Positions 1-64,000 of a stretch of DNA of 64,000 nt are shown piece by piece. The stretch lies in assembly GCA_016207065.1 (NCBI GenBank), contig JACQQK010000178.1, positions 5,740 through 69,739 on the forward strand, read 5' to 3'. Both the position numbers and the translations under genes were made by a program. The DNA is from Nitrospinota bacterium (GTDB lineage Bacteria > Nitrospinota > Nitrospinia > Nitrospinales > JACRGP01). Positions within the stretch are counted from its first letter, which is position 1. Each line of letters opens with the position of its first letter. Under the pieces are notes generated by a model. It saw only the letters and a program-made list of their open reading frames with translations, was not told the DNA's origin and made no database searches.

Positions 1-1273
1 GTCGCGAACATGAACATGCCCGTCATGGACGGCCTCGGGCTCATCAAGGCCCTGCGGCGGAGGTCCAGAGCGAAGTCCCCATCATCATCCTTACTGGCAA
101 CAACGAGGTTTCCGTGGCGATAAACTCCTTGAAAGCCGGCGCGAACGACTACCTCCTCAAGGACGAAATCATACAGGATATCTTGTTCCTGTCCATCGAC
201 CGCGTCCTGGAAAGCAAGCGGATGGCGGACCAAAACCGCCAATTGATGGCGGACATCCAGCGGGTCAACAAGGAACTGGAAATCGTCGTGGGCAAGATGA
301 CGGAGATCGGCGCCGCCCTCTCCTCCGAAAAGGATTTCCCGAAGCTCCTGGAAATGATCGTCTCCCATGCCCGTTCGGTCGCCAACGCCGACATCGGGAC
401 CTTGTATCTGGTGGAGAACAATTTCCTGCGTTTCGTGATCATTCAAAACGACACGATGAAGGTCCGCATGGGAGGCAGGGCGGGCGATAAAATCCCGTAT
501 CCCCCCGTCGAGATAACCGAAGCGAACGTCTCGGGATTTGTCGCGTTGAAAGGGGAGCCGGTCAATATCGAGGACGTTTATCATTCCGACCTTTTCGATT
601 TCACCGGCCCCAAGAATTTCGACATTCGGACCGGATACAGGTCCAAATCGATGCTGGTGGTCCCCTTGAAAAACCACGAGAACGACGTGATCGGGGTCCT
701 GCAACTGTTGAATGCCACCGACCCGGCCAGCGGCGAAACGATCGCGTTTCTTAAAGACGCCGAAAGCCTTGCCGCGTCCATCGCGTCCCAGGCGGCCGTG
801 GCCGTCACCAACGCCTTGTTGGTCCGCGATATGGAAAGACTGTTCGAGGCATCCGTCGAGGTCATGGCCACGGCGATCGACAAAAAATCGCCCGTCACCG
901 GCGGCCATATCCGCAGGATGACGGAGTTGACCCTGGCAATGGCAGGGGAAGTCGACGCTCAGAAGGAGGGCCCTTTCAAGGACGTCGAATTCGACCCCGA
1001 TAAAATGAACCTGCTGAAAATCGCCGCCTTGATGCACGATATCGGCAAGGTGACGACGCCGGTCGAAATCATCGAGAAAGGCAAGAAACTGCAGACGATC
1101 TTCGACCGCATTGGGTTGGTCCGGATCCGGATCCAATACGCCGCCCGACTGGCGGCCATCGACGGCTATAAAACAAAGGCGAACTCGATGCCGACTTGGT
1201 GGAACTGTTCATCGAAAACAAGGTCTACGAGCGATACAAGAAACGGTGCGAGGAGTGCGCCGCCGCCGAATAG
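1..1273 (+). pseudogene. Response regulator (receiver, partial at left edge) - GAF - HD-type phosphohydrolase (HD-GYP-family-like); frame broken twice
   Basis: Frame 1 reads 'NMPVMDGLGLIKALRR', then frame 3 reads 'EVPIIILTGNNEVSVAINSLKAGANDYLLKD' (receiver motifs). A GAF-like middle follows, then 'GGHIRRMTEL...AALMHDIGKVTTP' (HD motif). The family-typical tail 'ELDADLVELFIENKVYERYKKRCEECAAAE*' is only in frame 2 (stop 1271-1273). Shifts lie near 55-65 and at the A4 run 1170-1173. No HHExxDGxGYP segment is visible. Confidence 0.6.
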
Positions 1274-1284
1274 GGGGGCGATAA

Positions 1285-2040
1285 TCAAATCTCTTCTTGT
1301 TCGTAAAAAACCTCGACCAGGCACAGCCCCTGGGGTTGGGCCGTCGGGCCGGCCTTCGCCCGGTCGCGGGACTCCAGGATCTCGCGTATGCGTTCGGGGA
1401 CCATCCTGCCCTTCCCCACCTCCACAAGCGATCCCACGATATTGCGCACCATGTATTTCAAAAACCCGTTCCCCTCGAATTCGAGGACGATGAAGGCCCC
1501 CGCCTCCCGGCGAATATCGAGCGAGAGGATTTCGCGGACCGGGCTTCGCGCCTCGCAGTTGCCGGCGCGGAAGGCGGAAAAATCGTGCCTGCCGACCAGA
1601 TGACGCGCGGCCCCGCGCATGGCGTCCACGTCCAGGGAGAAGGGGACGTACCAGGAGCGGCTGTAGGCGAACGCGGACGGGTAGTCCCGGTTCAAAATGG
1701 TATAGCGGTATTTTTTCCCGACCGCCGAGCGGCGGGCGTCGAAATCGGGCGGCGCCTCCCGCACCCGCCGGACAACAATGTCGCGCGGCAAAAGGCTGTT
1801 CAAGGCTTTTAAAAACTGCCGTTCGGTCATGCTCGACTCGGTCGAGAAATGCGCCACCTGCCCTTCCGCGTGGACCCCCGCGTCGGTCCTCCCCGACCCG
1901 ATCACGCAGGTCTTTTGTTTGGTGATGCGTTCGATGGTATCTTGCAGGACCTCCTGAATGGAAACCCCGTTGGGCTGGACTTGCCACCCGTGATAACGGG
2001 TGCCGTCGTATTCGAGAACCAGTTTCAGCTTGCGCATCAA
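1285..2040 (-). CDS. truA: tRNA pseudouridine(38-40) synthase TruA
   Basis: 251-aa ORF 'KLKLVLEYDGTRYHGWQVQPNGVSIQEVL...GSGRTDAGVHAEGQVAHF', with the TruA catalytic RTDAGVH motif. Convergent with the upstream regulator gene. Confidence 0.9.
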   Translation of the reverse strand: MMRKLKLVLEYDGTRYHGWQVQPNGVSIQEVLQDTIERITKQKTCVIGSGRTDAGVHAEGQVAHFSTESSMTERQFLKALNSLLPRDIVVRRVREAPPDFDARRSAVGKKYRYTILNRDYPSAFAYSRSWYVPFSLDVDAMRGAARHLVGRHDFSAFRAGNCEARSPVREILSLDIRREAGAFIVLEFEGNGFLKYMVRNIVGSLVEVGKGRMVPERIREILESRDRAKAGPTAQPQGLCLVEVFYEQEEI

Positions 2041-2062
2041 ATTGAGACTTTCGAAAAAAAAT

Positions 2063-2102
2063 ACAAAAAAAACGCGTAGTCTAGAATCCTACGCGTTTTT
2101 TC
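2063..2102. terminator. Bidirectional rho-independent terminator-like hairpin
   Basis: Stem aacgcgtag (2071-2079) pairs with ctacgcgtt (2089-2097) around a 9-nt loop. An A-run lies on the left and a T-run on the right, so it reads as hairpin plus U-tract on either strand. Confidence 0.55.
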
Positions 2103-2521
2103 CTCGTTTGGCCCGGTCTCATAATTGGACCGGGTACGTTCATACTTAGGTACAAACCTTAGAATTTATTTTTTTTATACTCGAAAGGTGGTTTCAAGCT
2201 CCTCTATACAACCTCCCTATAAAGGTTGGTATTCGTCTCTGCAATAGAAATATATTCCCTGATCCCGAATTCGCAACATTTTTTTCACGGTTTTTGCCGT
2301 TTTTTTGGCGAGAACACAATCAAAATAAATAAAAACAATTAGTTGCGAATAAAAAATCAAACCGTTTTCTTATACAATTCTAATAATAGGTTTTTAATAT
2401 AAACTCCGTATTTGGGGAAAGGTTTCCGATCGCGACTTCCCGAAAACGGTCCGGGAAATACGTTAAGCGCTACGGTTACCCCCTCACGGAATTTCAACCC
2501 AACATAGAGATACCAAAGGAT

Positions 2522-4030
2522 ATGCCCGTCATTGCGGCTGTGGATATCGGCGCCAATGCCATGCGCTTGCTCGTGGGTAGCGTGGACCGGAACCGGCGTA
2601 TCGAGGCGATCGAGCGAGGCCGCGAACCCGTCCGGTTGGGTCATGACACCTTCCTGAAGGGTTCGATCTCCGAGCAGACGACCCGGCGCGCTCTCGACGC
2701 GCTGTACCGGTTCCGAAAGACGATGGAGAAGCACGGCGTCGCGAGGTCGAAAATCGTGGCGACCAGCGCGTTGCGCGAGGCGTCCAATCGCGACGCTTTT
2801 GTCGCCCAGATCGCCAGGGAACTGGGGATGGACATCGCCGTGATCGGAGCTGAGGAGGAAGCCCGGCTGATCCATCTCGCCGTCCGCGACAAGATCGAAA
2901 CGCAGAAAAAACTGGCCTTGCTCGTCGATATCGGCGGGGGAAGCGTGGAAATCACCCTCGCCTCCGACGGGCAGATCGCTTCGACGGCCAGTTTCTCCCT
3001 TGGGGCGGTCCGTCTCATGTGCATGCTGAAGGAAAACAACCGCGACGAACGCGAGTTCCACCAGATGGTCCACGAGTACGTCGGCGCCCTGCGGAAACAT
3101 CTCAAAAAAGAGATCGGGAGCCAGAAAATCGACCTCTGCGTCGGGACCGGCGGAAATATCGAGTCCCTCGGCGACCTCCGCAAGCGCCTGCTCGGGAAAG
3201 ACACCGACGCCATGATCGACGCGGACGAACTCAACGTCCTGGTCCGGAAGCTTCAAGGCGCCTCGCTGGAGGACCGTATCCGGGAGATGGGACTGCGCCC
3301 GGACCGGGCCGACGCGATCGTCCCCGCCTCCATCGTATTGCAACGGATCGTCAAGCATGCGGACGTCCGGGAAATCGCGGTGCCCCACGTCGGCGTGCGG
3401 GAAGGCCTTCTCCTCGACATGTGGGCCAACCTTTACGACAGCCAGAGTTCCCTTCACCGGGAATAGGTCCTCAGGTGCGCGAGACAGATCGGCAGGAAAT
3501 ACGATTTTGACGAGCCGCACTCCGAGACTGTCGCCCGGTTGGCCGGCAAGCTCTTCGACGCGACCCTGGATCTCCACAACCTCGGCGGGGAGGAGCGTCT
3601 CCTCCTGGAGACCGCCGCGCTTCTGCACGATATCGGGCATTTCGTCAACGTCTCAAAACACCACAAACACACCTATTATCTGTTGACCTCGACGCCGATC
3701 GTCGATTTGAGCGAAACGCAGATGGCGATCGTGGCCAACGTCGCGCGTTATCACCGCATGGCCCTGCCCAACCCGCGCCATGACGGGTACGCGGCGCTCC
3801 CGCCACGCGACCGCGCCGTCGTCTCGAAACTCGCGGCGCTGTTGCGGGTCGCCGACGCCATGGATACCGAACACGAAGCCCGCGTGGCGGATTTCTCGCT
3901 GGAAATAGCCAGTCCCCAGTGCGTCCTCCGCCTCAAGGGCGAGGGGGACCTTTTGCTCGAAAAATGGAAAATAACCAAAAAGTCCGCCTTGTTTGAGGAA
4001 GTATTCAACCTGAAACTTCTCGTCGAATAA
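2522..4030 (+). pseudogene. ppx: Exopolyphosphatase / GppA phosphatase (Ppx/GppA) interrupted by one in-frame TAG
   Basis: N-terminal part 'VIAAVDIGANAMRLLVG...IVATSALREASNRDAF...LLVDIGGGSVEI' (ASKHA fold). C-terminal part 'LLETAALLHDIGHFVNVSKHHKHTYYL...ARYHR' (HD-like). Both parts are in frame 2, separated only by TAG at 3464-3466. Confidence 0.8.
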
Positions 4031-4041
4031 ATGAGAACGTC

Positions 4042-4766
4042 ATGATTCAATTCCGATTGAAACCGGGGGAAACTCCAGGCAAGCTCATCGCGGCGGAGGG
4101 CTTGGACGGCTCGGGGAAGTCCACACAGATTTACCTCCTCAAACGCTGGCTCGAGCTCGAGGGACATAAAGTGGCGTTCACCGAGTGGAACTCGTCGGCC
4201 CTCGTCAAGGACGCGACCCGCAAAGGGAAAAAACGCCAGATCCTCACGCCGACCACGTTCTCGCTGATCCACGGAACGGACTTCGCCGACCGGTACGAAC
4301 GCCAGATCCTGCCGCTGTTGCGCGGCGGTTACATCGTTCTGGCCGACCGGTACATTTACACCTTGATGGCCCGGGACATTGTCCGCGGGGCCAACCCGGA
4401 CTGGATCAAGGAGGTATACAGCATCGCGATCGTCCCGGACGCCGTCTTCTACCTGTCGGCCCCCCCAGGACGCTTGCCGAGCGCAACCTGCGCAAGAATT
4501 CGGTCCTGGATTATTGGGAATCGGGGATGGACGTCCGCCGGTCGGGCGATATGTACGAATGCTTCATCCGGTACCAATCGCAACTGCAAAGGATTTTCCG
4601 CTGGATGCGGAAAATCTACGGGTTTCAGACCATCAACGGAGCCCGGATGATTCAGACCATTTCCTACGAACTTCAAGCCAGGATCCAGGGCATGCTGGCC
4701 TCCATTCCTGTTCAACCCCGTCCCGGCCAAAGCGAGACCATGATCGAAAAAAGAGAACAAGAATGA
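4042..4766 (+). pseudogene. Thymidylate-kinase-family P-loop kinase, frameshifted at a C7 run
   Basis: 'AAEGLDGSGKSTQ' P-loop and 'LADRYIYT' motif. The frame changes at the C7 run 4460-4466, and one extra C restores '...FYLSAPPRTLAERNLRKNSVLDYWESG...'. Confidence 0.6.
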
Positions 4767-5162
4767 CTAAAATCGACCCGAAACCAGCCTCGCCATCCAT
4801 AAAAGATCCGGCGAAACAACCGCGCGCGTCCGTAAAAACGCCGTCCGAACAAACGGTCTTGCGGCGGTATGGGGACGTTCTGATCAAATTAGAACGCCTG
4901 CGATCGGCGACCCGGGACTTGACCCGGGCCTACACCGCCAACCTCGAGCGCGACATCCTCGAAATCATGGACCTCGTTCGAAGCGTTAAGGCTCCGGAAC
5001 GACCGGAGAAAAAAAAACAACGCCTCCATAATTGAAAATATAACGGGGACCCTTGAAGAGCTTTCATTCAAACCCGAGAAAGGGCGGCGTAGCGATTTGA
5101 AAAAAATCGAAAAAACCGTCCAGGCGATGCGGCGGACTCTCTCCAAGGAAAAAATGGAATAA
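4763..5162 (+). pseudogene. Hypothetical protein, frameshifted at an A9 run
   Basis: ATG at 4763 overlaps the preceding stop. The frame changes at A9 (5009-5017), and A11 or A8 would join '...APERPEKKK' to 'IIENITGTLEELSFKPEKGRRSDLKKIEKTVQAMRRTLSKEKME*'. No family recognised. Confidence 0.35.
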
Positions 5163-5214
5163 CGCCCCCTCCCGCCAACATACCGTCGTTTTTTCATGGG
5201 GCGGGGCGAATAAG

Positions 5215-5243
5215 TTGATAACCCGGCGGATTTTATATATCAT
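5215..5243 (+). promoter_or_regulatory. Sigma70-type promoter candidate for the Mrp-like gene
   Basis: TTGATA (5215-5220), 17-nt spacer, TATCAT (5238-5243), about 57 nt upstream of the ATG at 5300. Confidence 0.4.
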
Positions 5244-5299
5244 GAATCATCCGGCTGAATTAACTCATATCGTTTCATTCCCATATAAGGAATCTTTCC

Positions 5300-6196
5300 A
5301 TGAAAACATACCATGACCTCGCGGGCGACGGGGGGTCGAATATCATCGCGCAGGTGGTTTCGCAGAGGGAGAAACTCCGGTCGCGCCTGGACAAAATCAA
5401 GCATAAGATCTCCCTGATGAGCGGCAAGGGCGGGGTCGGCAAAAGCTCCATCACGGCCAACATGGCCGCCTGCCTCGCGGACCGCGGCTACCGGGTAGGC
5501 ATCCTGGACGCCGACCTCAACGGGCCGAGCATCGGGCATCTCCTGGGCGTGGGCAACGACCGCAAACTCACGATCGACGAAAACGGCGTGGCCCCGGGCG
5601 TCGGCGCCATGGGGATCAAATTCATGTCCATGGACATGTTGCTACCCACCCCCGACTCCCCCGTCATGTGGACGGAAGAGGCCGGCGGGACCGCCGCCTG
5701 GGTCAGCACGATGGAGTCCACGGCCCTGCGGGAACTCTTGATGGACACTCAATGGGGCGAGTTGGACTATCTCCTGATCGACATGCCTCCGGGGAGCGAC
5801 CGCATCGACAACGTCCGCGACCTGATCCCGGAGCTGGAGGGAGTCGTGGAAATCACCATCCCCTCCCCCGTTTCCCAACACATCGTTTCCAAATCCATCA
5901 CCAAGAACAGCAAGATGGGCGTGCCCATCATCGGCCTGGTGGAAAACATGGCGACCTACGTCTGCCCGCATTGCGAACAGGAAGGCAAGCTGTTCGAGGG
6001 GGAAGACGTCCGGAAGCTCGCGCAGAGCAAGGAGATCCCCTTCATCGGCAAGATCCCCTTCGACACGCGCATATCCCGCAAGACGGCGTCGGGAACGTTG
6101 TTCTACGCCGAAAACAAGGAGTCGGTCACCGGCAAGGCCATCGCCGCCGCGGTCGACAACATCCTCAAATTCATCGATAAGAACTCGAAGAGGTAA
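5300..6196 (+). CDS. Mrp/NBP35-family P-loop ATPase (Fe-S cluster carrier-like)
   Basis: 'SGKGGVGKSSITANMAACLA', 'ILDADLNGPS', 'DYLLIDMPPG' and 'CPHCEQE' (CxxC) motifs. Confidence 0.85.
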   Translation: MKTYHDLAGDGGSNIIAQVVSQREKLRSRLDKIKHKISLMSGKGGVGKSSITANMAACLADRGYRVGILDADLNGPSIGHLLGVGNDRKLTIDENGVAPGVGAMGIKFMSMDMLLPTPDSPVMWTEEAGGTAAWVSTMESTALRELLMDTQWGELDYLLIDMPPGSDRIDNVRDLIPELEGVVEITIPSPVSQHIVSKSITKNSKMGVPIIGLVENMATYVCPHCEQEGKLFEGEDVRKLAQSKEIPFIGKIPFDTRISRKTASGTLFYAENKESVTGKAIAAAVDNILKFIDKNSKR

Positions 6197-6199
6197 ACA

Positions 6200-6637
6200 A
6201 TGAAATTTCTTTGCGTCCCCTGCGACGAACAGATGCAAACCCAAACCGACGGCATCATGCCGGCGGAAGCCAAGAATATATCCCTGAAGTTCAAATGCCC
6301 CAAGTGCAACCATACGATCGCCATGCTCACCAACCAGTTCGAGACGGAGTTCGTGAGCAAGATCGGCGTGGAACTGGGCGGTCAATCGGCGGTCGGCTCC
6401 GGCCCGTTGAGCATGGTCGGGTCGCAACTGGCCCAGGGCAAGGAAGAGTTGAAGCAGACCGTCATGAAGGACGAGGACTTCGAATGGACCGAGGAAGCCA
6501 AGGTCCGCATCGGCCGGGTCCCCTTCTTCGTCCGGAACATGGCGAAAAAAACCGTGATCGGCTTCGCGCGCGAACGGGGCATCAAGGTGATCGACGCGAA
6601 ACTGATGGACGAGGTGCGCGAAAAGGTGGGGATGTGA
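6200..6637 (+). CDS. Zinc-ribbon protein with C-terminal PCP-reductase-like domain
   Basis: N-terminal 'CVPCDEQ...CPKCNH' (4-Cys ribbon). The C-terminal 'WTEEAKVRIGRVPFFVRNMAKKTVIGFARERGIKVIDAKLMDEV' resembles the PCP_red domain pattern (recollection). Sits 4 nt after the Mrp-like gene. Confidence 0.55.
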   Translation: MKFLCVPCDEQMQTQTDGIMPAEAKNISLKFKCPKCNHTIAMLTNQFETEFVSKIGVELGGQSAVGSGPLSMVGSQLAQGKEELKQTVMKDEDFEWTEEAKVRIGRVPFFVRNMAKKTVIGFARERGIKVIDAKLMDEVREKVGM

Positions 6638-6665
6638 GCCCAACCTGAATGAACGGAAAACTCAA

Positions 6666-6708
6666 AGCGGCAAGCTCTCCCCGCGCAACTGCGCGAGAGC
6701 TTGCCGCT
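6666..6708. terminator. Strong hairpin between convergent genes
   Basis: A 14-bp stem, agcggcaagctctc (6666-6679) with gagagcttgccgct (6695-6708). T-rich sequence follows on both strands. Confidence 0.55.
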
Positions 6709-6752
6709 GTTTGCGGGGGAAAACATTAGCGTACCAATACGTTTTGGAATCG

Positions 6753-9700
6753 TTACTCCGCTTCCGAAATTATTTTCAATCCTTCAATCCAAACTTTCAT
6801 CTCTTTCCCCGCAATCTCCCCTTCCTTCAATTCCTTTTCCTGATGGGCAATATATGTATTGCGAAATTCGTTGATCCTCTCCACCAAGGCCAAAATATCT
6901 CTTCCCCCTTTGACTTGGAATCTTTTTCTTACGGCTTCAAAGACACCTCCGATTTTGGTTTTGTCGTTTAGGGCAAAATCCAAACAGGAGCGCAAAAGCC
7001 CAATGGGAGAAACCCCATTTTTAAAAACCAACGTCCGTTTGAGATTTTGCGCCAAGCCTTGGTAATACTTTTGCATCTTGAAGTCAACTTTGCCGTAGTA
7101 GGGTTCAAACCAGTCCTTTTGCGCTGGAATGTTTGTTGGCATTTCCGGGGAAAGACGGCGGTCTACCAAGCCGCGCGTGGCTTCATCCAATGAACCGAAA
7201 AGAGCGGTAAAGACGGGAGCAAAGTTCATTTCCTTGTTTTCGAAGAATTTAAACAAAGTTATCGCTTCTTCCGACGCTTTTTTGTACCGGGAGGGCAACG
7301 CCTTCAACATATCCGGGTCGATAAAATCCCCGGTTGCCGGGGCCTCTTCTTCCCAAACGATGGTCATTTGAGGGCCCTCGGTCTCTTTCAGCAAATCCTG
7401 CAAGGCCGGATTGCACGAGCGGGTCAACTCAGAAAGTTCCGCTCCCGTCAACCGCTCAAAAACGCCTTGTTGGACGTAAACATATTCCCATTGAATTTCC
7501 CCGGTCGAGGCGGAGCGGCACCAGGCGACAGCGGCGCGGGCTTTTAAAGGGACATCTCTATCCTCCCGGCCCTTGGTTTCTATCAAGTAGTAATTTCCAT
7601 CCTTATTCCGTGCAAAGAAATCCGGCGTATAGAAGGCCAGTCTTTTCCCATCTGTCAGATAGTCGATTCGGAGACATTGGGGGCCTTGATTTTTCGCGAA
7701 TGCTTTAATGTCGGGGGCGCGATCCAGAAACTGGGTCATCGCTACTTCCAATTCCCGGTTGCATGGAACAAGATTGAAAAGGGTCCTTGTCGCCCCAAGG
7801 GCCGGTCTTCGTTCATTGTGCGTGGCTGGATAGGGTTTCCAGTTGGCTAAAGATAGGCTGATTTTTTCCTTTTTCCTCGGCCCGGTTTTTATGGTCCGTT
7901 CGCGGATGAGCGGAACGAAAGTGGCGCGCACATGCTCGTGGACGTCCGAATCGGAAAGACGGGCAACCAAGTGGGGATCGTCTAAAGTGGTTCTCCGTTC
8001 AAAAAGAATTTCCTCCAGAAAAGTCTGTATCAAAGGCGCCAGCGTTTGGTGCGTTCCCCGGAGTTTGCAAACATGCTCCAACTCGGTCACGAAATAAGAC
8101 ACCGCCCCAAACCCGGATTCCAGGAGCGGCAAACGGATTCTCATTTTCTCGACGATCTCTCCGGTAAACAAGGCCCTGCCTTCGTATTCGATTTCAGTAT
8201 TCCCTTTCGCGCCCAACGGCAACGGTTTGAAACGCTTGAAAGCCTTCTTGACATCCTCCAAGGTCAAACCTTCCAGTTTTGGGACGGGCCTGTGCTCCGG
8301 CGTCAGGATGGGTATTTGAATGTCCAGCTTCTTTAAGTCTTTCTTGGGGTCGGGAAATATGGAAACCGTGGTCGAGGGAATTTTGTCGATGTCGATGATT
8401 TCCACTGGCAACCCCTCATGGGCCAGTTCCTGCTGATACAAACTGGAAAAGGCGGGATGCTCCACCACCGTCACCAGTTCATGCGCCTGGCCCGAAGGCG
8501 TCATGCGCCGCAATCCCCGCCCCAGGGTTTGCTCCGGTAAAATATTGGCCTTGGAACTGTACGGGCGAAGAGGAACGATGGTGGTGACATTCCGGACGTC
8601 CCAGCCTTCCCGCAACATCAATACGGAAACAATACAACGATGCGGACTGACGTTGGAATCGAGTTCCCGGCTTAACTTTCTAAGGGCCTTTAAATCCTCG
8701 TCGCTAATTTCTTTTTCGTCTTCGACAAATACCTGGCTTTTGCTTTGTCCCCGGCCAACGGTTTTGACTTTTCCTTTCAGGTTGGTGTGCAGATTGATGG
8801 TCTTTCCGTTCAATTCCTTAAATGCCTCGTCCGTATTCAGTCTTTGGGAAATTTCGTCCGCCGCCTGGGTGTCGTCGCACATCACAAAGAGCAGGGCCTT
8901 CTTGCCGCTTTTTTCCCATTCCTCCCGGCTGGCTTTCCAGCGCTCGTACCCGATCCGCAAATGTTGCTCGTATTTGTAGGCGGCGTTTGGGTCGGAGCGA
9001 TCAACCAGTTTGCCGCTCTTCCCGATCACGGGGGTCTTGACGATGCCGCCGTCCACCGCCTCTCCCAAAGGGGAGTCGCAAACGACATGTTTGAAAACGT
9101 TCCCGCAGTTGTCCTTTGGCGTGGCGCTGAAATCGAGTTGGGCGACCAAGCCGCCGCCGGTCCTTTTGCGGACGGCATCGTGCAAATACTTGATGGCCTC
9201 GTTCCAGGCGGAATCGGGATCCCAAACGTGGTGGGCCTCGTCGTTCAACACCATCAATTTTCGATGTCCGGTGATCCTGTCCCTCAAGGACGCGCCCGTG
9301 TCCAAAGCCTTGGCCTTGGAAACCGGCGGTCCCATCCAGGGGTAGGACTCGGCCTCTTTCTTTTCCTTGCGCTTGTTGGGATTGTACAGTCTATGGATAT
9401 TGGTCAAATAGAGGACTCCGCCCGTTGCCGCTCCTCCGGCCTCGTCCTGCAACACGACCGACAGATTCCAGTCGCCGCGCCATTCCGTCGGGACCAAGGG
9501 ATCCTCGTCGAAAATCTTTCCATTTCCGAAATCCTCCTTGAGCCGTTCGAATACGGTAAGGTTGGGGGCAATCATGACAAAATGCCGGGCCATCGGAGAG
9601 TCGGATTCGCGCAAGGAGTGAAAGTAGCTCCATACCACGGCGAGGCTCATCACCTTGGTTTTGCCGCTTCCCGTCGCCAACTTGAAAGCGTACCGGGTCC

Positions 9701-10139
9701 AGGCGTCTTCCTCCTCGGTTATGCCGAGGGCGAGGGTTTCCGCGTTGGCGCCGCCATAACCAGCGAAAATCTGGGACAGATATTCCAGCTTGCGGACCTC
9801 TTTCAAATAAATGAGCGTCTCAATGGCCTCGCGCTGGCAAAAGTAGTAGCGGAATTCGAATTCGTCTCCAGCGGGCGTTGTCCGGATGTGGCTCCGGCCA
9901 AACCAGTACTCCAAAAGATAACGGGTGGTGTCGCTGACCCCGAAATAGGAGGATTCCCGCCATTGCGAAACCTCCGCTCGCAAATTCTGAGCAATGACGA
10001 CGGGGGATTTCCGCCTGCCTTTAACAATTTTGGCGGGCGCACCCGGTTCTTCCGACCGTATGCGGTGGGCGTCCGGTTCCTCCCAGGATTTATACAACGG
10101 TTCCAACGCGCCGGGGTTGACGACGGGGCTGGCATTCAT
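6753..10139 (-). CDS. res: Type III restriction enzyme Res subunit (SF2 helicase + PD-(D/E)xK nuclease) with ~250-aa C-terminal extension
   Basis: '[11 protein letters not shown]' (Walker A), 'LNDEAHHVW' (DEAH) and a nuclease core '[23 protein letters not shown]'. The start at ATG 10139 (MNASP...) overlaps the mod stop as ATGA. The C-terminal extension ends in '[15 protein letters not shown]'. Confidence 0.85.
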
Positions 10140-12110
10140 ATCTTGATTTCCACCGTGATGCTGGTGTCGCACCCGAAAGTGTCCACCACCTTCACGCATG
10201 CCGTGTAAGTTCCCGGTTTTGGGAATGGGTGTTTTGCGTCAGAAATGGTTTTCAGATTCCGGTCCTTGCGGGTGCGGTAATGCTGCCAATGATGGTTGAA
10301 GGGCTTGCCCGGTTGCCATTCGAAATCCACCGCCCAGAAGTCGATGAAATCCATCCCGCTTTTGACGGCCCGCTCTTTGAGGGCAGAGAGCTCCTTGCTT
10401 GGAACTTCCGCTAAGGAAGGCAAAAATTTAGCGAGTTTGATTTCGGCGGTCCTGTCTTTTCCCTTTCCGGAATAAACGGGCGTGGCCTCCAATACGGCCA
10501 TTTCCAGAAAAGGCGGCGGGGAAGTCCTGTTCTTTTCCATGATCTCCCGCGGTATGGGGATCAATTTCATTTTGACGCCAAACTCCTTTTCCAGGGCTAC
10601 GGTGGTCAGGCGCAAATCCATTTCGAATTCCCAGGACAGACAATAAACTTCTTTTCCCCCGGCCTGGGCGACCGCTTCCGCGACCTCCCGCGCCTCCTCG
10701 CGGGTGAATATGGAGTCGATGCCGTCCACATGGCAAAAGGCCCCCGCCTTGCGCCCGTGGATAAGCGGGGACGGGGTTTTCGTCAAAACCTCGGCCTTGA
10801 AAAATTCCAGCACCACTCGGCGGTGCTCAGCGTCCGCCCCGTTGAGCCGGTCCTTTTGCCACCACTGCCGTTCGTAACGGCCCAGGTTGTAAACGTCGAA
10901 AGCCCGGTAGGATCTGCCTTCATCGTGGAGTTTACGTTGCAGGTCAATCAGCCGCTTGCGTGAGGTGTGGATAGCGAACCGCCCAAGATCGGACATGACC
11001 CAGCGTCTTCCCAGCCGTTCCGCCACGGCGCCGGTTGTCCCGCTACCGCAAAAGAAATCGGCGACCAAGTCGCCTTCGTTGGAAGAGGCTTTGATGATGC
11101 GTTCAAGGAGAGCTTCTGGCTTTTGGGTCGTGTATCCTACGTTTTCCAATACAGAAAAAGCATATGTTCCAACAGGATGATCATTAAAAATTTCAGCCAA
11201 ATCTGGTTTCCCCATCCACACGCTCCAAGCCGTTTGGGGACGTTCCAAACTTGCCAATTTAATGGCATCCTCTTTTGTTAAAGAGGAATCATTACATATA
11301 TATGTTTTTAAACAATTTGTTCCACCGCTTGTTTCTTTCCCGCGCGTATAAAACCAGCCATTTTTATCTTTTTGCAAGGCATTTGTGATTCTTGGGGAAT
11401 ATCCTAATCGGGGGGGGGGTAAATAGACTATTCTTGGACTTATAGCAAAGGATTGTTTCGTGAGATTTTGGGTAAAACTTTCCGCTACCCATCAGTCCGC
11501 AAACCCAAATAATTTCTGCAAAATCATGGTTTGGAAATATCTCGTTCAAAATAATCCGTAATTGAGAGGATTTCCGCCAATCGCAATGCACGTAGATACT
11601 TCCCGTTTCAGCGAGCAATTCTCGCATCAGCGCGAGCCGTTCATACATCATATGCAGGTAAGAGTCGGTTCCTTTTCCCCACATGTCCTGGTACGCCACC
11701 ATTTCGAGTGTGGACTGATCTTTTTCAACGGTTTCCTTGCCGTCGCCGATGGGGATATCCATTGTAAAATCCGCACCGACATCGAATGGGGGATCGATGT
11801 AGATCAAGTCGATTTTGCCCCTGAACTCCTTTAGCAGGGAGGCCATTACAAGTTTGTTGTCGCCCCAGATCAGCCGGTTGCGGAAATTGTCCGCATGGGC
11901 ATCCTTCGGATTGAACAGTTGTCCTTGAGCTTCCTTGCGACTTCGCGGCTCGTCGATGGTCTCGATTTTCTGCATGGGCAGAGCAGACCCGGCGATATCA
12001 ACTTCCCGGCGGTTGCCATAGCAGTCGTATTTCCCCTCCCAGACCAGTTCGGTTTTTAGAACGGACAACGGGTGGGGGTTGTCCGGGCCATGGACGGGTT
12101 TGGAGGTCAT
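10136..12110 (-). pseudogene. mod: Type III DNA methyltransferase Mod, split into two ORFs at a homopolymer tract
   Basis: The N-terminal ORF (11364-12110) has 'IDLIYIDPPF' (motif IV). The C-terminal ORF (10136-11377) has '[18 protein letters not shown]' (motif I). With 9 or 12 C on the coding strand instead of 10, the frames join as '...[28 protein letters not shown]...'. Confidence 0.85.
11410..11419. repeat. G10 (coding-strand C10) homopolymer inside mod
   Basis: Counted directly: atcctaatc-GGGGGGGGGG-taaatag. This is the site of the mod frame break. Confidence 0.95.
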
Positions 12111-12173
12111 GGATTTCCTTCTCGCGCTTTCATCAAGGTTCCAGTTGCAACGGCTTTCAATCTATTTCACCAT

Positions 12174-12353
12174 GTCTATATTGTCAATGGTTTCCAGAAG
12201 GAATACACGGGAGGCGATAAGGAGCGGGAAATTTATTTCCGCGCCGACAAGGCGCTGGACTACGGTTTCGTGGTGGACGTGTTCGCGGCCATCCGCAACG
12301 CGGGCATCCTGAACATCGGCATGGTCACGGATCCCGCCGGACGCGCCGGATAA
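12174..12353 (+). pseudogene. ExbD/TolR-family 3' remnant (no N-terminal TM segment); start approximate
   Basis: '...EREIYFRADKALDYGFVVDVFAAIRNAGILNIGMVTDP' matches the ExbD/TolR C-terminal pattern. It begins immediately right of the mod start with no membrane-anchor region. Confidence 0.55.
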
Positions 12354-12419
12354 AACCTCACGCGGCGGTTTTCTTTTTGCATTGCGGACACTCGCAGAGG
12401 TTCCGCAGGTATTCGTGGG
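12255..12419. repeat. 165-bp direct repeat, copy 1 (ExbD tail + intergenic + 3' end of DUF971 gene)
   Basis: Identical to 13188-13352 except 12388 (a) versus 13321 (g), which is synonymous in the DUF971 frame. Confidence 0.9.
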
Positions 12420-12427
12420 CGTCCAGC

Positions 12428-12490
12428 CGGGGAATCAGGGCGATCAACGCGAAACTGATGGACGAGGCGCGGGAAAAGACGGGGATGTAA
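12428..12490 (+). pseudogene. Diverged copy of the 3' end of the PCP_red-domain gene
   Basis: Encodes 'RGIRAINAKLMDEAREKTGM*' against 'RGIKVIDAKLMDEVREKVGM*' at 6575-6637. About 9 mismatches in 63 nt by eye alignment. Confidence 0.7.
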
Positions 12491-12552
12491 TCGTTAGCCA
12501 TTGACCGGCGGACCGAGAGACCCGTCCTGAAATTAGGCCGTCTTCCAAAAAC

Positions 12553-12813
12553 TCAATAGACGTGGCGGCGATGTTTCACCGTCAGGACAAAAACCGTTTT
12601 ACTCCCTTCCTCGATCTCGTAAACAATGCGCCAGTCGCCAACGCGCAACGAAAACTCTCCCGCATGATTTCCGACAAGAGGCTTTCCGGAGCGGGGGAAA
12701 TCGGCCAGCAATTCGATTTTTCGCAAGACCCTCCCAAACAAGCGACGGTCGGCCTGGGCCAGAGTTTTCTAATCGCCTTCCGCCTCGCGCGAAAGACGAA
12801 CGGCGTAACTCAC
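12553..12813 (-). pseudogene. RelE/ParE-family toxin with in-frame TAG at codon 15
   Basis: GTG 12813 overlaps the antitoxin stop (GTGA). Reads 'VSYAVRLSREAEGD*KTLAQADRRLFGRVLRKIELLADFPRSGKPL...LRVGDWRIVYEIEE...VFVLTVKHRRHVY', with TAG at 12769-12771. Confidence 0.7.
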
Positions 12814-13080
12814 CGGGGAGACGCTTTCTTTTTGAAATCCTCAAGCGATACCGTTTGGCCGCGCCGGACTTGTTTTTTGGCGCGGGCAATGGCGCGCGTT
12901 TCCTCCCGATGAGTTTGGATATCGAGGGTCTCGATCCAACCCTCGTATTCCTCCGCGCTCATAAGGACGGCCTTTTCCTCGCCGTTGCGCGTGATCACGA
13001 ACCGGTCGTATCCCTCCTCGACCTCCTTGACCAGGCGCGAAAGGCTTTTTTTGGCCTCGGACAACGGGCAGGTTCTACAT
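12810..13080 (-). CDS. Phd/YefM-family antitoxin (start uncertain)
   Basis: 'SEAKKSLSRLVKEVEEGYDRFVITRNGEEKAVLMSAEEYEGWIETLDI'. The SD 'aaggagg' precedes ATG 13080, but that ATG is out of frame by 1 nt (ATG-TAG). The ORF track begins at TTG 13064. Confidence 0.7.
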
Positions 13081-13106
13081 GGATGACCTCCTTCTCATTA
13101 GTCTAA

Positions 13107-13135
13107 ATTGTAGTCCGCGGGGGAAATGATGTCAA
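13107..13135 (-). promoter_or_regulatory. Near-consensus sigma70 promoter of the Phd/RelE cassette
   Basis: On the minus strand: TTGACA (13135-13130), 17 nt, TACAAT (13112-13107), followed by the SD aaggagg. Confidence 0.6.
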
Positions 13136-13187
13136 CGTGCCTCCTTATGTCAGAGCGTCTAACAAAATGATCCTCATGTCGCTCCGA

Positions 13188-13352
13188 CTGGACTACGGTT
13201 TCGTGGTGGACGTGTTCGCGGCCATCCGCAACGCGGGCATCCTGAACATCGGCATGGTCACGGATCCCGCCGGACGCGCCGGATAAAACCTCACGCGGCG
13301 GTTTTCTTTTTGCATTGCGGGCACTCGCAGAGGTTCCGCAGGTATTCGTGGG
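13188..13352. repeat. 165-bp direct repeat, copy 2
   Basis: See copy 1 at 12255-12419. This copy continues into the intact DUF971 gene. Confidence 0.9.
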
Positions 13353-13638
13353 TATACAGCCCGGTATCGTGCCCGTCGTTCCATTGGATCTGGACCGCGT
13401 ACAACCCGACGGAATGCAGTTTGACGGGGCGGATGGTGTCCGGGATGGAGCCGGGCGCGATGCGCTTCTCGCCGGTCCACTCGTCCACGCAGTGGGCGCA
13501 GGGGCATTTCTCCCGCAGGGTCTTGACGGCGTACACGGACTCGTGCCCGTCGTTCCAAGCTATCCCTAGCGTGGTGGCGTCCACCTGCCGGATGTTTTTC
13601 GGGGAGGGGCTTCGTGAATTGTCTTGGGTTATTGCCAT
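13291..13638 (-). CDS. DUF971 (gamma-butyrobetaine-hydroxylase-N-terminal-like) protein
   Basis: Duplicated 'WNDGHES.Y / WNDGHDTGLY' motifs and 'LRNLCECPQC'. Confidence 0.7.
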   Translation of the reverse strand: MAITQDNSRSPSPKNIRQVDATTLGIAWNDGHESVYAVKTLREKCPCAHCVDEWTGEKRIAPGSIPDTIRPVKLHSVGLYAVQIQWNDGHDTGLYTHEYLRNLCECPQCKKKTAA

Positions 13639-13708
13639 ATGCTCTTATGCTTTCCGTTTCCCGCGGAATCCGCGATGTGTCAACCGGGCTGTCCCGAGGA
13701 ACGCGATA

Positions 13709-13798
13709 CCCCCTTTAACAAAGGGGGCAAGGGGGATTTCATGCCTTGACGCCAGCAAAACCCTCAAATCCCCCCATCCCCCCTTTTTCAAAGGGGGG
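13709..13798. repeat. G/C-tract palindromic intergenic repeat cluster
   Basis: cccccttt-aaca-aaaggggg (13709-13727), gggggattt (13731-13739) paired with aaatccccc (13766-13775), and cccccc-tttttcaaa-gggggg (13778-13798). Confidence 0.8.
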
Positions 13799-13831
13799 CA
13801 TATGCTCCATGGATCCAGCGTCGCGCCGACG

Positions 13832-14926
13832 TCAGCTTTTCCAGGCCAGTTCGAACGTCGCGTCGACTTTTTCCTCTTTGGCTTGATTGATGCTCAGGCG
13901 GGCCGCCACCTGTCCCGCCAGGCTCCGGTAGGCTTCGCTGGCCGGGGAATCCGGATGGCTCAACAGGATGGGGACGCCGTTGTCGCCGCCTTCCACCACC
14001 TGGTTGAGGATCGGCACTTCTCCCAGGAACGGGACTTTGAACTGGTCGGCGAGGGTCTTACCGCCGCCGTGTTTGAAGATGTAATGTTTCTTACTGCATC
14101 CGTCGCAAATGAAATAGCTCATGTTCTCGACCACGCCCAGGATGGGCACTTTCACCTGCTCGAACATGCGCACGCCCTTCTCCGCGTCGATCAGGCTGAC
14201 TTCCTGCGGCGTGGTGACGATCACCCCGCCGGACAGCGGCGCCCGCTGGGTGAGGGTCAACTGCACGTCGCCCGTGCCCGGAGGCAGGTCGATGACCAGG
14301 TAGTCCAGTTCGCCCCATTCCACGTTGCCCAGAAATTGCTGGATGATCCCGCCCAGCATGGGTCCGCGCAACATCAAGGGTTGTCCTTCCTTGGTGAGGA
14401 ACCCGGCGGAGACCACCTTCATCCCGTGTTTTTCATGCGGGTAAAACTTGTTGTTGGCGCCGCCCATGGGAGGCGTGATGGGGATGCCGAGCATCTTGGG
14501 GATGCTGGGGCCGTAAATATCGGCGTCCATCAGCCCCACTTTCGCGCCGGTCAGACCCAGGGCAACGGCCAGATTGGCGCTGACGGTGGATTTGCCCACG
14601 CCGCCCTTGCCGCTGGCGACGGCAACGATGTTCTTGACCCCCGTGAGGATGGGTTGACTGTGTTGGGTGGGCCGGACGTTGGAGGTCATGTTCACCTCGA
14701 CGCGCCGGATGCCCTCGATGGCCTTCACCTTGCTCTGACACTCGTTGCGCAATTGCTCCTTCACCGGGCAGGCCGGGGTGGTGAGTTCCACGTCGAATGT
14801 TACGTTGCCGTCGTCGATCTTTATATTTTTCACAAACCCCAGGCTCACGATGTTCTTGTGCAAGTCGGGGTCCATCACGGTTTTTAACGTTTCCATTACT
14901 TTCGCTTCCAACTCTTGGTTAGCCAT
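13832..14926 (-). CDS. apbC: Fe-S cluster carrier ATPase ApbC/Mrp with N-terminal DUF59/MIP18 domain
   Basis: 'TLKTVMDPDLHKNIVSLGFV' (DUF59), 'ASGKGGVGKSTVSANLA', 'DADIYGPS', 'DYLVIDLPPGTGD' and 'CDGC'. Confidence 0.9.
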   Translation of the reverse strand: MANQELEAKVMETLKTVMDPDLHKNIVSLGFVKNIKIDDGNVTFDVELTTPACPVKEQLRNECQSKVKAIEGIRRVEVNMTSNVRPTQHSQPILTGVKNIVAVASGKGGVGKSTVSANLAVALGLTGAKVGLMDADIYGPSIPKMLGIPITPPMGGANNKFYPHEKHGMKVVSAGFLTKEGQPLMLRGPMLGGIIQQFLGNVEWGELDYLVIDLPPGTGDVQLTLTQRAPLSGGVIVTTPQEVSLIDAEKGVRMFEQVKVPILGVVENMSYFICDGCSKKHYIFKHGGGKTLADQFKVPFLGEVPILNQVVEGGDNGVPILLSHPDSPASEAYRSLAGQVAARLSINQAKEEKVDATFELAWKS

Positions 14927-15132
14927 AAAGCTCTCCCGGTTCTAATCGATCGGTTCAACAAACTCAATATTGGATGGCCGCAAAATCAAAAAGATTTAAA
15001 ACGATCCACTCAGCGGCGCTGTCCATAATCGTAATATTCCGGCTCTAAATCGTTTAGTCTGGAATTGCGTGACGAAAAGAAATAGCATTGCTCCCCCTTG
15101 CCGGGCTTGCCACGGCGTCGCCTTGGTGAGCC

Positions 15133-15187
15133 GGGGGGATTCCGCGAATAAAAGTTTCAAATCCCCCTACCCCCCTTGCAAGGGGGG
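15133..15187. repeat. G/C-tract palindromic intergenic repeat (same family and orientation as 13731-13798)
   Basis: ggggggatt (15133-15141), aaatccccc (15159-15167), and cccccctt-gc-aagggggg (15170-15187). Confidence 0.8.
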
Positions 15188-15609
15188 ATAAAGCAAAGGC
15201 GCTTTTTGTTTCCGGATTTTTTCCATTTTAAATCGTCCGGCTGGCGCCGATAAATCAAATTCCAAACCGGTTAAAATTAATCTATATATGGTATACAATT
15301 GATTTGTATATACCATATGAGGGTCTTTTGACTTTACAAAATGAAAAGCCTATGTTAAACAGCGCAATGTGGCGAGTCAGCGGCTGGCACGGCCCAACGC
15401 TTTTTCTCCCGCGCGCCAAAACGATTCGAGGCGCGTTTGATCGCGCCTCAAAACCATATATAAAGTTTAATGCTCCGCGCGTCAAGTCAATCGTTCAAAT
15501 TTACTCGACGGATTCAGTTTAAACCCTTTTTCATTCGCTTCCAACCTCCGTATCGTCTGGCGTAGCCGCCGGACAATACGGAAACAATCTCCAGAAAAGA
15601 AAATTCGAA

Positions 15610-17907
15610 ATGGCCAGGGAAAAAGCTTCCGATATTTGTCATGAACTGGAAAACCGTTTTCTCACCTACGCGCTGTCCACCATCGTTTCGCGCTCCCTGC
15701 CGGACGTGCGGGACGGCCTGAAACCGATCCACCGCCGGATCTTGTACGCCATGCACAGCCTGGGGCTTACCGCTGTCGCGAAGTACGTCAAATCGGCGAA
15801 GATCATCGGCGAGGTGCTCGGCAAATACCATCCGCACGGCGACGCGTCCACCTACGAGTCGATGGCCCGCATGGCGCAGGATTTTTCCATGCGCTACCCG
15901 CTGGTGGACGGCAAGGGGAACTTCGGCTCGGTCGACGGCGACGCGCCGGCGGCCTACCGCTACACCGAGGGCAAGACCACCTCCATTACCGCCTACCTGG
16001 TCAACGACCTCAACAAGGACACGGTGGACTTCCGCGCCAATTACGACAATACCCTGGAGGAGCCGGTCGTGTTCCCCGCGCGCCTGCCGAACCTGCTGGT
16101 CAACGGTTCGTCGGGCATCGCCGTGGGCATGGCGTGCTCCTTCCCCAGCCACAACCTGTCGGAAACGATCGCCGCGCTCGTCTCCATGATCGACGACCCG
16201 GAGCCGTCGGTCGCCAAACTACTCAAGCACATCAAAGGGCCGGACTTCCCGACGGGCGGGATCATCCTCAACTCCAAGGCGGAGTTGCGCAAAGCCTATG
16301 AAGAGGGGTCCGGGACGGTCAAAATCCGCGGGGAATGGGCGCTCGAGGAACTTCCCCGCGGCCGGTCGCAGATCGTGATCGCCTCCATTCCTTACGGGAT
16401 CAACAAGTCCAAGCTGATCGAGAAGATCGCCGAGATCATCATCGCCAAAAAACTTCCGCCGTTAACGGACGTGCGCGACGAAAGCGACGAGAACGTCCGC
16501 GTCGTCCTGGAAATCAAGACGGGCGCGGAACCGGAAAAGGTCATGGCCTACCTGTTCAAACATTCCGAGTTGGAAAGCGCCTTCCAGTTGAATTTCACCT
16601 GTCTCAAACCCAACGGCGAGCCCGCGCGGCTTTCCCTGCTGGAAATTTGCAGGTATTTCCTCGATTTCCGCAAGGAGACCGTCGTCCGCAAGCTGAACTA
16701 CGAGCTGTCCGTCATCCTCAAGCGGTTGCATATCCTCGAGGGATTCGCCGCCATCTTCTCCGCTCTGGACAAGGCGCTGAAGCTGATACGGACCTCCAAG
16801 TCCCGGCAGGAGGCGCACGGCAAACTCAGGGACGAGTTCGGCCTGGACGACGAGCAGACCTCCGCCATCCTGGAAATCCCCCTCTACCGGCTGGTGTCGA
16901 TGGAGATCGGCAAGATCATCGACGAAATGAACGAAAAGAACAAAGAGAAAAAAAGGATCCAGGAGATCCTGAAATCGCCGGCCAGGGTCTGGCAGGTCGT
17001 CAAGGAGGAACTTCTGGAGATCGACAAGAGCCACGGCGACAAGCGCCTGACCAAGATCAAGACCGTCGAGGCGCTGGAATACAACGCGGAGGACTTCATC
17101 GAGCACGAGGACGTGGTCGTCGTCCTCAGCAAAAACGGCTGGCTGAGGAAGTTCAAGACCGTCGCCGACCCCGCCGCGCTGAAGTTCAAGGAAAACGACG
17201 CCCTTTTGGGCATGGTCAAGGCCAACACCCGCGATTGCGTCGCGATCTTCACCTCGTTCGGGATGACGTACGTCACGCGGGCGCTCAACCTGCCCTACAC
17301 GCGCGGCGGGTTCGGCGACCCGGTGCAAAGCCTGTTCAAATTCGGCGACGGGGAAAAAGTGATCGCCATCTTCTCCCTGGCGCCGGGGGAAATCCTCGCC
17401 GCCTTGAAAGGGATCCCCGTCCCGCCCGCGGAGACCGGGACGGCGCAAAAAACCCTCGACTTCGGCGCGGAGGAGGAATTGCGCGACGCGGAGTTTCTGG
17501 CCGCCAGCGACACCGCTTACGGCTTCCGCTTCCCCCTGGCGAACCTCGGCGAAACCACGCGCTCCGGGAAAAAGATCATGTCGCTAAAAGACAACCAGCG
17601 CATGGCGGGCATCTCGCTGGTCGCGGGCGACCACGTTTTTCTGGCCTCCAGTAACGGCAAGGGCCTGCTCGTCCCACTCGACCAGATCGCCAAACTGACC
17701 GGCGCCGGGATGGGCGCGCGCCTGATGAAGCTGGCCGACGAGGCCACCCTCGCGGGGTTCAAATGCGTCGGGCTCAAGGACAAGGCCGCGCTGGCGTTCG
17801 ATGACGGAAGCCAGAAGGAGATTTCCATGAAGGACATCCCCGTCTACCAGAGAGGGAGCCAGGGCGTCATCGTCTCCAAGCGGAAAACCATCGTCAACGT
17901 ACTTTGA
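15610..17907 (+). CDS. Type IIA topoisomerase subunit A (GyrA/ParC family; size and absence of an obvious GyrA box favour ParC-like)
   Basis: 'LPDVRDGLKPIHRRILYAM', 'KYHPHGDASTYESMARMAQDFSMRYPLVDGKGNFGS' and 'AAYRYTE' (catalytic Tyr). 765 aa. Confidence 0.85.
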   Translation: MAREKASDICHELENRFLTYALSTIVSRSLPDVRDGLKPIHRRILYAMHSLGLTAVAKYVKSAKIIGEVLGKYHPHGDASTYESMARMAQDFSMRYPLVDGKGNFGSVDGDAPAAYRYTEGKTTSITAYLVNDLNKDTVDFRANYDNTLEEPVVFPARLPNLLVNGSSGIAVGMACSFPSHNLSETIAALVSMIDDPEPSVAKLLKHIKGPDFPTGGIILNSKAELRKAYEEGSGTVKIRGEWALEELPRGRSQIVIASIPYGINKSKLIEKIAEIIIAKKLPPLTDVRDESDENVRVVLEIKTGAEPEKVMAYLFKHSELESAFQLNFTCLKPNGEPARLSLLEICRYFLDFRKETVVRKLNYELSVILKRLHILEGFAAIFSALDKALKLIRTSKSRQEAHGKLRDEFGLDDEQTSAILEIPLYRLVSMEIGKIIDEMNEKNKEKKRIQEILKSPARVWQVVKEELLEIDKSHGDKRLTKIKTVEALEYNAEDFIEHEDVVVVLSKNGWLRKFKTVADPAALKFKENDALLGMVKANTRDCVAIFTSFGMTYVTRALNLPYTRGGFGDPVQSLFKFGDGEKVIAIFSLAPGEILAALKGIPVPPAETGTAQKTLDFGAEEELRDAEFLAASDTAYGFRFPLANLGETTRSGKKIMSLKDNQRMAGISLVAGDHVFLASSNGKGLLVPLDQIAKLTGAGMGARLMKLADEATLAGFKCVGLKDKAALAFDDGSQKEISMKDIPVYQRGSQGVIVSKRKTIVNVL

Positions 17908-17955
17908 CCTAGAGGGCATAACAAAATGAACCGATGGTCTGGACACACAAATGAC

Positions 17956-18183
17956 TCCCCTCCCTTGAGGGAGGGGGCTGGGGGAGGGGGCTGGGGGAGG
18001 GTGACCGGCGTGAACGCTGGTCCAACGCCGCCTCAGGCTGACGCTACGGGATGTAGCTCCCCCTTGCAAAGGGGGCCGGGAGGATTCGCATTTCGGCGAC
18101 CGCGTCAGCGTCATCGCCGCATTGCCTCCGGGCGCTTGCCCGGCTTTTCACCCCCACCCGACCTCCCCCATCAAGGGGGAGGG
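17956..18183. repeat. Cluster of G/C-tract palindromes and a short tandem repeat
   Basis: cccctccc-ttga-gggagggg (17956-17977), ggggctgggggag x2 (about 17973-17998), ccccctt-gca-aaggggg (18057-18075), and cctccccc-atca-agggggagg (18162-18183). Confidence 0.75.
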
Positions 18184-18225
18184 GATTATATGAAATTTCA
18201 TTTTATTACACGCTCTTAGGGAACC

Positions 18226-20118
18226 ATGGGAACGTATCAAGCGAAAGATATTCAATTACTGGAAGGGCTGGAACCAGTCCGGCGGCGTCCGGGAATGTAC
18301 ATCGGCTCGACCTCCACAACGGGACTGCACCACCTCGTGTGGGAAATCCTCGACAACTCGGTGGACGAAGCCCTCAACGGCCACTGCGACACCATCGAGA
18401 TCGAGATCGAGGCGGACAACGCGATCGCGATCAAGGACAACGGGCGCGGAGTCCCGGTGGACGAGTTCCGCAACAGCGGGAAAAGCGCCATGGAAATCCT
18501 GTTCACCACCCTGCACTCCGGCGGGAAGTTTGGCGACGACAATTACAAAGTCTCCGGCGGCCTGCACGGCGTGGGCATGGCGGTGGTGTGCGCCCTGTCC
18601 GAAACGCTGGTGGCCACGTCGCGGCGCGACGGGTTCGAGTGGACCCAGACCTACTCGCGCGGCAAGGCCGTCGGCAAAATCAACAAGGGCAAGCCGTCGC
18701 GCCATTACGGCACCACCGTCTACTTTAAACCCGACTCGCAGATTTTTCCCAAGGTCGAGTTGAATGTCAAATGGATCCTCGAACAGGCCGAAGCCAAGGC
18801 CTTCCTGCACAAGGGGCTCAAGATCGTCGTCCGGGAACGCGGTAGCGAGCACGTGTTCCAATACCCCGGCGGCATCAAGGACTACCTGAAGAAGATCGCG
18901 GCCGGCAAGCAGGTCCTCATGGAGGAGCCGGTGTACGTCGAGAAGGACGACCAGCGCCTGAAGTTGGAAGCCGCCTTCCTGTGGACCGCCGGGACGGACA
19001 CCGTCATCCACTCCTACGCCAACGCCATCAAGACCGCGGACGGCGGGACGCACGAAAACGGGTTCCGCAACGGCGTCACGCGGGCCATCCGCGCCTATAT
19101 CGAGCGCCGGAACCTGCTCTCCAAGGGGATCCCCGGCGTCACCAGCGACGATGTCAAGGAAGGGCTCGTGGCCATCGTCAGCGTCTACCTGTCGGGCGAG
19201 GTGGAATTCCAGGGGCAGACCAAGGGACGGCTGAACTCGGACATCACGTCGCAGGTGGAGTCGGTCGTCAAGCACTCGCTGGAGAACTTCCTGCACGAGC
19301 GCCAGACCGTCGGCGACCTCGTCGCCAACCGCGTGATCCTGTCGGCGCAGGCGCGCATCGCGTCACGGCAGGCGAAGGAGGCGGTGCACCGCAAGACCAA
19401 CATATCGCACCGGTTGAACCTGCCCGGCAAGCTGTCCGACTGCGCCTCGACCGACCGGGAGGAATCCGAGCTGTTCATCTGCGAAGGCGACTCTGCCGGA
19501 GGGTCCAGCAAGCAGGCCCGCGACCGCAAAACCCAGGCCATCCTGCCCATCCGCGGCAAAATCCTGAACGTCGAGACCGCGACCATGGACAAGATCCTGG
19601 CCAATACCGAGATCCAGAACATCATCTCCGCCACCGGGACCGGCATCCATCCCAAGTTCGACCATGACAAACTGCGGTACGGCAAGATCATCATCATGAC
19701 CGACGCCGACGTGGACGGCGCGCACATCTGCGCCCTGCTCCTGACGTTCTTCTACCGCTACATGCCGGAGCTCATCGAGAAGGGGAATTTATACATCGCC
19801 CAGCCGCCGCTCTACCGGATCGACTCCGGCAAGAACTGCTACTACGCCATCGACGACAAGGAAAAAGACTCCATACTGCAAAAACTGGACAACGCCAAAT
19901 ACGACATCGGCCGGTTCAAGGGACTGGGAGAGATGCCGCCGTCCGACCTCAAGGAGACCACCATGGACAAACGCTCGCGCTCGTTGATCCGCGTGGAAGT
20001 CGCCAGCCGGGAAAACGCCGACAAGACATTCGACCACCTCATGGGCAAGGACGCGCAAGCCCGCTTCCGCTTCATCCGCGAACGCGCCCCCCTCTTCCAG
20101 GAAGCGCTGGACGTGTAG
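18226..20118 (+). CDS. Type IIA topoisomerase subunit B (GyrB/ParE family)
   Basis: 'GLEPVRRRPGMYIGST', 'HHLVWEILDNSVDEA', 'LHGVG', 'ELFICEGDSAGGS' and 'IIIMTDADVDGAHI' (Toprim). 630 aa, stop TAG. Confidence 0.9.
   Translation: MGTYQAKDIQLLEGLEPVRRRPGMYIGSTSTTGLHHLVWEILDNSVDEALNGHCDTIEIEIEADNAIAIKDNGRGVPVDEFRNSGKSAMEILFTTLHSGGKFGDDNYKVSGGLHGVGMAVVCALSETLVATSRRDGFEWTQTYSRGKAVGKINKGKPSRHYGTTVYFKPDSQIFPKVELNVKWILEQAEAKAFLHKGLKIVVRERGSEHVFQYPGGIKDYLKKIAAGKQVLMEEPVYVEKDDQRLKLEAAFLWTAGTDTVIHSYANAIKTADGGTHENGFRNGVTRAIRAYIERRNLLSKGIPGVTSDDVKEGLVAIVSVYLSGEVEFQGQTKGRLNSDITSQVESVVKHSLENFLHERQTVGDLVANRVILSAQARIASRQAKEAVHRKTNISHRLNLPGKLSDCASTDREESELFICEGDSAGGSSKQARDRKTQAILPIRGKILNVETATMDKILANTEIQNIISATGTGIHPKFDHDKLRYGKIIIMTDADVDGAHICALLLTFFYRYMPELIEKGNLYIAQPPLYRIDSGKNCYYAIDDKEKDSILQKLDNAKYDIGRFKGLGEMPPSDLKETTMDKRSRSLIRVEVASRENADKTFDHLMGKDAQARFRFIRERAPLFQEALDV
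20076..20117. repeat. 42-bp direct repeat, copy 1 (3' end of the topoisomerase B gene)
   Basis: ccgcgaacgcgcccccctcttccaggaagcgctggacgtgta is identical at 20846-20887. The next base differs, giving TAG here and TAA there. Confidence 0.95.
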
Positions 20119-20157
20119 CCGTAGTAATGCGCCCTTAAACTTTACGAAACTGAGTTT

Positions 20158-20478
20158 ATGACCTTTAACGAAACGATCGATCTTGCCGTCCGGCGCATTG
20201 TAGAGGTTGCTCGTCCGGCGAAGGTCATCCTGTTTGGCTCCCGCGCGCGGGGCGACGAGGACAAAGGCTCCGATCTGGATTTAATGGTCATCGAAAACAG
20301 GGAACCCGATACCTACGAAGAAACGATCCGCCTTCGCAAGGCGGTAGGAAGCGTTGGCGTGGGCGTGGATATTCTGGTCTATTCGCAGGCCGAGTTCGAG
20401 CGGCGTAGCCAGGTGCCCGGAACGGTTCTTTACTGGGCAAGGAAGGAAGGCAAGGTCTTGTATGAAGCCGAACGTTGA
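20158..20478 (+). CDS. Minimal nucleotidyltransferase (MNT) domain protein, HEPN-MNT toxin-antitoxin-type
   Basis: 'ILFGSRARGDEDKGSDLDLMVI' (GSxxRG...DxD). Confidence 0.8.
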   Translation: MTFNETIDLAVRRIVEVARPAKVILFGSRARGDEDKGSDLDLMVIENREPDTYEETIRLRKAVGSVGVGVDILVYSQAEFERRSQVPGTVLYWARKEGKVLYEAER

Positions 20479-20844
20479 GGAGGCGCTACGGTCCTTACGC
20501 CTGGCAGACCGGGACATCAAGGCTTTCGACATCTTGATGAATTCCCCGGAAGCGCATTCGTCGGTGGTGTGTTTTCATGCCCAGCAAGCTGTCGAGAAGT
20601 CTTTAAAGGCCGTTTTATACCTGAACCTCATCGAATTCGAACGCACGCACGACCTCGTAAAACTCGCGGAACTGCTCCGGAATAACGGCTTCAGCCGCCG
20701 GTTTCGGACGATGAGTTCCACAAGCTTGCCCCCTTTGCCGTGACCTTCCGCTACGACGACAAGGAAACAGAGTCCCTGACAGGAGAAGAGGCCGGGCAGA
20801 TAATGATGGCCATCCGCCGTTGGGCGGGAAAGTTGCTTGAATGA
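20462..20844 (+). pseudogene. HEPN domain protein (partner of MNT), frameshifted near 20694-20697
   Basis: 'CFHAQQAVEKSLKAVL...ERTHDLVKLAELL' in one frame, and 'DDEFHKLAPFAVTFRYDDKE...AIRRWAGKLLE*' in the next. One added C (agccgccgg becoming agcccgccgg) joins them. The start overlaps the MNT 3' end. Confidence 0.7.
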
Positions 20845-20845
20845 C

Positions 20846-20887
20846 CCGCGAACGCGCCCCCCTCTTCCAGGAAGCGCTGGACGTGTA
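20846..20887. repeat. 42-bp direct repeat, copy 2
   Basis: Starts 2 nt after the HEPN stop (20842-20844). See 20076-20117. Confidence 0.95.
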
Positions 20888-20899
20888 AGAGGTCTGAAA

Positions 20900-21379
20900 A
20901 TGCTCCCGGAGCAAACGCCGATAACCGGTCGGGAAGACATAAAGGGCGCGCCCCCTCCCCTTCGGGCCCTGATCGAATTTTACGACGCCTTCAACAACAG
21001 GGACATGGCCAAGATGTCGAACAATTGGGCCCGGACCGCTGAAATCTCGATGGACAATCCTGTGGGCGGAATCAAGCGGGGGTGGGAAGAAATCGGGGCC
21101 GTTTACGAACTGATCTTCAATGGCCCCGCCCGCGTCTATGTCGAATTTTACGATTATACCCTGCACGAGACGGACCGGATGTTTTACGCGGTGGGAAGAG
21201 AGCGGGGACGTTTTTCCATAGGCGAAACCGCCATCGATCTGGCCATTCGCACCACCCGGATTTACAAATTAATCGACGGACATTGGCGGCAAGTCCATCA
21301 CCATGGCTCGATCGACGATCCGGAGGCGCTGGCGCGTTATCAGTCGGCTGTCAGTAAGAGGACGCGGCCAAGCGTATAA
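20900..21379 (+). CDS. SnoaL/NTF2-like (DUF4440-like) small protein
   Basis: 'LIEFYDAFNNRDMAKMSNNW...YVEFYDYTLHETDRMFYAVGRERG...LIDGHWRQVHHHGS' fits the NTF2-fold pattern. The likely start is ATG 20900 rather than the ORF-track 20837, which lies in the repeat. Confidence 0.55.
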   Translation: MLPEQTPITGREDIKGAPPPLRALIEFYDAFNNRDMAKMSNNWARTAEISMDNPVGGIKRGWEEIGAVYELIFNGPARVYVEFYDYTLHETDRMFYAVGRERGRFSIGETAIDLAIRTTRIYKLIDGHWRQVHHHGSIDDPEALARYQSAVSKRTRPSV

Positions 21380-21387
21380 AAAGGAAC

Positions 21388-21693
21388 TTGGGTATGGCGG
21401 ATGATTGGAAGATCAAACGGGTCGCCTTCACCCGGCATGCACTGAACCAGATATTTACCCGCTCCATCGGAATCGACGATGTCAAGGCGGTCATTTCCAG
21501 CCATGAAATCCTCGCGGAATATCCGGATGATTTTCCCTACCCCAGCCGCTTGCTACTCGGTTTTGTAAAAGGAAGACCGTTGCATGTGGTATTAGGCTAT
21601 AATTCGAAAGAATCAGCCGCTTATGTGGTCACGGTTTACGAACCCAACCCGGTTCTCTGGGAACCCGGTTTTCGCAGGAGGAGAAAAACATGA
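21388..21693 (+). CDS. DUF4258-family putative toxin
   Basis: 'FTRHALNQIFTRSIGIDDVKAVISSHEILAEYPDD...RPLHVVLGYN...VVTVYEPNP' fits the DUF4258 pattern (recollection). Overlaps the next gene by 4 nt (ATGA). Confidence 0.6.
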   Translation: MGMADDWKIKRVAFTRHALNQIFTRSIGIDDVKAVISSHEILAEYPDDFPYPSRLLLGFVKGRPLHVVLGYNSKESAAYVVTVYEPNPVLWEPGFRRRRKT

Positions 21694-21914
21694 TGTGCCT
21701 TTTTTGCCATCACGGCGAAACCCATGAAGGCGAGGTCACTGTTACCCTCGAACGAAAGACCAGCGCGGTCATCGTACGCGGCGTGCCCGCCGACGTGTGC
21801 GAGAATTGCGGCGAATATTACCTCAGCGAGGAAGTCTCGCGAAAAATTCTGGATCTGGCCGAAACCGCCGTCCAGCGCGGCGTCGAGGTGGAAATCCTGC
21901 GTTATGCCGCGTGA
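21690..21914 (+). CDS. YgiT-type zinc-finger (MqsA N-terminal-like) putative antitoxin
   Basis: 'CLFCHHGETHEGEVTVTLERKTSAVIVRGVPADVCENCGEYYLSEEV', with two CxxC pairs. Confidence 0.65.
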   Translation: MMCLFCHHGETHEGEVTVTLERKTSAVIVRGVPADVCENCGEYYLSEEVSRKILDLAETAVQRGVEVEILRYAA

Positions 21915-22226
21915 AATCCCAAAGCTCGACAAATCCGCCCAAGCCAATCTGATGTAGCCGGAGATACGCCGCGTCGTCAAGATCAAGAAACCGACCGTGC
22001 GGGCGACCTACGAACTCCAGGAAATCGGCCTCCCCGACCTCGAGACCGTCCTGAAAGCGTTCGTGGCATGACTCGACTTTCTCCAAGAGAGAGGATGCGG
22101 TCAAGCCTATGAAAAAGAGAGATTCGAACTCTGAAGAACATCGTATAATACTCTTCGTCCGCATGGTCCACAGGAAAATTTGACGCCAAAAGAATTAGCA
22201 GAAAATCGGTCAAAGGAGCGCCAGGT

Positions 22227-23375
22227 ATGCATAAAGTGAAGAAGATCAAAATCGAGGGATTCAGACGGTTGCATGACATCGAGATCGAAATGCGACCGTT
22301 GATGGTCATGATCGGCGCCAACGGCGTGGGCAAAACATCTTTTTTGGACGCCATGTCCCTCCTTTCCGCTTCCGCAGAGGGGACGATGAACCGCAAATTG
22401 AACGATATGGGCGGCATCGCTGAGGTTCTCACCCGCGGGCGCGCGGGCAATCTCGCCTTGGAAACCGAAATCATGGAGAAATCCAGCAAACAACCTCTCA
22501 AATACAGTCTCCATATCGAACCCAAGGGTGTAACGTATAATATTTCACCGGAGGTTTTATCCCAAGAAAGAGGGCGTCAGAGACCTTTCAAATACATCGA
22601 ATCGAATTCCGATAATATCTTCTATTTTAGTCCCGAAAAAAACAAACTCGTCCGGCCTACATGGGAGCACAACCCGTTCGAGTCGACGCTGTCCCAAGTC
22701 TCTAACATGTTCCCGGAAGCCGAGGAATTGCGGCGGGTCCTCAGTTCCGTCACACAGTATCATGTGCTCGACGTGAGCCAGCGCGCTCCGGTAAAACTCC
22801 CCCAACAGATGAAACCCGCCGATCTGCCCGGCGAGAACGGCGAGGATATGGTCCCGTTCCTTTACTCCCTTCGGGAAAAAGACCCTGATCGGTACGAAGC
22901 AATAGAGGATACTCTGAAATCGGCATTCCCAGGCTTTGAATCCCTCAACTTTCCACCGGTGGCGGCTGGCATGCTGTCCATGACCTGGAAAGAAAAAAAC
23001 TTCAAGAACCCGATTTACATAAACCAGCTTTCCGAGGGAACTCTCCGCTTTCTTTGGTTGATCTCTCTGTTACAGAGCCCGGCGCTTTCCCCCGTGACCA
23101 TGATCGACGAACCCGAAGTCAGCCTGCATCCTGAAATGCTGAGCTTCCTCGCCGATCTGATGCGGGAAACCTCCGAAAGAACCCAAATCATCGTCGCCAC
23201 TCATTCCGACAGGCTTGTCCGCTTTCTTGACCCCAAGGAAGTGGTCGTCATGGATATCGGCGATGACGGCTTTGCGTCGGCAAAGTGGGCCGATTCGCTG
23301 GATTTGGAACAATGGTTCAAAGAGTATACCCTCGACGAGGCTTGGCGAATGGGGCGCATGGGAGGACGGTCGTGA
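22227..23375 (+). CDS. ABC/SMC-like AAA ATPase (AAA_15/AAA_21-type)
   Basis: 'IGANGVGKTSFLDA' (Walker A), 'LSEGTLRFLWL' (signature-like), 'TMIDEPEVSLHP' (Walker B) and 'IVATHS' (H-loop). SD aaggag upstream. Confidence 0.8.
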   Translation: MHKVKKIKIEGFRRLHDIEIEMRPLMVMIGANGVGKTSFLDAMSLLSASAEGTMNRKLNDMGGIAEVLTRGRAGNLALETEIMEKSSKQPLKYSLHIEPKGVTYNISPEVLSQERGRQRPFKYIESNSDNIFYFSPEKNKLVRPTWEHNPFESTLSQVSNMFPEAEELRRVLSSVTQYHVLDVSQRAPVKLPQQMKPADLPGENGEDMVPFLYSLREKDPDRYEAIEDTLKSAFPGFESLNFPPVAAGMLSMTWKEKNFKNPIYINQLSEGTLRFLWLISLLQSPALSPVTMIDEPEVSLHPEMLSFLADLMRETSERTQIIVATHSDRLVRFLDPKEVVVMDIGDDGFASAKWADSLDLEQWFKEYTLDEAWRMGRMGGRS

Positions 23376-23989
23376 AAATAGCCTTGATTGTCGAAGGCAA
23401 GACCGAGAAAGCCTTCATGCCGCATCTCCGCAAGTACCTGGAAAGGCATCTCGCTGGTTGCATGCCTTCTCTTGATCCCCTTCCATACGGTGGCCGCATT
23501 CCTACCGGGGACCAATTAAAGCGTATTGTCAGTAATCTCTTGGAGAATGGAAGAAATCCGGCGGATCATGTGATCGCATTGACGGATGTTTATACAGGTC
23601 CCCAATCGCCCGATTTTAAAGACGCGCAAGATGCAAAGACTAAAATGCGCCAGTGGGTCGGCAATGAACCGAGGTTCCATCCCTATGCCGCTCAACATGA
23701 GTTCGAGGCATGGCTTTTACCTTATTGGTCTTGCATCCAAAAATTAGCGGGCCGTAACAAAGCGGCCCCAAGCAGTACCCCTGAAACCGTAAACCACCAC
23801 AATCCGCCCTCGCGCCGTATCAAAGAAATTTTTCGTATCGGCCAACATCGCAACCACTATATTAAGCCGCGCGACGCCGACCGGATCTTGCGGGACAACG
23901 ATCTCGGAGTCGCCGTTTCCCAATGTCCGGAATTGAAGGCGCTTATCAATACGATTTTATCCGTGTGCGGATCAAAGACGATTCCATGA
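23372..23989 (+). CDS. DUF4276-like protein (Toprim/OLD-nuclease-like N-terminus), partner of the ATPase
   Basis: GTG 23372 overlaps the ATPase stop (GTGA). Carries the 'KIALIVEGKTEKAF' EGxxE motif and 'VIALTDVY'. The family assignment is from memory, not a search. Confidence 0.55.
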   Translation: MKIALIVEGKTEKAFMPHLRKYLERHLAGCMPSLDPLPYGGRIPTGDQLKRIVSNLLENGRNPADHVIALTDVYTGPQSPDFKDAQDAKTKMRQWVGNEPRFHPYAAQHEFEAWLLPYWSCIQKLAGRNKAAPSSTPETVNHHNPPSRRIKEIFRIGQHRNHYIKPRDADRILRDNDLGVAVSQCPELKALINTILSVCGSKTIP

Positions 23990-24035
23990 TGGGGTTGCGC
24001 TTTGTCCCCGCGCAAAAAACCCGTCATTCTCCCTC

Positions 24036-25010
24036 ATGCAACCCAAAAACTCCCCGGCCAAGCCCAGTCTGCTGATCGCCTTCGGCGGCAACGCGTTGGA
24101 GACGCCGGAGAGTTCCAACCGGCAACGGGACGAGTTTTTCGCCGCGCGGCGGAGCATACGGGAAGTGGCCGGCCTGATCAAGAACGGGTACGGGAAAATC
24201 GTCCTCACCCACGGCAACGGCCCGCAGGTGGGCCGGATCTTCCTGCAACAGGAACTCACCAAGAACGAATTCCCGCGCCAGGTCACGCTCGACGTGTGCG
24301 TGGCCGACAGCCAGGGCCGGATCGGCTACATCCTGCAAAACGTGTTCGACAGCGTGTGCGCCGAGCTGGGCGTCAACAAGAAATGCTACGCGGTGATCAC
24401 GCAGGCGGTGGTGGACCCCGGCGACCCGGCCTTCCAGAACCCCGATAAACCGATCGGCGTGTTCTATTCCGCCGAGGACGCGGAACGCCTCGCCCGGGAA
24501 CGCGGCTGGGTATTGCGCGAGGACGCGGGGCGCGGATACCGCCGCATGGTCCCCTCCCCTAAGCCGCTGGAGATCGTCGAGAAGAACCTTTTCCAGAACC
24601 TGCTGGACCAGGGGTTCATCGTCATCGGCGCGGGCGGCGGCGGCATCCCGGTCTTCCGGGACGCGTCGGGGGGCTTGTCGCACGGCGTGGAGGCGGTCAT
24701 CGACAAGGACCGCGCCAGCGCTCTTCTGGCCGGCGAAATCGGCATCGACTGTTTTGTCATGCTGACGGCGGTCGATTACGCCTACCTCGATTACAACTCG
24801 CCCCGGCAATCGCCGATCAAATCCGCCACGGCGGAGGAAATGGAAACCTACATGGAGTTGGGACATTTCCTGGAGGGGAGCATGAAACCCAAGGTGGAGT
24901 CGGCGATCCAGTTCGTCCGGAGCGGAGGCAAAAGGGCGATCATCGCCAACTTGAACGACCTGTTACCAGCCCTGGAAGGAAAAACCGGCACGCAAATCGT
25001 CCCCGATTGA
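24036..25010 (+). CDS. arcC: Carbamate kinase
   Basis: 'LLIAFGGNAL', 'LTHGNGPQVG' and 'GGGGIPV' motifs. 324 aa. Confidence 0.85.
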   Translation: MQPKNSPAKPSLLIAFGGNALETPESSNRQRDEFFAARRSIREVAGLIKNGYGKIVLTHGNGPQVGRIFLQQELTKNEFPRQVTLDVCVADSQGRIGYILQNVFDSVCAELGVNKKCYAVITQAVVDPGDPAFQNPDKPIGVFYSAEDAERLARERGWVLREDAGRGYRRMVPSPKPLEIVEKNLFQNLLDQGFIVIGAGGGGIPVFRDASGGLSHGVEAVIDKDRASALLAGEIGIDCFVMLTAVDYAYLDYNSPRQSPIKSATAEEMETYMELGHFLEGSMKPKVESAIQFVRSGGKRAIIANLNDLLPALEGKTGTQIVPD

Positions 25011-25137
25011 CCCACTCGCCGTGGGGGGGCAATTTGCTGAAACTCTCCCTGCGCTCAAGGCGTCACCGAGGGCAATCCCAGCCCCCTTTGCAAGAAGAGC
25101 TTTGCACAACTCCCATTTCGCCGGGCAACCTTTTATT

Positions 25138-25265
25138 CGTCATCGCGAGCCGTCGCAGACGGGCGTGGCGATCCAGGTTTCTGGAGCGCAAAGCCTCCCG
25201 CTTTGCGCGCTACGCGGGGACGCGTAGCGCTCCATATGGATTGCTTCGCTCCGCTCGCAATGACG
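25138..25265. repeat. MITE-like nested-hairpin intergenic element
   Basis: Terminal inverted repeats cgtcatcgcgagc (25138-25150) and gctcgcaatgacg (25253-25265), 12 of 13 matching. Inner hairpins are gcgcaaagc/gctttgcgc (25186-25208) and gctacgcg/cgcgtagc (25209-25228). Translates to the junk-ORF strings 'VIASRRR' and 'DCFAPLAMT'. Confidence 0.6.
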
Positions 25266-25503
25266 GTGTGGAAGATAGTTATGCAAAGCTCTCCTTTACA
25301 TGGGGGTCGCCCCACTCCAAGTTCTTGCTTGCCGGTTTTGGATTTTGGAGGCGTTTTATCTTCAAACTCTGGTTGAACCGGAACGTGCACTCGCCACAAG
25401 CCCGCCCAAGCCGTGAAGAGCGTCCGGCGGTTTTAGGAGCGTTCACAGCAACTCATTGAAAAACAAGCGATTTTTTAGCGTCGCAAACGGAAAATAAAAT
25501 GAG

Positions 25504-25533
25504 TTGACAGTAAAATAATGCAACCCTTATACT
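25504..25533 (+). promoter_or_regulatory. Sigma70-type promoter candidate for nuoE-G-D
   Basis: TTGACA (25504-25509), 18 nt, TATACT (25528-25533), about 125 nt upstream of nuoE. Bracketed by a 9-bp inverted repeat, aaacggaaa (25485-25493) and tttccgttt (25539-25547). Confidence 0.45.
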
Positions 25534-25656
25534 GCGCATTTCCGTTTGGCTGTTTATATGCCTTGGAAAAGACGGGTTTTCGTTTTCAAACGGTTACCGC
25601 TTATCTTAAACTGGCGGTAATACTAAAAACCAACCCTTGAGCAAACCTCAAAACTT

Positions 25657-26202
25657 ATGGCGACCAACAACGCTACGGCGGGAAGCGAAACCGAGGAAAA
25701 AAAAGAAATCGACCTGACTCGGACACGGGAAATCCTGAACGGTTTCCCCAGGGCCCGGCGTCATCTGATTCCTGTACTGCAAAAAATCCAGGAAGTTTAC
25801 CGTTATCTTCCCGAGGAGACCATAAAGCTGGTCATGGCGTGGCTGGGGGTATCCAAGGCCCAGGTCTACGGCGTGATCTCTTTTTATCCCCAGTTCCGCA
25901 TCACCGAGCCGGGGAAATTCATCGTCAAGCTGTGTTACGGGACCGCCTGTTTCGTCAAGGGCGCGCCGATCATCGCGGGTAAACTGCACGACATCTACCA
26001 CATCCGCCCCGGCGAGACCGACAAGAAGAAGATGTTCACCTTGCAAACCGCTTCCTGCCTGGGCAACTGCGGCGCCGCGCCGATGTGCATCATCGGCAAC
26101 GACGTCCACGGAACGATCGACCCGGAAAAGACGAAGGAGATATTTGGGTCCTACGAGAACACGGAAGACCCGGCACAAGCCAAGGAGACGAGTCCCGCAT
26201 GA
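25657..26202 (+). CDS. nuoE: NADH-quinone oxidoreductase subunit E (24-kDa 2Fe-2S subunit)
   Basis: 'LIPVLQKIQEVYRYLP', 'CYGTACFVKGA' and 'CLGNCGAAP'. Confidence 0.85.
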   Translation: MATNNATAGSETEEKKEIDLTRTREILNGFPRARRHLIPVLQKIQEVYRYLPEETIKLVMAWLGVSKAQVYGVISFYPQFRITEPGKFIVKLCYGTACFVKGAPIIAGKLHDIYHIRPGETDKKKMFTLQTASCLGNCGAAPMCIIGNDVHGTIDPEKTKEIFGSYENTEDPAQAKETSPA

Positions 26203-28826
26203 GTACCGTTGCCAAGAAAACCGTTAAACTGAAATTGAACGGACGGGAAGTCTCCGCCCCGGAAGGGACGGTGATCCTGGACGTCGCCAAGCGCAATGGC
26301 GTCCCGATAACCAACCTGTGCTCGCACAGGAACCTGAAACCGTTCGCCGCGTGCCGGACCTGCATGGTGGAAGTGCGGACCAACGGGCACAAGGAACTGG
26401 TCTATTCCTGCACCCATCCCGCGGAGGATGGGATGGAGGTGTTCATCGACACCGAGGAGACCCGCCGGTACAACAAAGCTTGTCTGGAAATGCTGTTGGT
26501 CGAGCACCCGCTCGACTGTCCCATCTGCGACAAATCCGGGGTGTGTCCGCTCCAGGACACCACCGACGCCATGCAACTGTACAACAACCGGTTCGAAATC
26601 CGGCGGCGCAACGAGCCGAGCGTCAAGACCAACCCGTTCATCGAGTTTTACCTCAACCGGTGCATCACGTGCGGCATGTGCGTGCGCGTGTGCGACGAGG
26701 TCCAGGGCGTCCAGGCGCTGGACTTCCACAAGCGCGGGCTGAAGGTGTCCATCGGCACGGCCAACGAGGAGCCGCTGGACTGCGAATTCTGCGGACAGTG
26801 CATCACCGTTTGTCCCACAGGCGCCCTGATGGACCTCACTTCCGAAGCGCGCGGATTGGCCGCCTTGTTCACCGAGACCCTCACCACCTGCAATTTCTGC
26901 TCGTGGGGATGCTCCATCAAGCTGGAATCCAAGAAAGGCCATATCAAACGCATCGAGGCGGAGGACCGCGAGACGGCCGGCATCAACAACGGCAACCTGT
27001 GCGCCAAGGGCCGGTTCGGCCACGGGATGATCCACAACCCGGACAGGTTGAAAACCCCGTTGATGAACGTCGGCGGGACATTCAAGGAAGTCACGTGGGA
27101 CGAGGCCTTGAACACGATCGCCGAACGCATCCAGACGACGGTCAACCGGAGCGGACCGGAAACCGTCGCCGGACTCGGTTCGGAAAAACTGACGAACGAG
27201 GAGAACTATCTCTTCCAAAAACTGTTCCGGACGATGGGATCCAACCAGGTCACGAACCTGCAAAACCTGCGCGCCCCTTACGTCAACCGGTTCATGCTGA
27301 GTTGTTTCGAGAACGGGATCGTCTCCAAGCCGATCGCCCAGTTGGAGCAAGCCGACGTCGTCCTGATATTCAACTCCGACCTGCCGTCGGAATTCCCGGT
27401 GGCGGGAAACGCCGTCCGCAAGGCCGCGGTCCACGCGGGCGCGGACATCATCATCGCCAACCCGCGGGACGTCGTCTTCCATAACGAATCGCGGACGGAC
27501 ATCCGGCTGAACTTCGGCTACGGGTCGGACCTCGCCGTCGTCAACCGCATCTGCAAAATCCTGATCGAGCGCAAATTGATAAACGAAGCCAAGGTCAAGT
27601 CCTCCGTCCCCAACTACGACGAGATGGCGCGGTCTTTGGACAAATACACGGCGGATTTCGCGGAAAAAACAACCGGGACCAAGGACGAAGTCCTGACGCG
27701 GGCGGCGGAACGATTTGCGCGGAAAGCGGACCGGTTCGTCATCGTCGGCAACGACGTGTTGGAAAACGAGCAGGGAGAGGACGTCCTCAACGCCTTGTTG
27801 AACCTGTGTACGCTGGCCCACTTCGGCGGCGAAGGGAGCGTCAGCGTTTATCCTCCGCGGGAACATTGCAATTCCCAGGGGGTCAACGACATGGGCGTGA
27901 CGCCGGAATTCCTGCCGGGCTATCGATGTTCCAAGTCCCCGGAGGCCTTGGCGGCCCTGGCCGGGGAGTGGGGATTGACCGCGCTCAAATTCGCCGACAA
28001 AAACCCGGCGGACCAGTTGTTCGAAAACTGCAAAAACGGGACCATCAAATTCCTGTATATCGCCGGCGAGGACCCGGTCCACTCCTATTACAAAGGGACC
28101 CTGGTCCAGGACGCGTTGCGCACCGTCCCCTTCCTGGTGGTCCAGGACATTTACATGACCGAGACCGCCAAAATGGCGGACCTCATACTGCCGACGGCGA
28201 CCTACGCCGAGAAAGACGGGTCGTTCACCAACATGAGCAGGCACGTGCAACGCGTAACCCACGCCATATTGCCGGAAGGCAGTTCCAAGCCCGACTTCGA
28301 CATCTTCATCGAACTGGCCGAGGCGTTGAAAAAACCGTTCGCCAATACGTCAACCGAGGACGTCCAGCGGGAAATCGAACGGGTCGCGCCGATCTACAAG
28401 GGGCTCCTGCCGGGGGACGAGTCCATGCAGTGGGTTCCCCAGGGCATGCCCGTCAAACCCAAGTTCGCCGTTTCCAGGGAGTACAAGAACCCGTCGCCGA
28501 AACCGGGTTATCCATTCAGGCTCCTGGCGAACAACCACATGTTCCACATTGGCACGTACACGCAGTACGCGAAAGCGCTGGTCACGGCCGCGCCCGATTG
28601 CCACGCGTCGATCAACCCCGAGGACGCGGGCAAACTGGACCTGCAAACCGGCGACAGGATCGTGGTGGAGTCGCCGTCGTACAAAATAGAAGCGCCCGTC
28701 GAGGTGAGTCCGGCGACCGCCAGAGGGATGGTCTATATTCCCAAGAACTGGCCGGAAATACCCGTCAATCTGTTAAGGAACGGAGAGGAAGGGCCGGTTT
28801 CCGTCAAAATTTTCAAGGCAGGCTGA
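26199..28826 (+). CDS. nuoG: NADH-quinone oxidoreductase subunit G-like (2Fe-2S, 4Fe-4S clusters and a molybdopterin-oxidoreductase fold)
   Basis: ATG 26199 overlaps the nuoE stop (ATGA). Carries 'CRTCMVEV', 'HPLDCPICDKSGVCPLQD', 'CITCGMCVRVCDE' and 'CEFCGQCITVCPTGAL', followed by a molybdopterin-type domain. Confidence 0.8.
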   Translation: MSTVAKKTVKLKLNGREVSAPEGTVILDVAKRNGVPITNLCSHRNLKPFAACRTCMVEVRTNGHKELVYSCTHPAEDGMEVFIDTEETRRYNKACLEMLLVEHPLDCPICDKSGVCPLQDTTDAMQLYNNRFEIRRRNEPSVKTNPFIEFYLNRCITCGMCVRVCDEVQGVQALDFHKRGLKVSIGTANEEPLDCEFCGQCITVCPTGALMDLTSEARGLAALFTETLTTCNFCSWGCSIKLESKKGHIKRIEAEDRETAGINNGNLCAKGRFGHGMIHNPDRLKTPLMNVGGTFKEVTWDEALNTIAERIQTTVNRSGPETVAGLGSEKLTNEENYLFQKLFRTMGSNQVTNLQNLRAPYVNRFMLSCFENGIVSKPIAQLEQADVVLIFNSDLPSEFPVAGNAVRKAAVHAGADIIIANPRDVVFHNESRTDIRLNFGYGSDLAVVNRICKILIERKLINEAKVKSSVPNYDEMARSLDKYTADFAEKTTGTKDEVLTRAAERFARKADRFVIVGNDVLENEQGEDVLNALLNLCTLAHFGGEGSVSVYPPREHCNSQGVNDMGVTPEFLPGYRCSKSPEALAALAGEWGLTALKFADKNPADQLFENCKNGTIKFLYIAGEDPVHSYYKGTLVQDALRTVPFLVVQDIYMTETAKMADLILPTATYAEKDGSFTNMSRHVQRVTHAILPEGSSKPDFDIFIELAEALKKPFANTSTEDVQREIERVAPIYKGLLPGDESMQWVPQGMPVKPKFAVSREYKNPSPKPGYPFRLLANNHMFHIGTYTQYAKALVTAAPDCHASINPEDAGKLDLQTGDRIVVESPSYKIEAPVEVSPATARGMVYIPKNWPEIPVNLLRNGEEGPVSVKIFKAG

Positions 28827-28866
28827 ACCGCCCAACAAATAACCCCAGCTTGAGTCATCGACTGAC

Positions 28867-30057
28867 ATGGCCGACTTAAAAGAGAACCTGCATACCGAAC
28901 ACATGGTCCTGAACATGGGCCCGTCCCACCCCGCCACCCACGGCACGGTGAAGTTCCTTCTCACCCTCGACGGGGAAACCGTGGTGGACTGCGTCACCGA
29001 GGTGGGCTACCTCCACCGAGGCTTCGAAAAGATGTGCGAGAGCGTCACCTGGACCAACGTCTTCCCCTACACGGACCGGTTGAACTACTGTTCGGCGATC
29101 ATGAACAACATCGGCTACGCCCTGGCGGTCGAAAAACTGCTGGGCATCGAATGCACCGAGCGCTGTAAATACATCCGCGTCGTCACCAACGAGCTGGCCC
29201 GCATTTCCGACCACTACACGAACGTCGCCGCCGCCGCCCTAGAACTGGGGGCGCTGACCGCGTTCATCTATTTCGTGGAAGCCCGCGAAATCGTCTGGGA
29301 CCTGCTCGAGAAAGTCTGCGGGGCGCGGTTGACCTCCAACTACGTCCGGATCGGCGGGTTGATGTGCGACCTGCCGCCGGGCTTCGACGGCGACCTGAAA
29401 GCCGTCTATCCCAAGCTGGACGCGCTATATGACGACGTGGACAAGCTCCTCACCAAGAACCGCATTTTCATCGACCGCATGCGGAACACCGGGGCCATTT
29501 CCCGCGAGGACGCGATTTCCTACGGCTTTACCGGCCCCTGCCTGCGGGCGTGCGGCGTGGATTACGACGTACGCAAGGCCCATCCGTACCTGTGTTACGA
29601 CCGCATGGACTTCGACATCCCCATCGGGACCACCGGCGACAACTTCGACCGTTACCTCGTCCGCATGGAGGAAATCAAGCAAAGCATGAAGATCGTCAAG
29701 CAAGCCATGAGGGACATGCCCGAGGGCCCGATCAACGTCAACAACCCCTACCTGCGCCAACCCTCCAAACAGGACGTGTACACCCGGATGGAGGAAATGA
29801 TCGCCCATTTCAAAATGGTGATCGAGGGATTGAAGCCCCCGATCGGCGAGGTTTACTTCCCCGTGGAAGCCGCGAACGGCGAACTGGGATTTTACCTGGT
29901 GAGCGACGGCGGCGGGAAACCCTACAAGTGCCGGGTGCGGCCGCCCTGCTTCACCATGACCTCCGCCATGAGCCACATCATCAAGGGCCAGATGCTGGCC
30001 GACCTCATCCCCACCTTCGACATGCTCAACATGATCGGCGGGGAGTGCGACCGGTAA
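28867..30057 (+). CDS. nuoD: NADH-quinone oxidoreductase subunit D (49-kDa)
   Basis: 'MVLNMGPSHPATHGTVKF...VGYLHRGFEKMCE...' ending in 'GGECDR'. Confidence 0.9.
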   Translation: MADLKENLHTEHMVLNMGPSHPATHGTVKFLLTLDGETVVDCVTEVGYLHRGFEKMCESVTWTNVFPYTDRLNYCSAIMNNIGYALAVEKLLGIECTERCKYIRVVTNELARISDHYTNVAAAALELGALTAFIYFVEAREIVWDLLEKVCGARLTSNYVRIGGLMCDLPPGFDGDLKAVYPKLDALYDDVDKLLTKNRIFIDRMRNTGAISREDAISYGFTGPCLRACGVDYDVRKAHPYLCYDRMDFDIPIGTTGDNFDRYLVRMEEIKQSMKIVKQAMRDMPEGPINVNNPYLRQPSKQDVYTRMEEMIAHFKMVIEGLKPPIGEVYFPVEAANGELGFYLVSDGGGKPYKCRVRPPCFTMTSAMSHIIKGQMLADLIPTFDMLNMIGGECDR

Positions 30058-30253
30058 ACTAATCCCGCTCCGGGAAAACTCTCCCGGACCGCCCAACCAT
30101 CTCGCGCCAAGCTCACGTATCCGCCAATTTCAAGAGAGGATCAAACGTTTGAATCATCGACCGGGAAAATTCCTTGGCCTCAAACACAAGATGAGTTATT
30201 CTTAAAAAAACTTGCCTGGCGTAAGGACTTGCGGGTTGATTCATCGTATTCTT

Positions 30254-30634
30254 ATGAATCTGAAAACAAATTTCTCGTTATCCATTTTGTCCGTCATTTT
30301 CGTCGGATTGTCCGCCATTGAAGCCTTGGCGACGGAAACCGTTGTAATCGTAAACTCCACCTTCTCGCCGGAGTATATCGAAATAGATTCCTGCAACAGC
30401 ATCGATTTTATCAACCTGGATCCTGTAGATCACAGGTTGATCTATCCTACGGAAAAAAACCCCAGGCAAACCGTCTACCTCTTGGGATGGGGAATGATAG
30501 GAATGCCAAACCCGCATGTTGAAAACCTGATATTTGATCCCGGCACTTATGTTTTCAAATGCCTCCCGCATCCTTGGATGAATTCGGTTAAAGTCCATGT
30601 CGTCGAGAGCATGGGAAACTGTCCTACCCCCTGA
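30254..30634 (+). CDS. Secreted cupredoxin, amicyanin-like type-1 copper site
   Basis: A signal-like N-terminus, His in 'DPVDH', and 'CLPHPWM' (C-x-P-H-P-x-M as in amicyanin 'CTPHPFM'). A/T-rich gene. Confidence 0.6.
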   Translation: MNLKTNFSLSILSVIFVGLSAIEALATETVVIVNSTFSPEYIEIDSCNSIDFINLDPVDHRLIYPTEKNPRQTVYLLGWGMIGMPNPHVENLIFDPGTYVFKCLPHPWMNSVKVHVVESMGNCPTP

Positions 30635-30749
30635 CCGCCGCTCGTTTCCCTGCGTTTGTGTTTTTCGCGACTTGTTTTTTTGCCCGCCGAGAGTTCTGGC
30701 CCCGATATTGCGCGAGTCGAAAATCGTAGCATTTCAAATGGGTCATCCT

Positions 30750-30826
30750 TCGACAGGCCCCGGATGACAAGGGCTATCATTGTCATGGTGAGCTTGTCGA
30801 ACCATGATCGCGCTCTCATTGAGAGC
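30750..30826. repeat. Intergenic palindromic repeat element (junk-ORF string 'SWFDKLTMT' type)
   Basis: atgacaa (30764-30770) paired with ttgtcat (30780-30786), tcgacag/cttgtcga arms, and ctctc-att-gagag (30813-30825). Confidence 0.45.
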
Positions 30827-30872
30827 CCGATCGATCAAACGCCACCTATTTAGCGCTCCCGGTAATAATTCG

Positions 30873-31934
30873 TCAAAAGGCAACGATTATCGCAACATGA
30901 TAAATACCCAGAGTAATAAAAAGCGCCGAAATGGTCATATGTAACGAGAGCCATTGCCTTAAGATACATTGTAAAGCGCAGTGAACGTCGATCTGCTGTT
31001 TTTCAAGATACATTTCCCGTATTCGGGCCAAAACCAGCTTCTCCCGTTCGCTTAAAAACATCTCCACCTTTTCAAATTCATGCAACTTCTCGATCACGCC
31101 CGCCGATGCGCTGAAAAAATAGGTCAACTGCGGAATCGGGCCTTGAAAAAACGGAAAAACCTCTTGATCGCAGAAGTAGGACAAAGCCTTGGAAACTTCA
31201 TGCTTCCGCCCCAACTCGTCCAATGCCGCGCGGATCTTGTCGCGCAACCGCTCGACAACTCCCGGTATTTTTTCATAAACGACCTCAAACTCCAGATCGG
31301 CAAGTTTGATTGGGACTATCTTTTGCAAATAAAGTCCCACCACGCCAAGCACGATAAAAGCAAAAAACACGTAAAACAATATGTTGGAAAAGAAGCCGAC
31401 GGGAAACTGAAAATTGACATGGAACAGCAGAACAAAGAAGCAAGCGAACCCGGAATAAATGTGAAAGATCCTCCAGCTTTTCGCGCTTCGAAGCGCGACA
31501 AAGGGCGACAGATTTTTCTTGATCCTGAAACAAAGCCCCAAAAAGGTTAAAAGTAAAATCAATATGCCCGAGACCAGTTTTTCCGTTTCAAAGGAATATC
31601 TTCTATTGATAATCAGATAAATGGAAAATCCCAGCATGAACAAGGCAAATAAAACCATGCCATAATAATGGCCGGGCCGGGCCGGGCCCAAACTGGAATG
31701 GGCCAGCAAGATCAAAAATAAAGCGCAGATGGAAATAAAGTGTCCTTTGCCGACCATCACGATTTCGGACTGATCCAGTAAAATCATGGAAAGTAATCCC
31801 GCCAAAAAACAAAATATCCAACGCCCGGCTTTTCCAGGATCCTGGAAAAAAGAAGAACCGGAGGCAACAAGGCCCGTTACCCAGGAATCGGTCCCATTGA
31901 AGGCTTTTCGGCCAGATAAACCAGTTGCGTTCAT
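30873..31934 (-). CDS. Polytopic membrane protein with two His-x13-His helices (putative di-haem b, ferric-reductase/NOX-TM-like)
   Basis: About 7 hydrophobic segments. 'RIFHIYSGFACFFVLLFHV' and 'LHMTISALFITLGIYHV' each place two His 14 positions apart. A soluble insert of about 130 aa precedes the last helix. Confidence 0.55.
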   Translation of the reverse strand: MNATGLSGRKAFNGTDSWVTGLVASGSSFFQDPGKAGRWIFCFLAGLLSMILLDQSEIVMVGKGHFISICALFLILLAHSSLGPARPGHYYGMVLFALFMLGFSIYLIINRRYSFETEKLVSGILILLLTFLGLCFRIKKNLSPFVALRSAKSWRIFHIYSGFACFFVLLFHVNFQFPVGFFSNILFYVFFAFIVLGVVGLYLQKIVPIKLADLEFEVVYEKIPGVVERLRDKIRAALDELGRKHEVSKALSYFCDQEVFPFFQGPIPQLTYFFSASAGVIEKLHEFEKVEMFLSEREKLVLARIREMYLEKQQIDVHCALQCILRQWLSLHMTISALFITLGIYHVAIIVAF

Positions 31935-31978
31935 GACAGGGAGCTCCCGAAGTTCCGTTATTCAGATACGAAATCGCG

Positions 31979-34576
31979 TCACGGCGCTTGCGATTTGAAT
32001 ATTTCCTCGAAATCAAGCCTTCGCATCGCGTCATACGGGCAGGCGCGAACACAAGCCGGATCGCCGGTTTCCGCGCACAGGTCGCACTTCATGGACTTGA
32101 GAAGGGGTTTGCCATTCAGCGGATTTCTTTTATACCGGACAACTCCGTCCTTCTCGACGCTTTCCGCGACCGGCAAGGGCAGGATATTGTCGTAAATACA
32201 ATTTTTCACGCACAAGGCACAACCCACGCAGGTGTCCAGATTAATCATCACTTCGCCCTCGGCCACGCCCCGATGCAGGGCGCCACTGGGACAACCGTCC
32301 ATGCACAGCGGGTCCAAGCAATGCATGCAGGAATGGGGAAACATCATCTTGCCCACCTTCGGCCCTTCCCGGACAAACCGCGGATATCCATCATGGCTGT
32401 CGGCACAAGCGCGCACGCAGTCGTCGCACCGTGTACATCGGTCCAGATCGATGACCATGATGCTTTGGCCGTTGAGCAGATGATTATCGATTCCAAAACC
32501 CAGGAAGGAAAGTTTTGCCAGCCGGGTTTCAAGGTTGGCAAATATTTCCTCCCGGCAAGCGGCAGTCTGCTCCATTTTCCGCTTGAACGGGACAATCTCC
32601 ATCAGCCTCGAAAAATGTTCCTTGTACAAGCCGATGAGATGCACATTATTCACGGCGGTAAAGGTTGAAACGGTTTCCCGGTCCCGGGAGAGGGACAACT
32701 CCCCGAAAAAATCCCCCTTCTTCAAGTAATGAAAATTCAAGCCCTGCCCCTCTATTTCCTTGGAAATCCGGACGAACCCGGACAGTATCACATAGCATAC
32801 GTTGCCGCCCTCGCCCTGCCTGACAATAACCTCGTTTGGCTTATAAGAGTAAAAATCCGATTTCTGAATCGTTTCCGCGAGCAAACTTTCATCGCACCCG
32901 GAAAACAACTCGGAATTCCTCAGGAACTGCTTCAGGATCCGTTCGCGATACAGTTTTTCGATCGTCGATTTGAACTCCGCGCTACGTTTCGATAGAGCCC
33001 GTAAAGCCTGAACTCGCAGTTCCAGGAATATTCCGGGTCTTGGATAGTCCGGGTCTGAAACTACCGTGGCCGTCCGTTGGGACCGAAACAAGGCGGCGAT
33101 TTCGCCAAACATTCCTCCTTTGTCCAACAAAACCGTGTCTTCGCGGGCGAGCGGTTTCCCATCCTGTCCCAGCGCATCCCCTACCAGGTAAAACGGCCGC
33201 AAGGTTTTACCCTCGTTATCGTACAAAACTCCTTCACCGCTGAGATAGGTCGGGTCAACCTTGACGTCCCTGCTCAAAATAAATTCATGCCCGCTGGGGT
33301 TTTTGCCGACCAGCCGTTTCAGCCGCTCCCAGACCGAACCTTTTTTTTGCGAAGCTCTACCCAGTTGTCCGGGGTCCAAAGACCTCAAAAAGACCTTCGC
33401 CCTCCCCTCGCAAACATAAAAAGCCGAGTTGCCGTACTCGCCTTCGCGCATGATCACTTCGCCCGGCATAAACCTCCGCCACATAACGTGCGGCTGTATG
33501 CCCTCCAAGGCGGAGTCGCTCAAGCCCTTGAAAAGATCGACCAATTTCATCTGCTCGATCGTCAAAAAATTCGCCGGCAACTCCTGTTTTGGAGGAGCAA
33601 AGTTTTCCACATGACAATCCGTCGAGGGCAAGCCATGCTTTCTCGCGCAGGCAACCGCCATTTCCATCAAAGGATCCGGCCCGCAGGTATAAAGGGACGT
33701 TTCCCCCTCCATGGTTTCGAGGGTTTTCAAGATTGTCTTGTCGTCGATTCTCCCTACGGCGCCTCCCCACCCGCGCACGGGCTGGCTGAGAAAAACCAGC
33801 ATGGAGAAATTTGGAAATTCCGCCTGCATCTCCAAAAGTTCGCCGTAAAAAATAATATCCCCCTCGGTCCTGCTTCCATACAATAAAACGATCCGCCGCC
33901 GGGAGTTCAAGTCGAGGAGCGAACGGACCATGCTCATCAACGGCGTAATTCCGGAGCCCGATGCGACTAAAAGCAGATTGTTTTCTTTTTTCAGGTCAAG
34001 CTTGAATTTGCCTTGCGGCTTGTTCAGACGAATCACGTCGCCTACCCTGACCGTGTCGTTGAAATAATTGCTGACCAGCCCTCTCGCCTGCCGTTTGACG
34101 GTGATTTCAATATAATCCCGGTTCATGCAAGAGGAGGAGATCGAATAGCATCGATGGTGTTTTTTGCCGTCGATAAGGGGGGCAACGGTTATAAACTGGC
34201 CGGGCTGAAATTCGGCGAAACTTTTTTCAACCAAAACCAGGCGAAACGTTTTGGTGTCCAGGGTTTGCGCTATTACGTCAACCACATGAGCGTCGGTTTC
34301 ATCGGCGGCCACGGACAACTCGCAGACCAAATCGCTTTGCGGGAAAGACACGCACGACAAAATAGTTTCCCCGGCCGCTTCGCCTCCCGGCGCGACCGTT
34401 TGATCCGTAGCCTTGACATTTCCCAAGACTATTTTGACCTTGCAGGTTCCACACTCGCCCTTTCGACAACTGGACGGAATGCTCACCCCGGCCTTTTCGG
34501 CGGCATCCAGAACGGTTTCGCCGTCCAAAACCTCGACGCTTTTTTGAATGTCTTGAAATAAAATTTTATGCGCCAT
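31979..34576 (-). CDS. Fusion protein: plant-type 2Fe-2S ferredoxin + FNR-like FAD/NAD(P)-binding + 2x cyclic-nucleotide-binding + DmsB/NrfC-like 4x[4Fe-4S]
   Basis: 'CRKGECGTCKV...SCVS'; 'RCYSISS' and 'LLVASGSGITPL'; 'FGEIAALFRSQRTATV' and 'FGELSLSRDRETVSTFTA'; 'CTRCDDCVRAC', 'CMHCLDPLCMDGCP', 'CVGCALCVKNC' and 'CDLCAETGDPACVRACP'. Confidence 0.8.
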   Translation of the reverse strand: MAHKILFQDIQKSVEVLDGETVLDAAEKAGVSIPSSCRKGECGTCKVKIVLGNVKATDQTVAPGGEAAGETILSCVSFPQSDLVCELSVAADETDAHVVDVIAQTLDTKTFRLVLVEKSFAEFQPGQFITVAPLIDGKKHHRCYSISSSCMNRDYIEITVKRQARGLVSNYFNDTVRVGDVIRLNKPQGKFKLDLKKENNLLLVASGSGITPLMSMVRSLLDLNSRRRIVLLYGSRTEGDIIFYGELLEMQAEFPNFSMLVFLSQPVRGWGGAVGRIDDKTILKTLETMEGETSLYTCGPDPLMEMAVACARKHGLPSTDCHVENFAPPKQELPANFLTIEQMKLVDLFKGLSDSALEGIQPHVMWRRFMPGEVIMREGEYGNSAFYVCEGRAKVFLRSLDPGQLGRASQKKGSVWERLKRLVGKNPSGHEFILSRDVKVDPTYLSGEGVLYDNEGKTLRPFYLVGDALGQDGKPLAREDTVLLDKGGMFGEIAALFRSQRTATVVSDPDYPRPGIFLELRVQALRALSKRSAEFKSTIEKLYRERILKQFLRNSELFSGCDESLLAETIQKSDFYSYKPNEVIVRQGEGGNVCYVILSGFVRISKEIEGQGLNFHYLKKGDFFGELSLSRDRETVSTFTAVNNVHLIGLYKEHFSRLMEIVPFKRKMEQTAACREEIFANLETRLAKLSFLGFGIDNHLLNGQSIMVIDLDRCTRCDDCVRACADSHDGYPRFVREGPKVGKMMFPHSCMHCLDPLCMDGCPSGALHRGVAEGEVMINLDTCVGCALCVKNCIYDNILPLPVAESVEKDGVVRYKRNPLNGKPLLKSMKCDLCAETGDPACVRACPYDAMRRLDFEEIFKSQAP

Positions 34577-34580
34577 TTTC

Positions 34581-35924
34581 CTACTTGCCCGGCGCGTCGC
34601 CCTTTTCCGGGTTCGCCGCCGCTTCTTGCCGGGCCCGCATCAATTCCGAGACCGCAAGCTGATTCATCGCTTTATGGAAATTGTGGCACCGGGGGCATTC
34701 GGCCTTCACGGCGGTATTATTATGGCAACTAAAACAGAATTTCCGGTCTATGTTAATGTTGATGTCGGAAAGAGCCTCGCTCGTCGAAATCTTTTTATGG
34801 CAATCGGCGCAATCCCTGGCATGCGCCTTGTGGGAGAATTTTGTAATCACGGTTTCCACTGCCGCAAGGGACAGAACGGGAGAAAAAGAGACGTTTTGGC
34901 CTAGCTTGAGCGTTTCCAACCGCGCCTTTTCCGCCGATTCGGTCAAGTGGCATTTCAAACAGTTGAGGGTCGTCCCCTTTTTCCCCTGGGAAAGCGCATT
35001 CAGGGCCTCCTCGTCGGGAACATTCTTGTTACGAAACAAGCTCGCCAGATAAGGGTCCTTGTGAGACGGCTTGTAAGTGAAACCCTCCGGGCGGCGGCGC
35101 CTTTCATTGCCCGGGACATATGCAAACCGCGAAAGAAAATTACCGTCGGACTCCAACCCGAACTTGCCCATGATCGCGCCGATCGATCCCGCAAACTTCT
35201 CGATGTCCTCGCCATCGAACATCTTTTTTATCGACAACTCTTGAAGCGGGTGGCAGTCCTTGCAGTCGGTTTCAAAACTTGTTTTCTTAAACTTATAGTA
35301 ATTGCCGGAGGGGTCCAATTTATGGCACAGCAAACAGCCTCTTTCGAATTTCTTGTTGATTTCCTCGCTGTTTTTTTCATTCTTTCGATGGCTCAGGTGG
35401 CTGAACCTCAGGCCGATATCCTCTAATTTTTGCGTTTCCAGTTTTACTGGCTTGAATTCCGGGTGATCGTCTTCAATATTAAAAATGTCATGACAGTTGC
35501 GGCAAATATTATCGTCGACCCGCGAGGGCTTGCTTTCCCTCCCCCTATGCTCCTTGTGACAGTCGGTACAATATTTTTCGATAATTTCCCTTTTGCGGCT
35601 GTCTTTGATGCGTTGATGGGTTGACACATGGAACTTCATCATCTTCACGTCGGCATGACATTTAACGCAACGCTCTTGAATGGCAAGGCCGGATTTCGTC
35701 CATTTGGAGGTATGACAGGAGTTGCACTTGTTCGTCATTATGGCATGAGACGAGGAAAGCGGTCCCTCGGTGGCAAAAAATCTTGTCCCCGTAAGCAGGT
35801 CCAGACCCAGTAAAAGGGAGGTGACCAAGAAAATGCCGATCAAAATCTTGAAAAGCGAGGTGGAACGGCGGGCAGGATTGAATTCATTGGAAAAATAAGA
35901 ACGTTCTTTTTTATCTTTACCCAT
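34581..35924 (-). CDS. Membrane-anchored decahaem c-type cytochrome
   Basis: N-terminal TM 'LFKILIGIFLVTSLLLGL', then 10 CxxCH: CNSCH, CVKCH, CTDCH, CRNCH, CLLCH, CKDCH, CLKCH, CADCH, CFSCH, CPRCH. Confidence 0.85.
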   Translation of the reverse strand: MGKDKKERSYFSNEFNPARRSTSLFKILIGIFLVTSLLLGLDLLTGTRFFATEGPLSSSHAIMTNKCNSCHTSKWTKSGLAIQERCVKCHADVKMMKFHVSTHQRIKDSRKREIIEKYCTDCHKEHRGRESKPSRVDDNICRNCHDIFNIEDDHPEFKPVKLETQKLEDIGLRFSHLSHRKNEKNSEEINKKFERGCLLCHKLDPSGNYYKFKKTSFETDCKDCHPLQELSIKKMFDGEDIEKFAGSIGAIMGKFGLESDGNFLSRFAYVPGNERRRRPEGFTYKPSHKDPYLASLFRNKNVPDEEALNALSQGKKGTTLNCLKCHLTESAEKARLETLKLGQNVSFSPVLSLAAVETVITKFSHKAHARDCADCHKKISTSEALSDININIDRKFCFSCHNNTAVKAECPRCHNFHKAMNQLAVSELMRARQEAAANPEKGDAPGK

Positions 35925-36046
35925 TCGCCGAACCTCATTACCGGAAAAAACAAGCGCAGACGGCTTTGCGCCCGAGTCAAGACCTTAAAGAAACATATGG
36001 GTTTCAAAGCGTTTTTGCGCGCGGGGAAAAACGATCGACAACAGGG

Positions 36047-37051
36047 TCACTTCTTTTTCCGTATATATTCGTTTTCGCCGGGTATCGGAAAAGCCGATAT
36101 CTTACCGGCTCCGATCGGGGATTTATCGAGATCGCCGACATAAGAATTGGCGAGCTTCTTTATTTCCTCGACAACAGCTTTGGCCGTAGCCGGATCCGGC
36201 GTTACTTTCTTGCCGGCATCGATGATTTTTCTAAGATTGTCCGATGGAATGCTTTTTTCGACTACCTCCAGATTTTTCAATGCGGCAACAAGCATCGCAT
36301 GATTTTTGGAGGTAAATTCTCCGCTACCGGAAGCCTCGGATATGCGCATGGCGGACGTTTGCGCTTGGAATACCTCTCCGGTAATCCAGATTTTTCCCAG
36401 TTTTTCCATCAGCTTCGCGTCCAGATTGCCTTCCTCTTTCTCCTTTTTGCTCCAAACCCAGTGCTTGAAATCGCCCTGGCTGTACTTTATCAGGTCAAAC
36501 TTGTCGCCGGGCCGATGACCCGCCTTGAAATATTCCTCCTTGGCTCCGCGGTGACAGGCAAAACAATCCTTTGCCCAGGCATACAGGTTCCTGGTGTTCC
36601 GCATGCCATTTTTCACCGCCTCCTCGACTTTACCCTTTTTGTCATGCAGTTCCACCCAGTCCTCGGCGGGGTTGTGACACGTCTCGCAAATAATCCCGAA
36701 AAGCCCCTTTTCCTCGTCGGGCACTTTCGGGTATTTGGAGTCGACAAGCGTCGTGTGGCATTGAGCGCATTTTTTATCGTCAAAATGATCCTTGACGTTC
36801 ATTTTTTGGGCAATCTTCTTGCCCTTTTCCTCAAAATCCTTGTTAAAAAAAGACTCGTGAGGATGAAACAGCATTTGATCGAAAATACTTTTGTGGCAGT
36901 TGGAATCGGAGCACTGTTTGGATCCAATCACCTTGTTTACCGCAAAAGCGGATCGCGCAATCGACATCGAGGAAACAAGGAGGGCAAATAGCGTCAGGGC
37001 AATTAAGGTTTTTTGTCTCATTAGAATTTTCACGATAAATGTTGAGGGCAT
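36047..37051 (-). CDS. Secreted multihaem c-type cytochrome (3 CxxCH + 1 CX4CH)
   Basis: Signal peptide 'MRQKTLIALTLFALLVSSMSIARSAFA', so the true start may be ATG 37021. Motifs CAQCH, CETCH and CFACH, plus 'CSDSNCH'. Confidence 0.8.
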   Translation of the reverse strand: MPSTFIVKILMRQKTLIALTLFALLVSSMSIARSAFAVNKVIGSKQCSDSNCHKSIFDQMLFHPHESFFNKDFEEKGKKIAQKMNVKDHFDDKKCAQCHTTLVDSKYPKVPDEEKGLFGIICETCHNPAEDWVELHDKKGKVEEAVKNGMRNTRNLYAWAKDCFACHRGAKEEYFKAGHRPGDKFDLIKYSQGDFKHWVWSKKEKEEGNLDAKLMEKLGKIWITGEVFQAQTSAMRISEASGSGEFTSKNHAMLVAALKNLEVVEKSIPSDNLRKIIDAGKKVTPDPATAKAVVEEIKKLANSYVGDLDKSPIGAGKISAFPIPGENEYIRKKK

Positions 37052-37166
37052 CTCTAAAAACTGTAGTTGCCTGATTCATCAGGCGCTCCAAAAGCCCAAT
37101 AAATTGGGCAACTACAACTTTTTATAAACGATTGGGCTTATGAAAAAGCAATTTTTAGAGATGCCC
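37046..37166. repeat. Nested inverted repeat in the porin-cytochrome intercistronic gap
   Basis: A perfect 15-bp pair, gggcatctctaaaaa (37046-37060) and tttttagagatgccc (37152-37166). Inner arms are ctgtagttgcc/ggcaactaca, with a central gcccaat-aa-attgggc. Confidence 0.85.
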
Positions 37167-37190
37167 TTGAGTTAAAAAGTTCGAGATGTC

Positions 37191-38771
37191 CTAAAATTTA
37201 TAGCGCAACTCCGCGGAACTACCCCAATCCTCATTTCTGATATCGTTATGTATGCCAATCATCTTGACCACGCTGGCAATGTTTTTGGTAAGGATGTATT
37301 GAATCTCCACGCCCAAGGCGTACTGGTCATTGGCCGTCGCCGAATTATCCACTAAATAGCTGAACTCCGGATTGATGGCCAGGGATTCTCTCAGGAAAAA
37401 CGTTTTCAAGCCATAAGCCATGCCAATGGAGTCGGTTCCGGTATTTCTCAAACCGGGGAAACTGGTCAACCCGTTGCCTTGATATAGAATTCCGGCTCGA
37501 CCCGTCCGGCCCTTGGCCATATCGTTCCACCCCTCGGTTCCGTAAAACAAAGTGGCATAAACGTAATTTTTGTCGAAGTACTCGCTGTTAAAAACAGGAT
37601 AGTTGATGTCGAAGGCATAAAGCTGTCCGTCCCCGCGGCCGGTCCCGCTGGCGCGTTTGTCCCCAACGTTAAAGAGCATACGTACGGCGTAGTGGGCCAG
37701 TTCATAGTTGGAAGCCATGGAACCCGCGACAAAGTCTTGCGAAAGCCTGGGGTTAACCGTGTTTTCCAAATGGAAATAATTCAGCTCAAAAAACCTGTGA
37801 AAGGAATCGATCTGAACGGTTGCGCCGTACAACTGAGCGTCATTGTCATCCCTCGCCCCGGTTGTTGCCGCGTTGATCTCATCAAAAGCCGCCATGATCT
37901 GCGCATGAACGTTCGTCGTGCCCGGCAGTATGATATTCGGCTTGGAGAGGAGCACGCCCCACACGTTATCGTTCATTAGAAAACCGTTCTGGTAAGCCAA
38001 GGGCAACAATCCACCCGCGACATGATAATCTGTCGGCGCGCGGTCCCGCGGGGAGAAGAAGTTGAACATTTCCCCGATTTCGCCCTCGAACCAGGCGCCC
38101 AGCGTATCCTCCGTGAACTTCAGGTTGTGGTCGTCGGTTTTACTTTCATTATGGAATTTCCAGAGACCGGAGGCTTGCGGTTCATTAACGTCGACAAAAG
38201 GGGTGTAGGTCACATGGAACCGCTCGGTATTGGTCAGTTCAAAGTTGAACTCCGCGTCGAGCGTGTAGCCGATCTGCCCCTGATTTTCCCGGTTGATGCG
38301 ACCGCCATAGGTAACCTCGCGCAACATGCCATAAAATTGCGCGCGCGGACGGACCGCGTTTGCGTCCTCCCCAAACCAGGTCAAGCCATAGTCTCTAAAA
38401 GGCCCAAGCCCCAAAAACGGCTCTCCCAGCGTAAGGGCGTTGTTGCTGAAATCCAAGGGGCTCCTCTTTGTGGCAAGCACGCTTTTATCGTTTATTATGG
38501 CCTCCTGAATCCGTTTTTTTCTCTCCTCGCGGGCTTTTTCCAGTTGTTGCTGGATCGCATATGGGTCCCGTATAGGCTCGGAGGCGGTTATCGACTCGCC
38601 TACTTTCTCGGCGGCTGGATTGGGCAAGGATTGCGGAGAGTTCGCATCCGCCGGTTTTTGCTTCGTCGCTGTCGCCTGGTCGTACGCATTTGCTTCGGCA
38701 AAACCCCTGGCAAAGGAACCCAAAAATAAAAATACCAGCACCCCTAAACCAAGACTCAGATGTTTTTTCAT
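37191..38771 (-). CDS. Outer-membrane beta-barrel (porin-like) protein
   Basis: Signal peptide 'MKKHLSLGLGVLVFLFLGSFARGFAEA', alternating amphipathic segments, and the C-terminal OMP signature '...SSAELRYKF'. Confidence 0.7.
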   Translation of the reverse strand: MKKHLSLGLGVLVFLFLGSFARGFAEANAYDQATATKQKPADANSPQSLPNPAAEKVGESITASEPIRDPYAIQQQLEKAREERKKRIQEAIINDKSVLATKRSPLDFSNNALTLGEPFLGLGPFRDYGLTWFGEDANAVRPRAQFYGMLREVTYGGRINRENQGQIGYTLDAEFNFELTNTERFHVTYTPFVDVNEPQASGLWKFHNESKTDDHNLKFTEDTLGAWFEGEIGEMFNFFSPRDRAPTDYHVAGGLLPLAYQNGFLMNDNVWGVLLSKPNIILPGTTNVHAQIMAAFDEINAATTGARDDNDAQLYGATVQIDSFHRFFELNYFHLENTVNPRLSQDFVAGSMASNYELAHYAVRMLFNVGDKRASGTGRGDGQLYAFDINYPVFNSEYFDKNYVYATLFYGTEGWNDMAKGRTGRAGILYQGNGLTSFPGLRNTGTDSIGMAYGLKTFFLRESLAINPEFSYLVDNSATANDQYALGVEIQYILTKNIASVVKMIGIHNDIRNEDWGSSAELRYKF

Positions 38772-38798
38772 TTTGACCTTGCCCTATCGCTGAAAGGG

Positions 38799-40460
38799 TT
38801 AATCGACGACCTTCACTCTGACGTCCTTGGAGTCCAGCTCCACTATCTGCAACCTCGGGACCAAAGCGTCCGCATCCAGTTGGACCAATACGGCTGGGGC
38901 GAAATTTCTGAAGTTAAATTTGACCGACACGTCATAATATTGAGAGTCGCCCGCCTTCACCTTGTAGTCGGCGGTCCGCGACTCCAGGGGAGGGATGCCG
39001 TTCTTCTGGATGCGGACCGGAGGGGGCCCGTTGAAAGATGCGGACGGGAAAGGCATGGGCCGGACAATCATAAAGTTGTCAATGTCGCGGGGAAAGAAAA
39101 AGTGGTCCGATCGTTCCGTGCCCGCTACGGTCTTCAACTTGAATTTCGACTGCAAATTGAACAGGTCGAAGTCGAAGGGAGCTTTTCCTCTCATAACGTC
39201 CAGGCTTTTTTCATCGCGCAAATCGCCGCCGGAATCCAAGTCGCCGCTTTTATAAACCGTCTCGCCTTTGTCGTTTCTAACCGTCACGGCCAGCCAAATT
39301 TGCCGCTCGGTGTTAAACCCGGCCGGAAAAGAGTGGCCGTTGATCTTGTTTTCGATCGTCACGGAGATGGGCAGTTTATCGCCGCGTTTGACCGTATCGG
39401 GAACGTTGACGGTCATTACCGACGCGTTTTTCAGCAACTCATGGCGTTTACGCTTCGCCGCGGCCAGCAACTCCTCGCTCTTATCGACCAGCGTCTGGTA
39501 CTTCTTGTATTTTCTCTCGTCCAGCGGGGTCAGCTTCGCGCCTTCGCTCTGCTTTTTTCTGACCCCGGCGATCCAGTTGTCGAAATTCGGGTCATCCATC
39601 AACACCGGCCACTCAAAACGGCGAAGCGGAAATTCGTCTACATCAAGGACCGAGTAGTCGGGTCCCGCGAAAAAGTGATCGGAAAGCGTGCGCTCGGGAA
39701 AGGTCTTTCCTTGAATAACGGCAATCTGGCCGGTCGCGCGCGGGCTTTTCACGCCTTGTATGACGCCCATGTGACAATCCTGGCAGGTGGTCCCTTCCCT
39801 GGCCGCGGGGCTGTTTCGCCATTCGCCAAACAAGTCCTCCAATCTGAACCCGTTGGGCACCGGCACGTCATGACATTGGCCGCAAAACTGCGCCTCGCGA
39901 ATATTTTGGAAACCGACGGCCTTGTGCGTCAACTGGCCTTCTCGACCGATCTGAACCTGCTTGATCCCCTTTTCCGGATCCTGATCGACGCCCGGAAACG
40001 GACCAAACAGGGGTTTTTCATCAATCGACCCCGGTAGGACGACAACCTCGCCTCGGGTTTTTCCGTGATTTTTCATTTGCCGGTGACACGCAATGCAGGT
40101 GATACCTTCAATGGATACGGTGTTTCGAAGACTTACGGGAGTATTCGGATCTTCTCCCAAAATCACGCTCATCGGCGAATGACAGCGGACGCAAAAAGTC
40201 CCGGCGGAACCATAGGTTTTCTGATGCGTCAGCTTGTTTAAATTGTTCATGAACGGACTGAGTTGCCCATAAGCGTGGTTCGAGACGCGCCACTCGTCAA
40301 AATGCCGGGGATGGCAGGTCTTACAAACATGCGCGGACGGATACCCCTCGACCTCCTCTATCTCCAGCTTCTGAGCCAGGGCTGGGGAGACCTGTTGTAA
40401 AGTTACAAGCGCAAGGACTCCCGCCAGCAAAAACAATTTCGCGCTATAAATCGATTTCAT
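38799..40460 (-). CDS. Secreted pentahaem c-type cytochrome with large C-terminal non-haem domain
   Basis: Signal peptide '...LQQVSPALA'. Motifs CKTCH, CVRCH, CIACH, CGQCH and CQDCH. About 270 aa of C-terminal sequence carry no haem motif. Confidence 0.8.
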   Translation of the reverse strand: MKSIYSAKLFLLAGVLALVTLQQVSPALAQKLEIEEVEGYPSAHVCKTCHPRHFDEWRVSNHAYGQLSPFMNNLNKLTHQKTYGSAGTFCVRCHSPMSVILGEDPNTPVSLRNTVSIEGITCIACHRQMKNHGKTRGEVVVLPGSIDEKPLFGPFPGVDQDPEKGIKQVQIGREGQLTHKAVGFQNIREAQFCGQCHDVPVPNGFRLEDLFGEWRNSPAAREGTTCQDCHMGVIQGVKSPRATGQIAVIQGKTFPERTLSDHFFAGPDYSVLDVDEFPLRRFEWPVLMDDPNFDNWIAGVRKKQSEGAKLTPLDERKYKKYQTLVDKSEELLAAAKRKRHELLKNASVMTVNVPDTVKRGDKLPISVTIENKINGHSFPAGFNTERQIWLAVTVRNDKGETVYKSGDLDSGGDLRDEKSLDVMRGKAPFDFDLFNLQSKFKLKTVAGTERSDHFFFPRDIDNFMIVRPMPFPSASFNGPPPVRIQKNGIPPLESRTADYKVKAGDSQYYDVSVKFNFRNFAPAVLVQLDADALVPRLQIVELDSKDVRVKVVD

Positions 40461-40894
40461 AATCCGAATCCTCCAGGATTTTGGTGGGCTTTTTTTCTTG
40501 GCTTGAACCGGACACAGGATGTGTTATTCTGAAACAAAAGAATATCCTGACACGCGCAACTCATCGTTCGGGAAAACTCCAAACAGGATCCTGGCGCAAG
40601 ACGGCTGGGCGGTTGGCGGTCAAAAGCGCCCAATTTGGGCGTCAGTTTAATCATCGCCCGGAAGGTTGTCAATCATCTTTTCATTGCGGGCTGACGCGGA
40701 AAAAGCTGGTGCGTTGGCGGGGGAAGCTGGCCCCTAAAGCCAAAGCCGGATTTGCCAACGGCGATATGATTATGCGCGCCATCTCGTAGCGCACAAGAAC
40801 GATCCCCTTGACCGAAAAGATCGCGGGAGAGGTCAGGGCGAAGGGGCTCGAAAGGAGCGGGGAATCCTTCAGGCGCGCCGCCAAAGAAGTTTCA

Positions 40895-40934
40895 GGAAAA
40901 AAACAGGCGGGGGGGCGCGCCCCCGCCCGTTTAT
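40895..40934 (-). terminator. Rho-independent terminator after the Cys-rich gene
   Basis: On the minus strand: aaacgggcggggg-cgcg-cccccccgcctgttt followed by tttttt. Confidence 0.7.
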
Positions 40935-40944
40935 CCCCGACGCT

Positions 40945-41265
40945 CTACTTTCTCGTGGAGCCGATGATCTTCGTGAAGTTGTCCCTGAGCTCCTGCTGGG
41001 CGAAAGCCTGGGCAACCATCGACTGCCAGCAAGTTCCCTTGGCCGCGACGACCGCGTCGCCCATCTTGTCCAGCACGGGCCCCCAGTTCTTCCGGATCTT
41101 CTCCTTGAGAATGTCCACCTGGACCTCCCGCATCGCCCGGCAGAAGGAATCGGACCACATCTCGATGTTCCCCTCCACGATGCAACCCGCTTGCTCCGTC
41201 TGGGAGCAGGGACTCTTCGCGCTCGAAACCTGGCAGGCGCCTTCTTTGTTTTCGCATTCCGACAT
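40945..41265 (-). CDS. Small Cys-rich hypothetical protein
   Basis: 106 aa with six Cys ('ECENKEGACQV...SPCSQTEQAGCIV...FCRAM...GTCWQ'). No family recognised. Downstream of the TetR gene on the same strand. Confidence 0.45.
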   Translation of the reverse strand: MSECENKEGACQVSSAKSPCSQTEQAGCIVEGNIEMWSDSFCRAMREVQVDILKEKIRKNWGPVLDKMGDAVVAAKGTCWQSMVAQAFAQQELRDNFTKIIGSTRK

Positions 41266-41365
41266 GACGCTCTCTCCTTGTTGAAAGTTTCCGAATAGAT
41301 TCGTTCAACCCAAATACTCGCATTACAAAATGTTTCCCGCGCAATCACCTCCCCCATAAAAACAA

Positions 41366-41379
41366 ACCAACTGGTTGGT
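41366..41379. promoter_or_regulatory. Palindromic operator candidate (ACCA-N2-TGGT)
   Basis: accaac-tg-gttggt lies between the TetR stop and the Cys-rich gene. The same core occurs at 42015-42026. Confidence 0.45.
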
Positions 41380-41400
41380 ATATATCCGGGCCAAAAAAAA

Positions 41401-42006
41401 TCAGCGCCCGAAAATGGATTTCAAATAGCGTTTGTAGTGCGTGAGCGTCCTCTTCATGATCGACCGGTCCCCCTTGGCCTTCATCAAAATCATCGACCCC
41501 TGGGTGATGGCGACGAAGTGTTCCGCCAATCCCTCGACATCGATGTCCGCCTTGGGCGCGTATTTTTTCCTTGCCTCCGCCAGGTCGGCCTTGCACGCGC
41601 GCAGGACCGAATTGAATCCCTTGTCGCAGAGCTTGCGGATTTGCGGGTGCGACTGGTGCATCTCCTGAACGAACGTCCCGAGCAAACAACCCTTCTCGTC
41701 CTGACAATCCGCCATTTTGATGGACAAATCGACGCACCCGTAAAAACGGTCCAGCGGGTCGTCGCCGGCGCAACAGGCCGCCTCCCGCATTTGTTCGGCG
41801 AAATGGGCGGCGAAGCGTTCAACCAGTTCCTCCCCGAGCTCCTCCTTGCTCTTGAAGTAGTGAAAAAAAGTCCCCTTCGTCACCCCCGCCGCCTCGCAGA
41901 TTTCGTCCACCGACGTGGCGACAAAACCCTTGTCCAGCATGAGGCCCTTCGCCGCATACAGGAGGCGCTCTTTGCGCTCCGGATGTTCCGCCTTGGTTCT
42001 AGTCAT
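41401..42006 (-). CDS. TetR/AcrR-family transcriptional regulator
   Basis: 'LLYAAKGLMLDKGFVATSVDEICEAAGVTKGTFFHYFKSKEEL' (TetR HTH). Confidence 0.85.
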   Translation of the reverse strand: MTRTKAEHPERKERLLYAAKGLMLDKGFVATSVDEICEAAGVTKGTFFHYFKSKEELGEELVERFAAHFAEQMREAACCAGDDPLDRFYGCVDLSIKMADCQDEKGCLLGTFVQEMHQSHPQIRKLCDKGFNSVLRACKADLAEARKKYAPKADIDVEGLAEHFVAITQGSMILMKAKGDRSIMKRTLTHYKRYLKSIFGR

Positions 42007-42014
42007 GACATACG

Positions 42015-42026
42015 TACCAGTTGGTA
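42015..42026. promoter_or_regulatory. Palindromic operator candidate upstream of the TetR gene
   Basis: tacca-gt-tggta, 9 nt upstream of the TetR start codon. Confidence 0.45.
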
Positions 42027-42176
42027 TGATAATAACGCCGCCCGTTTATTTTGTCAAGCCCCCATGAACTTTCGGATTTACAGGCAAGCAAACGAGAATA
42101 ATTTCCTCAACGCAAATGCGCGAAGGGACGCGAAATCCCTTCGCATTCAAGGCAGGGTATTTCGGACGAACAAACG

Positions 42177-42578
42177 TTAAAAAATATCGCGGGAGACGCC
42201 GCGGTCGGAGGATTTCATTCCAAACGGGACCCTTTTCACCGATTCCGTGAAAACGTCCCGGTCCTGGACCAGGCCGTCGTGGCGGGTCTTGATGGTGTCG
42301 ATCCGGTTTTTGTCCAGCTCGCGGGCCAGTTCGTCGATGATGTCCTCTTCCTTCTTGTCGGCGGCCTTGGCCGTCGCCGTCTGGGCTCCCTCCGGAGTCT
42401 TGGCGCCCTCGGCGGCGGGTTGCTCCGCGTCCACAGCTTCCGCTTCCTTCATCGACTGTTTGAAGTTCCGGATGCTTTTCCCAAAAGCGCTACCGATTTC
42501 CGGCAGTTTTCCAGCGCCGAATATAATCATGATAATGACCAATATGACCGCCAACTCGGAAAAACCGATCCCCATCAT
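42177..42578 (-). CDS. tatA: Twin-arginine translocase TatA/E family protein with long acidic C-terminal tail
   Basis: '[41 protein letters not shown]'. Confidence 0.85.
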
Positions 42579-42694
42579 AAAAAAGTCTCCCCATCAAACA
42601 GTAAGTAAGGCTTTATTCAGCCTGTTAGTATGAAACGATTGTACCACGAACAGGCCGGAAATCGTCAAATTTATAATCGCTTCGCCGCGGACCG

Positions 42695-43165
42695 TTAGAA
42701 CTTGGCGATATTGGACGTAAACATCCCGGACGGGCTTTCATAGAACATCTCGTTGCCGTTCGTGCCGTCCGCGGAGGCGTCTTTGTACATCAAGTCCCAA
42801 ATGCCGTCCTCGTTCACGTCGATGGCGTAGAACAACGCATACACGCCCGCCACGTAGTAGAAATTGACGTCGCCGTAATTGACGAAGAACACGGGATGAT
42901 TAGGATAACTCCGCGCCACGAACACAAGGCTATGCTCGGAATAGAAGGATGCAATCACTACCCGGAGAGCGTAAAAATCCGCCTTGCCGTTATGGTCCAA
43001 ATCATAAACGCTCACCAGCATTCCAGCGGGGTTTACATCCCAAGCCACCCTTTCCTGAAAAGCGGGCTCCACGACGAGATACGGAAGACCCCATACCGCG
43101 GGCGCATAAAGAATCAGATATGCCGTGCATACCAAGAGGGTAATGATGCGTTTCATGATCGACAC
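42695..43165 (-). CDS. Secreted hypothetical protein with DxDxDG-like Ca-binding motifs
   Basis: Signal-like N-terminus, plus 'DLDHNGKADF' and 'DVNEDGIWDL'. Confidence 0.4.
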   Translation of the reverse strand: MSIMKRIITLLVCTAYLILYAPAVWGLPYLVVEPAFQERVAWDVNPAGMLVSVYDLDHNGKADFYALRVVIASFYSEHSLVFVARSYPNHPVFFVNYGDVNFYYVAGVYALFYAIDVNEDGIWDLMYKDASADGTNGNEMFYESPSGMFTSNIAKF

Positions 43166-43618
43166 CTCCTTCCGGAATTACGGCGGCCAAAGACGCTCTT
43201 GAACCTGGCCGGCCGGATCAAAATTAGAAACATTGAAACTCCCAAACACCGGTAATTTTCTCAGCCAAGTCATACCCCGTCCCCCCTTTCAATCGATTCG
43301 AAGAGCCGCGCCCGACTTTCACAGGGCGGCTTGCGTCCAATAAAAAAGCCCATCTCCATCACTTGCCAGCGCGAAGATAGGCTCCGATTTCTCGACCCAA
43401 ACCCCATGCTTCAGGGCGGTCCTTTATTTGGCCCATATTCGCAACAGGCCAAAACCCTAAATATTCCGTATTTGCTTGCCGCTTTCATGGTCTTACCTCG
43501 TCCCATATATAAGATGTCCGGCGCGGAAAAAACGGTTTACACAAAACAATAATAAATTCAACAAGTTATAAAAATCGGACATGATCAGGTTTTTTTAGGG
43601 TTCCTCTTGCAAAATCGC

Positions 43619-43650
43619 AAAAAAAAAAGCCGGACGGCTTGCGTCCGGCT
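43619..43650 (-). terminator. Rho-independent terminator after the TPR gene
   Basis: agccggacg-caagc-cgtccggct on the minus strand, followed by a T9 run. Confidence 0.75.
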
Positions 43651-43704
43651 TAAAAAACACCCTATAAAACCATCAAACCGACAGCGAATGAATCGCGATC
43701 CGGC

Positions 43705-44061
43705 TTATTTGATATGAGAATGCAGAATCGCGGAATCCAGAATGGCCTTATTGCCGCCGGCGTTTTTCTGGGCGCCTTTGAAGTGCATGGTGGCGTCGCT
43801 ATGTTTACCCATTTTATCCAGGGTGATGGCCTCGTTGAAATGAACTTCGCCCAATTTGGGGTCCGCCTTGGAGGCGGCCTCGAAATGTTTCAACGCGACG
43901 TCGTAATGACCTTGACCGTAATGAGCAATACCCTCTTCATTGTGCTTGTTCGCGTCCGCATTGGCCCCCGCGGGCAATGCCAGCGGACCTTCGTCGGCGA
44001 AAACGGCTAAAGGAAGCGACAACATGGCGAACGCGATAAGAGCTACCAGAACCCTCTTCAT
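43705..44061 (-). CDS. Small secreted TPR-like protein
   Basis: Signal peptide 'MKRVLVALIAFAMLSLPLAVFA'. 'GIAHYGQGHYDVALKHFEAASKADPKLGEVHFNEAITLDKMGK' is TPR-like. Confidence 0.55.
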   Translation of the reverse strand: MKRVLVALIAFAMLSLPLAVFADEGPLALPAGANADANKHNEEGIAHYGQGHYDVALKHFEAASKADPKLGEVHFNEAITLDKMGKHSDATMHFKGAQKNAGGNKAILDSAILHSHIK

Positions 44062-44263
44062 AACAAAGCCCCCCAAAAATAGTTTGTAATATTAGCGCAA
44101 CCGCTCTTTTTCAAAGACGATATTTCTAAATCTACCACTTTTCGATTTGGCAAAACAATATCAATTTGGCCCGCATTTTCCCGCTCAAATCCGTTGAGGA
44201 CTTTCACGGCCTCAGCAAGTGGGTTGCAGACGCCGCATGACAAGACTTCGATCTCGACGGGAT

Positions 44264-45949
44264 TCAGCGCGACCAGGGGTATGCGGGAAGGGTCGTCAAC
44301 CGGCCGTCCTCGACGGGTCCGCCGACGGTGAAATGATAGAGGCTTTGAAAAGCGTTCCCCTCGATCCCCAGGATTTGATGGACGGGGTCGTCGAAATAAC
44401 AACCGATTCCCGTGCCGCGGACGCCCGCTTCCTCCGCGGCCAGGTAGAGGGCCTGCCCCGCCATCCCGCTTTCCCAAAACAGGCGCCGGTAAAACCAGGC
44501 GCCATATTCCTCCAGGGAGGCGGAAAACTCGGCGATCATCCCCAGGCTGAAGGCGCCGTCCCCGGCGATGCCCTGCGTACAACTCACTTGCGTAGCCAGT
44601 CCCCGAAAATCCCCCTTCTGGAGCAAATACAAACCAAGTCCCGCGGGGCAACCGTCCGGCTCTTCCCAGGCAAACTCCAGTTTAAAGGCCGATTTCAACC
44701 GTCCGAGCTTTTCCGGATCGCGGACCAGGAAATAAAGGCCCGGCGGCAATCCCCGCACGCGATGGACAAACAGGCAAAAGTGTATCCGGGGCGACCATGC
44801 AATGACGTCCCAGGGGACGTTGGGGGACATCAAGGGCGCCGTATGGGACAATATCCGGTAAAACTCCCTGGCGTCGATATGGGTCATGCCGTCGAAGGCG
44901 ACGGCGCTCCGTCTCTGCCGGACGATCTGGCGCGCCGTAACGCGTTCGCTCCGCGCCGAGGGAATCCCCTCGCAAAGACCCACCGTTTCCCGTTCGCGAT
45001 CAAAACCGGTAACGCGGCACGGACTTTTTAGAGAAACCGTTCCGCCGCTCTTCCAGGTCGCGTGGGCAACCGCGTCGATGATGTCCCATGCGCGCGCATC
45101 GTGGCTCAACCGGTTGGCCCGGCCCGCCCACTCGCCTCCGGCTATTTTGGAAACGGCGGCCGGATCCAGCCCAAGGATCGTTTCGGCGCGCGCGGTATTG
45201 GGAAACACGGCGCAAACCAGGTCGGGATGCTCCCTCTCGGCGCCCTGAAAATCCGCCTCCCGGTCGATTCCGAACAAGCGCGAAAGGCCGGGGTCGTCCA
45301 TCTCCTCCAGCAAGACCGCATTCCACCCCAGAGTGGCGGACGCGACGCGATACGCCGCCAACGCATGACCCACGTCGTGCTGGCAGTAACGAAAAGCCCG
45401 CTCGCCATACTTCCACGCTTCCCGCCAGTGGATCGACGTCAATCCCGCGAGGAAGGTCCCCGGCGGGAAACCGCGCGTCAACCCGGACCAGGTTTCGGCC
45501 GAAAACCCGGCCCGGCGCTCCAAGGCGTGTTCGCGGGCGCAATAATGATACACTCCCGAACCCGCATCGAACCCTTCGACGGACGGGAGAACGAGGTAGC
45601 CCTCGGTCGGATGCAGATTGCCGCTGGAAGGATTGCTACGCAGGGCCCAACGCACATCGCCCGCCTGTTTCCAGGCCGATACCGCGAGAGACAGTTCCAG
45701 AAAACGCGACACGCCATGGGCCGTCAGCGGCTCCGGAGGAACCGCCCCGGGTTTGAATATCTCCCGGTAAGGAGGGGATTCGTCGGCCACGATGGCGGGC
45801 AAATAAACGACGGGAGCCCCGGAGAATCTCCGGAACGGGTCCGGCTGGCTCGACCAGTCCATGTAACCGGGACCCCGGGCGTAGCGATGATAATTGTGTT
45901 TGGTCGTCTCGTGATAAAAAATCGTTTGCCGGATCGACTCGTCGTCCAT
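44264..45949 (-). CDS. SagB/ThcOx-type tandem nitroreductase-family dehydrogenase
   Basis: 'IFYHETTKHNYHRYARGPGYMDWSSQPDPFRRF', with two nitroreductase-like halves. The start is taken at 'MDDES' (45949) rather than ORF-track 46072. Confidence 0.65.
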   Translation of the reverse strand: MDDESIRQTIFYHETTKHNYHRYARGPGYMDWSSQPDPFRRFSGAPVVYLPAIVADESPPYREIFKPGAVPPEPLTAHGVSRFLELSLAVSAWKQAGDVRWALRSNPSSGNLHPTEGYLVLPSVEGFDAGSGVYHYCAREHALERRAGFSAETWSGLTRGFPPGTFLAGLTSIHWREAWKYGERAFRYCQHDVGHALAAYRVASATLGWNAVLLEEMDDPGLSRLFGIDREADFQGAEREHPDLVCAVFPNTARAETILGLDPAAVSKIAGGEWAGRANRLSHDARAWDIIDAVAHATWKSGGTVSLKSPCRVTGFDRERETVGLCEGIPSARSERVTARQIVRQRRSAVAFDGMTHIDAREFYRILSHTAPLMSPNVPWDVIAWSPRIHFCLFVHRVRGLPPGLYFLVRDPEKLGRLKSAFKLEFAWEEPDGCPAGLGLYLLQKGDFRGLATQVSCTQGIAGDGAFSLGMIAEFSASLEEYGAWFYRRLFWESGMAGQALYLAAEEAGVRGTGIGCYFDDPVHQILGIEGNAFQSLYHFTVGGPVEDGRLTTLPAYPWSR

Positions 45950-46147
45950 GCGCCTCTCTTTCCAGGACAAAACAGCGAGGAATCTCATTTCGCCAGACAG
46001 TCTAAAGTATTGTGCCACGAACGGCCGATAACCAGCGTGATTAAATGAAAACCAAACCGCCTTGCAAAGCAAACCGTTGCCCCTTGATTGACAGCCCGAA
46101 TTTAACTAAACTAGAGGGAAATCGCTGAAACATCTCCGAGACCTCTC

Positions 46148-46633
46148 ATGAACGACCGTCCGCCTTTGGATGTGGAAAAACTGACGCTGGAAAAACTTGC
46201 CGGCGGAAGCGCCCTGAACCTGGAAAACCTAGGGTTGGGGGACGACGGCGCCAGGAAACTCGCCGCCTTGGAAACCTTGCTGAAGGCCAGCGCTCTCGAA
46301 CTGGGGGACAACGGAATCGGCGATGAAGGCGTCGCCGCGCTGGCCCGTTCTCCCTACCTCCGTAATTTGCGGACATTGAACCTGAAGTCGAACAACATCA
46401 CGGCCGAAGGCGCCCAGGCCCTGGCGAACTCGGAATACCTTGCGCAACTGGACCAGTTGGTCCTGAAGTTCAACCGGATCGGCGAGGAGGGGGCAAAACA
46501 TCTCGCCGCGTCCCAATACCTTTGCAAGCTCACGACGCTGGACCTGTTTAGAAACCACATCGGGCCGGAAGGCGCGCGCGCCATCAAACAGTCCAAACAC
46601 CTTTCCCGATGTAGCCGGGTCCGCCTGGATTGA
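46148..46633 (+). CDS. Leucine-rich-repeat (RNI-like) protein
   Basis: Repeats of 'L..L.L..N.IG.EGA.AL', for example 'LELGDNGIGDEGVAALA' and 'LNLKSNNITAEGAQALA'. Confidence 0.7.
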   Translation: MNDRPPLDVEKLTLEKLAGGSALNLENLGLGDDGARKLAALETLLKASALELGDNGIGDEGVAALARSPYLRNLRTLNLKSNNITAEGAQALANSEYLAQLDQLVLKFNRIGEEGAKHLAASQYLCKLTTLDLFRNHIGPEGARAIKQSKHLSRCSRVRLD

Positions 46634-46666
46634 AGCGCCTCCATCCAGGCAGGAGGGACATCTATC

Positions 46667-47095
46667 ATGGATTTGACGCTATCGTTTCCCACCAGCCCCA
46701 GGGAGCGGATGTGCGGGATTGTCCACGTCCCCCGCATGATCGACAAGGCCCGCGCCTTCAGGAAAAACGCCATGGGCGAATATATCTATCCCTGTCCTCT
46801 GGACAAGATGATTTTGAATTTCCTGCGGACCGACCCCGTCGAGTTTTGCCAGTACGTCGTGGACCACGATCGCGGCCAAATTGAGGGGTGGGTGGCGGAA
46901 AAAAGCATGGCCCGGAGCGAATCCGAAAAAGAATTCATCAACCGGCAGATCCTGGAACGGGCTCCCGACTCGGAGGACCGTTGGAAATATTTCTACGAGA
47001 TTCGCGACAAAATCGACCCCTCGCGAACGGACATCACAACCTGGGTGGACCTGATCGACTTGGAGGAAGGCCGCCTTCAACCCAAAGCGTCTTGA
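46667..47095 (+). CDS. DUF5069-family protein
   Basis: 'PRERMCGIVHVPRMIDKARA...GEYIYPCPLD...RTDITTWVDLIDLEE' matches my recollection of DUF5069. Confidence 0.55.
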   Translation: MDLTLSFPTSPRERMCGIVHVPRMIDKARAFRKNAMGEYIYPCPLDKMILNFLRTDPVEFCQYVVDHDRGQIEGWVAEKSMARSESEKEFINRQILERAPDSEDRWKYFYEIRDKIDPSRTDITTWVDLIDLEEGRLQPKAS

Positions 47096-47190
47096 AATTT
47101 CCTTGCAAAAATCATCCCGTCGCTTTCCGCTCCCGGCGGTATTTTCCGCCCGGAAACGGCATGAGACCGCGACTTTCCTGAACATCCGGC

Positions 47191-49599
47191 ATGACCGATC
47201 AACTTAAACAACCGATTAAACAACCGATGAGGACCGCGCGCCGGAGGCGCAGGGCCTCGGAAAAGTTTTCCTTTTTAAAACTCGCCCTGCTGTGCGGGTT
47301 TTTGCTTTTGCTGGCGGTCGTTTCCTTCGGGTCCGTCGCCGCGGGTTACATCTATTTCAAGTTCTCCGACGACCTGCCCGACGTCGCGGTCTTGAAGAAC
47401 TATCAACCCAGCATCATCACGCGCATATACTCCGACAAGGACGAGTTGATCGGCGAATTCGACGTGGAAAAAAGGGTCCTTGTCCCGCTGGAGAAAATCC
47501 CCCTGAAGCTGAAGCAGGCCACCCTCGCCGTCGAGGACGCGAACTTCTACTCCCACTGGGGCATCGACCCCAAAGCCATCTTCCGGGCCTTTTTCGCCAA
47601 CCTCCAGGCCGGGCACGTGGTCGAGGGCGCCAGCACCATCACCCAGCAATTGTCCAAGACGTTTTTTCTTTCCCGCGAAAAAAGCATCGAGCGGAAAATT
47701 CGCGAGGCGATACTGGCGGTCCGTTTGGAAGCGTTGTTCGGCAAGGACGAGATCCTGGAAATGTACCTGAACCATATCTACTATGGACACGGGACCTATG
47801 GCGTGGAAGCCGCGGCGCAAACCTATTTCGGCAAACACGTCCAGGACCTGACCCTGGAGCAATGCGCGACGATCGTCGGCCTCCCCAAGGCGCCGAACCA
47901 CTACTCCCCCTACCGGAACCCCGAGCAGGCCAGGCAACGGCGCAACCACGTGATACGGCGCATGGCCGCCCTCGACTTCATCGACGAGAAGGAGGCGGAC
48001 CGGGCGCTCAAAAGCGATATCAAACTGGGAGGAAGCCTCGACCGGCTGAACGAGGCCCCCTACTTCGTGGAATACATCCGGCAATTCCTCGAGGACAAAT
48101 ACGGAAGCTCCAAAATGTATCACGACGGGTTGGAGGTCTACACGACGCTGAACTTGAAGGACCAGGTCATCGCCCAGAAGGCCGTGCGGGAAAACCTGCG
48201 GGTGGCCGACAAGCGCTATGGTTACCGGGGTCCGGTGGCCAAGGTGGACCCCGGCTGGAGCCATGCCGCCATGCAAAAATACGCCAGGGACCTCAATGAA
48301 TTTAAAAACGGCGAAGGCGTCCAGGAGGGCAAGATCGTCCGCGGCATCGTGGCGGACGTGGGTCCCGATCAGGTCCGTGTCCTTTTTGGAAACGGCGAGG
48401 GCATCATCGATATCGACAACATGAGCTGGGCCCGCCCCCCCAACCTCAAGGTCGACGGAGCCTGGGCCAGGATCCGTTCCCCGGGCGAAGCGTTATCCGT
48501 CGGCGACATCATCCTCGCGAAACCCTTGAGCGCCTCTCCCAGCGGAATTTGGTCCCTGGCCCTCGAGCAGGAGCCCGAAGTCGAGGCGGGATTGCTGAGC
48601 CTCGACCGCGGCGGAAATATCAAGGCGATGGTGGGCGGCTACGATTTTTCCCGAAGCCAGTTCAACCGCGCCCTCCAGGCGGTGCGTCAACCGGGGTCGG
48701 CATTCAAGCCCGTCATCTACGCGACCGCCATCTCGCAGGGGTTCACCCCGGCCAGCATCATCATCGATTCGCCGATAATCTTTAAAGACAAGGAGGATTA
48801 TTTCGACGACCGGTGGAAACCGGAGAACTTCGAGGAAAAATTTTACGGCCCCACTTCGCTGAGGACCGCCCTGACCCATTCCCGCAACGTCGTGACGATA
48901 AAGCTTCTGCAAAACATCGGCGTGAAAAAAGCCATCCAACTGGCGAGGAAGCTGGGGATTTCCAGCCCGCTGTCGGAAAACCTTTCCATCGCCCTGGGCT
49001 CGTCGGGCGTTACGCTCTATGAATTAACGACCGCGTTTTCCGTGTTCGCCAACAATGGAAAACTGATTTCCCCCATGCCCGTCCGCTATATCAAGGACCG
49101 CAACAAGGAAGTCATCTACACGGCGCAACCGAAAATCGTCGATGTCCTTCCGGGCGGAGTGGCTTACGTGATCACCAACATGCTGGAAAGCGTGGTGCAG
49201 GATGGGACCGCCGTCAAAGTCAAGGCCCTCAAGCGGCCGGTGGCGGGGAAAACGGGGACCACGAACAATTACGTCGATGCCTGGTTCGTGGGTTTCACTC
49301 CCGAACTGATGACGGGCGTGTGGGTGGGAAAGGACAAGGACGAGTCGCTGGGCATCAACGAAACGGGCGCGCGGGCCGCCATCCCCATCTGGCTGGACTA
49401 CATGAAGGACGCCCTGGAAGGGGAGCCGGTCAAGGACTTCGAAGCGCCCGAGGACGTGACGTTCCTGAGAATCAACCCGGAGACGGGCAGGGCCTCGGGA
49501 TTCGACGACCCAGCCTCGAAATTCGAAGCGTTCCTCGGCTCCAACCTTCCGGAAAAAAGCGCGGGGAGCCCGGCCCCGGCCGTCGAAAACACCTTCTAA
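47191..49599 (+). CDS. mrcA: Class A penicillin-binding protein (PBP1A; transglycosylase + transpeptidase)
   Basis: 'AVEDANFYSHWGIDP', 'GASTITQQL', 'RKIREA'; 'GSAFKP', 'SRN', 'KTGTTN'. Confidence 0.9.
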   Translation: MTDQLKQPIKQPMRTARRRRRASEKFSFLKLALLCGFLLLLAVVSFGSVAAGYIYFKFSDDLPDVAVLKNYQPSIITRIYSDKDELIGEFDVEKRVLVPLEKIPLKLKQATLAVEDANFYSHWGIDPKAIFRAFFANLQAGHVVEGASTITQQLSKTFFLSREKSIERKIREAILAVRLEALFGKDEILEMYLNHIYYGHGTYGVEAAAQTYFGKHVQDLTLEQCATIVGLPKAPNHYSPYRNPEQARQRRNHVIRRMAALDFIDEKEADRALKSDIKLGGSLDRLNEAPYFVEYIRQFLEDKYGSSKMYHDGLEVYTTLNLKDQVIAQKAVRENLRVADKRYGYRGPVAKVDPGWSHAAMQKYARDLNEFKNGEGVQEGKIVRGIVADVGPDQVRVLFGNGEGIIDIDNMSWARPPNLKVDGAWARIRSPGEALSVGDIILAKPLSASPSGIWSLALEQEPEVEAGLLSLDRGGNIKAMVGGYDFSRSQFNRALQAVRQPGSAFKPVIYATAISQGFTPASIIIDSPIIFKDKEDYFDDRWKPENFEEKFYGPTSLRTALTHSRNVVTIKLLQNIGVKKAIQLARKLGISSPLSENLSIALGSSGVTLYELTTAFSVFANNGKLISPMPVRYIKDRNKEVIYTAQPKIVDVLPGGVAYVITNMLESVVQDGTAVKVKALKRPVAGKTGTTNNYVDAWFVGFTPELMTGVWVGKDKDESLGINETGARAAIPIWLDYMKDALEGEPVKDFEAPEDVTFLRINPETGRASGFDDPASKFEAFLGSNLPEKSAGSPAPAVENTF

Positions 49600-49614
49600 C
49601 CCGCGGGGCTCGGG

Positions 49615-51603
49615 CTACTCCGGCTGGACGATCTTGCCCCCCTTGAGCTTCAAGGCAAAAATGGTCTTCTCCGCTTCGCCCGAAGCGAGGATGTCGGTCT
49701 TTCCGGAAACGCCGGGGAAATCCCTTGTCGCGCGCAGGCGCTCATTGACGGCCATGCGGTTCGTAGCGCCATTGCGGACCAGTTCCATGATCATCCGGGC
49801 GGCGTCGTAGGCCTGGGCGGAAATAATAGTGGGGTCCTCGGCAAAGGTGGCCTTGAAATTATTCACGAATTCCCGGGTGTGCTGGTCCTGGGAATTCAAG
49901 AAAAAGCCGTCGACGAAAATCCCGTTCTTTAAAAACTTGCCGGCGATTTTCGCCAGCTCGGGAGAATTCCATCCGCTGGCTCCCAGCAAAGCCACGTTGT
50001 CGATATTATAGAAAGCCAACTGCGGGGCTATAAGTCCGATCTTGTCGTAAAAACCGGGCATGAAAATGGCGTCGTAGTTCAACACCAGGGAAACCTTCAT
50101 CCCTTCGGTCTGCCCGTTGTTCAAAACCTCTTTCTGGATCCGGATCCGGGACAAAGACGTGTCCCCCTCCAGTTCCGCGGGTTCGTCGCCATTGAGCGCG
50201 CTTTGATTGGCCCGTTTTTTCATGGCGCCGTCGGGCATTCCTCCGATTTGCAGAATCTGTTCCTTGAAGTCGTTTTGCTTGCGGTTGTATGAAACGACGG
50301 CGACTATTTCCCCCCCCAGCGCCTGGACCGCCCGGGAAAATATCTCTTTCAACTCCACTCCGTAAGCGTCTTCAGGGTAAAGGACGGCAAACCGGCGCAG
50401 TCCCATGTTGTTGAACGCATAGCGGGCCAGGAACTTTCCCTGGATTTCCTTGGTCAACGCGTTCCGGAAGACATAAGAGTTTGGCTGGAGCAGGTCCGAT
50501 GAGGAAGCGGTCGGCGTGAATACCGGGATCCGGTATTTTTCGGCCAACGGGGCGATTTTCTTGACGTCCGCGCTCAATACCGGGCCAACAACGCCCACAA
50601 CGGACGGATCGGCCGCCAGCTCCTCCACGACTTGCGAGACGGCCTGGGAATCGCCGGAGTTTTTCACGGCCAGTTCCAACCTCTGTTTGTCCGCCGGGGG
50701 AAGCTGGTTCCAGGCCAACTGAATGCCTTGGAGGACCTGCTGGCCCGTCATGGCATATTTTCCCGTCAGGGGCAAAACCACGCCCAGGCGGATGACTTTC
50801 GGCCTGGCGGACTTGACCTGGGCCAGTTTTCTTTCGATATCGTCCCTCAGGGGATGCCGGGGTAACCGCGTTAAAAATTCCTCCAGCGAAGCCTGGTAAT
50901 TTTCCCGGTCTCCTTCCATCCTGTAAATGGAGTGCAACTTCAAAAGCAACAAGTCCAACGGAAAATCTCCGCGGACTTTTCGCGCCAGGGAAAGGACCGC
51001 CATTTTAGAGAGTTTTTCCTCGACCAGTTCCTCGATCGTCCGGGAAGCTTGACTCTTCAAGTCCTCATAAGGGCTCTCGTTGTGGACGTAGTTCAGCTTG
51101 GTTATCGCGTTTGAATGATCGAGCCGTTTCTCGTCGATCCGCCCCAGATACAAGGCGGCCTCCCACCTCTTTTTCACGTCCGGGTGGAGTTTCAACTCTT
51201 CCCGGAAAATACTTTCGGCCTCGGCGTACCGGCCAAGATTGAAAGCGCTCGCCGCTATCTCGAACTTGATTTGATGGAAAAAGGCGGCATTCGGATAGTT
51301 ATTCAAAATAAAATTAAAATAGCGGAGGGCCGTTATGTACGAACCGCTTTTGGACTCGATTTGCCCAAGGCGCAGAAGGGCCTGCTCCGCCCTCCGGTCC
51401 GTCGGATAACGGGCCAGAAAGTCATGGTAAAGTTCTTGCGCCTCCGCGGAATTCCCGGCGCGGAATTGGAACTCCGCCTGTCCGAACGGATCTGTCTTCC
51501 CTGGGTCGCCGCCGCTTTCCAAAGCGTGCGCCCGGCCCCCGGAGAGCGCGAGACAACACAAAACCGCCGCGAGAAAGAAAATGCGTTGGGAACGCTTTTT
51601 CAT
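49615..51603 (-). CDS. Secreted TPR + type-1 periplasmic-binding-fold protein (LpoA-like architecture)
   Basis: Signal peptide 'MKKRSQRIFFLAAVLCCLALSG', N-terminal TPR-like repeats, and a C-terminal Leu/Ile/Val-binding-protein-like fold ('LGVVLPLTGKYA...'). Convergent with PBP1A. Confidence 0.6.
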   Translation of the reverse strand: MKKRSQRIFFLAAVLCCLALSGGRAHALESGGDPGKTDPFGQAEFQFRAGNSAEAQELYHDFLARYPTDRRAEQALLRLGQIESKSGSYITALRYFNFILNNYPNAAFFHQIKFEIAASAFNLGRYAEAESIFREELKLHPDVKKRWEAALYLGRIDEKRLDHSNAITKLNYVHNESPYEDLKSQASRTIEELVEEKLSKMAVLSLARKVRGDFPLDLLLLKLHSIYRMEGDRENYQASLEEFLTRLPRHPLRDDIERKLAQVKSARPKVIRLGVVLPLTGKYAMTGQQVLQGIQLAWNQLPPADKQRLELAVKNSGDSQAVSQVVEELAADPSVVGVVGPVLSADVKKIAPLAEKYRIPVFTPTASSSDLLQPNSYVFRNALTKEIQGKFLARYAFNNMGLRRFAVLYPEDAYGVELKEIFSRAVQALGGEIVAVVSYNRKQNDFKEQILQIGGMPDGAMKKRANQSALNGDEPAELEGDTSLSRIRIQKEVLNNGQTEGMKVSLVLNYDAIFMPGFYDKIGLIAPQLAFYNIDNVALLGASGWNSPELAKIAGKFLKNGIFVDGFFLNSQDQHTREFVNNFKATFAEDPTIISAQAYDAARMIMELVRNGATNRMAVNERLRATRDFPGVSGKTDILASGEAEKTIFALKLKGGKIVQPE

Positions 51604-51702
51604 CCCTCCATGATTAAAGACGCCGCGAATTTTTAAAAATTCAAATCGCATTCCGTTTTCTCTTGTTCGAAATTGCGGCCTGAAGCCGGCGGAAGGGGCG
51701 GG

Positions 51703-53097
51703 TCAACTCTCGCCGTCCGTTTTTCCCTTGAGGTTGTGCTTTTGAACGCGGTAGCGCATCGACCGGAAGCTCAGGTTCAACAGTTTGGCGGCCTTGTGGA
51801 CGATCCCGTTCGTTTTATACAGAGCGCCCTGGATCATCCTTTTTTCTATCTGGTCGAGCGTTTTTTCCAAATCGACCGGTTGGTCGCCAATGGCGGGAAT
51901 CGAGGCCGGGGCCCCGCCTTCTCCCATGAGGATTTCCTCCGGGAGACTGGAAACCTGGACCAAGTCGCCGGCTTCCAGGACAATGGCGCGTTCGACGGCG
52001 TTTTCCAGTTCGCGCACGTTTCCCGGCCAACGGTATCTTTCCAGGACTTTCAAAGCGTCGGGGTGGATGCCGCGAATGGGAATCCGGCGCTGGTGCAAGC
52101 CATTGAACTTGGCGATGAAATATTCCACCAGGAATGGAATGTCCTCCCGCCTTTCCCGCAGGGGCGGAAGATGGATGGGGATGACGTTGAGCCGGTAATA
52201 CAAGTCCTCGCGAAACGACTTGTCCCCGACCGCCCGGACCACGTCCCTGTTCGTGGCGGCGATGATGCGTAAATCCGCCTTGATCGTCCGGGTCCCGCCC
52301 ACGCGCGTGAACTCCTTTTCCTGCAGGACGCGCAACAACTTCACCTGGGTCCCCAGGGGGGTCTCGCAGACCTCGTCCAAAAAAAAAGTGCCCTTATGGG
52401 CCATCTCCATCAACCCCGCCTTGGCCGAGTCGGCGCTGGTGAAGGCCCCCTTCTCGTGTCCGAAAAGTTCGCTTTCGAGCAGGTTCTCCGGGATGGCCCC
52501 GCAGTTGACGGACACGAAAGGATGGTTTTTGCGCGGCCCGTTCAGATGAATGGTCCGGGCCGCCAGTTCCTTCCCGGCGCCGCTTTCGCCGGTGATCATG
52601 ACGGTGGCGTTGCTATCGGAAACCCTCTGGATCGAATCCAGGACCTTTTGCATGACCGGGCTTTTGCTGACATGGCTGGAAAAGCCGTACTTGTCCTTCA
52701 GGGCGGTTTTGAGGATGAAGTTCTCGTCGGAAAGCTTCTTCTTCTCGACGGCGTTCTTGACGATCAGTTGCAGGTCCTCGATCTTGAACGGTTTCGAGAG
52801 GTAGTCGTACGCTCCCTTCTTCATCGCCTCGACGGCCGTCTCGTGGGAAGCGTAGGCCGTCATCATCACCACCGGCGTGTTGGGACTGACCTTTTTCGCC
52901 GTTTCCAGGACGTCGATGCCGTTGGAGCGCGGCATTTTGATGTCCGTTATCACCACGTCAAACGCGTTTTCCCGGATGAGATTCGCCGCCATTTCGCCGC
53001 TGTTGGCGGTCGTCACGCTATACCCCTCCTTCTCCAACATGATGGAGAGGAAATCGCACATGCTCTTTTCGTTGTCGACGACCAGGATCGCGCTCAT
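51703..53097 (-). CDS. Sigma54-dependent response regulator (NtrC family)
   Basis: REC 'AILVVDNE...VITDIKMP', AAA+ 'ITGESGAGKELAARTIH', 'GAFTSA' (GAFTGA variant), and a C-terminal Fis-type HTH. No adjacent kinase. Confidence 0.85.
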   Translation of the reverse strand: MSAILVVDNEKSMCDFLSIMLEKEGYSVTTANSGEMAANLIRENAFDVVITDIKMPRSNGIDVLETAKKVSPNTPVVMMTAYASHETAVEAMKKGAYDYLSKPFKIEDLQLIVKNAVEKKKLSDENFILKTALKDKYGFSSHVSKSPVMQKVLDSIQRVSDSNATVMITGESGAGKELAARTIHLNGPRKNHPFVSVNCGAIPENLLESELFGHEKGAFTSADSAKAGLMEMAHKGTFFLDEVCETPLGTQVKLLRVLQEKEFTRVGGTRTIKADLRIIAATNRDVVRAVGDKSFREDLYYRLNVIPIHLPPLRERREDIPFLVEYFIAKFNGLHQRRIPIRGIHPDALKVLERYRWPGNVRELENAVERAIVLEAGDLVQVSSLPEEILMGEGGAPASIPAIGDQPVDLEKTLDQIEKRMIQGALYKTNGIVHKAAKLLNLSFRSMRYRVQKHNLKGKTDGES

Positions 53098-53169
53098 ATT
53101 CGATATATACGCCCAAAAATCCGGCAAATCAAGCAGAGCGCCTCCGTCCGCTTTTTCCATTTTTATCCA

Positions 53170-54378
53170 TTAGTCGGCGCCGAAAGTCTGCGAATAAATC
53201 TTCAGCCGCAGGGCGTTCAGGCGGATGAACCCCTCCGCGTCGTTCTGCCGGTAAACGTCGTCCTCCTCGAACGTGGCCATGCGTTGGTGGTACAGGGACT
53301 TGTCGGCCTTCCGTCCGATCGCGGAACAATTGCCCTTGTAGAGCTTGAGCCGGACGGTCCCATTGACGTTTTTCTGCGCGTCGTCGAACGTCCTCTGCAA
53401 CATTTCCCGTTCGGGCGAATACCAGAATCCGTTGTAGATCATCCGCGCGTAGGCGGGGATCAGCGAATCGCGGAGGAACATCACCTCGCGGTCCAGGGTG
53501 ATGGACTCCATGGCGCGGTGGGCGCAATGGAGGATGGTCCCGCCCGGCGTCTCGTAAACCCCGCGGGACTTCATGCCTACGAACCTGCTTTCGACGATAT
53601 CGACGCGCCCGATGCCGTTCCGGCCTCCGAGTTCATTCAGACGGGCCAGCAGTTTGGCCGGGCTCAACAACTCGCCGTTGACGGCGATCGGATTCCCGTT
53701 TTTGTAATCGATCTCGACGACGGTCGGCTTGTCGGGCGCCGTTTCGGGAGAGACGCTCATCAGGAACATGTCGTCGTGCGGCGCGTACCAGGGGTCCTCG
53801 AGGACCCCGCCTTCGTAGCTCACGTGGAACAAGTTGCGGTCCATGCTGTAAGGCTTGTCCTTGGTCACCGGGACCGGGATGCCGTGGGCCTTGGCGTAAT
53901 CGATGAGGGCGCTACGGGAATTGAGGTCCCATTCGCGCCACGGAGCGATGATCTTGATCCCGGGGTTCAACGTCATGTAAGTCAATTCGAAGCGCACCTG
54001 GTCGTTGCCCTTTCCGGTGGCGCCATGGGAGACGCCGTCGGCCCCTTCCTTGGCGGCGATCCGGACCTGCTCCTTGGCGATCAGCGGACGGGCGATGGAC
54101 GTCCCCAACAGGTAGTTGTTCTCGTAATAGGCGTTGGCCCGCAACATGGGGAACACGAAATCGGCGACGAATTCCTCCTTCAGGTCCTCGATGTAGACCT
54201 TGCTCGCGCCGGTGGCCAAGGCTTTCTCCCGCACCGGGTCCAACTCGGCGCCCTGGCCGATGTCGGCGGAAAACGCGACGATCTCGCACTGGTATTTTTC
54301 CTTCAGCCATTTGATGATCACGGAGGTGTCCAACCCGCCGGAATAAGCCAAAACGATTTTTTTAAATTCTGTTTTCAT
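53170..54378 (-). CDS. argG: Argininosuccinate synthase
   Basis: '[14 protein letters not shown]', '[15 protein letters not shown]', 402 aa. Confidence 0.92.
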
Positions 54379-54434
54379 AGCTCCTTCTTGCTCGAATGAT
54401 GGTTGTAAGGAAACAATACGATTTTATCTCTATA

Positions 54435-55424
54435 TTACCGGCGGAATCGGGCGCCCATCGCAAAGTGCGCCGCCCCCAGCAGGGAGACCCGGTCGTTCAG
54501 AATCATTTTTACGGGGACCTGGGTCATGAAAGGACGAAACCGGCCCTTGGACAAAAACGCCTCCATGAAACGGCCGCCCTCGATCGCGGGGGCGATTTTA
54601 GGCGCGATGCCACCGCCGACGAACACCCCGCCGCGGGCCATGACCTGAAGGACCAGGTTCCCGGCCGCCGCCCCGTATATCGACACGAACAGCGCCAGCG
54701 CCTTTTCGCAGGCCGGAAATGTTTTCCTTAGCCCATGCGCGGCGACCGCGGCGCCGGGATCGCTCTCGCGAAACTCCCGCGACAGCCATTCGGGTTCCAC
54801 GACCGGCTCGTCCTGGACTACGAAACGATAAATTTGATGGAGACCCGGCCCGGACAAGACCCGTTCGAGGCTCACCCGCTCGAATTGGCCGAGCATGAAC
54901 TGAAGCAGTCGGCTTTCCGTAGGATCGCGAGGAGGAAAATCGCAATGTCCGCCCTCGCAATCCACGATAATATACCGCCCCTCGCCGTCGGGGACCAAGA
55001 ACGCCTGGCCCAGCCCCGTCCCGGCGGCAATGAGCGCGATGCGTCCCCGCGGGTCGGGCTCCCCCTTTTGCAGGACAACGACGTCCGTCTCGTCCAGAAA
55101 GGGGACGCCGCAGGCCATGGCGGCCAGGTCGTTGATCAGCCAGACCTCCTCGGCCCGCAACTGGCTTTTCAGCGCGACGGCGTCCGCCTCCCAGGGAAGA
55201 TTGGTCAGCCTGCACTTCCCCTCCCTGACCGGTCCGGCGATTCCGAAACAGGCCCTTCGCGCGCCATGACCCGTCCTGGCGCAAAACTCCGCCAGGATTT
55301 CCTCCAGCCCGGAATAATCGCCGCTCTTGAAGGTGACCGACTCCTCCAGGAACAAACTCCCGCCCTCTTCGCGAAACAAGCCGAGGTTGACCTTGGTCCC
55401 CCCGATGTCTCCCGCGAGAATCAT
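54435..55424 (-). CDS. glk: Glucokinase
   Basis: 'ILAGDIGGTKVNLGLF' and 'GGGIAPKI'. 329 aa. Confidence 0.8.
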   Translation of the reverse strand: MILAGDIGGTKVNLGLFREEGGSLFLEESVTFKSGDYSGLEEILAEFCARTGHGARRACFGIAGPVREGKCRLTNLPWEADAVALKSQLRAEEVWLINDLAAMACGVPFLDETDVVVLQKGEPDPRGRIALIAAGTGLGQAFLVPDGEGRYIIVDCEGGHCDFPPRDPTESRLLQFMLGQFERVSLERVLSGPGLHQIYRFVVQDEPVVEPEWLSREFRESDPGAAVAAHGLRKTFPACEKALALFVSIYGAAAGNLVLQVMARGGVFVGGGIAPKIAPAIEGGRFMEAFLSKGRFRPFMTQVPVKMILNDRVSLLGAAHFAMGARFRR

Positions 55425-55430
55425 GCCCGG

Positions 55431-56681
55431 TTATTTCAGGAAGGAGCGGATTCTCTGGTCCAGCGCGTCCTGGTCCTTGCAGAACGATTGCAAGGCCGAT
55501 TGCGTCATGAGGTCGTCCAGCGCGATCTTGTCCGGCCAATCCGCCAGCCGGGGAATTTTGCCGTCGTCGTATATCTTTTTCAAATCGGTCCGGGAGAAAG
55601 CGTGAAAAAAGTCCATCCCGCGTTTTTCGCAAAACTCGGCCAGGTCGCCGCCGTTCATCCGCTCCAACCGGTCGTGGGCCAGCAACTCGTCGACAAACGT
55701 TTTGACCGGCGAGGGAAGCTCCCACAACTTGGGAAACCGCGAACTCAGGCGATTGCCGGTATTGATGTCCGGTTTAAGGTCGAGGGCGGCATTGTCCACC
55801 ACGTCGCTGGGCGAACGCCGGGATTCCAAAAACTGTTTCATGGCCGCCGGGGGGATGGTGAGGACGTCCAAACCCGCGAGACAAGCCACCTGGTCGCCGT
55901 TGCGCACGCTGGCGCCGATCAGGCGGGTCGTTACGGAAGCGTGTTTTTTACGGGCCTCGGAAATCGCCTGTTGAGCCGCGAGCGTCGCTTTTTCCCCCAC
56001 GAAGTTCCCGCTTCCCAGGGAGTTGTCGGCCACTACCGCGTTGAGCCTGCCGAGGAACACGTTGGCGTAGTTCGGGTTCGACAGCCGGGCCGCCAGATAA
56101 TTCTGCCGCGCGGAGAAGCCGAGCGTGAAGTTGATGGGGATGTTCTCCCGGCGAAGTTTGCGGACCGCGATCAGCCCTTCCGGCGTCAATGGAATTTTAA
56201 TGAAGAAATAGTCCGGGCAGACCTTGTAATAACGCCGGGCGTAGTAGAGCGTCCGGTCGATGTCGCGGGAAACCGACGGGTGCAGTTCGACGCTGACGTG
56301 CACGCGGAAAGCCTCCACCAGGCGGAGCGCGATTTTGCAATTGACGACAAAGCCGATCTCCATCACCAGTTCTTCCTCGGACAAGTCCCCCGCCGCCGCT
56401 TGAATCCTCGCGATGGCATCCTTGATCGTCTCGTCCATGACGCCGCTCTGCACCACCTGGTTGGCCAGGGTGTTGTTGGTCGTCAGGGCCGTCAACTCGC
56501 GCTTCCAGATGGAGCGGGCAAGCTCCAGGTCGCCGGTGTCGATCCACAGCTCCGTGCCAATGGATTTCAACCTGGACAGAAGCTCGTTCGAGGGATGGGA
56601 GGAAGACAAATCCCCGCGCTCCACCCGCTGGAAGGCGATTTCGTGAACCACGTTCTCTAATCTTTGACTTGCGATGTCCAT
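55431..56681 (-). CDS. Transaldolase-family protein with C-terminal extension
   Basis: 'WIDTGD', 'TTNNTL', 'VSVELHP', 'FIKIPLTPEGL', 'NFTLGFSARQ'. Confidence 0.7.
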   Translation of the reverse strand: MDIASQRLENVVHEIAFQRVERGDLSSSHPSNELLSRLKSIGTELWIDTGDLELARSIWKRELTALTTNNTLANQVVQSGVMDETIKDAIARIQAAAGDLSEEELVMEIGFVVNCKIALRLVEAFRVHVSVELHPSVSRDIDRTLYYARRYYKVCPDYFFIKIPLTPEGLIAVRKLRRENIPINFTLGFSARQNYLAARLSNPNYANVFLGRLNAVVADNSLGSGNFVGEKATLAAQQAISEARKKHASVTTRLIGASVRNGDQVACLAGLDVLTIPPAAMKQFLESRRSPSDVVDNAALDLKPDINTGNRLSSRFPKLWELPSPVKTFVDELLAHDRLERMNGGDLAEFCEKRGMDFFHAFSRTDLKKIYDDGKIPRLADWPDKIALDDLMTQSALQSFCKDQDALDQRIRSFLK

Positions 56682-56684
56682 TGT

Positions 56685-58013
56685 CTAGCTCCCCTTCCCG
56701 AATCCCGGTTTATTCAACAGAACAAACATGTTCTTTTTATAAAATTCCACGCCCGGCTGGTCGAAGGGATTGACCCCCAGGAGATACCCCGACATGGCGA
56801 TGGCGCGTTCGAAAAAGTAAAACAACTGCCCTAGAGTATATTCCGAGCGGTCCTTGACGGAAAGGGTCATGTTTGGGACCCCGCCTTCCAGATGGGCGGA
56901 GGCCGTTCCCTTGTACGCCTTGTCGTTGACGAAATCCAGGGTTTTCCCGGCGAGAAAATTCAATCCGTCGTCGTCGTTGTCGAGGCGCGGAATTTCGATC
57001 TGCCGCCGGGAGGAATCCACCATGAAAAACGTCTCGAACAAGTTCCGGCTCCCCTCCTGCACCCACTGGCCCAGCGAATGCAGGTCGGTGGTATAAAGCG
57101 CGGAGGCGGGGAAAATGCCGCGCTGGCCTTTGCCCTCGCTTTCCCCCGCGAGTTGCTTCCACCATTCCATGAGCGAAACCAGGGAAGGATGAAAAGCGGC
57201 CATGAGTTCGATGGCCTTTCCTTTTTTATACAACAGAAACCGCAGGGCGGCATAGAGATAAGACAGGTTTTTTTCGAGGGCGGAACTTGCGGAGGACAAG
57301 CTCTCCCAGGACCGCGCCCCGACGATCAAGGTCTTGATGTCCATTCCCGCGGCCGCCATGGGCAGAAGACCCACGGGGGTCAGGACGGAATACCGGCCGC
57401 CGACGTCGTCCGGGATCGTGAAGGTTTTGAAACCCCTGGCGTCCGCCAGCTTTTTCAGGGCCCCCTTTTTTTGGTCCGTGGTCGCGAACAGCCGCTTCCT
57501 GGCCTCTTCCGGCCCATATTTTCTGGCGACCAGGTCCATCAACAAGCGGAACGCGATGGCCGGTTCGGTGGTCGTCCCGGACTTGGAAATCACGTTCAGA
57601 CAAAACTCTTTCCCCTCGACCAATTCGAACAAGTCCGCCAGGTAATCGGAACTGATGTTCTGCCCGGCAAACTGGATTTCGGGGGACTGGCGGAGACTCC
57701 TGGGAAGCTGATTGTGAAACGCGCTCCGGGAAAACTCTACCGCGGCCTTGGCCCCCAGATAAGATCCGCCTATGCCGACGCAGATAAAAACCTCCGCGTT
57801 CTCGCGGACGAAGCGGGCGGATTCCATGACCTCGTCCAACAGGGCATCGGACGTCCGCGAGGGCAAATGGAGCCAGCCGAGATAATCGCTACCGGCCCCC
57901 AGGCCTTTCTCAAGGCTGGCATGAAGGCGGTCCACATCGGGTTGCAAAGCGGAGATTTCCTTTTCCGTCAAAAGACCCTTGAGGCGCTCGTAGTCCAGTG
58001 CGATCGCGGTCAT
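56685..58013 (-). CDS. pgi: Glucose-6-phosphate isomerase
   Basis: 'FICVGIGGSYLGAKA', 'ISKSGTTTEP', 'GGRYSVLT'. The start is taken at 'MTAIALDYE'. Confidence 0.85.
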   Translation of the reverse strand: MTAIALDYERLKGLLTEKEISALQPDVDRLHASLEKGLGAGSDYLGWLHLPSRTSDALLDEVMESARFVRENAEVFICVGIGGSYLGAKAAVEFSRSAFHNQLPRSLRQSPEIQFAGQNISSDYLADLFELVEGKEFCLNVISKSGTTTEPAIAFRLLMDLVARKYGPEEARKRLFATTDQKKGALKKLADARGFKTFTIPDDVGGRYSVLTPVGLLPMAAAGMDIKTLIVGARSWESLSSASSALEKNLSYLYAALRFLLYKKGKAIELMAAFHPSLVSLMEWWKQLAGESEGKGQRGIFPASALYTTDLHSLGQWVQEGSRNLFETFFMVDSSRRQIEIPRLDNDDDGLNFLAGKTLDFVNDKAYKGTASAHLEGGVPNMTLSVKDRSEYTLGQLFYFFERAIAMSGYLLGVNPFDQPGVEFYKKNMFVLLNKPGFGKGS

Positions 58014-58182
58014 TGCGTTCTTTCTCCCAACCCCTGGGTTGTCAATAGAAGCGTCTCCCGATCCCCGGCCCATTATACATCCTGCCGGGAAATAATTCCG
58101 CCCGCGCAGTTTTTTTATTTCGTTGCCCACCCGGCGTCCACCCCTTAAAATGATCCTGTTCCGCATGGGGTCGAAACAGCGA

Positions 58183-58539
58183 ATGAACTTTAGAATCGTC
58201 GATTATTCGATAGGCGTTTTCTCCGGCGCGGTTGCCGGCTTTGCCGTCTCCGCGACGATACCGGAACATGTGAATATGATTTGGGGGATGATTCTCGGAA
58301 ATCTCGTCGGGATGGCCCTGTCAATCGTCCTGTCCCTTCTGCTCATGCCGTTTTTCGGCTCGTTCGAGGTGATGGTCCCTCTCCACCTCATCGGCATGTT
58401 CGTGGGGATGACCGGCGGGATGGCCGCGACGATTCCCGGCGTCCCCTCCCCTTCCCTGGCAATCGGGGGCGGCATTGCCGGCGGAGTCATTGCCGCCATC
58501 GTCCGCTACTCCGACCGGAAACTGACCCTCCCCCGTTGA
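58183..58539 (+). CDS. Small Gly-rich integral membrane protein (start uncertain)
   Basis: Four hydrophobic segments, and a stop overlapping the next gene's TTG. No family recognised. Confidence 0.4.
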   Translation: MNFRIVDYSIGVFSGAVAGFAVSATIPEHVNMIWGMILGNLVGMALSIVLSLLLMPFFGSFEVMVPLHLIGMFVGMTGGMAATIPGVPSPSLAIGGGIAGGVIAAIVRYSDRKLTLPR

Positions 58540-59141
58540 CCGTGTCCGCGAAAGAGAAATACAACCGGATTTCCAGGTATTACGATTTTCTCAAACGCGG
58601 CGACATGCTCCGGTGGGGGGAAATCCAGACCGAATTCTTCGGGCAGTTGAAGGGGAGAGTCCTCTACGTCGGCCCCGGACCGGGGCCGGAAATCGTCAAC
58701 TTCCCGCCGGGATTGGACATCGCCGCCATCGACCTCAGCGTCAACATGTTGAAACAAGCCCGTAGCCGGGCGGCCCGCTATCCGGGCAGGCTGAGACTGG
58801 TCAACATGAACGCGGAACATCTCGGCTTCCCGGACAATTCCTTCGACAACGCCCTGTCCGTGTGCGTTTTCTGCACGGTGGAAAACCCCGCGCGAGGACT
58901 GGAGGAACTGCGCCGCGTGGTCAAACCGGGGGGCCGGATTTTCATGTTCGAACACGTGCTCAGCAAGAACCCCGTTTACCGTCTCATCCTCGAATTCATG
59001 AACCTCCTCACCGTCCGGATGTCGGGGACCCACCTGGACCGGGACACCGTCGAGAATGTCCGAAAGGCCGGGTGGACCGTCGAATCGGACCGCAACGTCT
59101 ATCTCGACGTGGTGAAGGCCATCACCGCCGTGAAAGCGTAA
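58536..59141 (+). CDS. Class I SAM-dependent methyltransferase
   Basis: 'VLYVGPGPGPE' (motif I), 'FDNALSVCVF' and 'LRRVVKPGGRIFMFEH'. Confidence 0.75.
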   Translation: MTVSAKEKYNRISRYYDFLKRGDMLRWGEIQTEFFGQLKGRVLYVGPGPGPEIVNFPPGLDIAAIDLSVNMLKQARSRAARYPGRLRLVNMNAEHLGFPDNSFDNALSVCVFCTVENPARGLEELRRVVKPGGRIFMFEHVLSKNPVYRLILEFMNLLTVRMSGTHLDRDTVENVRKAGWTVESDRNVYLDVVKAITAVKA

Positions 59142-59267
59142 TCTTAAGCATCGCCGGGCTGAACCGGGCATCATGTCGGGGGAGGAGGAACCAGCGGCTT
59201 TAGCTTGGATCTTGCATGTGCGCGATTAAAAGGAAGCTTCGGCTCTTCTGGAGCCCCCTCATCCTGA

Positions 59268-59325
59268 CCTTCTCCCACCAGGGGAGAAGGAACATTGTGT
59301 CTCCCTCTCCCTTGACGGGAGAGGG
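59268..59325. repeat. G/C-tract palindromic repeats
   Basis: ccttctccc-acca-ggggagaagg (59268-59290) and ccctctccc-ttgac-gggagaggg (59303-59325). Confidence 0.7.
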
Positions 59326-59394
59326 CGGGGTGAGGGTGAATTCATGCTCCGTTTTAAGTCGAGCATGTCCCACAAATACGCCGGATCGCCCGAC

Positions 59395-59696
59395 TCAGGC
59401 GGCATAGATGACCTCTTTTGTACGAAGGATTTCGTGGCGGCGGAAAGGATTTCGCAAACCGGCTTTCGCCACAAGATCGACGTCGCGGCCGAAAATCTCC
59501 GTTAATTCGTCCCGCATGCCACCCAGTCGTAAAGGCTCCAGTGGGCGTCGGAAGAGAAACTCACCAACACGTCGATATCGCTCTGCGGACGGAAGTCGTC
59601 GCGCAATACCGAGCCAAACAAAGCAAGCTCGACGATCCTCCATCGTCTGCGGAAATCTTCTATCTTGGGAGACGGGATTGCAATACGGCTCGGCAT
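59395..59696 (-). pseudogene. Nucleotidyltransferase (MNT-type) protein, frameshifted near 59520-59525
   Basis: '[24 protein letters not shown]...SLYDW' in one frame and '[41 protein letters not shown]' in the next. One added G joins them. No HEPN/DUF86 partner is visible. Confidence 0.65.
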
Positions 59697-60309
59697 AATG
59701 GCTTATCTCGTCGCGGTGAATTTTTGGTTGAGCAGGTTTTAATTCTCTGCATGGTGAATCAGTATATCATTCCGATCTCGCCCATCCCCGCGAACGCCGG
59801 GCGCGGGTCGCCCAGGCGCGAATCCAGCGCCTTGAGCTTGGACCGCGGGAGCTTGTCGTCTACCTGGATTTCAAAATCCGTTGCCATAATATCCTTTCGG
59901 GGGGTATATTATTGATAGGCTCGGTATCGGGGCCGTATTCCACAACCGGTACAAGAGAGGCCCCACGTAACTACGGTAGCGTGGGGCTACGTTTTTCCCC
60001 TGGCATACAAAAGCCTGCCTCTCCGCAAGTTGTTCACTCCTTTCGGCCCCTTGTCGAAAAAGGTCAGACCCACCCAGAGGTTGTTTCCCGACTCCGCTAT
60101 CAACCCCACGGTTTTCCCGCCCTTCAACTGGAGCTCTTTGACATACCCCAGCAAAGTCTTGGCGACCGCGAATTGCACGTCGCGGGACTTTTTATGTCTT
60201 CTAAACAAGAAACTGCTCCCCAAACTCGATCTGTTCCATCAGATAAAGGGGGATGGTTTTTTTGTTTATCCGCGTTCATCCGTGTCCATCCGTGGTTTCC
60301 TTATTCAGG

Positions 60310-61299
60310 TCACCGCACGAGAACGAGTTTGCCGAAATGGCGGTGGTTTTCCATTTCCCCGTGGGCCTCCGCCGCTTTTGCGAACGGGAAGGTTTTGCTG
60401 ATGGGGACCATGACCTCGCGCGTCTCCAGCAAGGGGTAAATTTCGCTCCAGACTTCCTGGAGCCAAAGCGTATCGTAGAGATTTCGCAAAACCACGTAGC
60501 CGTGGATCTGGATCTGCTCGAACAAGATGTTGGATGGGACCAGCAACTGCTGGCCTCCCAGAAATCCGTAGAGGACGTAAGTCCCGTTGAAATTCATGAG
60601 CGTGAGCAACTGGGAGGCGGTCTCCCCGCCGATGGGGTCGAAGACGTAATCGACGCCGTCGCCGCCGGTCATCTCCGCGATGCGCTCTTTCAGGCGGACG
60701 GGATCGGACTCGATCGCCGCCTCCGCGCCGAGAGAGGTTATATGCCCTTTCTTGTCTTTCGACCGGCTGGTCCCGATGACGCGCAGGCCGTTGCGCTTGG
60801 CGACCTGGATCGCGGCGGCTCCCACCGCGCCAGTGCAGGCGGTGACGACCGCCGTCCCTTCCTCGGGCAGGGGCGAATGATTCACCATGGCGTCGTAGGC
60901 CGTCAACATCGCCATGGGCGCCGCGGCGGCCTCGGCGAAACTGAAACGCTCGGGGACCTTGAGGACCTTGTCCGCGGGCACGGCAATCTTCTCCGCGTAG
61001 TTCCCCTGTCCCGGATCCAGGTACGCTTCCACCTCGAAGTTGGCCACCCGGTCGCCGGGCTTGACGTTTTCGACGTCCCGGCCGACGGCCTCCACGACGC
61101 CGGCCCCTTCGGCGCCGGGAGTGAACCCGCCGCCCAAGTCCAGGGGCCATTCCCCCCGGCGGATCATGATTTCCGACCAGTTCAACCCGACCGCCTTGAC
61201 GTCGATCAAGACCTGGTCGTCGTCGATTTTCGGGTCCGGGGCGTCGACCATCTCCAGGACCTCCGGCCCTCCCGTTTTACGAATCACGAATTTTTTCAT
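60310..61299 (-). CDS. Zinc-type alcohol dehydrogenase / NADPH:quinone oxidoreductase family (MDR)
   Basis: 'GGPEVLEMVDAPDPKIDDDQVLIDVKAVGLNWSE' and 'ACTGAVGAAAIQVAK'. Confidence 0.8.
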   Translation of the reverse strand: MKKFVIRKTGGPEVLEMVDAPDPKIDDDQVLIDVKAVGLNWSEIMIRRGEWPLDLGGGFTPGAEGAGVVEAVGRDVENVKPGDRVANFEVEAYLDPGQGNYAEKIAVPADKVLKVPERFSFAEAAAAPMAMLTAYDAMVNHSPLPEEGTAVVTACTGAVGAAAIQVAKRNGLRVIGTSRSKDKKGHITSLGAEAAIESDPVRLKERIAEMTGGDGVDYVFDPIGGETASQLLTLMNFNGTYVLYGFLGGQQLLVPSNILFEQIQIHGYVVLRNLYDTLWLQEVWSEIYPLLETREVMVPISKTFPFAKAAEAHGEMENHRHFGKLVLVR

Positions 61300-61496
61300 T
61301 TTTTTCTCCTCGCCGTTTTATCAGGACCGCAAAACCCAACTGTTCGCCGCGGGGGGAAATGCCGCGCAATTTGGAGTTCATTATTGATCCAAAATATAGT
61401 ATCCTTCAACATACTTTTTTTCTTTTTAAGTCGGCACGACATCCCCTCAATGTAATTTGGACAAGTTTCCAAATGGTTTGCGATAGGAGACGGAAA

Positions 61497-62132
61497 ATGC
61501 GAATTGCGCTCTTTGCCCTGGCTTTTCTTCTGATCCGGCCCGCTTTTCTCTTTGCCGATTGCTCGAAGGAAGAAATCTGCGCCATGTTGTCCACGATGGA
61601 CCACTTCTCCATTCTGGACAAATGCCCGAAAGCCGGGCCCCTTCTGGCCGAGTGCAAGAAGGTCGACGAGGCCGAGCTCCCGGAACTGGACGAGCCCAAG
61701 TTCGTCGATAACAACGATGGGACCGTCACCGACACCGCGAACAATTTGCTGTGGATCAAAAAAGGCATTCTGCAAAAATTTTCCCTGAAGGAGGCCAAGG
61801 AATACGCCATGACCGCGCAGGTGGCGGGTAAATCGGGCTGGAGGCTTCCCACCCTGCCCGAATTGAAATCGCTTGCATACAATTCGCGGGTCGTCAACGC
61901 CAGCGGCAAGAAAGCCTGGATCAACCCGGTATTCGACGACGACGACGGACATTATTACTGGAGCACCACCACCTGCAAGGAACTGGCGGTCATCGAGGAC
62001 CGCTACCAGAAAAAAATCTGTCAGCAGGGCGATACGGCGGCCTGGCTTGTCCACTTCAACATCAACGCCGTCTTCTGGCACCACACCACCACCAAAAACT
62101 ATCACGCCTGGCTGGTGCACGACCTCAAATAG
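61497..62132 (+). CDS. Secreted DUF1566 (Lcl C-terminal-like) domain protein
   Basis: SD aggaga, a signal peptide, 'DNNDGTVTDTANNLLWIKK' and 'GWRLPTLPELKSL'. Confidence 0.65.
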   Translation: MRIALFALAFLLIRPAFLFADCSKEEICAMLSTMDHFSILDKCPKAGPLLAECKKVDEAELPELDEPKFVDNNDGTVTDTANNLLWIKKGILQKFSLKEAKEYAMTAQVAGKSGWRLPTLPELKSLAYNSRVVNASGKKAWINPVFDDDDGHYYWSTTTCKELAVIEDRYQKKICQQGDTAAWLVHFNINAVFWHHTTTKNYHAWLVHDLK

Positions 62133-62344
62133 TTCGCGGACCGCGGCCTTTCGCCCCGCTTGCGACCGGCAACGAGGCGCCGGGCTTCCTCGTTTTCCGT
62201 TTATCCAGAGCTTGCTTTCGTCTAAAATATTCGCGCAAAACCGAACCCTCCCGCTTTTTTCGACATCCATATTGCATGACAAAATTTTCCGTCCGTCCGG
62301 AAGACCGGCTTATTTATCCATATCATTGAAAGGGGAATAATATT

Positions 62345-62575
62345 ATGATCACCCTGGAGGGAGAAATTACGGACGTGGCCTGCCCGCCCAACAAGGCCGA
62401 CGTGTACAGGACGGTCACCGTATGGCTTCCGGAGACGCAGGAGCACATGGAATTCACGTTCAACTTGCAGGATTTCCAAAAGTCGGCCATGAAAGAGGGC
62501 GATAAAATCCGCATCCAGATCGACAAGACGTTTGACGTGGACGCATTGACCCGCGAAATTTTCAAAAACGCCTGA
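62345..62575 (+). CDS. Small hypothetical protein
   Basis: A 76-aa ORF with SD-like 'aaagggga' upstream. No family recognised. Confidence 0.35.
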   Translation: MITLEGEITDVACPPNKADVYRTVTVWLPETQEHMEFTFNLQDFQKSAMKEGDKIRIQIDKTFDVDALTREIFKNA

Positions 62576-62631
62576 GGGCCGGACTCCTTCCCGCTCAGAC
62601 GATAGCTTAACCCTATCCATCCGAAAGCGTT

Positions 62632-63666
62632 ATGGATTTTGCCGAGTTAGGCGAATTTGGCCTGATTGCCCGGTTGGGTTCCCGTCTCCATTTCCGCTCC
62701 CCAAACGTAAAAATCGGGATCGGCGACGATTGCGCCGTTTACGAGTGCGCCGGAGACAAATACCAGGTCGTCACCGCCGACGCCTTGTTGGAAAAGGTGC
62801 ATTTCAACCTCTCCACCATCTCGGCGGAACAATTGGGACGTAAAGCCCTGTCCGTCAATATCAGCGACATCGCCGCCATGGGAGGGGTCCCCGTCCTGGC
62901 CTTGATTTCCCTGGGGGTCCCCCGGAAACTCACCGTCAAATTTCTGGACGCGTTTTACGACGGCCTGGACCAAATTTCCCGGAAATACGGCGTGGAACTG
63001 GCGGGAGGGGACACGGTGGCCTCCCCGGAACTCTTTTACATCAACATCACGGTCCTCGGCGAGGCAAAAAAAGACCGGCTGTTCACCCGGCGCGGGGCGC
63101 GGCCCGGAGATAAAATCCTCGTTACCGGCTCTTTGGGGGACTCGGCCCTGGGGTTGAAATTGCTCCGCTCGCCGCGGAGAAACTGGTCGGCGACAAGCCG
63201 GGACAAAAAAACGGTCGTCGAGAAACACCTGGATCCGGAGCCGCGGATGGCCGCATCGCGGATGCTGGCGGGGTCGGACGCGGAAATCACCTCCATGATC
63301 GACATCAGCGACGGCCTGGTCCAGGACTTGGGGCACATCTGCACGGCCAGCGGGGTGGGCGCCGACCTGCATGCGGAGGCCCTGCCCCAATCCGCCGCGC
63401 TGAAACGGATTTGTAGCCGTAACCGGTTGGATTGCATGGAGTTTGTTCTAGGCGGGGGCGAGGATTATGAATTGTTATTTACAACCACCCCCGAAGATGT
63501 TAAAAAAATAACCGAAAGATCCCAAAAAGCCGAAGCGCCCATCGCCGTTATCGGAGAAATCGTTCCGGAGCCGGGAAAACTGTCCCTGGTCGCGGAGAAC
63601 GGCTGGCGCGAACCCATCCGAAAGCCGAGAGGATACGATCATTTCAAGCGCGGGGAAAAAGGGTAA
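62632..63666 (+). CDS. thiL: Thiamine-monophosphate kinase
   Basis: 'LGEFGLIARL...IGIGDDCAV', 'NISDIAAMGG' and 'GGEDYELLFT'. Confidence 0.88.
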   Translation: MDFAELGEFGLIARLGSRLHFRSPNVKIGIGDDCAVYECAGDKYQVVTADALLEKVHFNLSTISAEQLGRKALSVNISDIAAMGGVPVLALISLGVPRKLTVKFLDAFYDGLDQISRKYGVELAGGDTVASPELFYINITVLGEAKKDRLFTRRGARPGDKILVTGSLGDSALGLKLLRSPRRNWSATSRDKKTVVEKHLDPEPRMAASRMLAGSDAEITSMIDISDGLVQDLGHICTASGVGADLHAEALPQSAALKRICSRNRLDCMEFVLGGGEDYELLFTTTPEDVKKITERSQKAEAPIAVIGEIVPEPGKLSLVAENGWREPIRKPRGYDHFKRGEKG

Positions 63667-63767
63667 TGCGTTTGGTTTCTTCCTGGCATTCACGCCGTTC
63701 GCGGCCGTCTTGAGAAAATCACGGCAAGAAGACGGGCCCAGGCATACTTGGAGATAGCTTAAAAATT

Positions 63768-64000
63768 TTGGACGATTCAATATTATCTCGTCTCATATTA
63801 CTGATAATCCTCCTCGGCTGTTCGGCTTTTTTTTCCGGGTGCGAGGCGGCTTTCTACTCGCTCAGTCCGCTCCAGTTGTCCGCCCTGAAGGAAAACAAGG
63901 GCCGGGCCGGGGCCTTGGTCAACTCCCTGCTGGGCGAACCCCGCAGACTGCTCGTCACCATTTATATCGGCAACGAGCTGGTCAACGTGGCCGCCGCGGC
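63768..64000 (+). CDS. CNNM/DUF21-domain (hemolysin/CorC-family) membrane protein, 5' partial
   Basis: 'FFSGCEAAFYSLSPLQLSALKE...RRLLVTIYIGNELVNVAAA' fits the DUF21 pattern. Runs off the right edge; the TTG start is tentative. Confidence 0.6.
   Translation, partial: MDDSILSRLILLIILLGCSAFFSGCEAAFYSLSPLQLSALKENKGRAGALVNSLLGEPRRLLVTIYIGNELVNVAAA

Follow-up and report, generated by a model that had tools for sequence, protein, structure and literature searches.

A degenerate Phd/ParE toxin-antitoxin (TA) cassette that lies between two copies of a 165-nt direct repeat is, on balance, probably a recombination scar, in which two cargo alleles of one hotspot became joined head to tail and for which host recombination would have been sufficient. 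The cassette is located in a 64-kb stretch of Nitrospinota DNA (the window), and the hotspot is the gap between two convergent genes, PCP_red (X) and DUF971. The features of the locus, and of a second repeat-flanked module in the same window, are listed in Table 1.

Table 1. Features of the PCP_red/DUF971 gap and of the module at 20.1 kb
Feature	Position	Strand	Evidence or remark
PCP_red gene (X); left flank of hotspot	6200..6637	+	Pfam PF08369, E=3e-14
Spacer v, strong hairpin, between X stop codon and res	6638..6747	.	Sequence comparison
Type III restriction enzyme gene (res)	6753..10199	-	Pfam ResIII, E=2e-14; PADLOC REase_III, E=7e-23
Type III methyltransferase gene (mod)	10136..12110	-	PADLOC MTase_III PDLC03633, positions 6-229 and 287-613 of 616
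ExbD/TolR C-terminal remnant, long version (pseudogene fragment)	12174..12353	+	Pfam/HMMER; last 99 nt within copy 1
Direct repeat copy 1 (b)	12255..12419	.	Repeat search
DUF971 3' fragment	12358..12431	-	62 nt in repeat plus about 9-12 diverged nt (alignment)
X' tail (a'): decayed copy of last 20 codons and stop of PCP_red	12428..12490	+	Repeat and orthologue comparison
Spacer s	12491..12549	.	Natively follows PCP_red stop codon in L001 (94% over 53 nt) and L087 (diverged, indels)
ParE/RelE-family toxin pseudogene	12553..12813	-	PF05016 (ParE_toxin), E=1e-14, whole model covered
Phd/YefM antitoxin gene remnant	12810..13080	-	PF02604, E=6e-18, 64.8 bits against cut-off 29.8 (ORF 12810-13064)
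Sigma-70-type promoter-like site of TA operon, TTGACA-17-TACAAT	13107..13135	-	11/12 matches; conserved in L087
Segment u, 44 nt, between TA promoter region and repeat copy 2	13144..13187	.	Sequence comparison
Direct repeat copy 2 (b)	13188..13352	.	Short ExbD remnant 13188-13286 and 3' end of intact DUF971
DUF971 (GBBH-like_N), intact; right flank of hotspot	13291..13638	-	Pfam PF06155, E=6e-27; 99% identical to P0001
Topoisomerase IV B tail (20076-20117), MNT-HEPN and second tail (20846-20887)	20076..20887	+	Exact 42-nt repeat
MNT	20158-20478	+	Within 20.1-kb unit
HEPN, frameshifted (1-nt deletion near 20690)	20462-20844	+	Within 20.1-kb unit

Anatomy of the direct repeat

The two copies of the repeat are identical over 165 nt except at one position (12388 a, 13321 g), which on reading the sequence is the third base of a Cys codon (TGT/TGC) of DUF971; the repeat search and this reading bear out the original prediction of two copies identical bar one synonymous base. 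The search paired a slightly longer stretch, 12255-12431 with 13188-13364 (177 nt, 97% identity), in which divergence starts past 12419. The only other local direct repeat of at least 40 nt in the 64-kb window is a 42-nt pair at 20076/20846, and a chance origin of the repeats is excluded.

Each copy consists of a C-terminal remnant of ExbD/TolR, 4 nt and the last 62 nt of DUF971, a composition that had been predicted and that Pfam and HMMER matches support. The remnant matches the Pfam ExbD model below its cut-off (E=4e-5, 24.1 bits against 25.4; model positions 83-127 of 128). An all-against-all HMMER search related it to 142 further proteins, six of which (128-154 aa) were scanned against Pfam; all six match ExbD, with the match located at the C-terminus or close to it, and five of the matches are strong (E 1e-23 to 1e-33). 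No close full-length homologue of the remnant was found, as a word-index search returned the query alone and the best HMMER match was 56% identical.

The two copies differ in what lies beyond them. The intact 115-aa DUF971 gene extends from the right copy only, as had been noted, and at the left copy the ExbD remnant extends further leftward, from about 12174. This long version of the remnant also occurs in the relative L001 (95% identity) and is absent from relatives with an empty site. On its right side the left copy adjoins the fragment at 12428-12490, which had been described as part of a third gene; the adjacency is real, but the fragment is a decayed tail of the PCP_red gene at 6200-6637.

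The TA module

The segment between the two copies (12420-13187, 768 bp) carries a near-consensus promoter-like site followed by the antitoxin and toxin genes, and here motif and Pfam matches agree with what had been predicted. The two genes overlap at 12810-12813, with the toxin gene directly downstream of the antitoxin gene, and their domains are those of a type II TA pair of the Phd/YefM-ParE/RelE kind; their reading frames, however, are not intact. The native ATG of the Phd gene (13080-13078) meets a TAG directly through a 2-nt deletion relative to the relative L087, and an 84-aa ORF persists from a TTG at 13064 that has no ribosome-binding site of its own. In the toxin gene, codon 15 (12769-12771) is an in-frame TAG, where L087 has TTA (Leu) in an intact 86-aa gene. 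The cassette is degenerate, as proposed, with both genes damaged; to judge from their reading frames, both TA genes are dead, and the module itself is ordinary rather than a new system. Since the TA coding sequence and the 3' end of the neighbouring res gene are alike in their identity to L087 (94.5% and 94.4%, respectively), the cassette is not a distant import, and a distant donor was rejected.

A hotspot with alternative cargo

PCP_red and DUF971 are convergent neighbours at 54 Nitrospinales loci, with a gap between them of 8 nt to 9.4 kb that is a hypervariable accessory-gene hotspot in Nitrospinales. In other loci the gap contains PIN-like and DUF4258-like ORFs (both recognized by motif) and other small ORFs (listed without a Pfam scan). 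Comparison with relatives for empty sites, as had been suggested, was informative: L088 and L089 are fully empty, with only 51 nt between the stop codons of X and DUF971 (92-95% nucleotide identity in the X and DUF971 segments), and L001 carries a single copy of the 165-nt sequence (97% identity) and lacks TA genes, its order being X, s, a 5' fragment of mod, the ExbD remnant and DUF971. In L087, the X tail is followed by a spacer, intact ParE, Phd, the promoter and a remnant of the 3' end of res, so that the TA module is to the left of RM (restriction-modification) sequence in L087 and to the right of it in the window. The Phd cluster has one other member only, and it is located at the same PCP_red/DUF971 hotspot. 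Scans of genomes and metagenome contigs returned no strain-level relatives (best matches 72% and 85% amino-acid identity). Exact look-ups of the Phd, DUF971 and X proteins returned nothing on record, and the Phd ORF, like the ORF across the joint described below, was found in the window's own metagenome-assembled genome (MAG) only.

The RM island next to the cassette is bracketed by two 61-nt PCP_red tails, a and a' (87% identity). Its mod gene is interrupted at a G10 tract (11411-11420) and falls into two ORFs (11364-12110 and 10136-11377), and its res gene is 100% identical in the Logan contig L172. Neither u nor the first 88 nt of v has a match among the other sequences compared; the last ~22 nt of v appear, by eye, to align with the joint between the Phd promoter and res in L087.

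A displaced gene tail and a novel joint

The fragment at 12428-12488 stems from the last 61 nt of X (a; 6575-6635), and in L087 the X tail is identical to a at 50 of 50 positions. The fragment differs from a at 8 of the 61 positions, some of them at residues invariant in about 80 orthologues from Nitrospinales, and for this reason the X' tail was rejected as the tail of a functional orthologue. Since X is natively followed by s in L001, and by a spacer and the TA genes in L087, the window's a'-s-TA arrangement represents the left edge of this very island, copied to another position. The view of a free-standing cassette with an unrelated gene fragment does not survive this comparison, as the left end of the cassette reproduces the native PCP_red-spacer-ParE/Phd adjacency of these relatives.

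At 12420-12431 the tail of DUF971 is fused to that of X, in a joint with a 'cgg' microhomology at about 12428-12431. A novel joint of this kind, from right end to left end, is the mark of tandem duplication or Campbell-type integration. The 47-aa ORF that crosses it (MBI4384971.1) is annotated solely in the window's own MAG, and no second assembly that was examined contains the joint. Such events should also give repeat pairs of equal age, but the ages are unequal here: b differs at 1 of 165 positions, whereas a' together with d, the last ~9 nt of the left DUF971 fragment (2 differing positions by alignment), differs at 10 of 70 (Fisher p=3e-5).

Proposed joining of two alleles head to tail

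These observations suggest a history in which two modules have occupied the gap of this lineage, one of them a type III RM module (Q: v, res, mod and the long ExbD remnant) and the other a Phd/ParE module (P: s, ParE, Phd, promoter and u). The order in the window would then be X...a - Q - b d | a' - P - b d - DUF971, where d is the next ~9 nt of DUF971 after b. The joint may have arisen by tandem duplication of the island or by single-crossover (Campbell-type) integration of a circularised allele fragment, with host homologous recombination and one illegitimate, microhomology-level joint as the agents and no need of a dedicated recombinase. The 165-nt repeat would be a by-product of the joining event, that is, a 'long target duplication'; because it spans the stop codon, DUF971 remains intact. 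Afterwards, point lesions would have killed both TA genes and the redundant X' tail would have decayed, and gene conversion probably maintained the likeness of the two 165-nt copies. Between the repeats, RecA-type deletion of either module would be possible, and excision through them is plausible.

Several additions to this scheme may be necessary. One-step models make a/a' and b/b together, yet the two pairs have diverged unequally, so that a further process, either conversion of b or mutagenic synthesis at the joint, has to be assumed. The different order of TA and RM in L087 and the window calls for at least one further deletion in one of the lineages. Also, because the two copies are unequal in content, a simple tandem duplication would require two more deletions, and it was considered less likely since the two would need a common breakpoint at u|v. 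In 43 more distant loci that have insertions in the PCP_red/DUF971 gap, no gene tail proved to be duplicated, and such duplication was therefore rejected as a general property of the hotspot; stacking of modules by this route is therefore not general.

A bolder version of the same idea, which we consider rather improbable, is that TA and RM modules of this Nitrospinota lineage spread as integrase-free 'tail-hitchhiking' cassettes, for which the 3' end of a conserved host gene would serve as a portable homology arm. A circularised unit would enter by a RecA-dependent single crossover at the stop codon, with the gene left unharmed, and modules could be stacked reversibly. If true, tail-hitchhiking would amount to a recombinase-free life cycle of general scope, such as Kobayashi's group proposed for RM systems and, to our knowledge, has never been demonstrated.

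A second repeat-flanked module at 20.1 kb

The MNT-HEPN cassette at 20.1 kb had been predicted to have the same layout, and it does: the 42-nt duplication of the topoisomerase IV B tail is real, and the MNT-HEPN-tail unit recurs in an independently assembled relative, L170, where the flanking sequence differs from that of the window on both sides. Both long local repeats of the window thus bracket a dead TA cassette of about 0.75 kb (0.73-0.77) and span the stop codon of a conserved gene. The two topoisomerase IV B tails are identical in the window (42/42) and are more diverged in L170 (33/35, plus a decayed 5' part), a pattern that would fit gene conversion in the window lineage.

The recurrence of this layout could mean that small TA modules are discrete cassettes with a shared insertion and excision route, as originally predicted, entering gene 3' ends with a long target duplication and leaving via the repeats; the X' tail would then be baggage from an earlier site. 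Such a route would account for the fact that each of the two long local repeats, the only ones in 64 kb, encloses such a cassette, and for the MNT-HEPN-tail block that two MAGs with different flanks have in common. A near-identical b next to an old a' is likewise what a recent duplication of b with old baggage should produce, and the single b of L001, without TA genes, is also compatible with it. However, the 'baggage' gene natively adjoins this TA module in relatives, which places its source at the same locus, and the 2 differences already present in the ~9 nt of d are a poor fit to a clean recent duplication. In addition, the searches revealed no recombinase, no inverted repeats and no conservation of end sequences, the one other member of the Phd cluster occupies the same hotspot, and tail duplications number zero in the 43 other occupied hotspots. 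The shared route is not demonstrated by these data, and we regard it as unlikely.

Could the joints be an assembly artefact?

The nature of the source leaves some room for an assembly artefact, in which the contig merges co-occurring strains (one with the RM allele, the other with the TA allele) or linearises a loop in the graph, so that the repeat is present in no single chromosome. The window derives from a MAG (MBI4384966-80, on a contig of 99,057 nt), probably built from short reads; to judge from neighbouring accession numbers, the project is probably PRJNA640378, with 150-bp paired-end reads assembled by MEGAHIT and IDBA-UD (PMC7906910). The 165-nt repeat exceeds both the read length and the largest k, and the relatives with other alleles derive from sister runs. 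Also, contig L172 (k=31, SRR12113385) breaks 30 nt before the X stop codon, which shows a second allele after X, and hence mixed strains, in that sample.

Assemblers, however, do not invent sequence: the diverged joint at 12420-12488 and the u|b joint must both exist in the reads and are linked by unique sequence, and therefore some molecule has b to the left and to the right of the cassette. Nor is a' the working X tail of another strain, given its changes at residues invariant in about 80 orthologues; the single-nucleotide difference at offset 133 of the repeat should allow 141-mers to resolve the copies; and an analogous duplication, of 42 nt, is present in two independent assemblies. L172 itself matches 6606-12284 at 100% identity, and its end falls exactly 30 nt inside b. 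This end is exactly the repeat boundary and not a strain polymorphism, and it is expected if b has a second predecessor at 12254/12255, namely the u|b joint. L172 thus appears to support the joints indirectly, as the sole evidence from an independent assembly. Taken together, these points leave an artefact with little credibility.

Search for mobility features

Neither the 768 bp nor the neighbouring ORFs scanned in the window yielded an integrase, transposase or recombinase, scans of the locus found no tRNA and no Rfam family, and the cassette ends have no terminal inverted repeats, attC-like repeats or other inverted repeats of at least 12 nt. The locus differs in these respects from three classes of mobile element: integron cassettes, which have attC-type inverted repeats and a nearby IntI, whereas the repeats here are coding tails of resident genes; DNA transposons and MITEs, which have terminal inverted repeats and short target duplications rather than duplications of 165 and 42 nt; and integrase-type islands, which carry a tyrosine or serine recombinase and use a tRNA, tmRNA or att core.

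Duplication of a target gene's 3' end is indeed common among integrative elements, as is generally known and also described in PMC2853133, and the 165-nt repeats could in principle be the attL and attR of an integrase-driven islet, the boundary of an integron cassette or the product of an Xer-dependent element. Such site-specific recombination is nevertheless extremely improbable: besides the absence of an integrase, tRNA and attC-like or other inverted repeats from the sequences searched, the right end of the left copy is continued by a piece of the gene at the opposite flank and not by the end of an element, and the repeats at the two modules are of unequal length (165 and 42 nt) with no common sequence.

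Relationship to known systems

The movement of small chromosomal TA modules that lack mobility genes is poorly understood. One population here shows the empty site, single-module alleles and the stacked allele, so that the full context can be read. If the head-to-tail joining of alleles is correct, ordinary host recombination at conserved gene tails may add modules to a hotspot and leave the flanking genes unharmed, and a testable prediction is that circles or deletions through the repeats should occur.

The joints of Campbell-type integration and of tandem duplication are known from insertion-duplication constructs and from merodiploids generated by transformation. The window resembles them in its order a-Q-b|a'-P-b, its novel right-to-left joint, its repeats of host sequence and its reversibility, in principle, by homologous recombination. 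It differs in that each copy has a different cargo and the repeat pairs differ in apparent age; a circle or unequal sister exchange would be the presumed intermediate step.

As a TA module, the cassette resembles other Phd/YefM-ParE/RelE type II systems in having the antitoxin first, a 4-nt overlap, the PF02604 and PF05016 domains and a strong promoter-like site upstream; it differs in the nonsense codon of the toxin gene and the lost start of the antitoxin gene, the L087 version being intact. The TA cassettes of chromosomal superintegrons are likewise ~0.7 kb in size, bounded by repeats and part of arrays of accessory genes, but in place of attC sites the window has repeats made of the tails of conserved resident genes, inverted repeats are absent, and there is no IntI in the scanned ORFs.

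The locus fits 'insertion with long target duplication', described for RM systems by the Kobayashi laboratory (Nobusato et al. 2000, Gene 259:99; Furuta, Abe and Kobayashi 2010, PMC2853133). In that class, RM systems without mobility genes are inserted with target duplications of 30-420 bp, often across start or stop sites, and the target gene stays intact (PMC2853133). The likeness extends to an addiction-type module of a few kb or less, to repeats that far exceed the target duplications of transposons, to the absence of integrase and transposase, to a spanned stop codon and to a repeat that is single-copy in an insert-free relative. In terms of the features used by Furuta et al. 2010, direct repeats of more than 30 bp are present (165 nt with one mismatch, and 42 nt exact at 20.1 kb), the insert is below 20 kb and has no linked mobility genes (768 bp, TA remnants only), and the repeat is single-copy in L001, although the island of L001 differs elsewhere and is not a clean empty site. 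The R and M homologues, in contrast, are not in the insert, which carries a type II TA pair; a type III RM island occupies the same slot, between the 61-nt a and a'. Two further differences are the presence, within the insert, of a tail from the gene on the opposite flank, a sign that two alleles were joined head to tail, and the diverged end of one repeat copy. Our literature search for TA modules with long target duplication found no report, only papers citing the RM work. Read in this way, long target duplication is no longer limited to RM systems but reaches TA pairs and an uncultured phylum of nitrite oxidisers.

The repeat and the module between its copies

Two copies of a 165-nt direct repeat (b) lie 768 bp apart in the window and, as the original prediction stated, are alike apart from one synonymous base (12388 a / 13321 g, in a Cys codon of DUF971). 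Extension of the repeat as far as 12431/13364 is weak and contains several mismatches. The only other local direct repeat of at least 40 nt in the 64 kb is a 42-nt pair at 20076/20846, which has no sequence in common with b. The ExbD identity of the first part of b is assigned from a sub-threshold Pfam ExbD match (E=4e-5) and from its relatives: an exhaustive HMMER search found 142 further proteins, and the six of these that were scanned (128-154 aa) all match Pfam ExbD in or close to their C-terminal end, in five cases strongly. To the left of copy 1 the ExbD remnant goes on as far as about 12174; copy 2 starts abruptly at 13188, and only this right-hand copy leads, as predicted, into an intact DUF971 gene (115 aa).

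Features of the window between the genes X and DUF971, in order along the sequence
Feature	Position	Content
X	6200-6637	PCP_red-family gene, left flank
a	6575-6635	X tail (last 20 codons and stop of X)
v	6638-6747	
R		res + mod (type III RM)
mod	10136-12110, minus	type III methyltransferase
e1	12174-12254	
b, copy 1	12255-12419	99 nt ExbD/TolR C-terminal remnant, 4 nt, last 62 nt of convergent DUF971
d		next ~9 nt of DUF971 after b
Joint	12420-12431	DUF971 tail fused to X tail, 'cgg'-level microhomology
a'	12428-12490	X-tail fragment
s	12491-12549	spacer
T		ParE-Phd-promoter
u	13144-13187	
b, copy 2	13188-13352	as copy 1
DUF971	13291-13638, minus	right flank

The segment between the copies carries a promoter-like site on the minus strand (11/12 matches), a Phd/YefM ORF and a ParE/RelE ORF. 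Its description as a degenerate cassette with promoter, antitoxin and toxin genes holds, and the damage extends to both genes: codon 15 of the toxin ORF is an in-frame TAG, and, relative to the intact Phd and ParE (90 and 86 aa) of the relative L087, a 2-nt deletion in the Phd gene changes ATG CGT AGA to ATG TAG and leaves an 84-aa ORF from an internal TTG, without its own ribosome-binding site. The pair is an ordinary Phd/ParE module that has been inactivated.

The fragment beside the left copy

The fragment that adjoins the left copy had been attributed to a third gene. It does adjoin that copy, but the gene is X, the opposite flank of the same gap. The two X tails form direct repeats (6575-6635 / 12428-12488; 61 nt, 87% identity) that are 5.85 kb apart and span the PCP_red stop codon; the interval between them holds the type III RM island as well as the remnant of ExbD and the tail of DUF971. 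About 80 Nitrospinales orthologues, at 64-98% identity, share the C-terminal motif of X, IDxKLMDEVREKVGM, essentially without variation. The fragment differs at 8 of 61 nt, including D->N, V->A and V->T changes at invariant positions of the motif, which rule it out as the end of a working X orthologue. The fragment must then be a piece of a decayed pseudogene and cannot be the X tail of a co-occurring strain.

Within the RM island, a G10 homopolymer (11411-11420) splits mod into two ORFs, corresponding to positions 6-229 and 287-613 of PADLOC MTase_III. The tract is unchanged in an independent Logan contig (L172), and mod is a candidate phase-variable gene in a Nitrospinota genome.

An accessory hotspot and its alleles

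X and DUF971 are convergent neighbours in 54 Nitrospinales loci from genome and metagenome collections (L007-L169), separated by 8 nt to 9.4 kb, and the gap between them is an accessory hotspot. In the genome-collection loci (L007-L022), the order is parE and parC (leftward), Mrp and DUF971 (rightward), then X and a ParA-like gene (leftward). One gap (L011, 10321-12240) contains, as read from N-terminal motifs only, a PIN-like ORF, a DUF4258-like ORF that is followed by a small partner, and one more small ORF.

The alleles of the population were defined from four strain-level relatives. The original prediction had proposed a check for empty sites, and two relatives (L088 and L089, whose X and DUF971 segments are 92-95% identical to the window in nucleotides) have them: the X stop, 51 nt with a hairpin, and the DUF971 stop, with no ExbD remnant. 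A third (L001, 95-98%) has b in single copy; there, X is followed by s, by 344 nt from the start of mod, by the long ExbD remnant and by DUF971. In the fourth (L087), the X tail matches a at 50 of 50 positions and is followed by a diverged spacer, intact ParE-Phd, the promoter, and 408 nt of the res 3' end (94%) before an unrelated gene. These arrangements imply that, in relatives, the native place of the toxin-antitoxin (TA) pair is immediately after X and left of RM. In L087 (about 720-1812 of the reverse complement), the last 408 nt are all that remains of res; they make up a 129-aa ORF and run into a 223-aa ORF of unrelated sequence, so that L087 presents the island in a further variant, due to decay or replacement.

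Elsewhere in the window, about 2411-5196 is missing from the close relatives L088 and L171, in which a pseudouridine synthase adjoins the ParA-like gene at that place. HD/Ppx-GppA-like ORFs (3539-4030) and a thymidylate-kinase-like P-loop gene (4042-4650) lie in this part of the window, and GC falls to 0.386 at its edge (2001-2500). REP-like palindromic elements (CCCCCTTTnnCAAAGGGGG with GGGGGATTT) occur in intergenic 13706-13797 and 15143-15175, and also recur between genes of L001 and L170.

History of the window allele

The order in the window is X a (v R e1) b d / a' (s T u) b d DUF971, and it is symmetrical: the b copies enclose the TA unit just as a and a' enclose the type III RM unit. 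This topology is that expected from either of two routes. In the first, one allele would supply a circularised fragment (a-P-b-d, or Q-b-d-a, where P is the TA allele cargo s + T + u and Q the RM allele cargo v + R + e1) that integrates into the other allele by a single crossover; in the second, the island would be duplicated in tandem and then undergo differential loss. Between L087 and the window, the TA coding sequence has diverged as far (94.5% identity) as the res 3' end (94.4%), and therefore both modules share one population history. The original interpretation is supported in part: the cassette layout and the parallel at 20.1 kb are real, and the data do not demonstrate a dedicated route of insertion and excision for TA modules. 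In the better-supported reading, b is the scar of recombinational stacking of two alleles in the hotspot.

One-step models create a/a' and b/b together, whereas the two are unequally diverged: 1 of 165 positions differs in b and 10 of 70 in d plus a' (p=3e-5). The abrupt change at 12419/12420 is in keeping with gene conversion that homogenised b and stopped short of the end of homology; alternatively, error-prone synthesis at the joint could account for it. The opposite module order in L087 calls for either the other crossover outcome and a later deletion of the internal tails, or a different history. Among the sequences fetched, u and most of v have no match.

Could the assembly have produced the repeat?

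The nearest proteins to the DUF971 protein are from Nitrospinota, and exact cluster look-ups place Phd, DUF971, PCP_red, MNT and other window proteins on one 'Nitrospinae bacterium' MAG contig of 99,057 nt (MBI4384966-80). Neighbouring accession numbers of relatives (JACQQL01) suggest that this MAG comes from the Northern California groundwater project PRJNA640378, which used 150-bp paired-end reads and MEGAHIT + IDBA-UD scaffolding (PMC7906910). The source is probably a short-read MAG.

An unlikely alternative is that the repeat structure is an assembly artefact. The joint ORF and the window's Phd variant occur in no other assembly in a 15-billion-protein collection, and L172 starts exactly 30 nt before base 6636, which indicates a second allele after X in the sample and hence mixed strains. 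However, four points argue for a real structure. The diverged joint and the u/b joint must both occur in reads, and unique sequence links them, so that b stands on both sides of the cassette in some molecule. The changed invariant residues of a' set it apart from the X tail of any co-occurring strain. L172 (SRR12113385, a k=31 contig) is 100% identical to 6606-12284 and stops exactly 30 nt into b, the branch point expected from a second predecessor (u). Finally, the analogous 42-nt duplication is found in a second MAG. Both ends of L172 lie exactly k-1 bases inside a shared sequence, one in the X tail and the other in b; the first end shows that strains in SRR12113385 differ after the X stop codon (TGA versus TAA alleles), the second that b has another predecessor there.

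A second cassette at 20.1 kb

The predicted parallel with an MNT-HEPN cassette is borne out. The last 42 nt of the topoisomerase IV B gene (end at 20118), including TA of the stop codon, are repeated exactly at 20846-20887, directly after an intact MNT and a frameshifted HEPN (1-nt deletion near 20690). In the relative L170 (JACQQL010000004.1), the block of MNT, HEPN and tail copy is kept at 90%, with the tail copy partly decayed (33/35 positions match, 5' part diverged), a second MNT/HepT pair between parE and the block, and sequence beyond the tail copy unrelated to that in the window. The duplication, being common to both, is therefore real and predates the split of the strains; its exact identity in the window suggests gene conversion.

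The region downstream of topoisomerase IV B (20119 to about 24000) is a second accessory hotspot, holding in the window MNT-HEPN, a SnoaL-like gene (20900-21379), DUF4258 (21388-21693) and AAA_21 ATPase + DUF4276 (22227-23989); in L170 (738-2400), MNT/HepT + MNT/HEPN; and in L002, an FGE-sulfatase gene directly after parE.

Relation to known systems

Domain scans of ORFs around both cassettes turned up no integrase, transposase or other recombinase. Searches for tRNA/tmRNA in 1-30000, for Rfam families in 5000-22000 and for terminal inverted repeats were negative, and the PADLOC matches are limited to the type III RM genes and to MNT-like models. On this evidence from the regions scanned, the structure is neither an integron cassette nor a transposon nor an integrase island.

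Insertion with long target duplication is defined by repeats of >30 bp, a target that is single-copy in a relative, and a lack of mobility genes, where the repeats span the stop site and the target gene stays intact (PMC2853133). In the literature searched, the pattern is not described for TA pairs. The stacking example comes from what is probably a short-read MAG, and the mechanism is offered as a proposal. The window pattern agrees with the published description in all but its cargo, which is TA and not RM. It is a clear case from nature in which a known class of rearrangement is extended to TA cargo in an uncultured phylum.

What the first reader, a model, noticed from the sequence alone, without database searches (positions are those of the whole stretch)
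20076..20887. MNT-HEPN cassette bracketed by an exact 42-bp duplication of the topoisomerase B gene's 3' end
The last 42 nt of the topoisomerase B coding sequence (20076-20117) recur exactly at 20846-20887, beginning 2 nt after the HEPN stop. The copies differ only at the next base, giving stop TAG in the first and TAA in the second. Only the 728-bp MNT-HEPN module lies between them. The SnoaL-like gene follows the second copy as if it were the original neighbour. A 42-bp flank is far longer than a transposase target-site duplication. It is what Campbell-type integration of a circular cassette carrying a short homology patch would leave, and recombination between the copies could excise the cassette.
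Basis: partly seen in the sequence, partly recalled or inferred. Interest (0 to 1): 0.6.

Follow-up and report, generated by a model that had tools for sequence, protein, structure and literature searches.

The report
Old insertion scar duplicating parE's tail
A small toxin-antitoxin gene pair sits just after an essential topoisomerase gene, flanked by two copies of that gene's last 42 bases; the duplication is real, but it is an old, inherited and now decaying recombination scar of a kind already described for restriction-modification genes, not an active mobile cassette.

Summary
The last 42 nt of the topoisomerase IV B gene (20076-20117, stop TAG) recur exactly at 20846-20887 (stop TAA). 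The copies bracket a 728-nt MNT-HEPN module, and SnoaL follows copy 2. Chance expectation is 2e-16. Both junctions recur in independent assemblies of related Nitrospinota strains.

Single-crossover (Campbell-type) integration through the parE tail is the best mechanistic fit. However, the structure is old and fixed. It is shared by at least three lineages that differ by 3-10% in DNA. Copy 2 decays as non-coding DNA in two of them. No empty site, excision product or circle was found.

HEPN is independently damaged in three of four lineages; the window has a 1-nt deletion at 20689/20690. Homologous cassettes in three unrelated genomic contexts have no flanking repeats.

The same window holds two more scars of this kind: 177 nt around a Phd/ParE pair, and 61 nt around a type III R-M system. 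A relative has a fourth. This matches "insertion with long target duplication", described for R-M genes, here with toxin-antitoxin cargo at hotspots that accumulate defence genes. Interest is moderate to low.

The parts
18226..20118 (+). Topoisomerase IV subunit B (parE), essential gene whose 3' end is duplicated
   Evidence: Pfam HATPase_c, DNA_gyraseB, Toprim and DNA_gyraseB_C. It follows ParC (15610-17907). 72-79% aa identical to Nitrospinaceae orthologues.
20076..20117 (+). Tail copy 1: functional last 42 nt of parE (stop TAG completed at 20118)
   Evidence: Identical in L074 and L075; one substitution in L079.
20119..20157 (+). 39-nt spacer upstream of MNT, the left end of the inserted DNA
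   Evidence: Present in L074 and L075 with a few changes. Replaced in L079 by about 900 nt carrying a REP-like element and a second MNT/HepT cassette.
20158..20478 (+). MNT (minimal nucleotidyltransferase) antitoxin gene, 106 aa
   Evidence: PF01909 E=2.9e-12 and PF18765. 94% and 90% aa identical to P0001 and P0002 from related strains.
20464..20844 (+). HEPN toxin gene, overlapping MNT by 15 nt; pseudogene in the window (1-nt deletion between 20689 and 20690)
   Evidence: The reading frame is split. The repaired protein hits PF05168 at E=4.9e-19. L078 has an intact 127-aa gene with the extra G.
20846..20887 (+). Tail copy 2: displaced, non-coding relic of the parE tail (TAA completed at 20888)
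   Evidence: 41/42 in L078 and 38/42 in L079, always directly after the HEPN stop.
20900..21379 (+). SnoaL-like (NTF2 family) gene, the inferred original downstream neighbour of parE; its last codons were replaced by a 190-nt deletion relative to L078
   Evidence: PF13474. Identical to NCBI MBI4384980.1. Alignment with L078.
21394..21914 (+). Second toxin-antitoxin cassette (DUF4258 toxin-like plus MqsA/YgiT-type zinc-finger antitoxin)
   Evidence: Pfam. Absent between SnoaL and carbamate kinase in L074. In L078 it is bracketed by a 64-nt (89%) direct repeat, extending at lower identity to about 100-115 nt by eye.
21970..22071 (+). 'Y tail' copy b: 3' fragment of an unidentified ORF; its diverged partner (copy a) lies upstream of DUF4258 in L078 and has been deleted in the window
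   Evidence: No Pfam hit.
22227..23989 (+). AAA_21 ATPase plus DUF4276: HEC-01 candidate defence system, a further module in the same slot
   Evidence: Pfam. PADLOC HEC-01A E=8e-72 and HEC-01B E=1.5e-17. Absent in L074.
24036..25010 (+). Carbamate-kinase-like gene, the right-hand backbone of the slot
   Evidence: PF00696. Its start follows the SnoaL remnant by about 240 nt in L074.
6575..6637 (+). 3' end of gene X (PCP_red-domain protein, 6200-6637): functional copy of a second duplicated gene tail
6753..12110 (-). Type III restriction-modification island (res 6753-10199; mod split into 10136-11377 and 11364-12110), lying between the two gene X tail copies
   Evidence: Pfam ResIII and N6_N4_Mtase in two pieces. 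PADLOC REase_III. Absent from all relatives, where gene X and the DUF971 gene are convergent neighbours 160-450 nt apart.
12255..12431 (+). Copy 1 of the 177-nt repeat (ExbD-fragment tail plus 3' end of the convergent DUF971/GBBH-like_N gene); solid identity runs to 12419
12428..12490 (+). Relic copy of the gene X tail (87% identical; stop kept as TAA) abutting the 177-nt repeat
   Evidence: It carries substitutions at residues that are invariant in 20 orthologues, so it is decaying.
12553..13064 (-). Phd/YefM antitoxin (12810-13064) plus ParE-family toxin (12553-12813) with an in-frame TAG at codon 15
   Evidence: Pfam PF02604 and PF05016.
13188..13364 (+). Copy 2 of the 177-nt repeat, continuous with the intact DUF971/GBBH-like_N gene (13291-13638, minus strand)

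Best explanation
The 42-nt repeat is the scar of an old additive insertion at the 3' end of the essential parE gene.

Inferred event. DNA carrying an MNT-HEPN toxin-antitoxin operon, preceded by a parE tail from a close relative, was joined into a chromosome whose parE was followed directly by SnoaL. The join needed one homologous exchange inside the parE tail and one illegitimate end-join just past the HEPN stop. The simplest route is a linear fragment trimmed by nucleases, closed into a circle, and integrated by a single RecA-type crossover (Campbell-type).

Consequences. The incoming tail (TAG) now completes parE. The resident tail (TAA) was pushed downstream and survives as non-coding DNA in front of SnoaL.

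The cassette has no mobility machinery of its own. The same process, or a close variant, recurred at this slot and at a second slot in the window. These slots pile up toxin-antitoxin, restriction-modification and defence modules, each leaving a duplicated gene tail.

The scar has since been inherited vertically. Copy 2 decays and the toxin genes are being inactivated.

Shown: the anatomy, the age, the recurrence, and the absence of mobility genes. Inferred: the recombination route and the circular intermediate.
For: 1. Exact repeat whose right edge is the parE stop codon, with both copies followed by different sequence.
2. Both junctions are present in independent assemblies.
3. The insert contains only MNT and HEPN (Pfam). 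There are no inverted repeats at its ends. The slot has no integrase or transposase in the window, L074, L078 or L079.
4. GC is 0.50-0.57 across 20.1-24.0 kb, against 0.60-0.65 in parC, parE and the carbamate kinase gene.
5. The structure is shared by the window, L078 and L079. HEPN-region identity is 97% (window vs L078) and 91% (window vs L079). parE is 94.9% identical between the window and L079. Copy 2 carries 0, 1 and 4 substitutions respectively.
6. It recurs: 177-nt and 61-nt duplications around a Phd/ParE pair and a type III R-M system in the window, and a 64-nt duplication around DUF4258-MqsA in L078. Relatives have the empty arrangement, gene X facing the DUF971 gene.
7. Literature. 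Insertions of R-M genes with direct repeats longer than 30 bp and no mobility genes, some overlapping a gene's 3' end, form a described class (PMC2853133). In E. coli, 56 of 60 selected events were duplications of the homologous anchor, made by a single crossover of a re-circularised trimmed fragment. Canonical homology-facilitated illegitimate recombination (HFIR) gives insertion plus deletion (PMC3240628).
Against: - No empty site (parE-TAA-SnoaL) and no donor arrangement (parE-TAG-MNT-HEPN followed by something other than the tail) was found, so insertion polarity rests on anatomy alone.
- No circle or excision junction was seen.
- 42 bp is a short substrate for RecA-dependent exchange (my own knowledge: about 25-30 bp is the minimum in E. 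coli).
- The original duplication and insert may have been larger and later trimmed by deletion. In that case the present HEPN/copy 2 junction is a deletion scar, not the original joint.
- At the second locus the two relics differ very unequally from their partners (9 changes over the last 23 codons, 8 of them in the 61-nt repeat, versus 1 of 165). A single event explains this only with gene conversion, or if one relic was already old.
Confidence: 0.6

Rival explanations
1. Homology-facilitated illegitimate recombination, or unequal exchange between two alternative versions of the parE-downstream slot. In this reading a linear fragment from a strain with parE-MNT-HEPN recombined homologously within parE, and its far end joined illegitimately to the recipient 42 nt before the recipient's parE stop. 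The two versions were stacked without any circular intermediate.
For: - Microhomology-mediated illegitimate events are active in this clade: a 9-nt GGAGGCGCT deletion in L074/L075 and a 190-nt deletion in the window.
- The layout of the second locus (gene X, its tail, R-M, 177-nt repeat, then gene X tail relic, toxin-antitoxin pair, 177-nt repeat, DUF971 gene) can be written as a single join at 12420-12428 between two versions of the slot.
- HFIR has been proposed for analogous stacking of T6SS effector-immunity modules and Rhs tips (PMC5361080).
- Copy 2 probably differed from copy 1 at one synonymous site originally, which hints at two alleles.
Against: - Canonical HFIR yields insertion coupled with deletion of recipient DNA, not duplication of the anchor.
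- In the one experiment read here, duplications came from single crossovers of re-circularised DNA and were about ten times more frequent than true HFIR (PMC3240628).
- Neither parental version was found.
Confidence: 0.2
2. Relic of a larger integrase-mediated island or prophage that used the parE 3' end as its attachment site and carried a replacement tail, in the manner of e14 or phage 21 in the E. coli icd gene. Later deletions removed everything except the addictive toxin-antitoxin pair.
For: - Duplicated gene 3' ends are the classic att scars of such elements (my own knowledge; tRNA and gene-end att repeats longer than 30 bp are discussed in PMC2853133).
- Deletions are frequent in this slot.
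- Toxin-antitoxin pairs resist loss.
- A deletion running into copy 2 would explain why only one base separates the HEPN stop from the repeat.
Against: - No integrase, excisionase or phage gene lies in the slot in any of four lineages.
- No viral contig carries the parE tail or a relative of the cassette.
- Four separate duplications of four different sequences in this clade would each need their own vanished integrase.
- The repeats share no common core.
Confidence: 0.12
3. True in-situ target duplication: a staggered double-strand break, with nicks 42 nt apart, was filled in after capture of a foreign fragment.
For: - The copies are identical in the window.
- 'Long target duplication' is the descriptive name of the class, and its authors suspected double-strand breakage (PMC2853133).
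Against: - Repeat lengths vary widely (42, 61, 64, 177 nt), so no fixed stagger exists.
- No nuclease with such a property is known or encoded in the insert.
- The repeat ends exactly at the stop codon, which homology between two parE alleles explains and a random stagger does not.
- L078 and the outgroup L079 share a difference from copy 1 at position 13.
Confidence: 0.06
4. Assembly artefact: a strain mixture was collapsed at a shared 42-mer.
For: The window comes from a short-read metagenome-assembled genome. Logan contigs break inside the repeat.
Against: - 42 nt is shorter than a sequencing read.
- L075 and L079 read through copy 1 into the cassette.
- L078 and L079 read from HEPN through copy 2.
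- L079 holds both copies on one 5.8-kb contig from a different assembly.
Confidence: 0.02

Closest known systems
Insertion with long target duplication (Nobusato et al. 2000, Gene 259:99; Furuta, Abe & Kobayashi 2010, NAR, PMC2853133)
   Same: - A small gene module with addictive properties, inserted without any mobility gene.
- Flanked by a direct repeat longer than 30 bp of unique host sequence. The repeat length varies from case to case and sometimes overlaps the 3' end of a gene.
- One of the window's own cases has a type III R-M system as cargo, a type listed in that study.
   Different: - The cargo at the parE site is a toxin-antitoxin pair, not R-M.
- No empty-site sister genome was found for the parE site.
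- The scar here is old and degenerate, and several are nested or stacked at hotspots.
- The mechanism of the published class is itself unresolved.
Campbell-type single-crossover integration of a circular or re-circularised DNA (insertion-duplication; Amarir-Bouhram et al. 2011, PMC3240628)
   Same: - The product is insert flanked by two copies of the homology patch.
- One copy is continuous with upstream DNA and the other with downstream DNA.
- The essential gene stays intact.
   Different: - The homology here is only 42 bp, against 109-950 bp in the experiment.
- The circular intermediate is hypothetical.
- This is a natural, ancient event, not a plasmid construct.
Displacement arrays of polymorphic toxin loci: Rhs C-terminal displacement, and T6SS effector-immunity arrays (Kirchberger et al. 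2017, PMC5361080)
   Same: - Successive incoming modules recombine through a conserved upstream gene.
- The previous module is pushed downstream and leaves relic 3' fragments.
- Retention of the old protective gene is favoured.
   Different: - Here the conserved anchor is a housekeeping gene unrelated to the cargo.
- The displaced piece is a 42-nt tail with no function.
- The modules are unrelated to each other.
Integrase-mediated elements that target a gene's 3' end and carry a replacement copy (e14 or phage 21 in icd; tRNA-gene islands)
   Same: A duplicated gene tail flanks foreign DNA, and the host gene is kept functional.
   Different: There is no integrase, no phage or conjugative genes, and no common core among the four repeats. 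The insert is 728 nt.

Membership tests
Insertion with long target duplication (Furuta et al. 2010 criteria) | Direct repeat longer than 30 bp flanking the insert | tested here: met
   42/42 nt at the parE site; 177 nt (97%) and 61 nt (87%) at the second locus.
Insertion with long target duplication (Furuta et al. 2010 criteria) | Insert shorter than 20 kb with no mobility-related gene | tested here: met
   The 728-nt insert encodes only MNT and HEPN. There are no terminal inverted repeats. L079, L078 and L074 have no integrase or transposase in the slot.
Insertion with long target duplication (Furuta et al. 2010 criteria) | A related genome has the empty site with the repeated sequence present once | tested here: inconclusive
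   parE site: no empty site within the clade, and more distant Nitrospinaceae have one tail but a non-syntenic downstream region. Second locus: relatives have gene X and the DUF971 gene adjacent, each tail once.
Insertion with long target duplication (Furuta et al. 2010 criteria) | Cargo includes both R and M genes | tested here: not met
   The parE-site cargo is a toxin-antitoxin pair. It is met only for the gene X tail duplication, which encloses a ResIII gene plus a split N6_N4_Mtase gene.
Campbell-type single-crossover integration | Insert flanked by two copies of the homology patch, with the outer flanks continuous with the chromosome | tested here: met
   Copy 1 completes parE; copy 2 precedes the SnoaL ribosome-binding site.
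Campbell-type single-crossover integration | A circular form, or precise excision leaving an empty site, can be detected | not testable with these tools
   No read data were available. No contig with a circle junction or an empty site appeared among the contigs retrieved.
Integrase-mediated island at a gene 3' end | A tyrosine or serine recombinase gene next to one att copy | tested here: not met
   The Pfam domains of every ORF between parE and the carbamate kinase gene, and of the genes called on L079, L078 and L074, include no recombinase.
Integrase-mediated island at a gene 3' end | An element with the same att sequence exists as a phage or plasmid | tested here: not met
   No exact match of the 26-nt tail, and no relative of the cassette, in 2.9 million viral contigs. 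Plasmids were not searched.
Transposon or insertion sequence | Terminal inverted repeats, a transposase, and a short (2-14 bp) target duplication | tested here: not met
   No inverted repeat at the cassette ends, no transposase, and a 42-nt duplication.
Integron gene cassette | An attC recombination site (imperfect palindrome with GTTRRRY core) at the cassette boundary and an intI gene upstream | tested here: not met
   The 55 nt between HEPN and SnoaL are the parE tail and contain no GTT core (read directly). No intI lies between parC and the carbamate kinase gene. The rest of the window was not screened.
MNT-HEPN toxin-antitoxin module | An NTP_transf_2 antitoxin gene followed by an overlapping HEPN-domain toxin gene | tested here: met
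   PF01909 E=2.9e-12 and PF05168 E=4.9e-19, with a 15-nt overlap.
MNT-HEPN toxin-antitoxin module | Intact toxin reading frame | tested here: not met
   1-nt deletion at 20689/20690 relative to the intact L078 gene.

The most novel reading that the evidence does not exclude
Addictive modules (toxin-antitoxin pairs and restriction-modification systems) sitting at an allelic hotspot may make ordinary allelic replacement lethal, through post-segregational killing. Only rare additive recombinants would then survive. This would drive modules to stack behind conserved genes and would leave duplicated gene tails as a diagnostic scar. It would be a general, machinery-free route by which defence islands grow. 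It would also extend 'insertion with long target duplication' from R-M systems to toxin-antitoxin systems.
Probability: 0.2. Interest if true: 0.55.

Novelty: new member of a known kind. Interest (0 to 1): 0.35.

Why it matters
How small toxin-antitoxin and defence modules with no mobility genes of their own get into chromosomes is poorly documented. This locus gives a clean, independently confirmed example. One 64-kb window holds three such scars around different cargo, and related strains show later stages: decay of the relic tail, independent inactivation of the toxin, microhomology deletions, and further accretion. It indicates that the rearrangement class described for restriction-modification genes also applies to toxin-antitoxin cassettes, and that the scars can persist across 5-10% sequence divergence. 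It does not reveal a new mobile element or a new enzyme.

Tried and rejected
1. Looked for an empty site or a donor arrangement.
- Exact-protein look-ups for ParE, MNT, Phd and the DUF971 protein of the window found nothing.
- A JGI metagenome scan for the 24-nt tail found nothing.
- A ParE C-terminus search gave one close contig, L079, which is occupied.

2. Asked whether the repeats belong to the cassette family. Homologues (about 64-69% aa) in three unrelated contexts (L080, L090/L096, L100) have no flanking repeats. Rejected.

3. Considered a prophage or attP origin. No viral contig has the tail or the cassette.

4. Considered a transposon and an integron. There are no terminal inverted repeats, transposase, attC core or intI in the slot.

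5. Tested the idea that the gene X tail relic came from a functional diverged allele. Rejected, because it has changes at residues invariant in 20 orthologues, so it is simply decaying.

6. I first favoured HFIR over the Campbell route. I reversed this after reading that canonical HFIR gives deletions, while duplications arise from single crossovers of re-circularised DNA.

7. Scanned 1.2 Mb of relatives' loci for similar short-range repeats. Apart from L078, which is of the same clade, I found none of this kind among the cases examined. L028's 41- and 51-nt repeats look like REP-type intergenic elements. A few other short hits (L001, L032 and three non-Nitrospinota loci) were not inspected.

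8. The original HFIR papers (PMC122324, PMC122325) are not held in the library.
Full report
**Observation**

The window has an exact 42-nt direct repeat at 20076-20117 and 20846-20887.

- Copy 1 is the end of a 630-aa GyrB-type ORF (18226-20118). This ORF follows a ParC-type ORF, so it is topoisomerase IV subunit B (Pfam).
- The base after copy 1 is G (stop TAG). The base after copy 2 is A (stop TAA).
- The 728 nt between the copies hold a 39-nt spacer, an MNT gene (20158-20478, PF01909) and an overlapping HEPN gene (20464-20844).
- One base separates the HEPN stop from copy 2.
- A SnoaL-like gene starts at 20900, and its AAGAGG ribosome-binding site overlaps the TAA.
- By chance, an exact 42-mer pair is expected 2e-16 times in this window.
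- HEPN is not intact. Its frame breaks between 20689 and 20690. The repaired protein matches PF05168 at E=4.9e-19.

**Origin of the sequence and independent confirmation**

ParE places the window in the Nitrospinota, with 72-79% amino-acid identity to Nitrospinaceae MAGs. The source is an NCBI MAG with a 99-kb contig; its proteins are MBI4384977, MBI4384978 and MBI4384980.

Four other assemblies of close relatives cover parts of the locus.

| Contig(s) | Source | What it shows |
|---|---|---|
| L074, L075 | Logan, two sequencing runs | parE tail-TAG, the same spacer, and MNT at 92% nt identity. This confirms the left junction. |
| L078 | Logan, another run | Intact 127-aa HEPN, then TGA-C, copy 2 (41/42), TAA and SnoaL. 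This confirms the right junction and shows the window has lost one G in HEPN. |
| L079 | NCBI GCA_016206985.1; parE 94.9% nt identical | Both copies on one 5.8-kb contig. |
| L076, L077 | Logan, same strain as the window | Both contigs start inside copy 2, which I read as a k-mer graph breaking at a real repeat. |

An assembly artefact is therefore excluded.

**Age and fate of the structure**

In the HEPN region the window and L078 are 97.2% identical. L079 is the outgroup at 91%. All three have HEPN followed by one base and then copy 2 with TAA, so the junction predates their split.

Copy 2 behaves as non-coding DNA. It has one substitution in L078 and four in L079. Copy 1 has none in L074 and L075, and one in L079.

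L078 and L079 share G at repeat position 13, a synonymous site of the Ala codon. The ancestral copy 2 was therefore probably 41/42. The perfect identity in the window is probably secondary, through gene conversion or a back-mutation.

No sampled lineage has lost the cassette by recombination between the two copies. Instead, L074 and L075 lost HEPN, copy 2 and most of SnoaL through a deletion between two GGAGGCGCT 9-mers.

HEPN is damaged in three different ways:
- a 1-nt deletion at codon 76 in the window;
- a 1-nt deletion near codon 12 in L079;
- complete deletion in L074 and L075.

Only L078 keeps HEPN intact. This is the usual degeneration of a fixed chromosomal toxin-antitoxin pair (PMC2654758).

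**The slot is an accretion hotspot**

Upstream synteny is conserved across Nitrospinaceae: the Mrp-like gene, gene X, the DUF971 gene, a second Mrp-like gene, parC and parE. Nothing downstream of parE is conserved. GC drops from 0.60-0.65 in the core genes to 0.50-0.57 across 20.1-24.0 kb.

In the window, the slot between parE and the carbamate-kinase gene holds, in order:
- MNT-HEPN;
- SnoaL;
- a DUF4258/MqsA-type pair;
- an AAA_21/DUF4276 pair, which PADLOC calls HEC-01, a candidate defence system.

The relatives differ:
- L074 goes from the SnoaL remnant to the carbamate-kinase gene in about 240 nt. That gene is then interrupted after 88 nt by sequence encoding a BrnT-like N-terminus.
- L079 has an extra MNT/HepT pair between the parE stop and MNT-HEPN. 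It has lost most of SnoaL to a REP-like element.

**More scars of the same kind**

A 177-nt direct repeat (12255-12431 and 13188-13364) has one mismatch in its first 165 nt. It brackets a Phd/YefM antitoxin gene and a ParE-family toxin gene that carries an in-frame TAG. The repeat consists of the end of an ExbD gene fragment plus the 3' end of the convergent DUF971/GBBH-like_N gene.

Directly after copy 1 of that repeat lies a 61-nt copy (87%) of the 3' end of gene X (6200-6637). Between the two gene X tails sits a type III R-M system whose methylase gene is split. In at least seven relatives, gene X and the DUF971 gene are convergent neighbours 160-450 nt apart, which is the empty arrangement.

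The gene X relic has changes at residues that are invariant in 20 orthologues, so it is decaying.

In L078 the DUF4258-MqsA pair is bracketed by a 64-nt repeat (89%) of an unidentified ORF tail. By eye the similarity extends at lower identity to about 100-115 nt. The window has lost the upstream copy through a 190-nt deletion that also rewrote the last codons of SnoaL.

A scan of 1.2 Mb of relatives' loci found no other scar of this kind among the cases I examined. L028's short repeats look like REP-type intergenic elements. A few further short hits were not inspected.

**What it is not**

- Not a transposon. There are no terminal inverted repeats, no transposase, and the duplication is 42 nt.
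- Not an integron cassette. The 55 nt between HEPN and SnoaL are the parE tail and have no attC core. No intI lies in the slot.
- No sign of an integrase island or prophage. No lineage has a recombinase in the slot. No viral contig carries the tail or the cassette. This rival cannot be fully excluded, because deletions could have trimmed a larger element down to the addictive pair.
- Not an intrinsic property of the cassette. Homologous MNT-HEPN operons in three unrelated contexts have no flanking repeats.

**Mechanism**

The product is an insert flanked by two copies of a homology patch that ends exactly at the stop codon. Each copy is continuous with a different flank. Producing this needs one homologous exchange in the parE tail and one illegitimate join just past HEPN.

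Two orders of events give the same product:
- circularise the fragment first, then integrate by a single crossover (Campbell-type);
- recombine homologously at one end, then join the other end illegitimately to the chromosome (HFIR).

The literature read here favours the first order for a duplication outcome. Canonical HFIR yields insertion plus deletion. In an E. coli experiment, 56 of 60 events were duplications of 109-950 bp of the anchor, produced by single crossovers of trimmed, re-circularised DNA (PMC3240628).

The second order remains possible. Microhomology-mediated events are evidently common in this clade. The compound second locus can be written as a single join between two alternative versions of the slot. 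That reading, however, has to explain why one relic shows 9 changes over its last 23 codons and the other only 1 in 165.

The original duplication may have been longer than 42 nt and later shortened by a deletion that ran into copy 2.

**Comparison with known systems**

The closest described class is 'insertion with long target duplication'. It covers R-M genes of types I-IV inserted without mobility genes, flanked by unique direct repeats longer than 30 bp that sometimes overlap a gene's 3' end (PMC2853133). Its mechanism is unresolved.

The window contains one case that fits this class in cargo, the type III R-M system. The parE case fits in anatomy, but its cargo is a toxin-antitoxin pair and no empty-site genome was found.

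Stacking of modules behind a conserved gene with relic 3' fragments also parallels the Rhs and T6SS effector-immunity displacement arrays (PMC5361080).

My four literature searches found no paper that describes toxin-antitoxin cassettes with long duplications of neighbouring gene tails. That is a limited search, not proof of absence.

**Verdict**

- The suggestion of a currently excisable mobile cassette is not supported. This is an old, vertically inherited, degenerating scar at a hotspot.
- It is a new member of a known kind of rearrangement, of moderate to low interest on its own.
- The more interesting, untested idea is that addictive modules enforce additive rather than replacement recombination, and so build such arrays.

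Noticed in passing
window 20689-20690: HEPN toxin gene has a 1-nt deletion relative to the intact gene in L078 (GGCGTTCA becomes GGC-TTCA), which splits the reading frame. L079 has a different 1-nt deletion near codon 12, and L074/L075 have lost the gene. The toxin has therefore been inactivated independently three times.
   Followed up: yes
window 12255-12431 and 13188-13364: A 177-nt direct repeat (one mismatch in its first 165 nt) brackets a Phd/YefM plus ParE-toxin cassette. The repeat is an ExbD-fragment tail plus the 3' end of the convergent DUF971/GBBH-like_N gene. The toxin has an in-frame TAG at codon 15 (12769-12771).
   Followed up: yes
window 6575-6635 and 12428-12488: The 3' end of gene X (PCP_red-domain protein) recurs at 87% identity 5.8 kb downstream. 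A type III R-M system lies between the copies and its methylase gene is split into two ORFs (10136-11377 and 11364-12110). The relic copy abuts the end of the 177-nt repeat with a few ambiguous bases (12420-12428).
   Followed up: yes
L078 1040-1103 and 1772-1835; window 21970-22071: In strain L078 the DUF4258-MqsA cassette is bracketed by a diverged direct repeat of the tail of an unidentified ORF (ends ...SYPGPTSSR* in one copy and ...LKAFVA* in the other). The window lacks the upstream copy because of a 190-nt deletion that also replaced the last codons of SnoaL (21354 onward).
   Followed up: partly
L074 393-401 = window 20480-20488 and 21322-21330: Strains L074 and L075 lost HEPN, tail copy 2 and most of SnoaL through a deletion between two copies of the 9-mer GGAGGCGCT. 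MNT in L075 also has 6-nt and 4-nt deletions.
   Followed up: yes
L074 751-947: In L074 the carbamate-kinase gene matches the window for only its first 88 nt. It is then replaced by sequence encoding a BrnT-toxin-like N-terminus (MNWDEAKRLGNLAKHGVDF, PF04365 E=5e-6). This looks like another toxin-antitoxin insertion into a gene of the same slot.
   Followed up: partly
L079 739-1639: A second, unrelated MNT/HepT-type cassette (102 and 101 aa) plus a REP-like element sits between the parE stop and the MNT-HEPN cassette. It replaces the 39-nt spacer seen in the window. No new duplication accompanies it.
   Followed up: partly
window 21380-22000 versus L078 1190-1835: The DUF4258-MqsA segment is about 99.5% identical between the window and L078. 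The adjacent SnoaL gene is about 92% identical in DNA (90% aa) and the HEPN region is 97%. This mosaic suggests recent homologous exchange of this cassette between strains.
   Followed up: no
window 25237-25264 (minus strand) and L079 2404-2431: A 28-nt exact match (TTGTCATTGCGAGCGGAGCGAAGCAATC) belongs to a REP-like palindromic element. It is present in the intergenic DNA after the carbamate-kinase gene in the window. In L079 it lies where SnoaL should be.
   Followed up: no
window 22227-23989: The AAA_21 ATPase plus DUF4276 pair matches the PADLOC candidate defence system HEC-01 (A: E=8e-72; B: E=1.5e-17). It is absent from the corresponding interval of L074.
   Followed up: partly
L028 12504-12554 / 13046-13096 and 5443-5483 / 5968-6008: A more distant Nitrospinales genome has 51-nt and 41-nt direct repeats about 530 nt apart around small ORFs. 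They appear to be intergenic REP-type repeats, not gene tails.
   Followed up: partly

Follow-up and report, generated by a model that had tools for sequence, protein, structure and literature searches.

HEC-01 (Hma-embedded candidate 01; PADLOC-DB v2) is a catalogued candidate anti-phage system that was discovered inside Hma. When a representative was tested by itself in E. coli, it protected against none of the phages used (Payne et al., bioRxiv 10.1101/2024.01.29.577857). By contrast, a HEC-01 from cold seeps, cloned on its own, protected E. coli B against one or more of T4, T5 and T7, and HEC-01 ranked within the top 12 system types of the cold-seep genomes; this positive report names only the AAA_21 domain and gives neither mutants nor a mechanism (PMC12881386). 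Among candidate defence types, HEC-01 ranks with the most abundant in environmental genomes, and its reported phenotypes conflict. Several other systems use similar parts. Mad3 and Mad4 of the eight-gene system MADS are likewise an AAA_15/21 ABC ATPase and a DUF4276 Toprim protein (PMC11464382; PMC12065111), and some NsnC proteins of Menshen (NsnABC) carry a DUF4276 Toprim effector with an ABC ATPase (PMC12065111). PARIS also consists of two genes, for an AAA_15/21 ABC ATPase (AriA) and a small, separate Toprim effector (AriB), and OLD proteins (class 1, P2 Old; class 2, BpOLD and GajA) combine an ABC-type ATPase and a Toprim domain on one polypeptide.

In this study, we analysed a gene pair in a stretch of 64,000 nucleotides from a Nitrospinota bacterium (the window; all coordinates are positions in it). 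The pair, at 22227-23989 on the forward strand, encodes an ABC-type ATPase (gene A) and a small DUF4276 protein predicted to be an OLD-like Toprim protein (gene B), and is a candidate defence pair. The PADLOC HMMs for HEC-01 matched both proteins over their full length: HEC-01A (PDLC04175) covered residues 2-381 of the 382 of A and profile positions 4-361 of 363 (8e-72), and HEC-01B (PDLC04188) matched residues 2-198 of B (2.4e-17). Judged from these matches and the coordinates, A and B are adjacent, co-oriented and overlap by 4 nt (GTGA), and they have the same two families, gene order and adjacency as HEC-01. By its profile matches the pair thus belongs to HEC-01, and is therefore real but not new. 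The earlier note had proposed an ATPase paired with a small Toprim effector as a defence candidate of the PARIS, AbiL or class 1 OLD kind, and had left it open whether a DUF4276 variant had been tested. The defence candidacy holds, but the proposed membership does not, with no AriB/DUF4435 or AbiLii/RloB match and with the two domains on separate proteins; and the variant turns out to be already catalogued as HEC-01 and phage-tested, with the one negative and the one positive outcome described above. The tested HEC-01 representatives are sequences other than the window pair. The window adds no new category, and provides a clean, intact, solitary HEC-01 representative from Nitrospinota.

Gene A (22227-23375, forward strand) encodes a 382-aa ABC-type (AAA_21/AAA_15) ATPase, which matched AAA_21 of Pfam over its full length (1.9e-38). 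All of the ATPase motifs that the earlier note had read from the sequence are intact in this reading frame, and an alignment with 38 homologues showed how strongly they are conserved. The Walker A motif GANGVGKT (aa 30-37; 22314-22337) has invariant G30, N32, G35 and K36, and L268, S269, E270 and G271 are invariant in the ABC signature-like motif LSEGT (aa 268-272; 23028-23042). Within the Walker B motif VTMIDE and the D-loop-like PEVSLHP (aa 290-302; 23094-23132), D294 to S299, H301 and P302 do not vary, and the same holds for A324, T325, H326 and S327 around the H-loop histidine H326 (ATHS; 23202-23204). The C-terminal tail of A (WRMGRMGGR) is conserved too, and might contribute to an interface with B. 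The AF2 model of A (pLDDT 83.7) was most similar to PtuA chains (E about 1e-14, TM about 0.55) and to an SMC head.

The stop codon of A (TGA, 23373-23375) overlaps the GTG start codon of B (23372-23374), as the note had stated. A GGAGG sequence (23361-23365) lies 6 nt before this start, so that the junction at 23361-23375 reads GGAGG, a 6-nt spacer and GTGA. Of 25 related loci, about 20 keep a stop/start overlap of this kind (ATGA, GTGA or TTGA). Translation from GTG 23372 gives a protein of 205 aa with the N-terminus MKIALIVEGKTEKAF. The list of open reading frames instead starts B at an in-frame upstream GTG (23285), which gives 234 aa, but the 205-aa reading is supported by the homologues and the Pfam match, which begin at the MKIA position.

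Gene B (23372-23989, forward strand) matched DUF4276 over profile positions 1-191 of 192 (7.2e-33). Searches of the PDB with the single B sequence or with a profile returned no meaningful match, and the relationship to OLD was found by fold comparison only. The AF2 model of B (pLDDT 80, pTM 0.80) predicts a Toprim and a helical domain, with alternating strands and helices (E2-7, H10-27, E33-38, H46-57, E66-72, H85-96 and E102-107). In Foldseek, its top match was the C-terminal region of BpOLD (6nk8; E 4.4e-5, probability 1.00, TM 0.52), followed by the OLD C-terminal Toprim region 6njw and then GajA. The model supports the earlier suggestion that B is Toprim-like.

We then compared the conserved residues of B with the catalytic residues of BpOLD, using 32 diverse homologues of 28-57% identity. 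The EGxxE motif noted before near the N-terminus is EGKTE (23393-23407), with the Toprim glutamate and a second glutamate, and its E8, G9, T11 and E12 are invariant in 40 close and in the 32 diverse homologues. By motif order and spacing, and without superposition, E8 and E12 probably correspond to E400 and E404 of BpOLD, a glutamate pair with the same four-residue spacing (PMC6755086). At the end of strand β3, in D72-V73-Y74 (23585-23593), D72 is invariant (32/32), and position 74 is tyrosine in 19 of the 32 sequences and otherwise variable, never a conserved aspartate. The first aspartate of the Toprim DxD motif is hence kept and the second replaced, which makes the catalytic competence of B less than certain; in BpOLD, D455 and D457 would be the counterparts of D72 and of position 74. 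In E110-F111-E112 (23699-23707), where the first helix after β4 begins in the AF2 secondary structure, E112 never varies, and 30 of the 32 diverse homologues have D or E at position 110; we propose these two residues as the counterpart of T506/E508 of BpOLD, which bind metal B (PMC6755086). K165 in the helical domain (23864-23866) is lysine in 31 of 32 and, from its position in this domain, might be the counterpart of the catalytic K562 (PMC6755086). In order and spacing, E8, E12, D72, E112 and K165 would match the catalytic residues of BpOLD, consistent with the OLD-like metal site described for HEC-01 (Payne et al., bioRxiv 10.1101/2024.01.29.577857).

Judged by its sequence matches, the pair does not belong to PARIS, AbiL, OLD or MADS in the strict sense. 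The PADLOC mad3 model matched A over its full length (1.7e-26), but the NCBIfam MAD3 model (NF047739) gave 89.8 bits against a cut-off of 420, below that for a Mad3 equivalog; mad4 matched B only partially (0.0075), and the other six genes of MADS are absent near the pair. AriA models scored far weaker on A than HEC-01A (3.3e-35 and 7e-26, the better one behaving like a generic AAA_21 model). AriB belongs to DUF4435 and B to DUF4276; PADLOC AriB models gave no match to B at E <= 1, Pfam found DUF4276 only, and AriA and AriB chains were not among the top 50 structural matches listed for A or B. A PARIS-like logic, with a sensor and a released nuclease, is nevertheless plausible for the pair by analogy. 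OLD shares with the pair the ABC-type ATPase and, judged by motif order, the putative catalytic pattern E..E, D, E, K, and B is closest in structure to the Toprim-plus-helical region of BpOLD; the pair differs from OLD in its two separate ORFs, in the missing second DxD aspartate and in having no UvrD-like partner such as GajB. PtuA, known from Septu and retron type I-A, is the protein that A resembles most in structure, and the two are similar also by sequence in the PDB and NCBIfam; PtuA is, however, much longer (about 550 aa vs 382 aa) and has the HNH nuclease PtuB as partner instead of a Toprim protein. The Menshen NsnB model matched A (3.2e-22), but no NsnA or NsnC core gene lies beside the pair, and the DxD motif, of which the clade of the window pair lacks the second aspartate, is reportedly retained in the DUF4276 domains of Menshen. 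For AbiL, the AbiLi model matched A only partially (9.6e-23), and neither Pfam nor the PADLOC HMMs matched AbiLii or RloB to B.

We also asked how the pair is distributed. A lies immediately upstream of B in all 25 related genome loci, and across these loci the identity of A to its window counterpart is correlated with that of B (r = 0.88). The relatives are about 70% identical across Nitrospinota, Desulfobacterota, Zixibacteria, Acidobacteriota, Chloroflexota and others, and another Nitrospinota genome carries the pair at a different site; the pair moves between phyla as a unit. In most of about 27 contexts examined, it stands alone between housekeeping genes and outside defence islands. In two loci (L039 and L014), it is embedded between pglX and pglZ of BREX, and in three others (L022, L038 and L023) gene A is directly preceded by remnants of the PglX C-terminus. 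Further links to defence are type I REase and PDC-M24 genes beside the pair in other loci, and adjacent toxin-antitoxin pairs in the window, L030 and L038. No homologue of B was found in viral contigs (IMG/VR) or in phage and plasmid collections, and carriage by phages or satellites, as known for PARIS, was dropped on these grounds.

The BREX loci could mean that the pair is an accessory of methylation-based systems (BREX, Hma and MADS), where it would act as a cleavage or abortive arm, and that the window copy is an orphan, by itself largely or wholly inactive. This fits with the embedded copies and the pglX remnants, with the discovery of HEC-01 inside Hma and its inactivity alone (bioRxiv 10.1101/2024.01.29.577857) and with the place of Mad3 and Mad4 in MADS (PMC12065111; PMC11464382); a type III R-M system with a split mod gene is also present in the window, 10-15 kb from the pair. 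We consider such a role unlikely. The solitary majority, about 70% identical between phyla, has kept its ORFs intact together with the coupling junction and all of the putative catalytic residues, which argues for selection on an autonomous function; the cold-seep HEC-01 protected E. coli on its own (PMC12881386); and the window pair has no BREX, Hma or MADS genes beside it. A search of the window for a conserved upstream leader or a pglX remnant found neither.

Housekeeping DNA repair or recombination by a pair similar to RecF (ABC ATPase) and RecR (Toprim) would agree with the SMC_N/RecF-type heads matched by A, with the predicted Toprim fold of B, with a RecO neighbour in L032 and with topoisomerase genes in the window and in L016. 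A patchy, horizontally transferred distribution, an atypical GC3 and a variable genomic position make this explanation highly improbable, as do the two BREX-embedded copies and the OLD-type catalytic residues, which are conserved in B unlike in RecR. RecO and topoisomerase genes are not recurrent neighbours, and a general linkage to gyrase or topoisomerase genes was rejected: besides the window, only L016 has such genes, in a different arrangement, and we judged this to be a coincidence.

Hence, the pair is probably a horizontally acquired, translationally coupled two-gene module of the HEC-01 type, in which an ABC ATPase and an OLD-like Toprim nuclease act in defence. The module follows the logic of the OLD/PARIS/Gabija group, yet is a distinct, already catalogued family. 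A and B would be made from one transcript by translational coupling, and A may dimerise or oligomerise via its ABC head, sense an invader-derived cue through ATP binding and hydrolysis, and thereby control B. B would be a two-metal nuclease with the conserved residues E8, E12, D72, D/E110, E112 and K165 at its putative catalytic site. Once licensed, it might cut nucleic acid and so stop the propagation of phages or other mobile elements; candidate substrates are DNA, as for OLD and GajA, or tRNA or other RNA, as for AriB and RNase M5. A more speculative version, which we regard as doubtful, is an autonomous sensor-effector with a target and trigger unlike those of OLD, Gabija and PARIS, for example an RNA or tRNA nuclease released from an ATPase cage, which may also serve as a cleavage arm of BREX. 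It would apply to the clade that is about 70% identical across phyla, mostly solitary, and has a single-Asp Toprim site (D-x-Y). If true, plugging in as the missing cleavage arm of BREX would account for the embedded copies and for the pglX remnants that travel with the cassette. For the HEC-01-type defence module, experimental handles are the invariant E/E/D/E/K site without the second DxD aspartate, the conserved coupling junction, and the BREX embedding and pglX remnants seen elsewhere.

Finally, we examined the surroundings of the pair in the window. Unlike the HEC-01 embedded in Hma, this copy is solitary and lies in an islet of low GC3 (20119-24035) between a gyrB-like and a carbamate-kinase-like gene; topoisomerase genes are also among its neighbours. 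GC3 is 0.54-0.68 in the islet and 0.86-0.88 in the flanking genes, and the pair itself (GC 0.51-0.53, GC3 0.54-0.65) is more A/T-rich than its surroundings, as had been noted before. The toxin-antitoxin-rich setting was likewise recovered with Pfam, which identified an MNT gene (20158-20478) with a frameshifted HEPN gene (20462-20844) and a DUF4258 gene (21388-21693) with an MqsA-like gene (21690-21914), and, between these two pairs, a SnoaL-like gene (20903-21379).

Classical toxin-antitoxin pairs adjoin the pair not only here but also in L030 and L038, five copies are frameshifted (L013, L016, L019, L023 and L024), and a small mobile two-gene unit sits between housekeeping genes at differing sites. 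These features could point to a selfish, toxin-antitoxin-like addiction cassette, in which A restrains a toxic nuclease B and post-segregational killing, not protection of the host, keeps the pair. We consider this very unlikely: the plasmid and phage collections gave no match, although addiction modules are frequent there; in size and conservation, the ATPase far exceeds a typical antitoxin; and the embedding within BREX indicates immunity. A toxin-antitoxin-like architecture is, moreover, compatible with abortive-infection defence. Rfam had no match over 19.5-26 kb, and a promoter and terminator scan around the pair gave nothing above chance. The 64-kb window contains no tRNA genes and hence no tRNA-linked integration site. 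We found no convincing repeats flanking the pair; the sole strong repeat brackets the MNT/HEPN cassette.

The ATPase gene A (22227-23375, + strand) encodes 382 aa, in which we read a Walker A motif (GANGVGKT), a signature-like LSEGT, a Walker B motif (VTMIDE followed by PEVSLHP) and an H-loop (ATHS). All of these motif residues, which the earlier note had pointed out, were invariant in an alignment of 38 homologues with 66-75% identity. A belongs to Pfam AAA_21 (1.9e-38), and its N-terminal end also matches AAA_15 and SMC_N. Its stop codon TGA (23373-23375) overlaps the GTG (23372-23374) that starts gene B, and GGAGG lies upstream of this GTG with 6-nt spacing, confirming the overlap and the size of the second protein that had been noticed before. 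B (GTG 23372 to 23989, + strand) encodes 205 aa beginning MKIALIVEGKTEKAF and matches Pfam DUF4276 (7.2e-33, profile positions 1-191 of 192). A longer in-frame reading of B from 23285 is also present, but sequence comparison supports the shorter one, because MKIA is where the homologues and the Pfam match begin. Disorder is predicted for the tail at the C-terminus of A, DEAWRMGRMGGRS (aa 370-382, 23334-23372; pLDDT below 50), and these last 13 residues are nearly invariant among homologues (W373, R374, G376, R377, G379, R381). The stretch encoding this tail overlaps the ribosome-binding site of B, with the Shine-Dalgarno sequence encoded in GG codons. The conservation of the tail may reflect a protein interface as well as the Shine-Dalgarno sequence of B, which may account for part of it.

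When searched against PADLOC-DB, A matched HEC-01A (8e-72) and B matched HEC-01B (2.4e-17), both over the full length. Matches of A to AriA, mad3, AbiLi, NsnB, PtuA and GajA were far weaker, it reached 89.8 bits with the NCBIfam MAD3 model, whose cut-off is 420, and B had a marginal match to mad4 (0.0075) and none to AriB in PADLOC-DB. NCBIfam models and PHROGs gave no match for B. Based on these database matches the pair is, by sequence, a member of HEC-01 and falls outside the definitions of PARIS, AbiL, MADS, fused OLD and Gabija. Hence, of the PARIS/AbiL/OLD-style defence candidate proposed in the earlier note, the ATPase/Toprim pair stands as a defence candidate and the named systems do not; the observation was correct and its interpretation largely so. 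HEC-01 was defined as an ABC ATPase with a TOPRIM protein, embedded in Hma, and the representative tested there did not protect E. coli K-12 (Payne et al., bioRxiv 10.1101/2024.01.29.577857), whereas a randomly picked cold-seep HEC-01 made E. coli B resistant to one or more of T4, T5 and T7 (PMC12881386). The variant that the earlier note asked about has thus already been tested for defence, with conflicting outcomes. HEC-01 is already catalogued as a candidate family, and the pair in the window is a further member; its significance lies in the mechanism of an abundant family and not in anything unusual at this locus.

The Menshen paper classed DUF4276 as a Toprim member and called Mad4 a homologue (PMC12065111). 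Searching the PDB with B by sequence alone found nothing. With 40 sequences as input, AlphaFold2 gave a model of B (pLDDT 80, pTM 0.80) in which four strands and intervening helices precede a C-terminal half that is helical. The best Foldseek match of this model in the PDB was 6nk8, the Toprim-plus-helical C-terminal region of Burkholderia pseudomallei OLD (BpOLD; E 4.4e-5, probability 1.00, TM 0.52), followed by Xanthomonas OLD (6njw, E 1.1e-3) and GajA chains of Gabija (E about 2e-2); a Toprim-like fold, on which the earlier note had staked its reading of the second gene, is therefore predicted. In the model of A (pLDDT 83.7), a compact ABC head carries beta-rich and helical inserts and lacks a long coiled coil. 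The model best matched PtuA from Septu and from type I-A retrons, with SMC heads next, consistent with the sequence-level PDB matches of A to OLD, PtuA and GajA. That the two proteins are instead a RecF/RecR-like repair pair seems very doubtful.

Among 1.84 billion representatives we found 466 clusters at E <= 1e-3 and aligned 32 diverse DUF4276 proteins (28-57% identity) from them. Invariant or near-invariant positions of B are E8, G9, T/S11, E12, D72, E112, W114, E138, N141, P146, Y163, K165 and C185, which include the EGxxE motif recognized earlier, and 30 of the 32 sequences have D or E at position 110. The catalytic machinery of BpOLD comprises E400, E404, D455-x-D457, T506, E508 and K562 (PMC6755086). 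From order, spacing and secondary-structure position, we infer that E8, E12, D72, D/E110, E112 and K165 of B may correspond to E400, E404, D455, T506, E508 and K562, respectively, in agreement with Payne et al., who described HEC-01B as having the metal site of BpOLD. The second Asp of the DxD is not conserved in our sample (at position 74, 19 of the 32 have Y and the others vary), whereas the Menshen DUF4276 domains are reported to retain DxD (PMC12065111).

Each protein of the window has an identical entry in a Nitrospinota MAG and thousands of homologues with about 70% identity, in Desulfobacterota, Zixibacteria, Latescibacterota, Nitrospirota, Acidobacteriota, Chloroflexota, Omnitrophota and other phyla. 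In 25 of 25 loci from GTDB species representatives, retrieved via B, an A homologue ends where B begins, with an ATGA, GTGA or TTGA overlap kept in about 20 of them, and the more similar A is to its counterpart in the window, the more similar B tends to be (r = 0.88 for the two identities across loci). Another Nitrospinota genome holds the pair at an unrelated site. The pair is more A/T-rich than its surroundings, as had been noted: GC3 is 0.65 for A and 0.54 for B, compared with 0.88 and 0.86 for the flanking gyrB-like and carbamate-kinase genes, and lower GC3 is common to the whole segment at 20.1-24.0 kb. No homologues were detected in IMG/VR, GenBank phages or PLSDB plasmids. We conclude that A and B are one translationally coupled unit, and a mobile one. 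In five MAG loci (L013, L016, L019, L023 and L024) the homologue of A or of B is divided between reading frames, representing either decaying copies or assembly errors.

In the roughly 27 contexts compared (20 loci from GTDB, six distinct ones from metagenomes, and the window itself), the pair mostly stands alone among housekeeping genes, for example aminotransferase/hydrogenase, RecO/GlyRS or reductase/flavoprotein. Two loci carry it within a complete type 1 BREX system (L039, 1-15240, and L014, 643-15392), both in the order brxA, brxB, brxC, pglX, A, B, pglZ, brxL; B of L039 is 68% identical to B of the window. In other loci, type I restriction subunit and PDC-M24 genes adjoin the pair. These contexts match the published pattern of HEC candidates, which are embedded in other systems without defence-island enrichment (Payne et al.; PMC12881386). 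PglX C-terminus-like fragments of about 27-51 aa lie directly upstream of A in BREX-less loci (L022, 1226-1360 and 5240-5392; L038, 5626-5739; L023, 8731-8811), suggesting that the cassette departed a BREX context taking the pglX 3' end along; L022 also has a stray A fragment (6365-6535). BREX embedding and these pglX remnants would fit a dependent accessory arm of methylation-based systems, which we regard as unlikely. Toxin-antitoxin pairs directly adjoin A and B in three contexts, namely L030 (PIN), L038 (DUF433/DUF5615) and the window, where the neighbours, as described before, are MNT/HEPN and DUF4258/MqsA-like genes. The pair itself being a selfish toxin-antitoxin-like cassette appears improbable. 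The best-supported reading is that the pair is probably a Toprim nuclease under the control of the ATPase and directed against invading genetic elements, in which A and B would form a complex, A would sense a trigger and B would act by two-metal catalysis.

The MNT/HEPN cassette is bracketed exactly by a perfect 42-nt direct repeat (20076-20117 and, 770 nt downstream, 20846-20887), as if inserted with target duplication. The upstream copy forms the end of the gyrB-like gene, its final 42 nt up to the stop codon, and the second lies just before the SnoaL-like gene. The HEPN toxin gene (20462-20844) appears frameshifted and is either a pseudogene or an assembly error: the ORF at 20462-20743 covers only profile positions 4-67 of 117, and the expected C-terminal part, RLQPPVSDDEFHKLAPFAVTFRYDD..., is in another frame (20686-20844). 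Upstream, the topoisomerase genes (15610-20118) are short (765 and 630 aa), of ParC/ParE-like size and in A-then-B order. In L016, too, gyrB-like and gyrA-like genes (13783-18889) lie less than 8 kb from its copy of the pair; the arrangements differ, and we judged the linkage a coincidence. After the carbamate-kinase-like gene, about 640 nt of lower GC (0.53; 25010-25650) contain no convincing ORF and no Rfam match, and hold a 20-nt inverted repeat (25092-25111 and 25277-25296, 90% complementary). A second low-GC region (30000-38800, GC 0.46-0.53) contains genes for multihaem cytochromes and for a cNMP-binding ferredoxin-reductase fusion, as well as several ORFs of 340-525 aa without a Pfam match (30873-31934, 35966-36991 and 37191-38771). 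Finally, a type III restriction-modification system (6753-12110, - strand) consists of res (6753-10199, a 1148-aa ORF, REase_III 6.7e-23) and a mod gene split into two ORFs, 11364-12110 (MTase_III profile 7-229 of 616) and 10136-11377 (287-613 of 616), which could reflect a frameshift, phase variation or decay.
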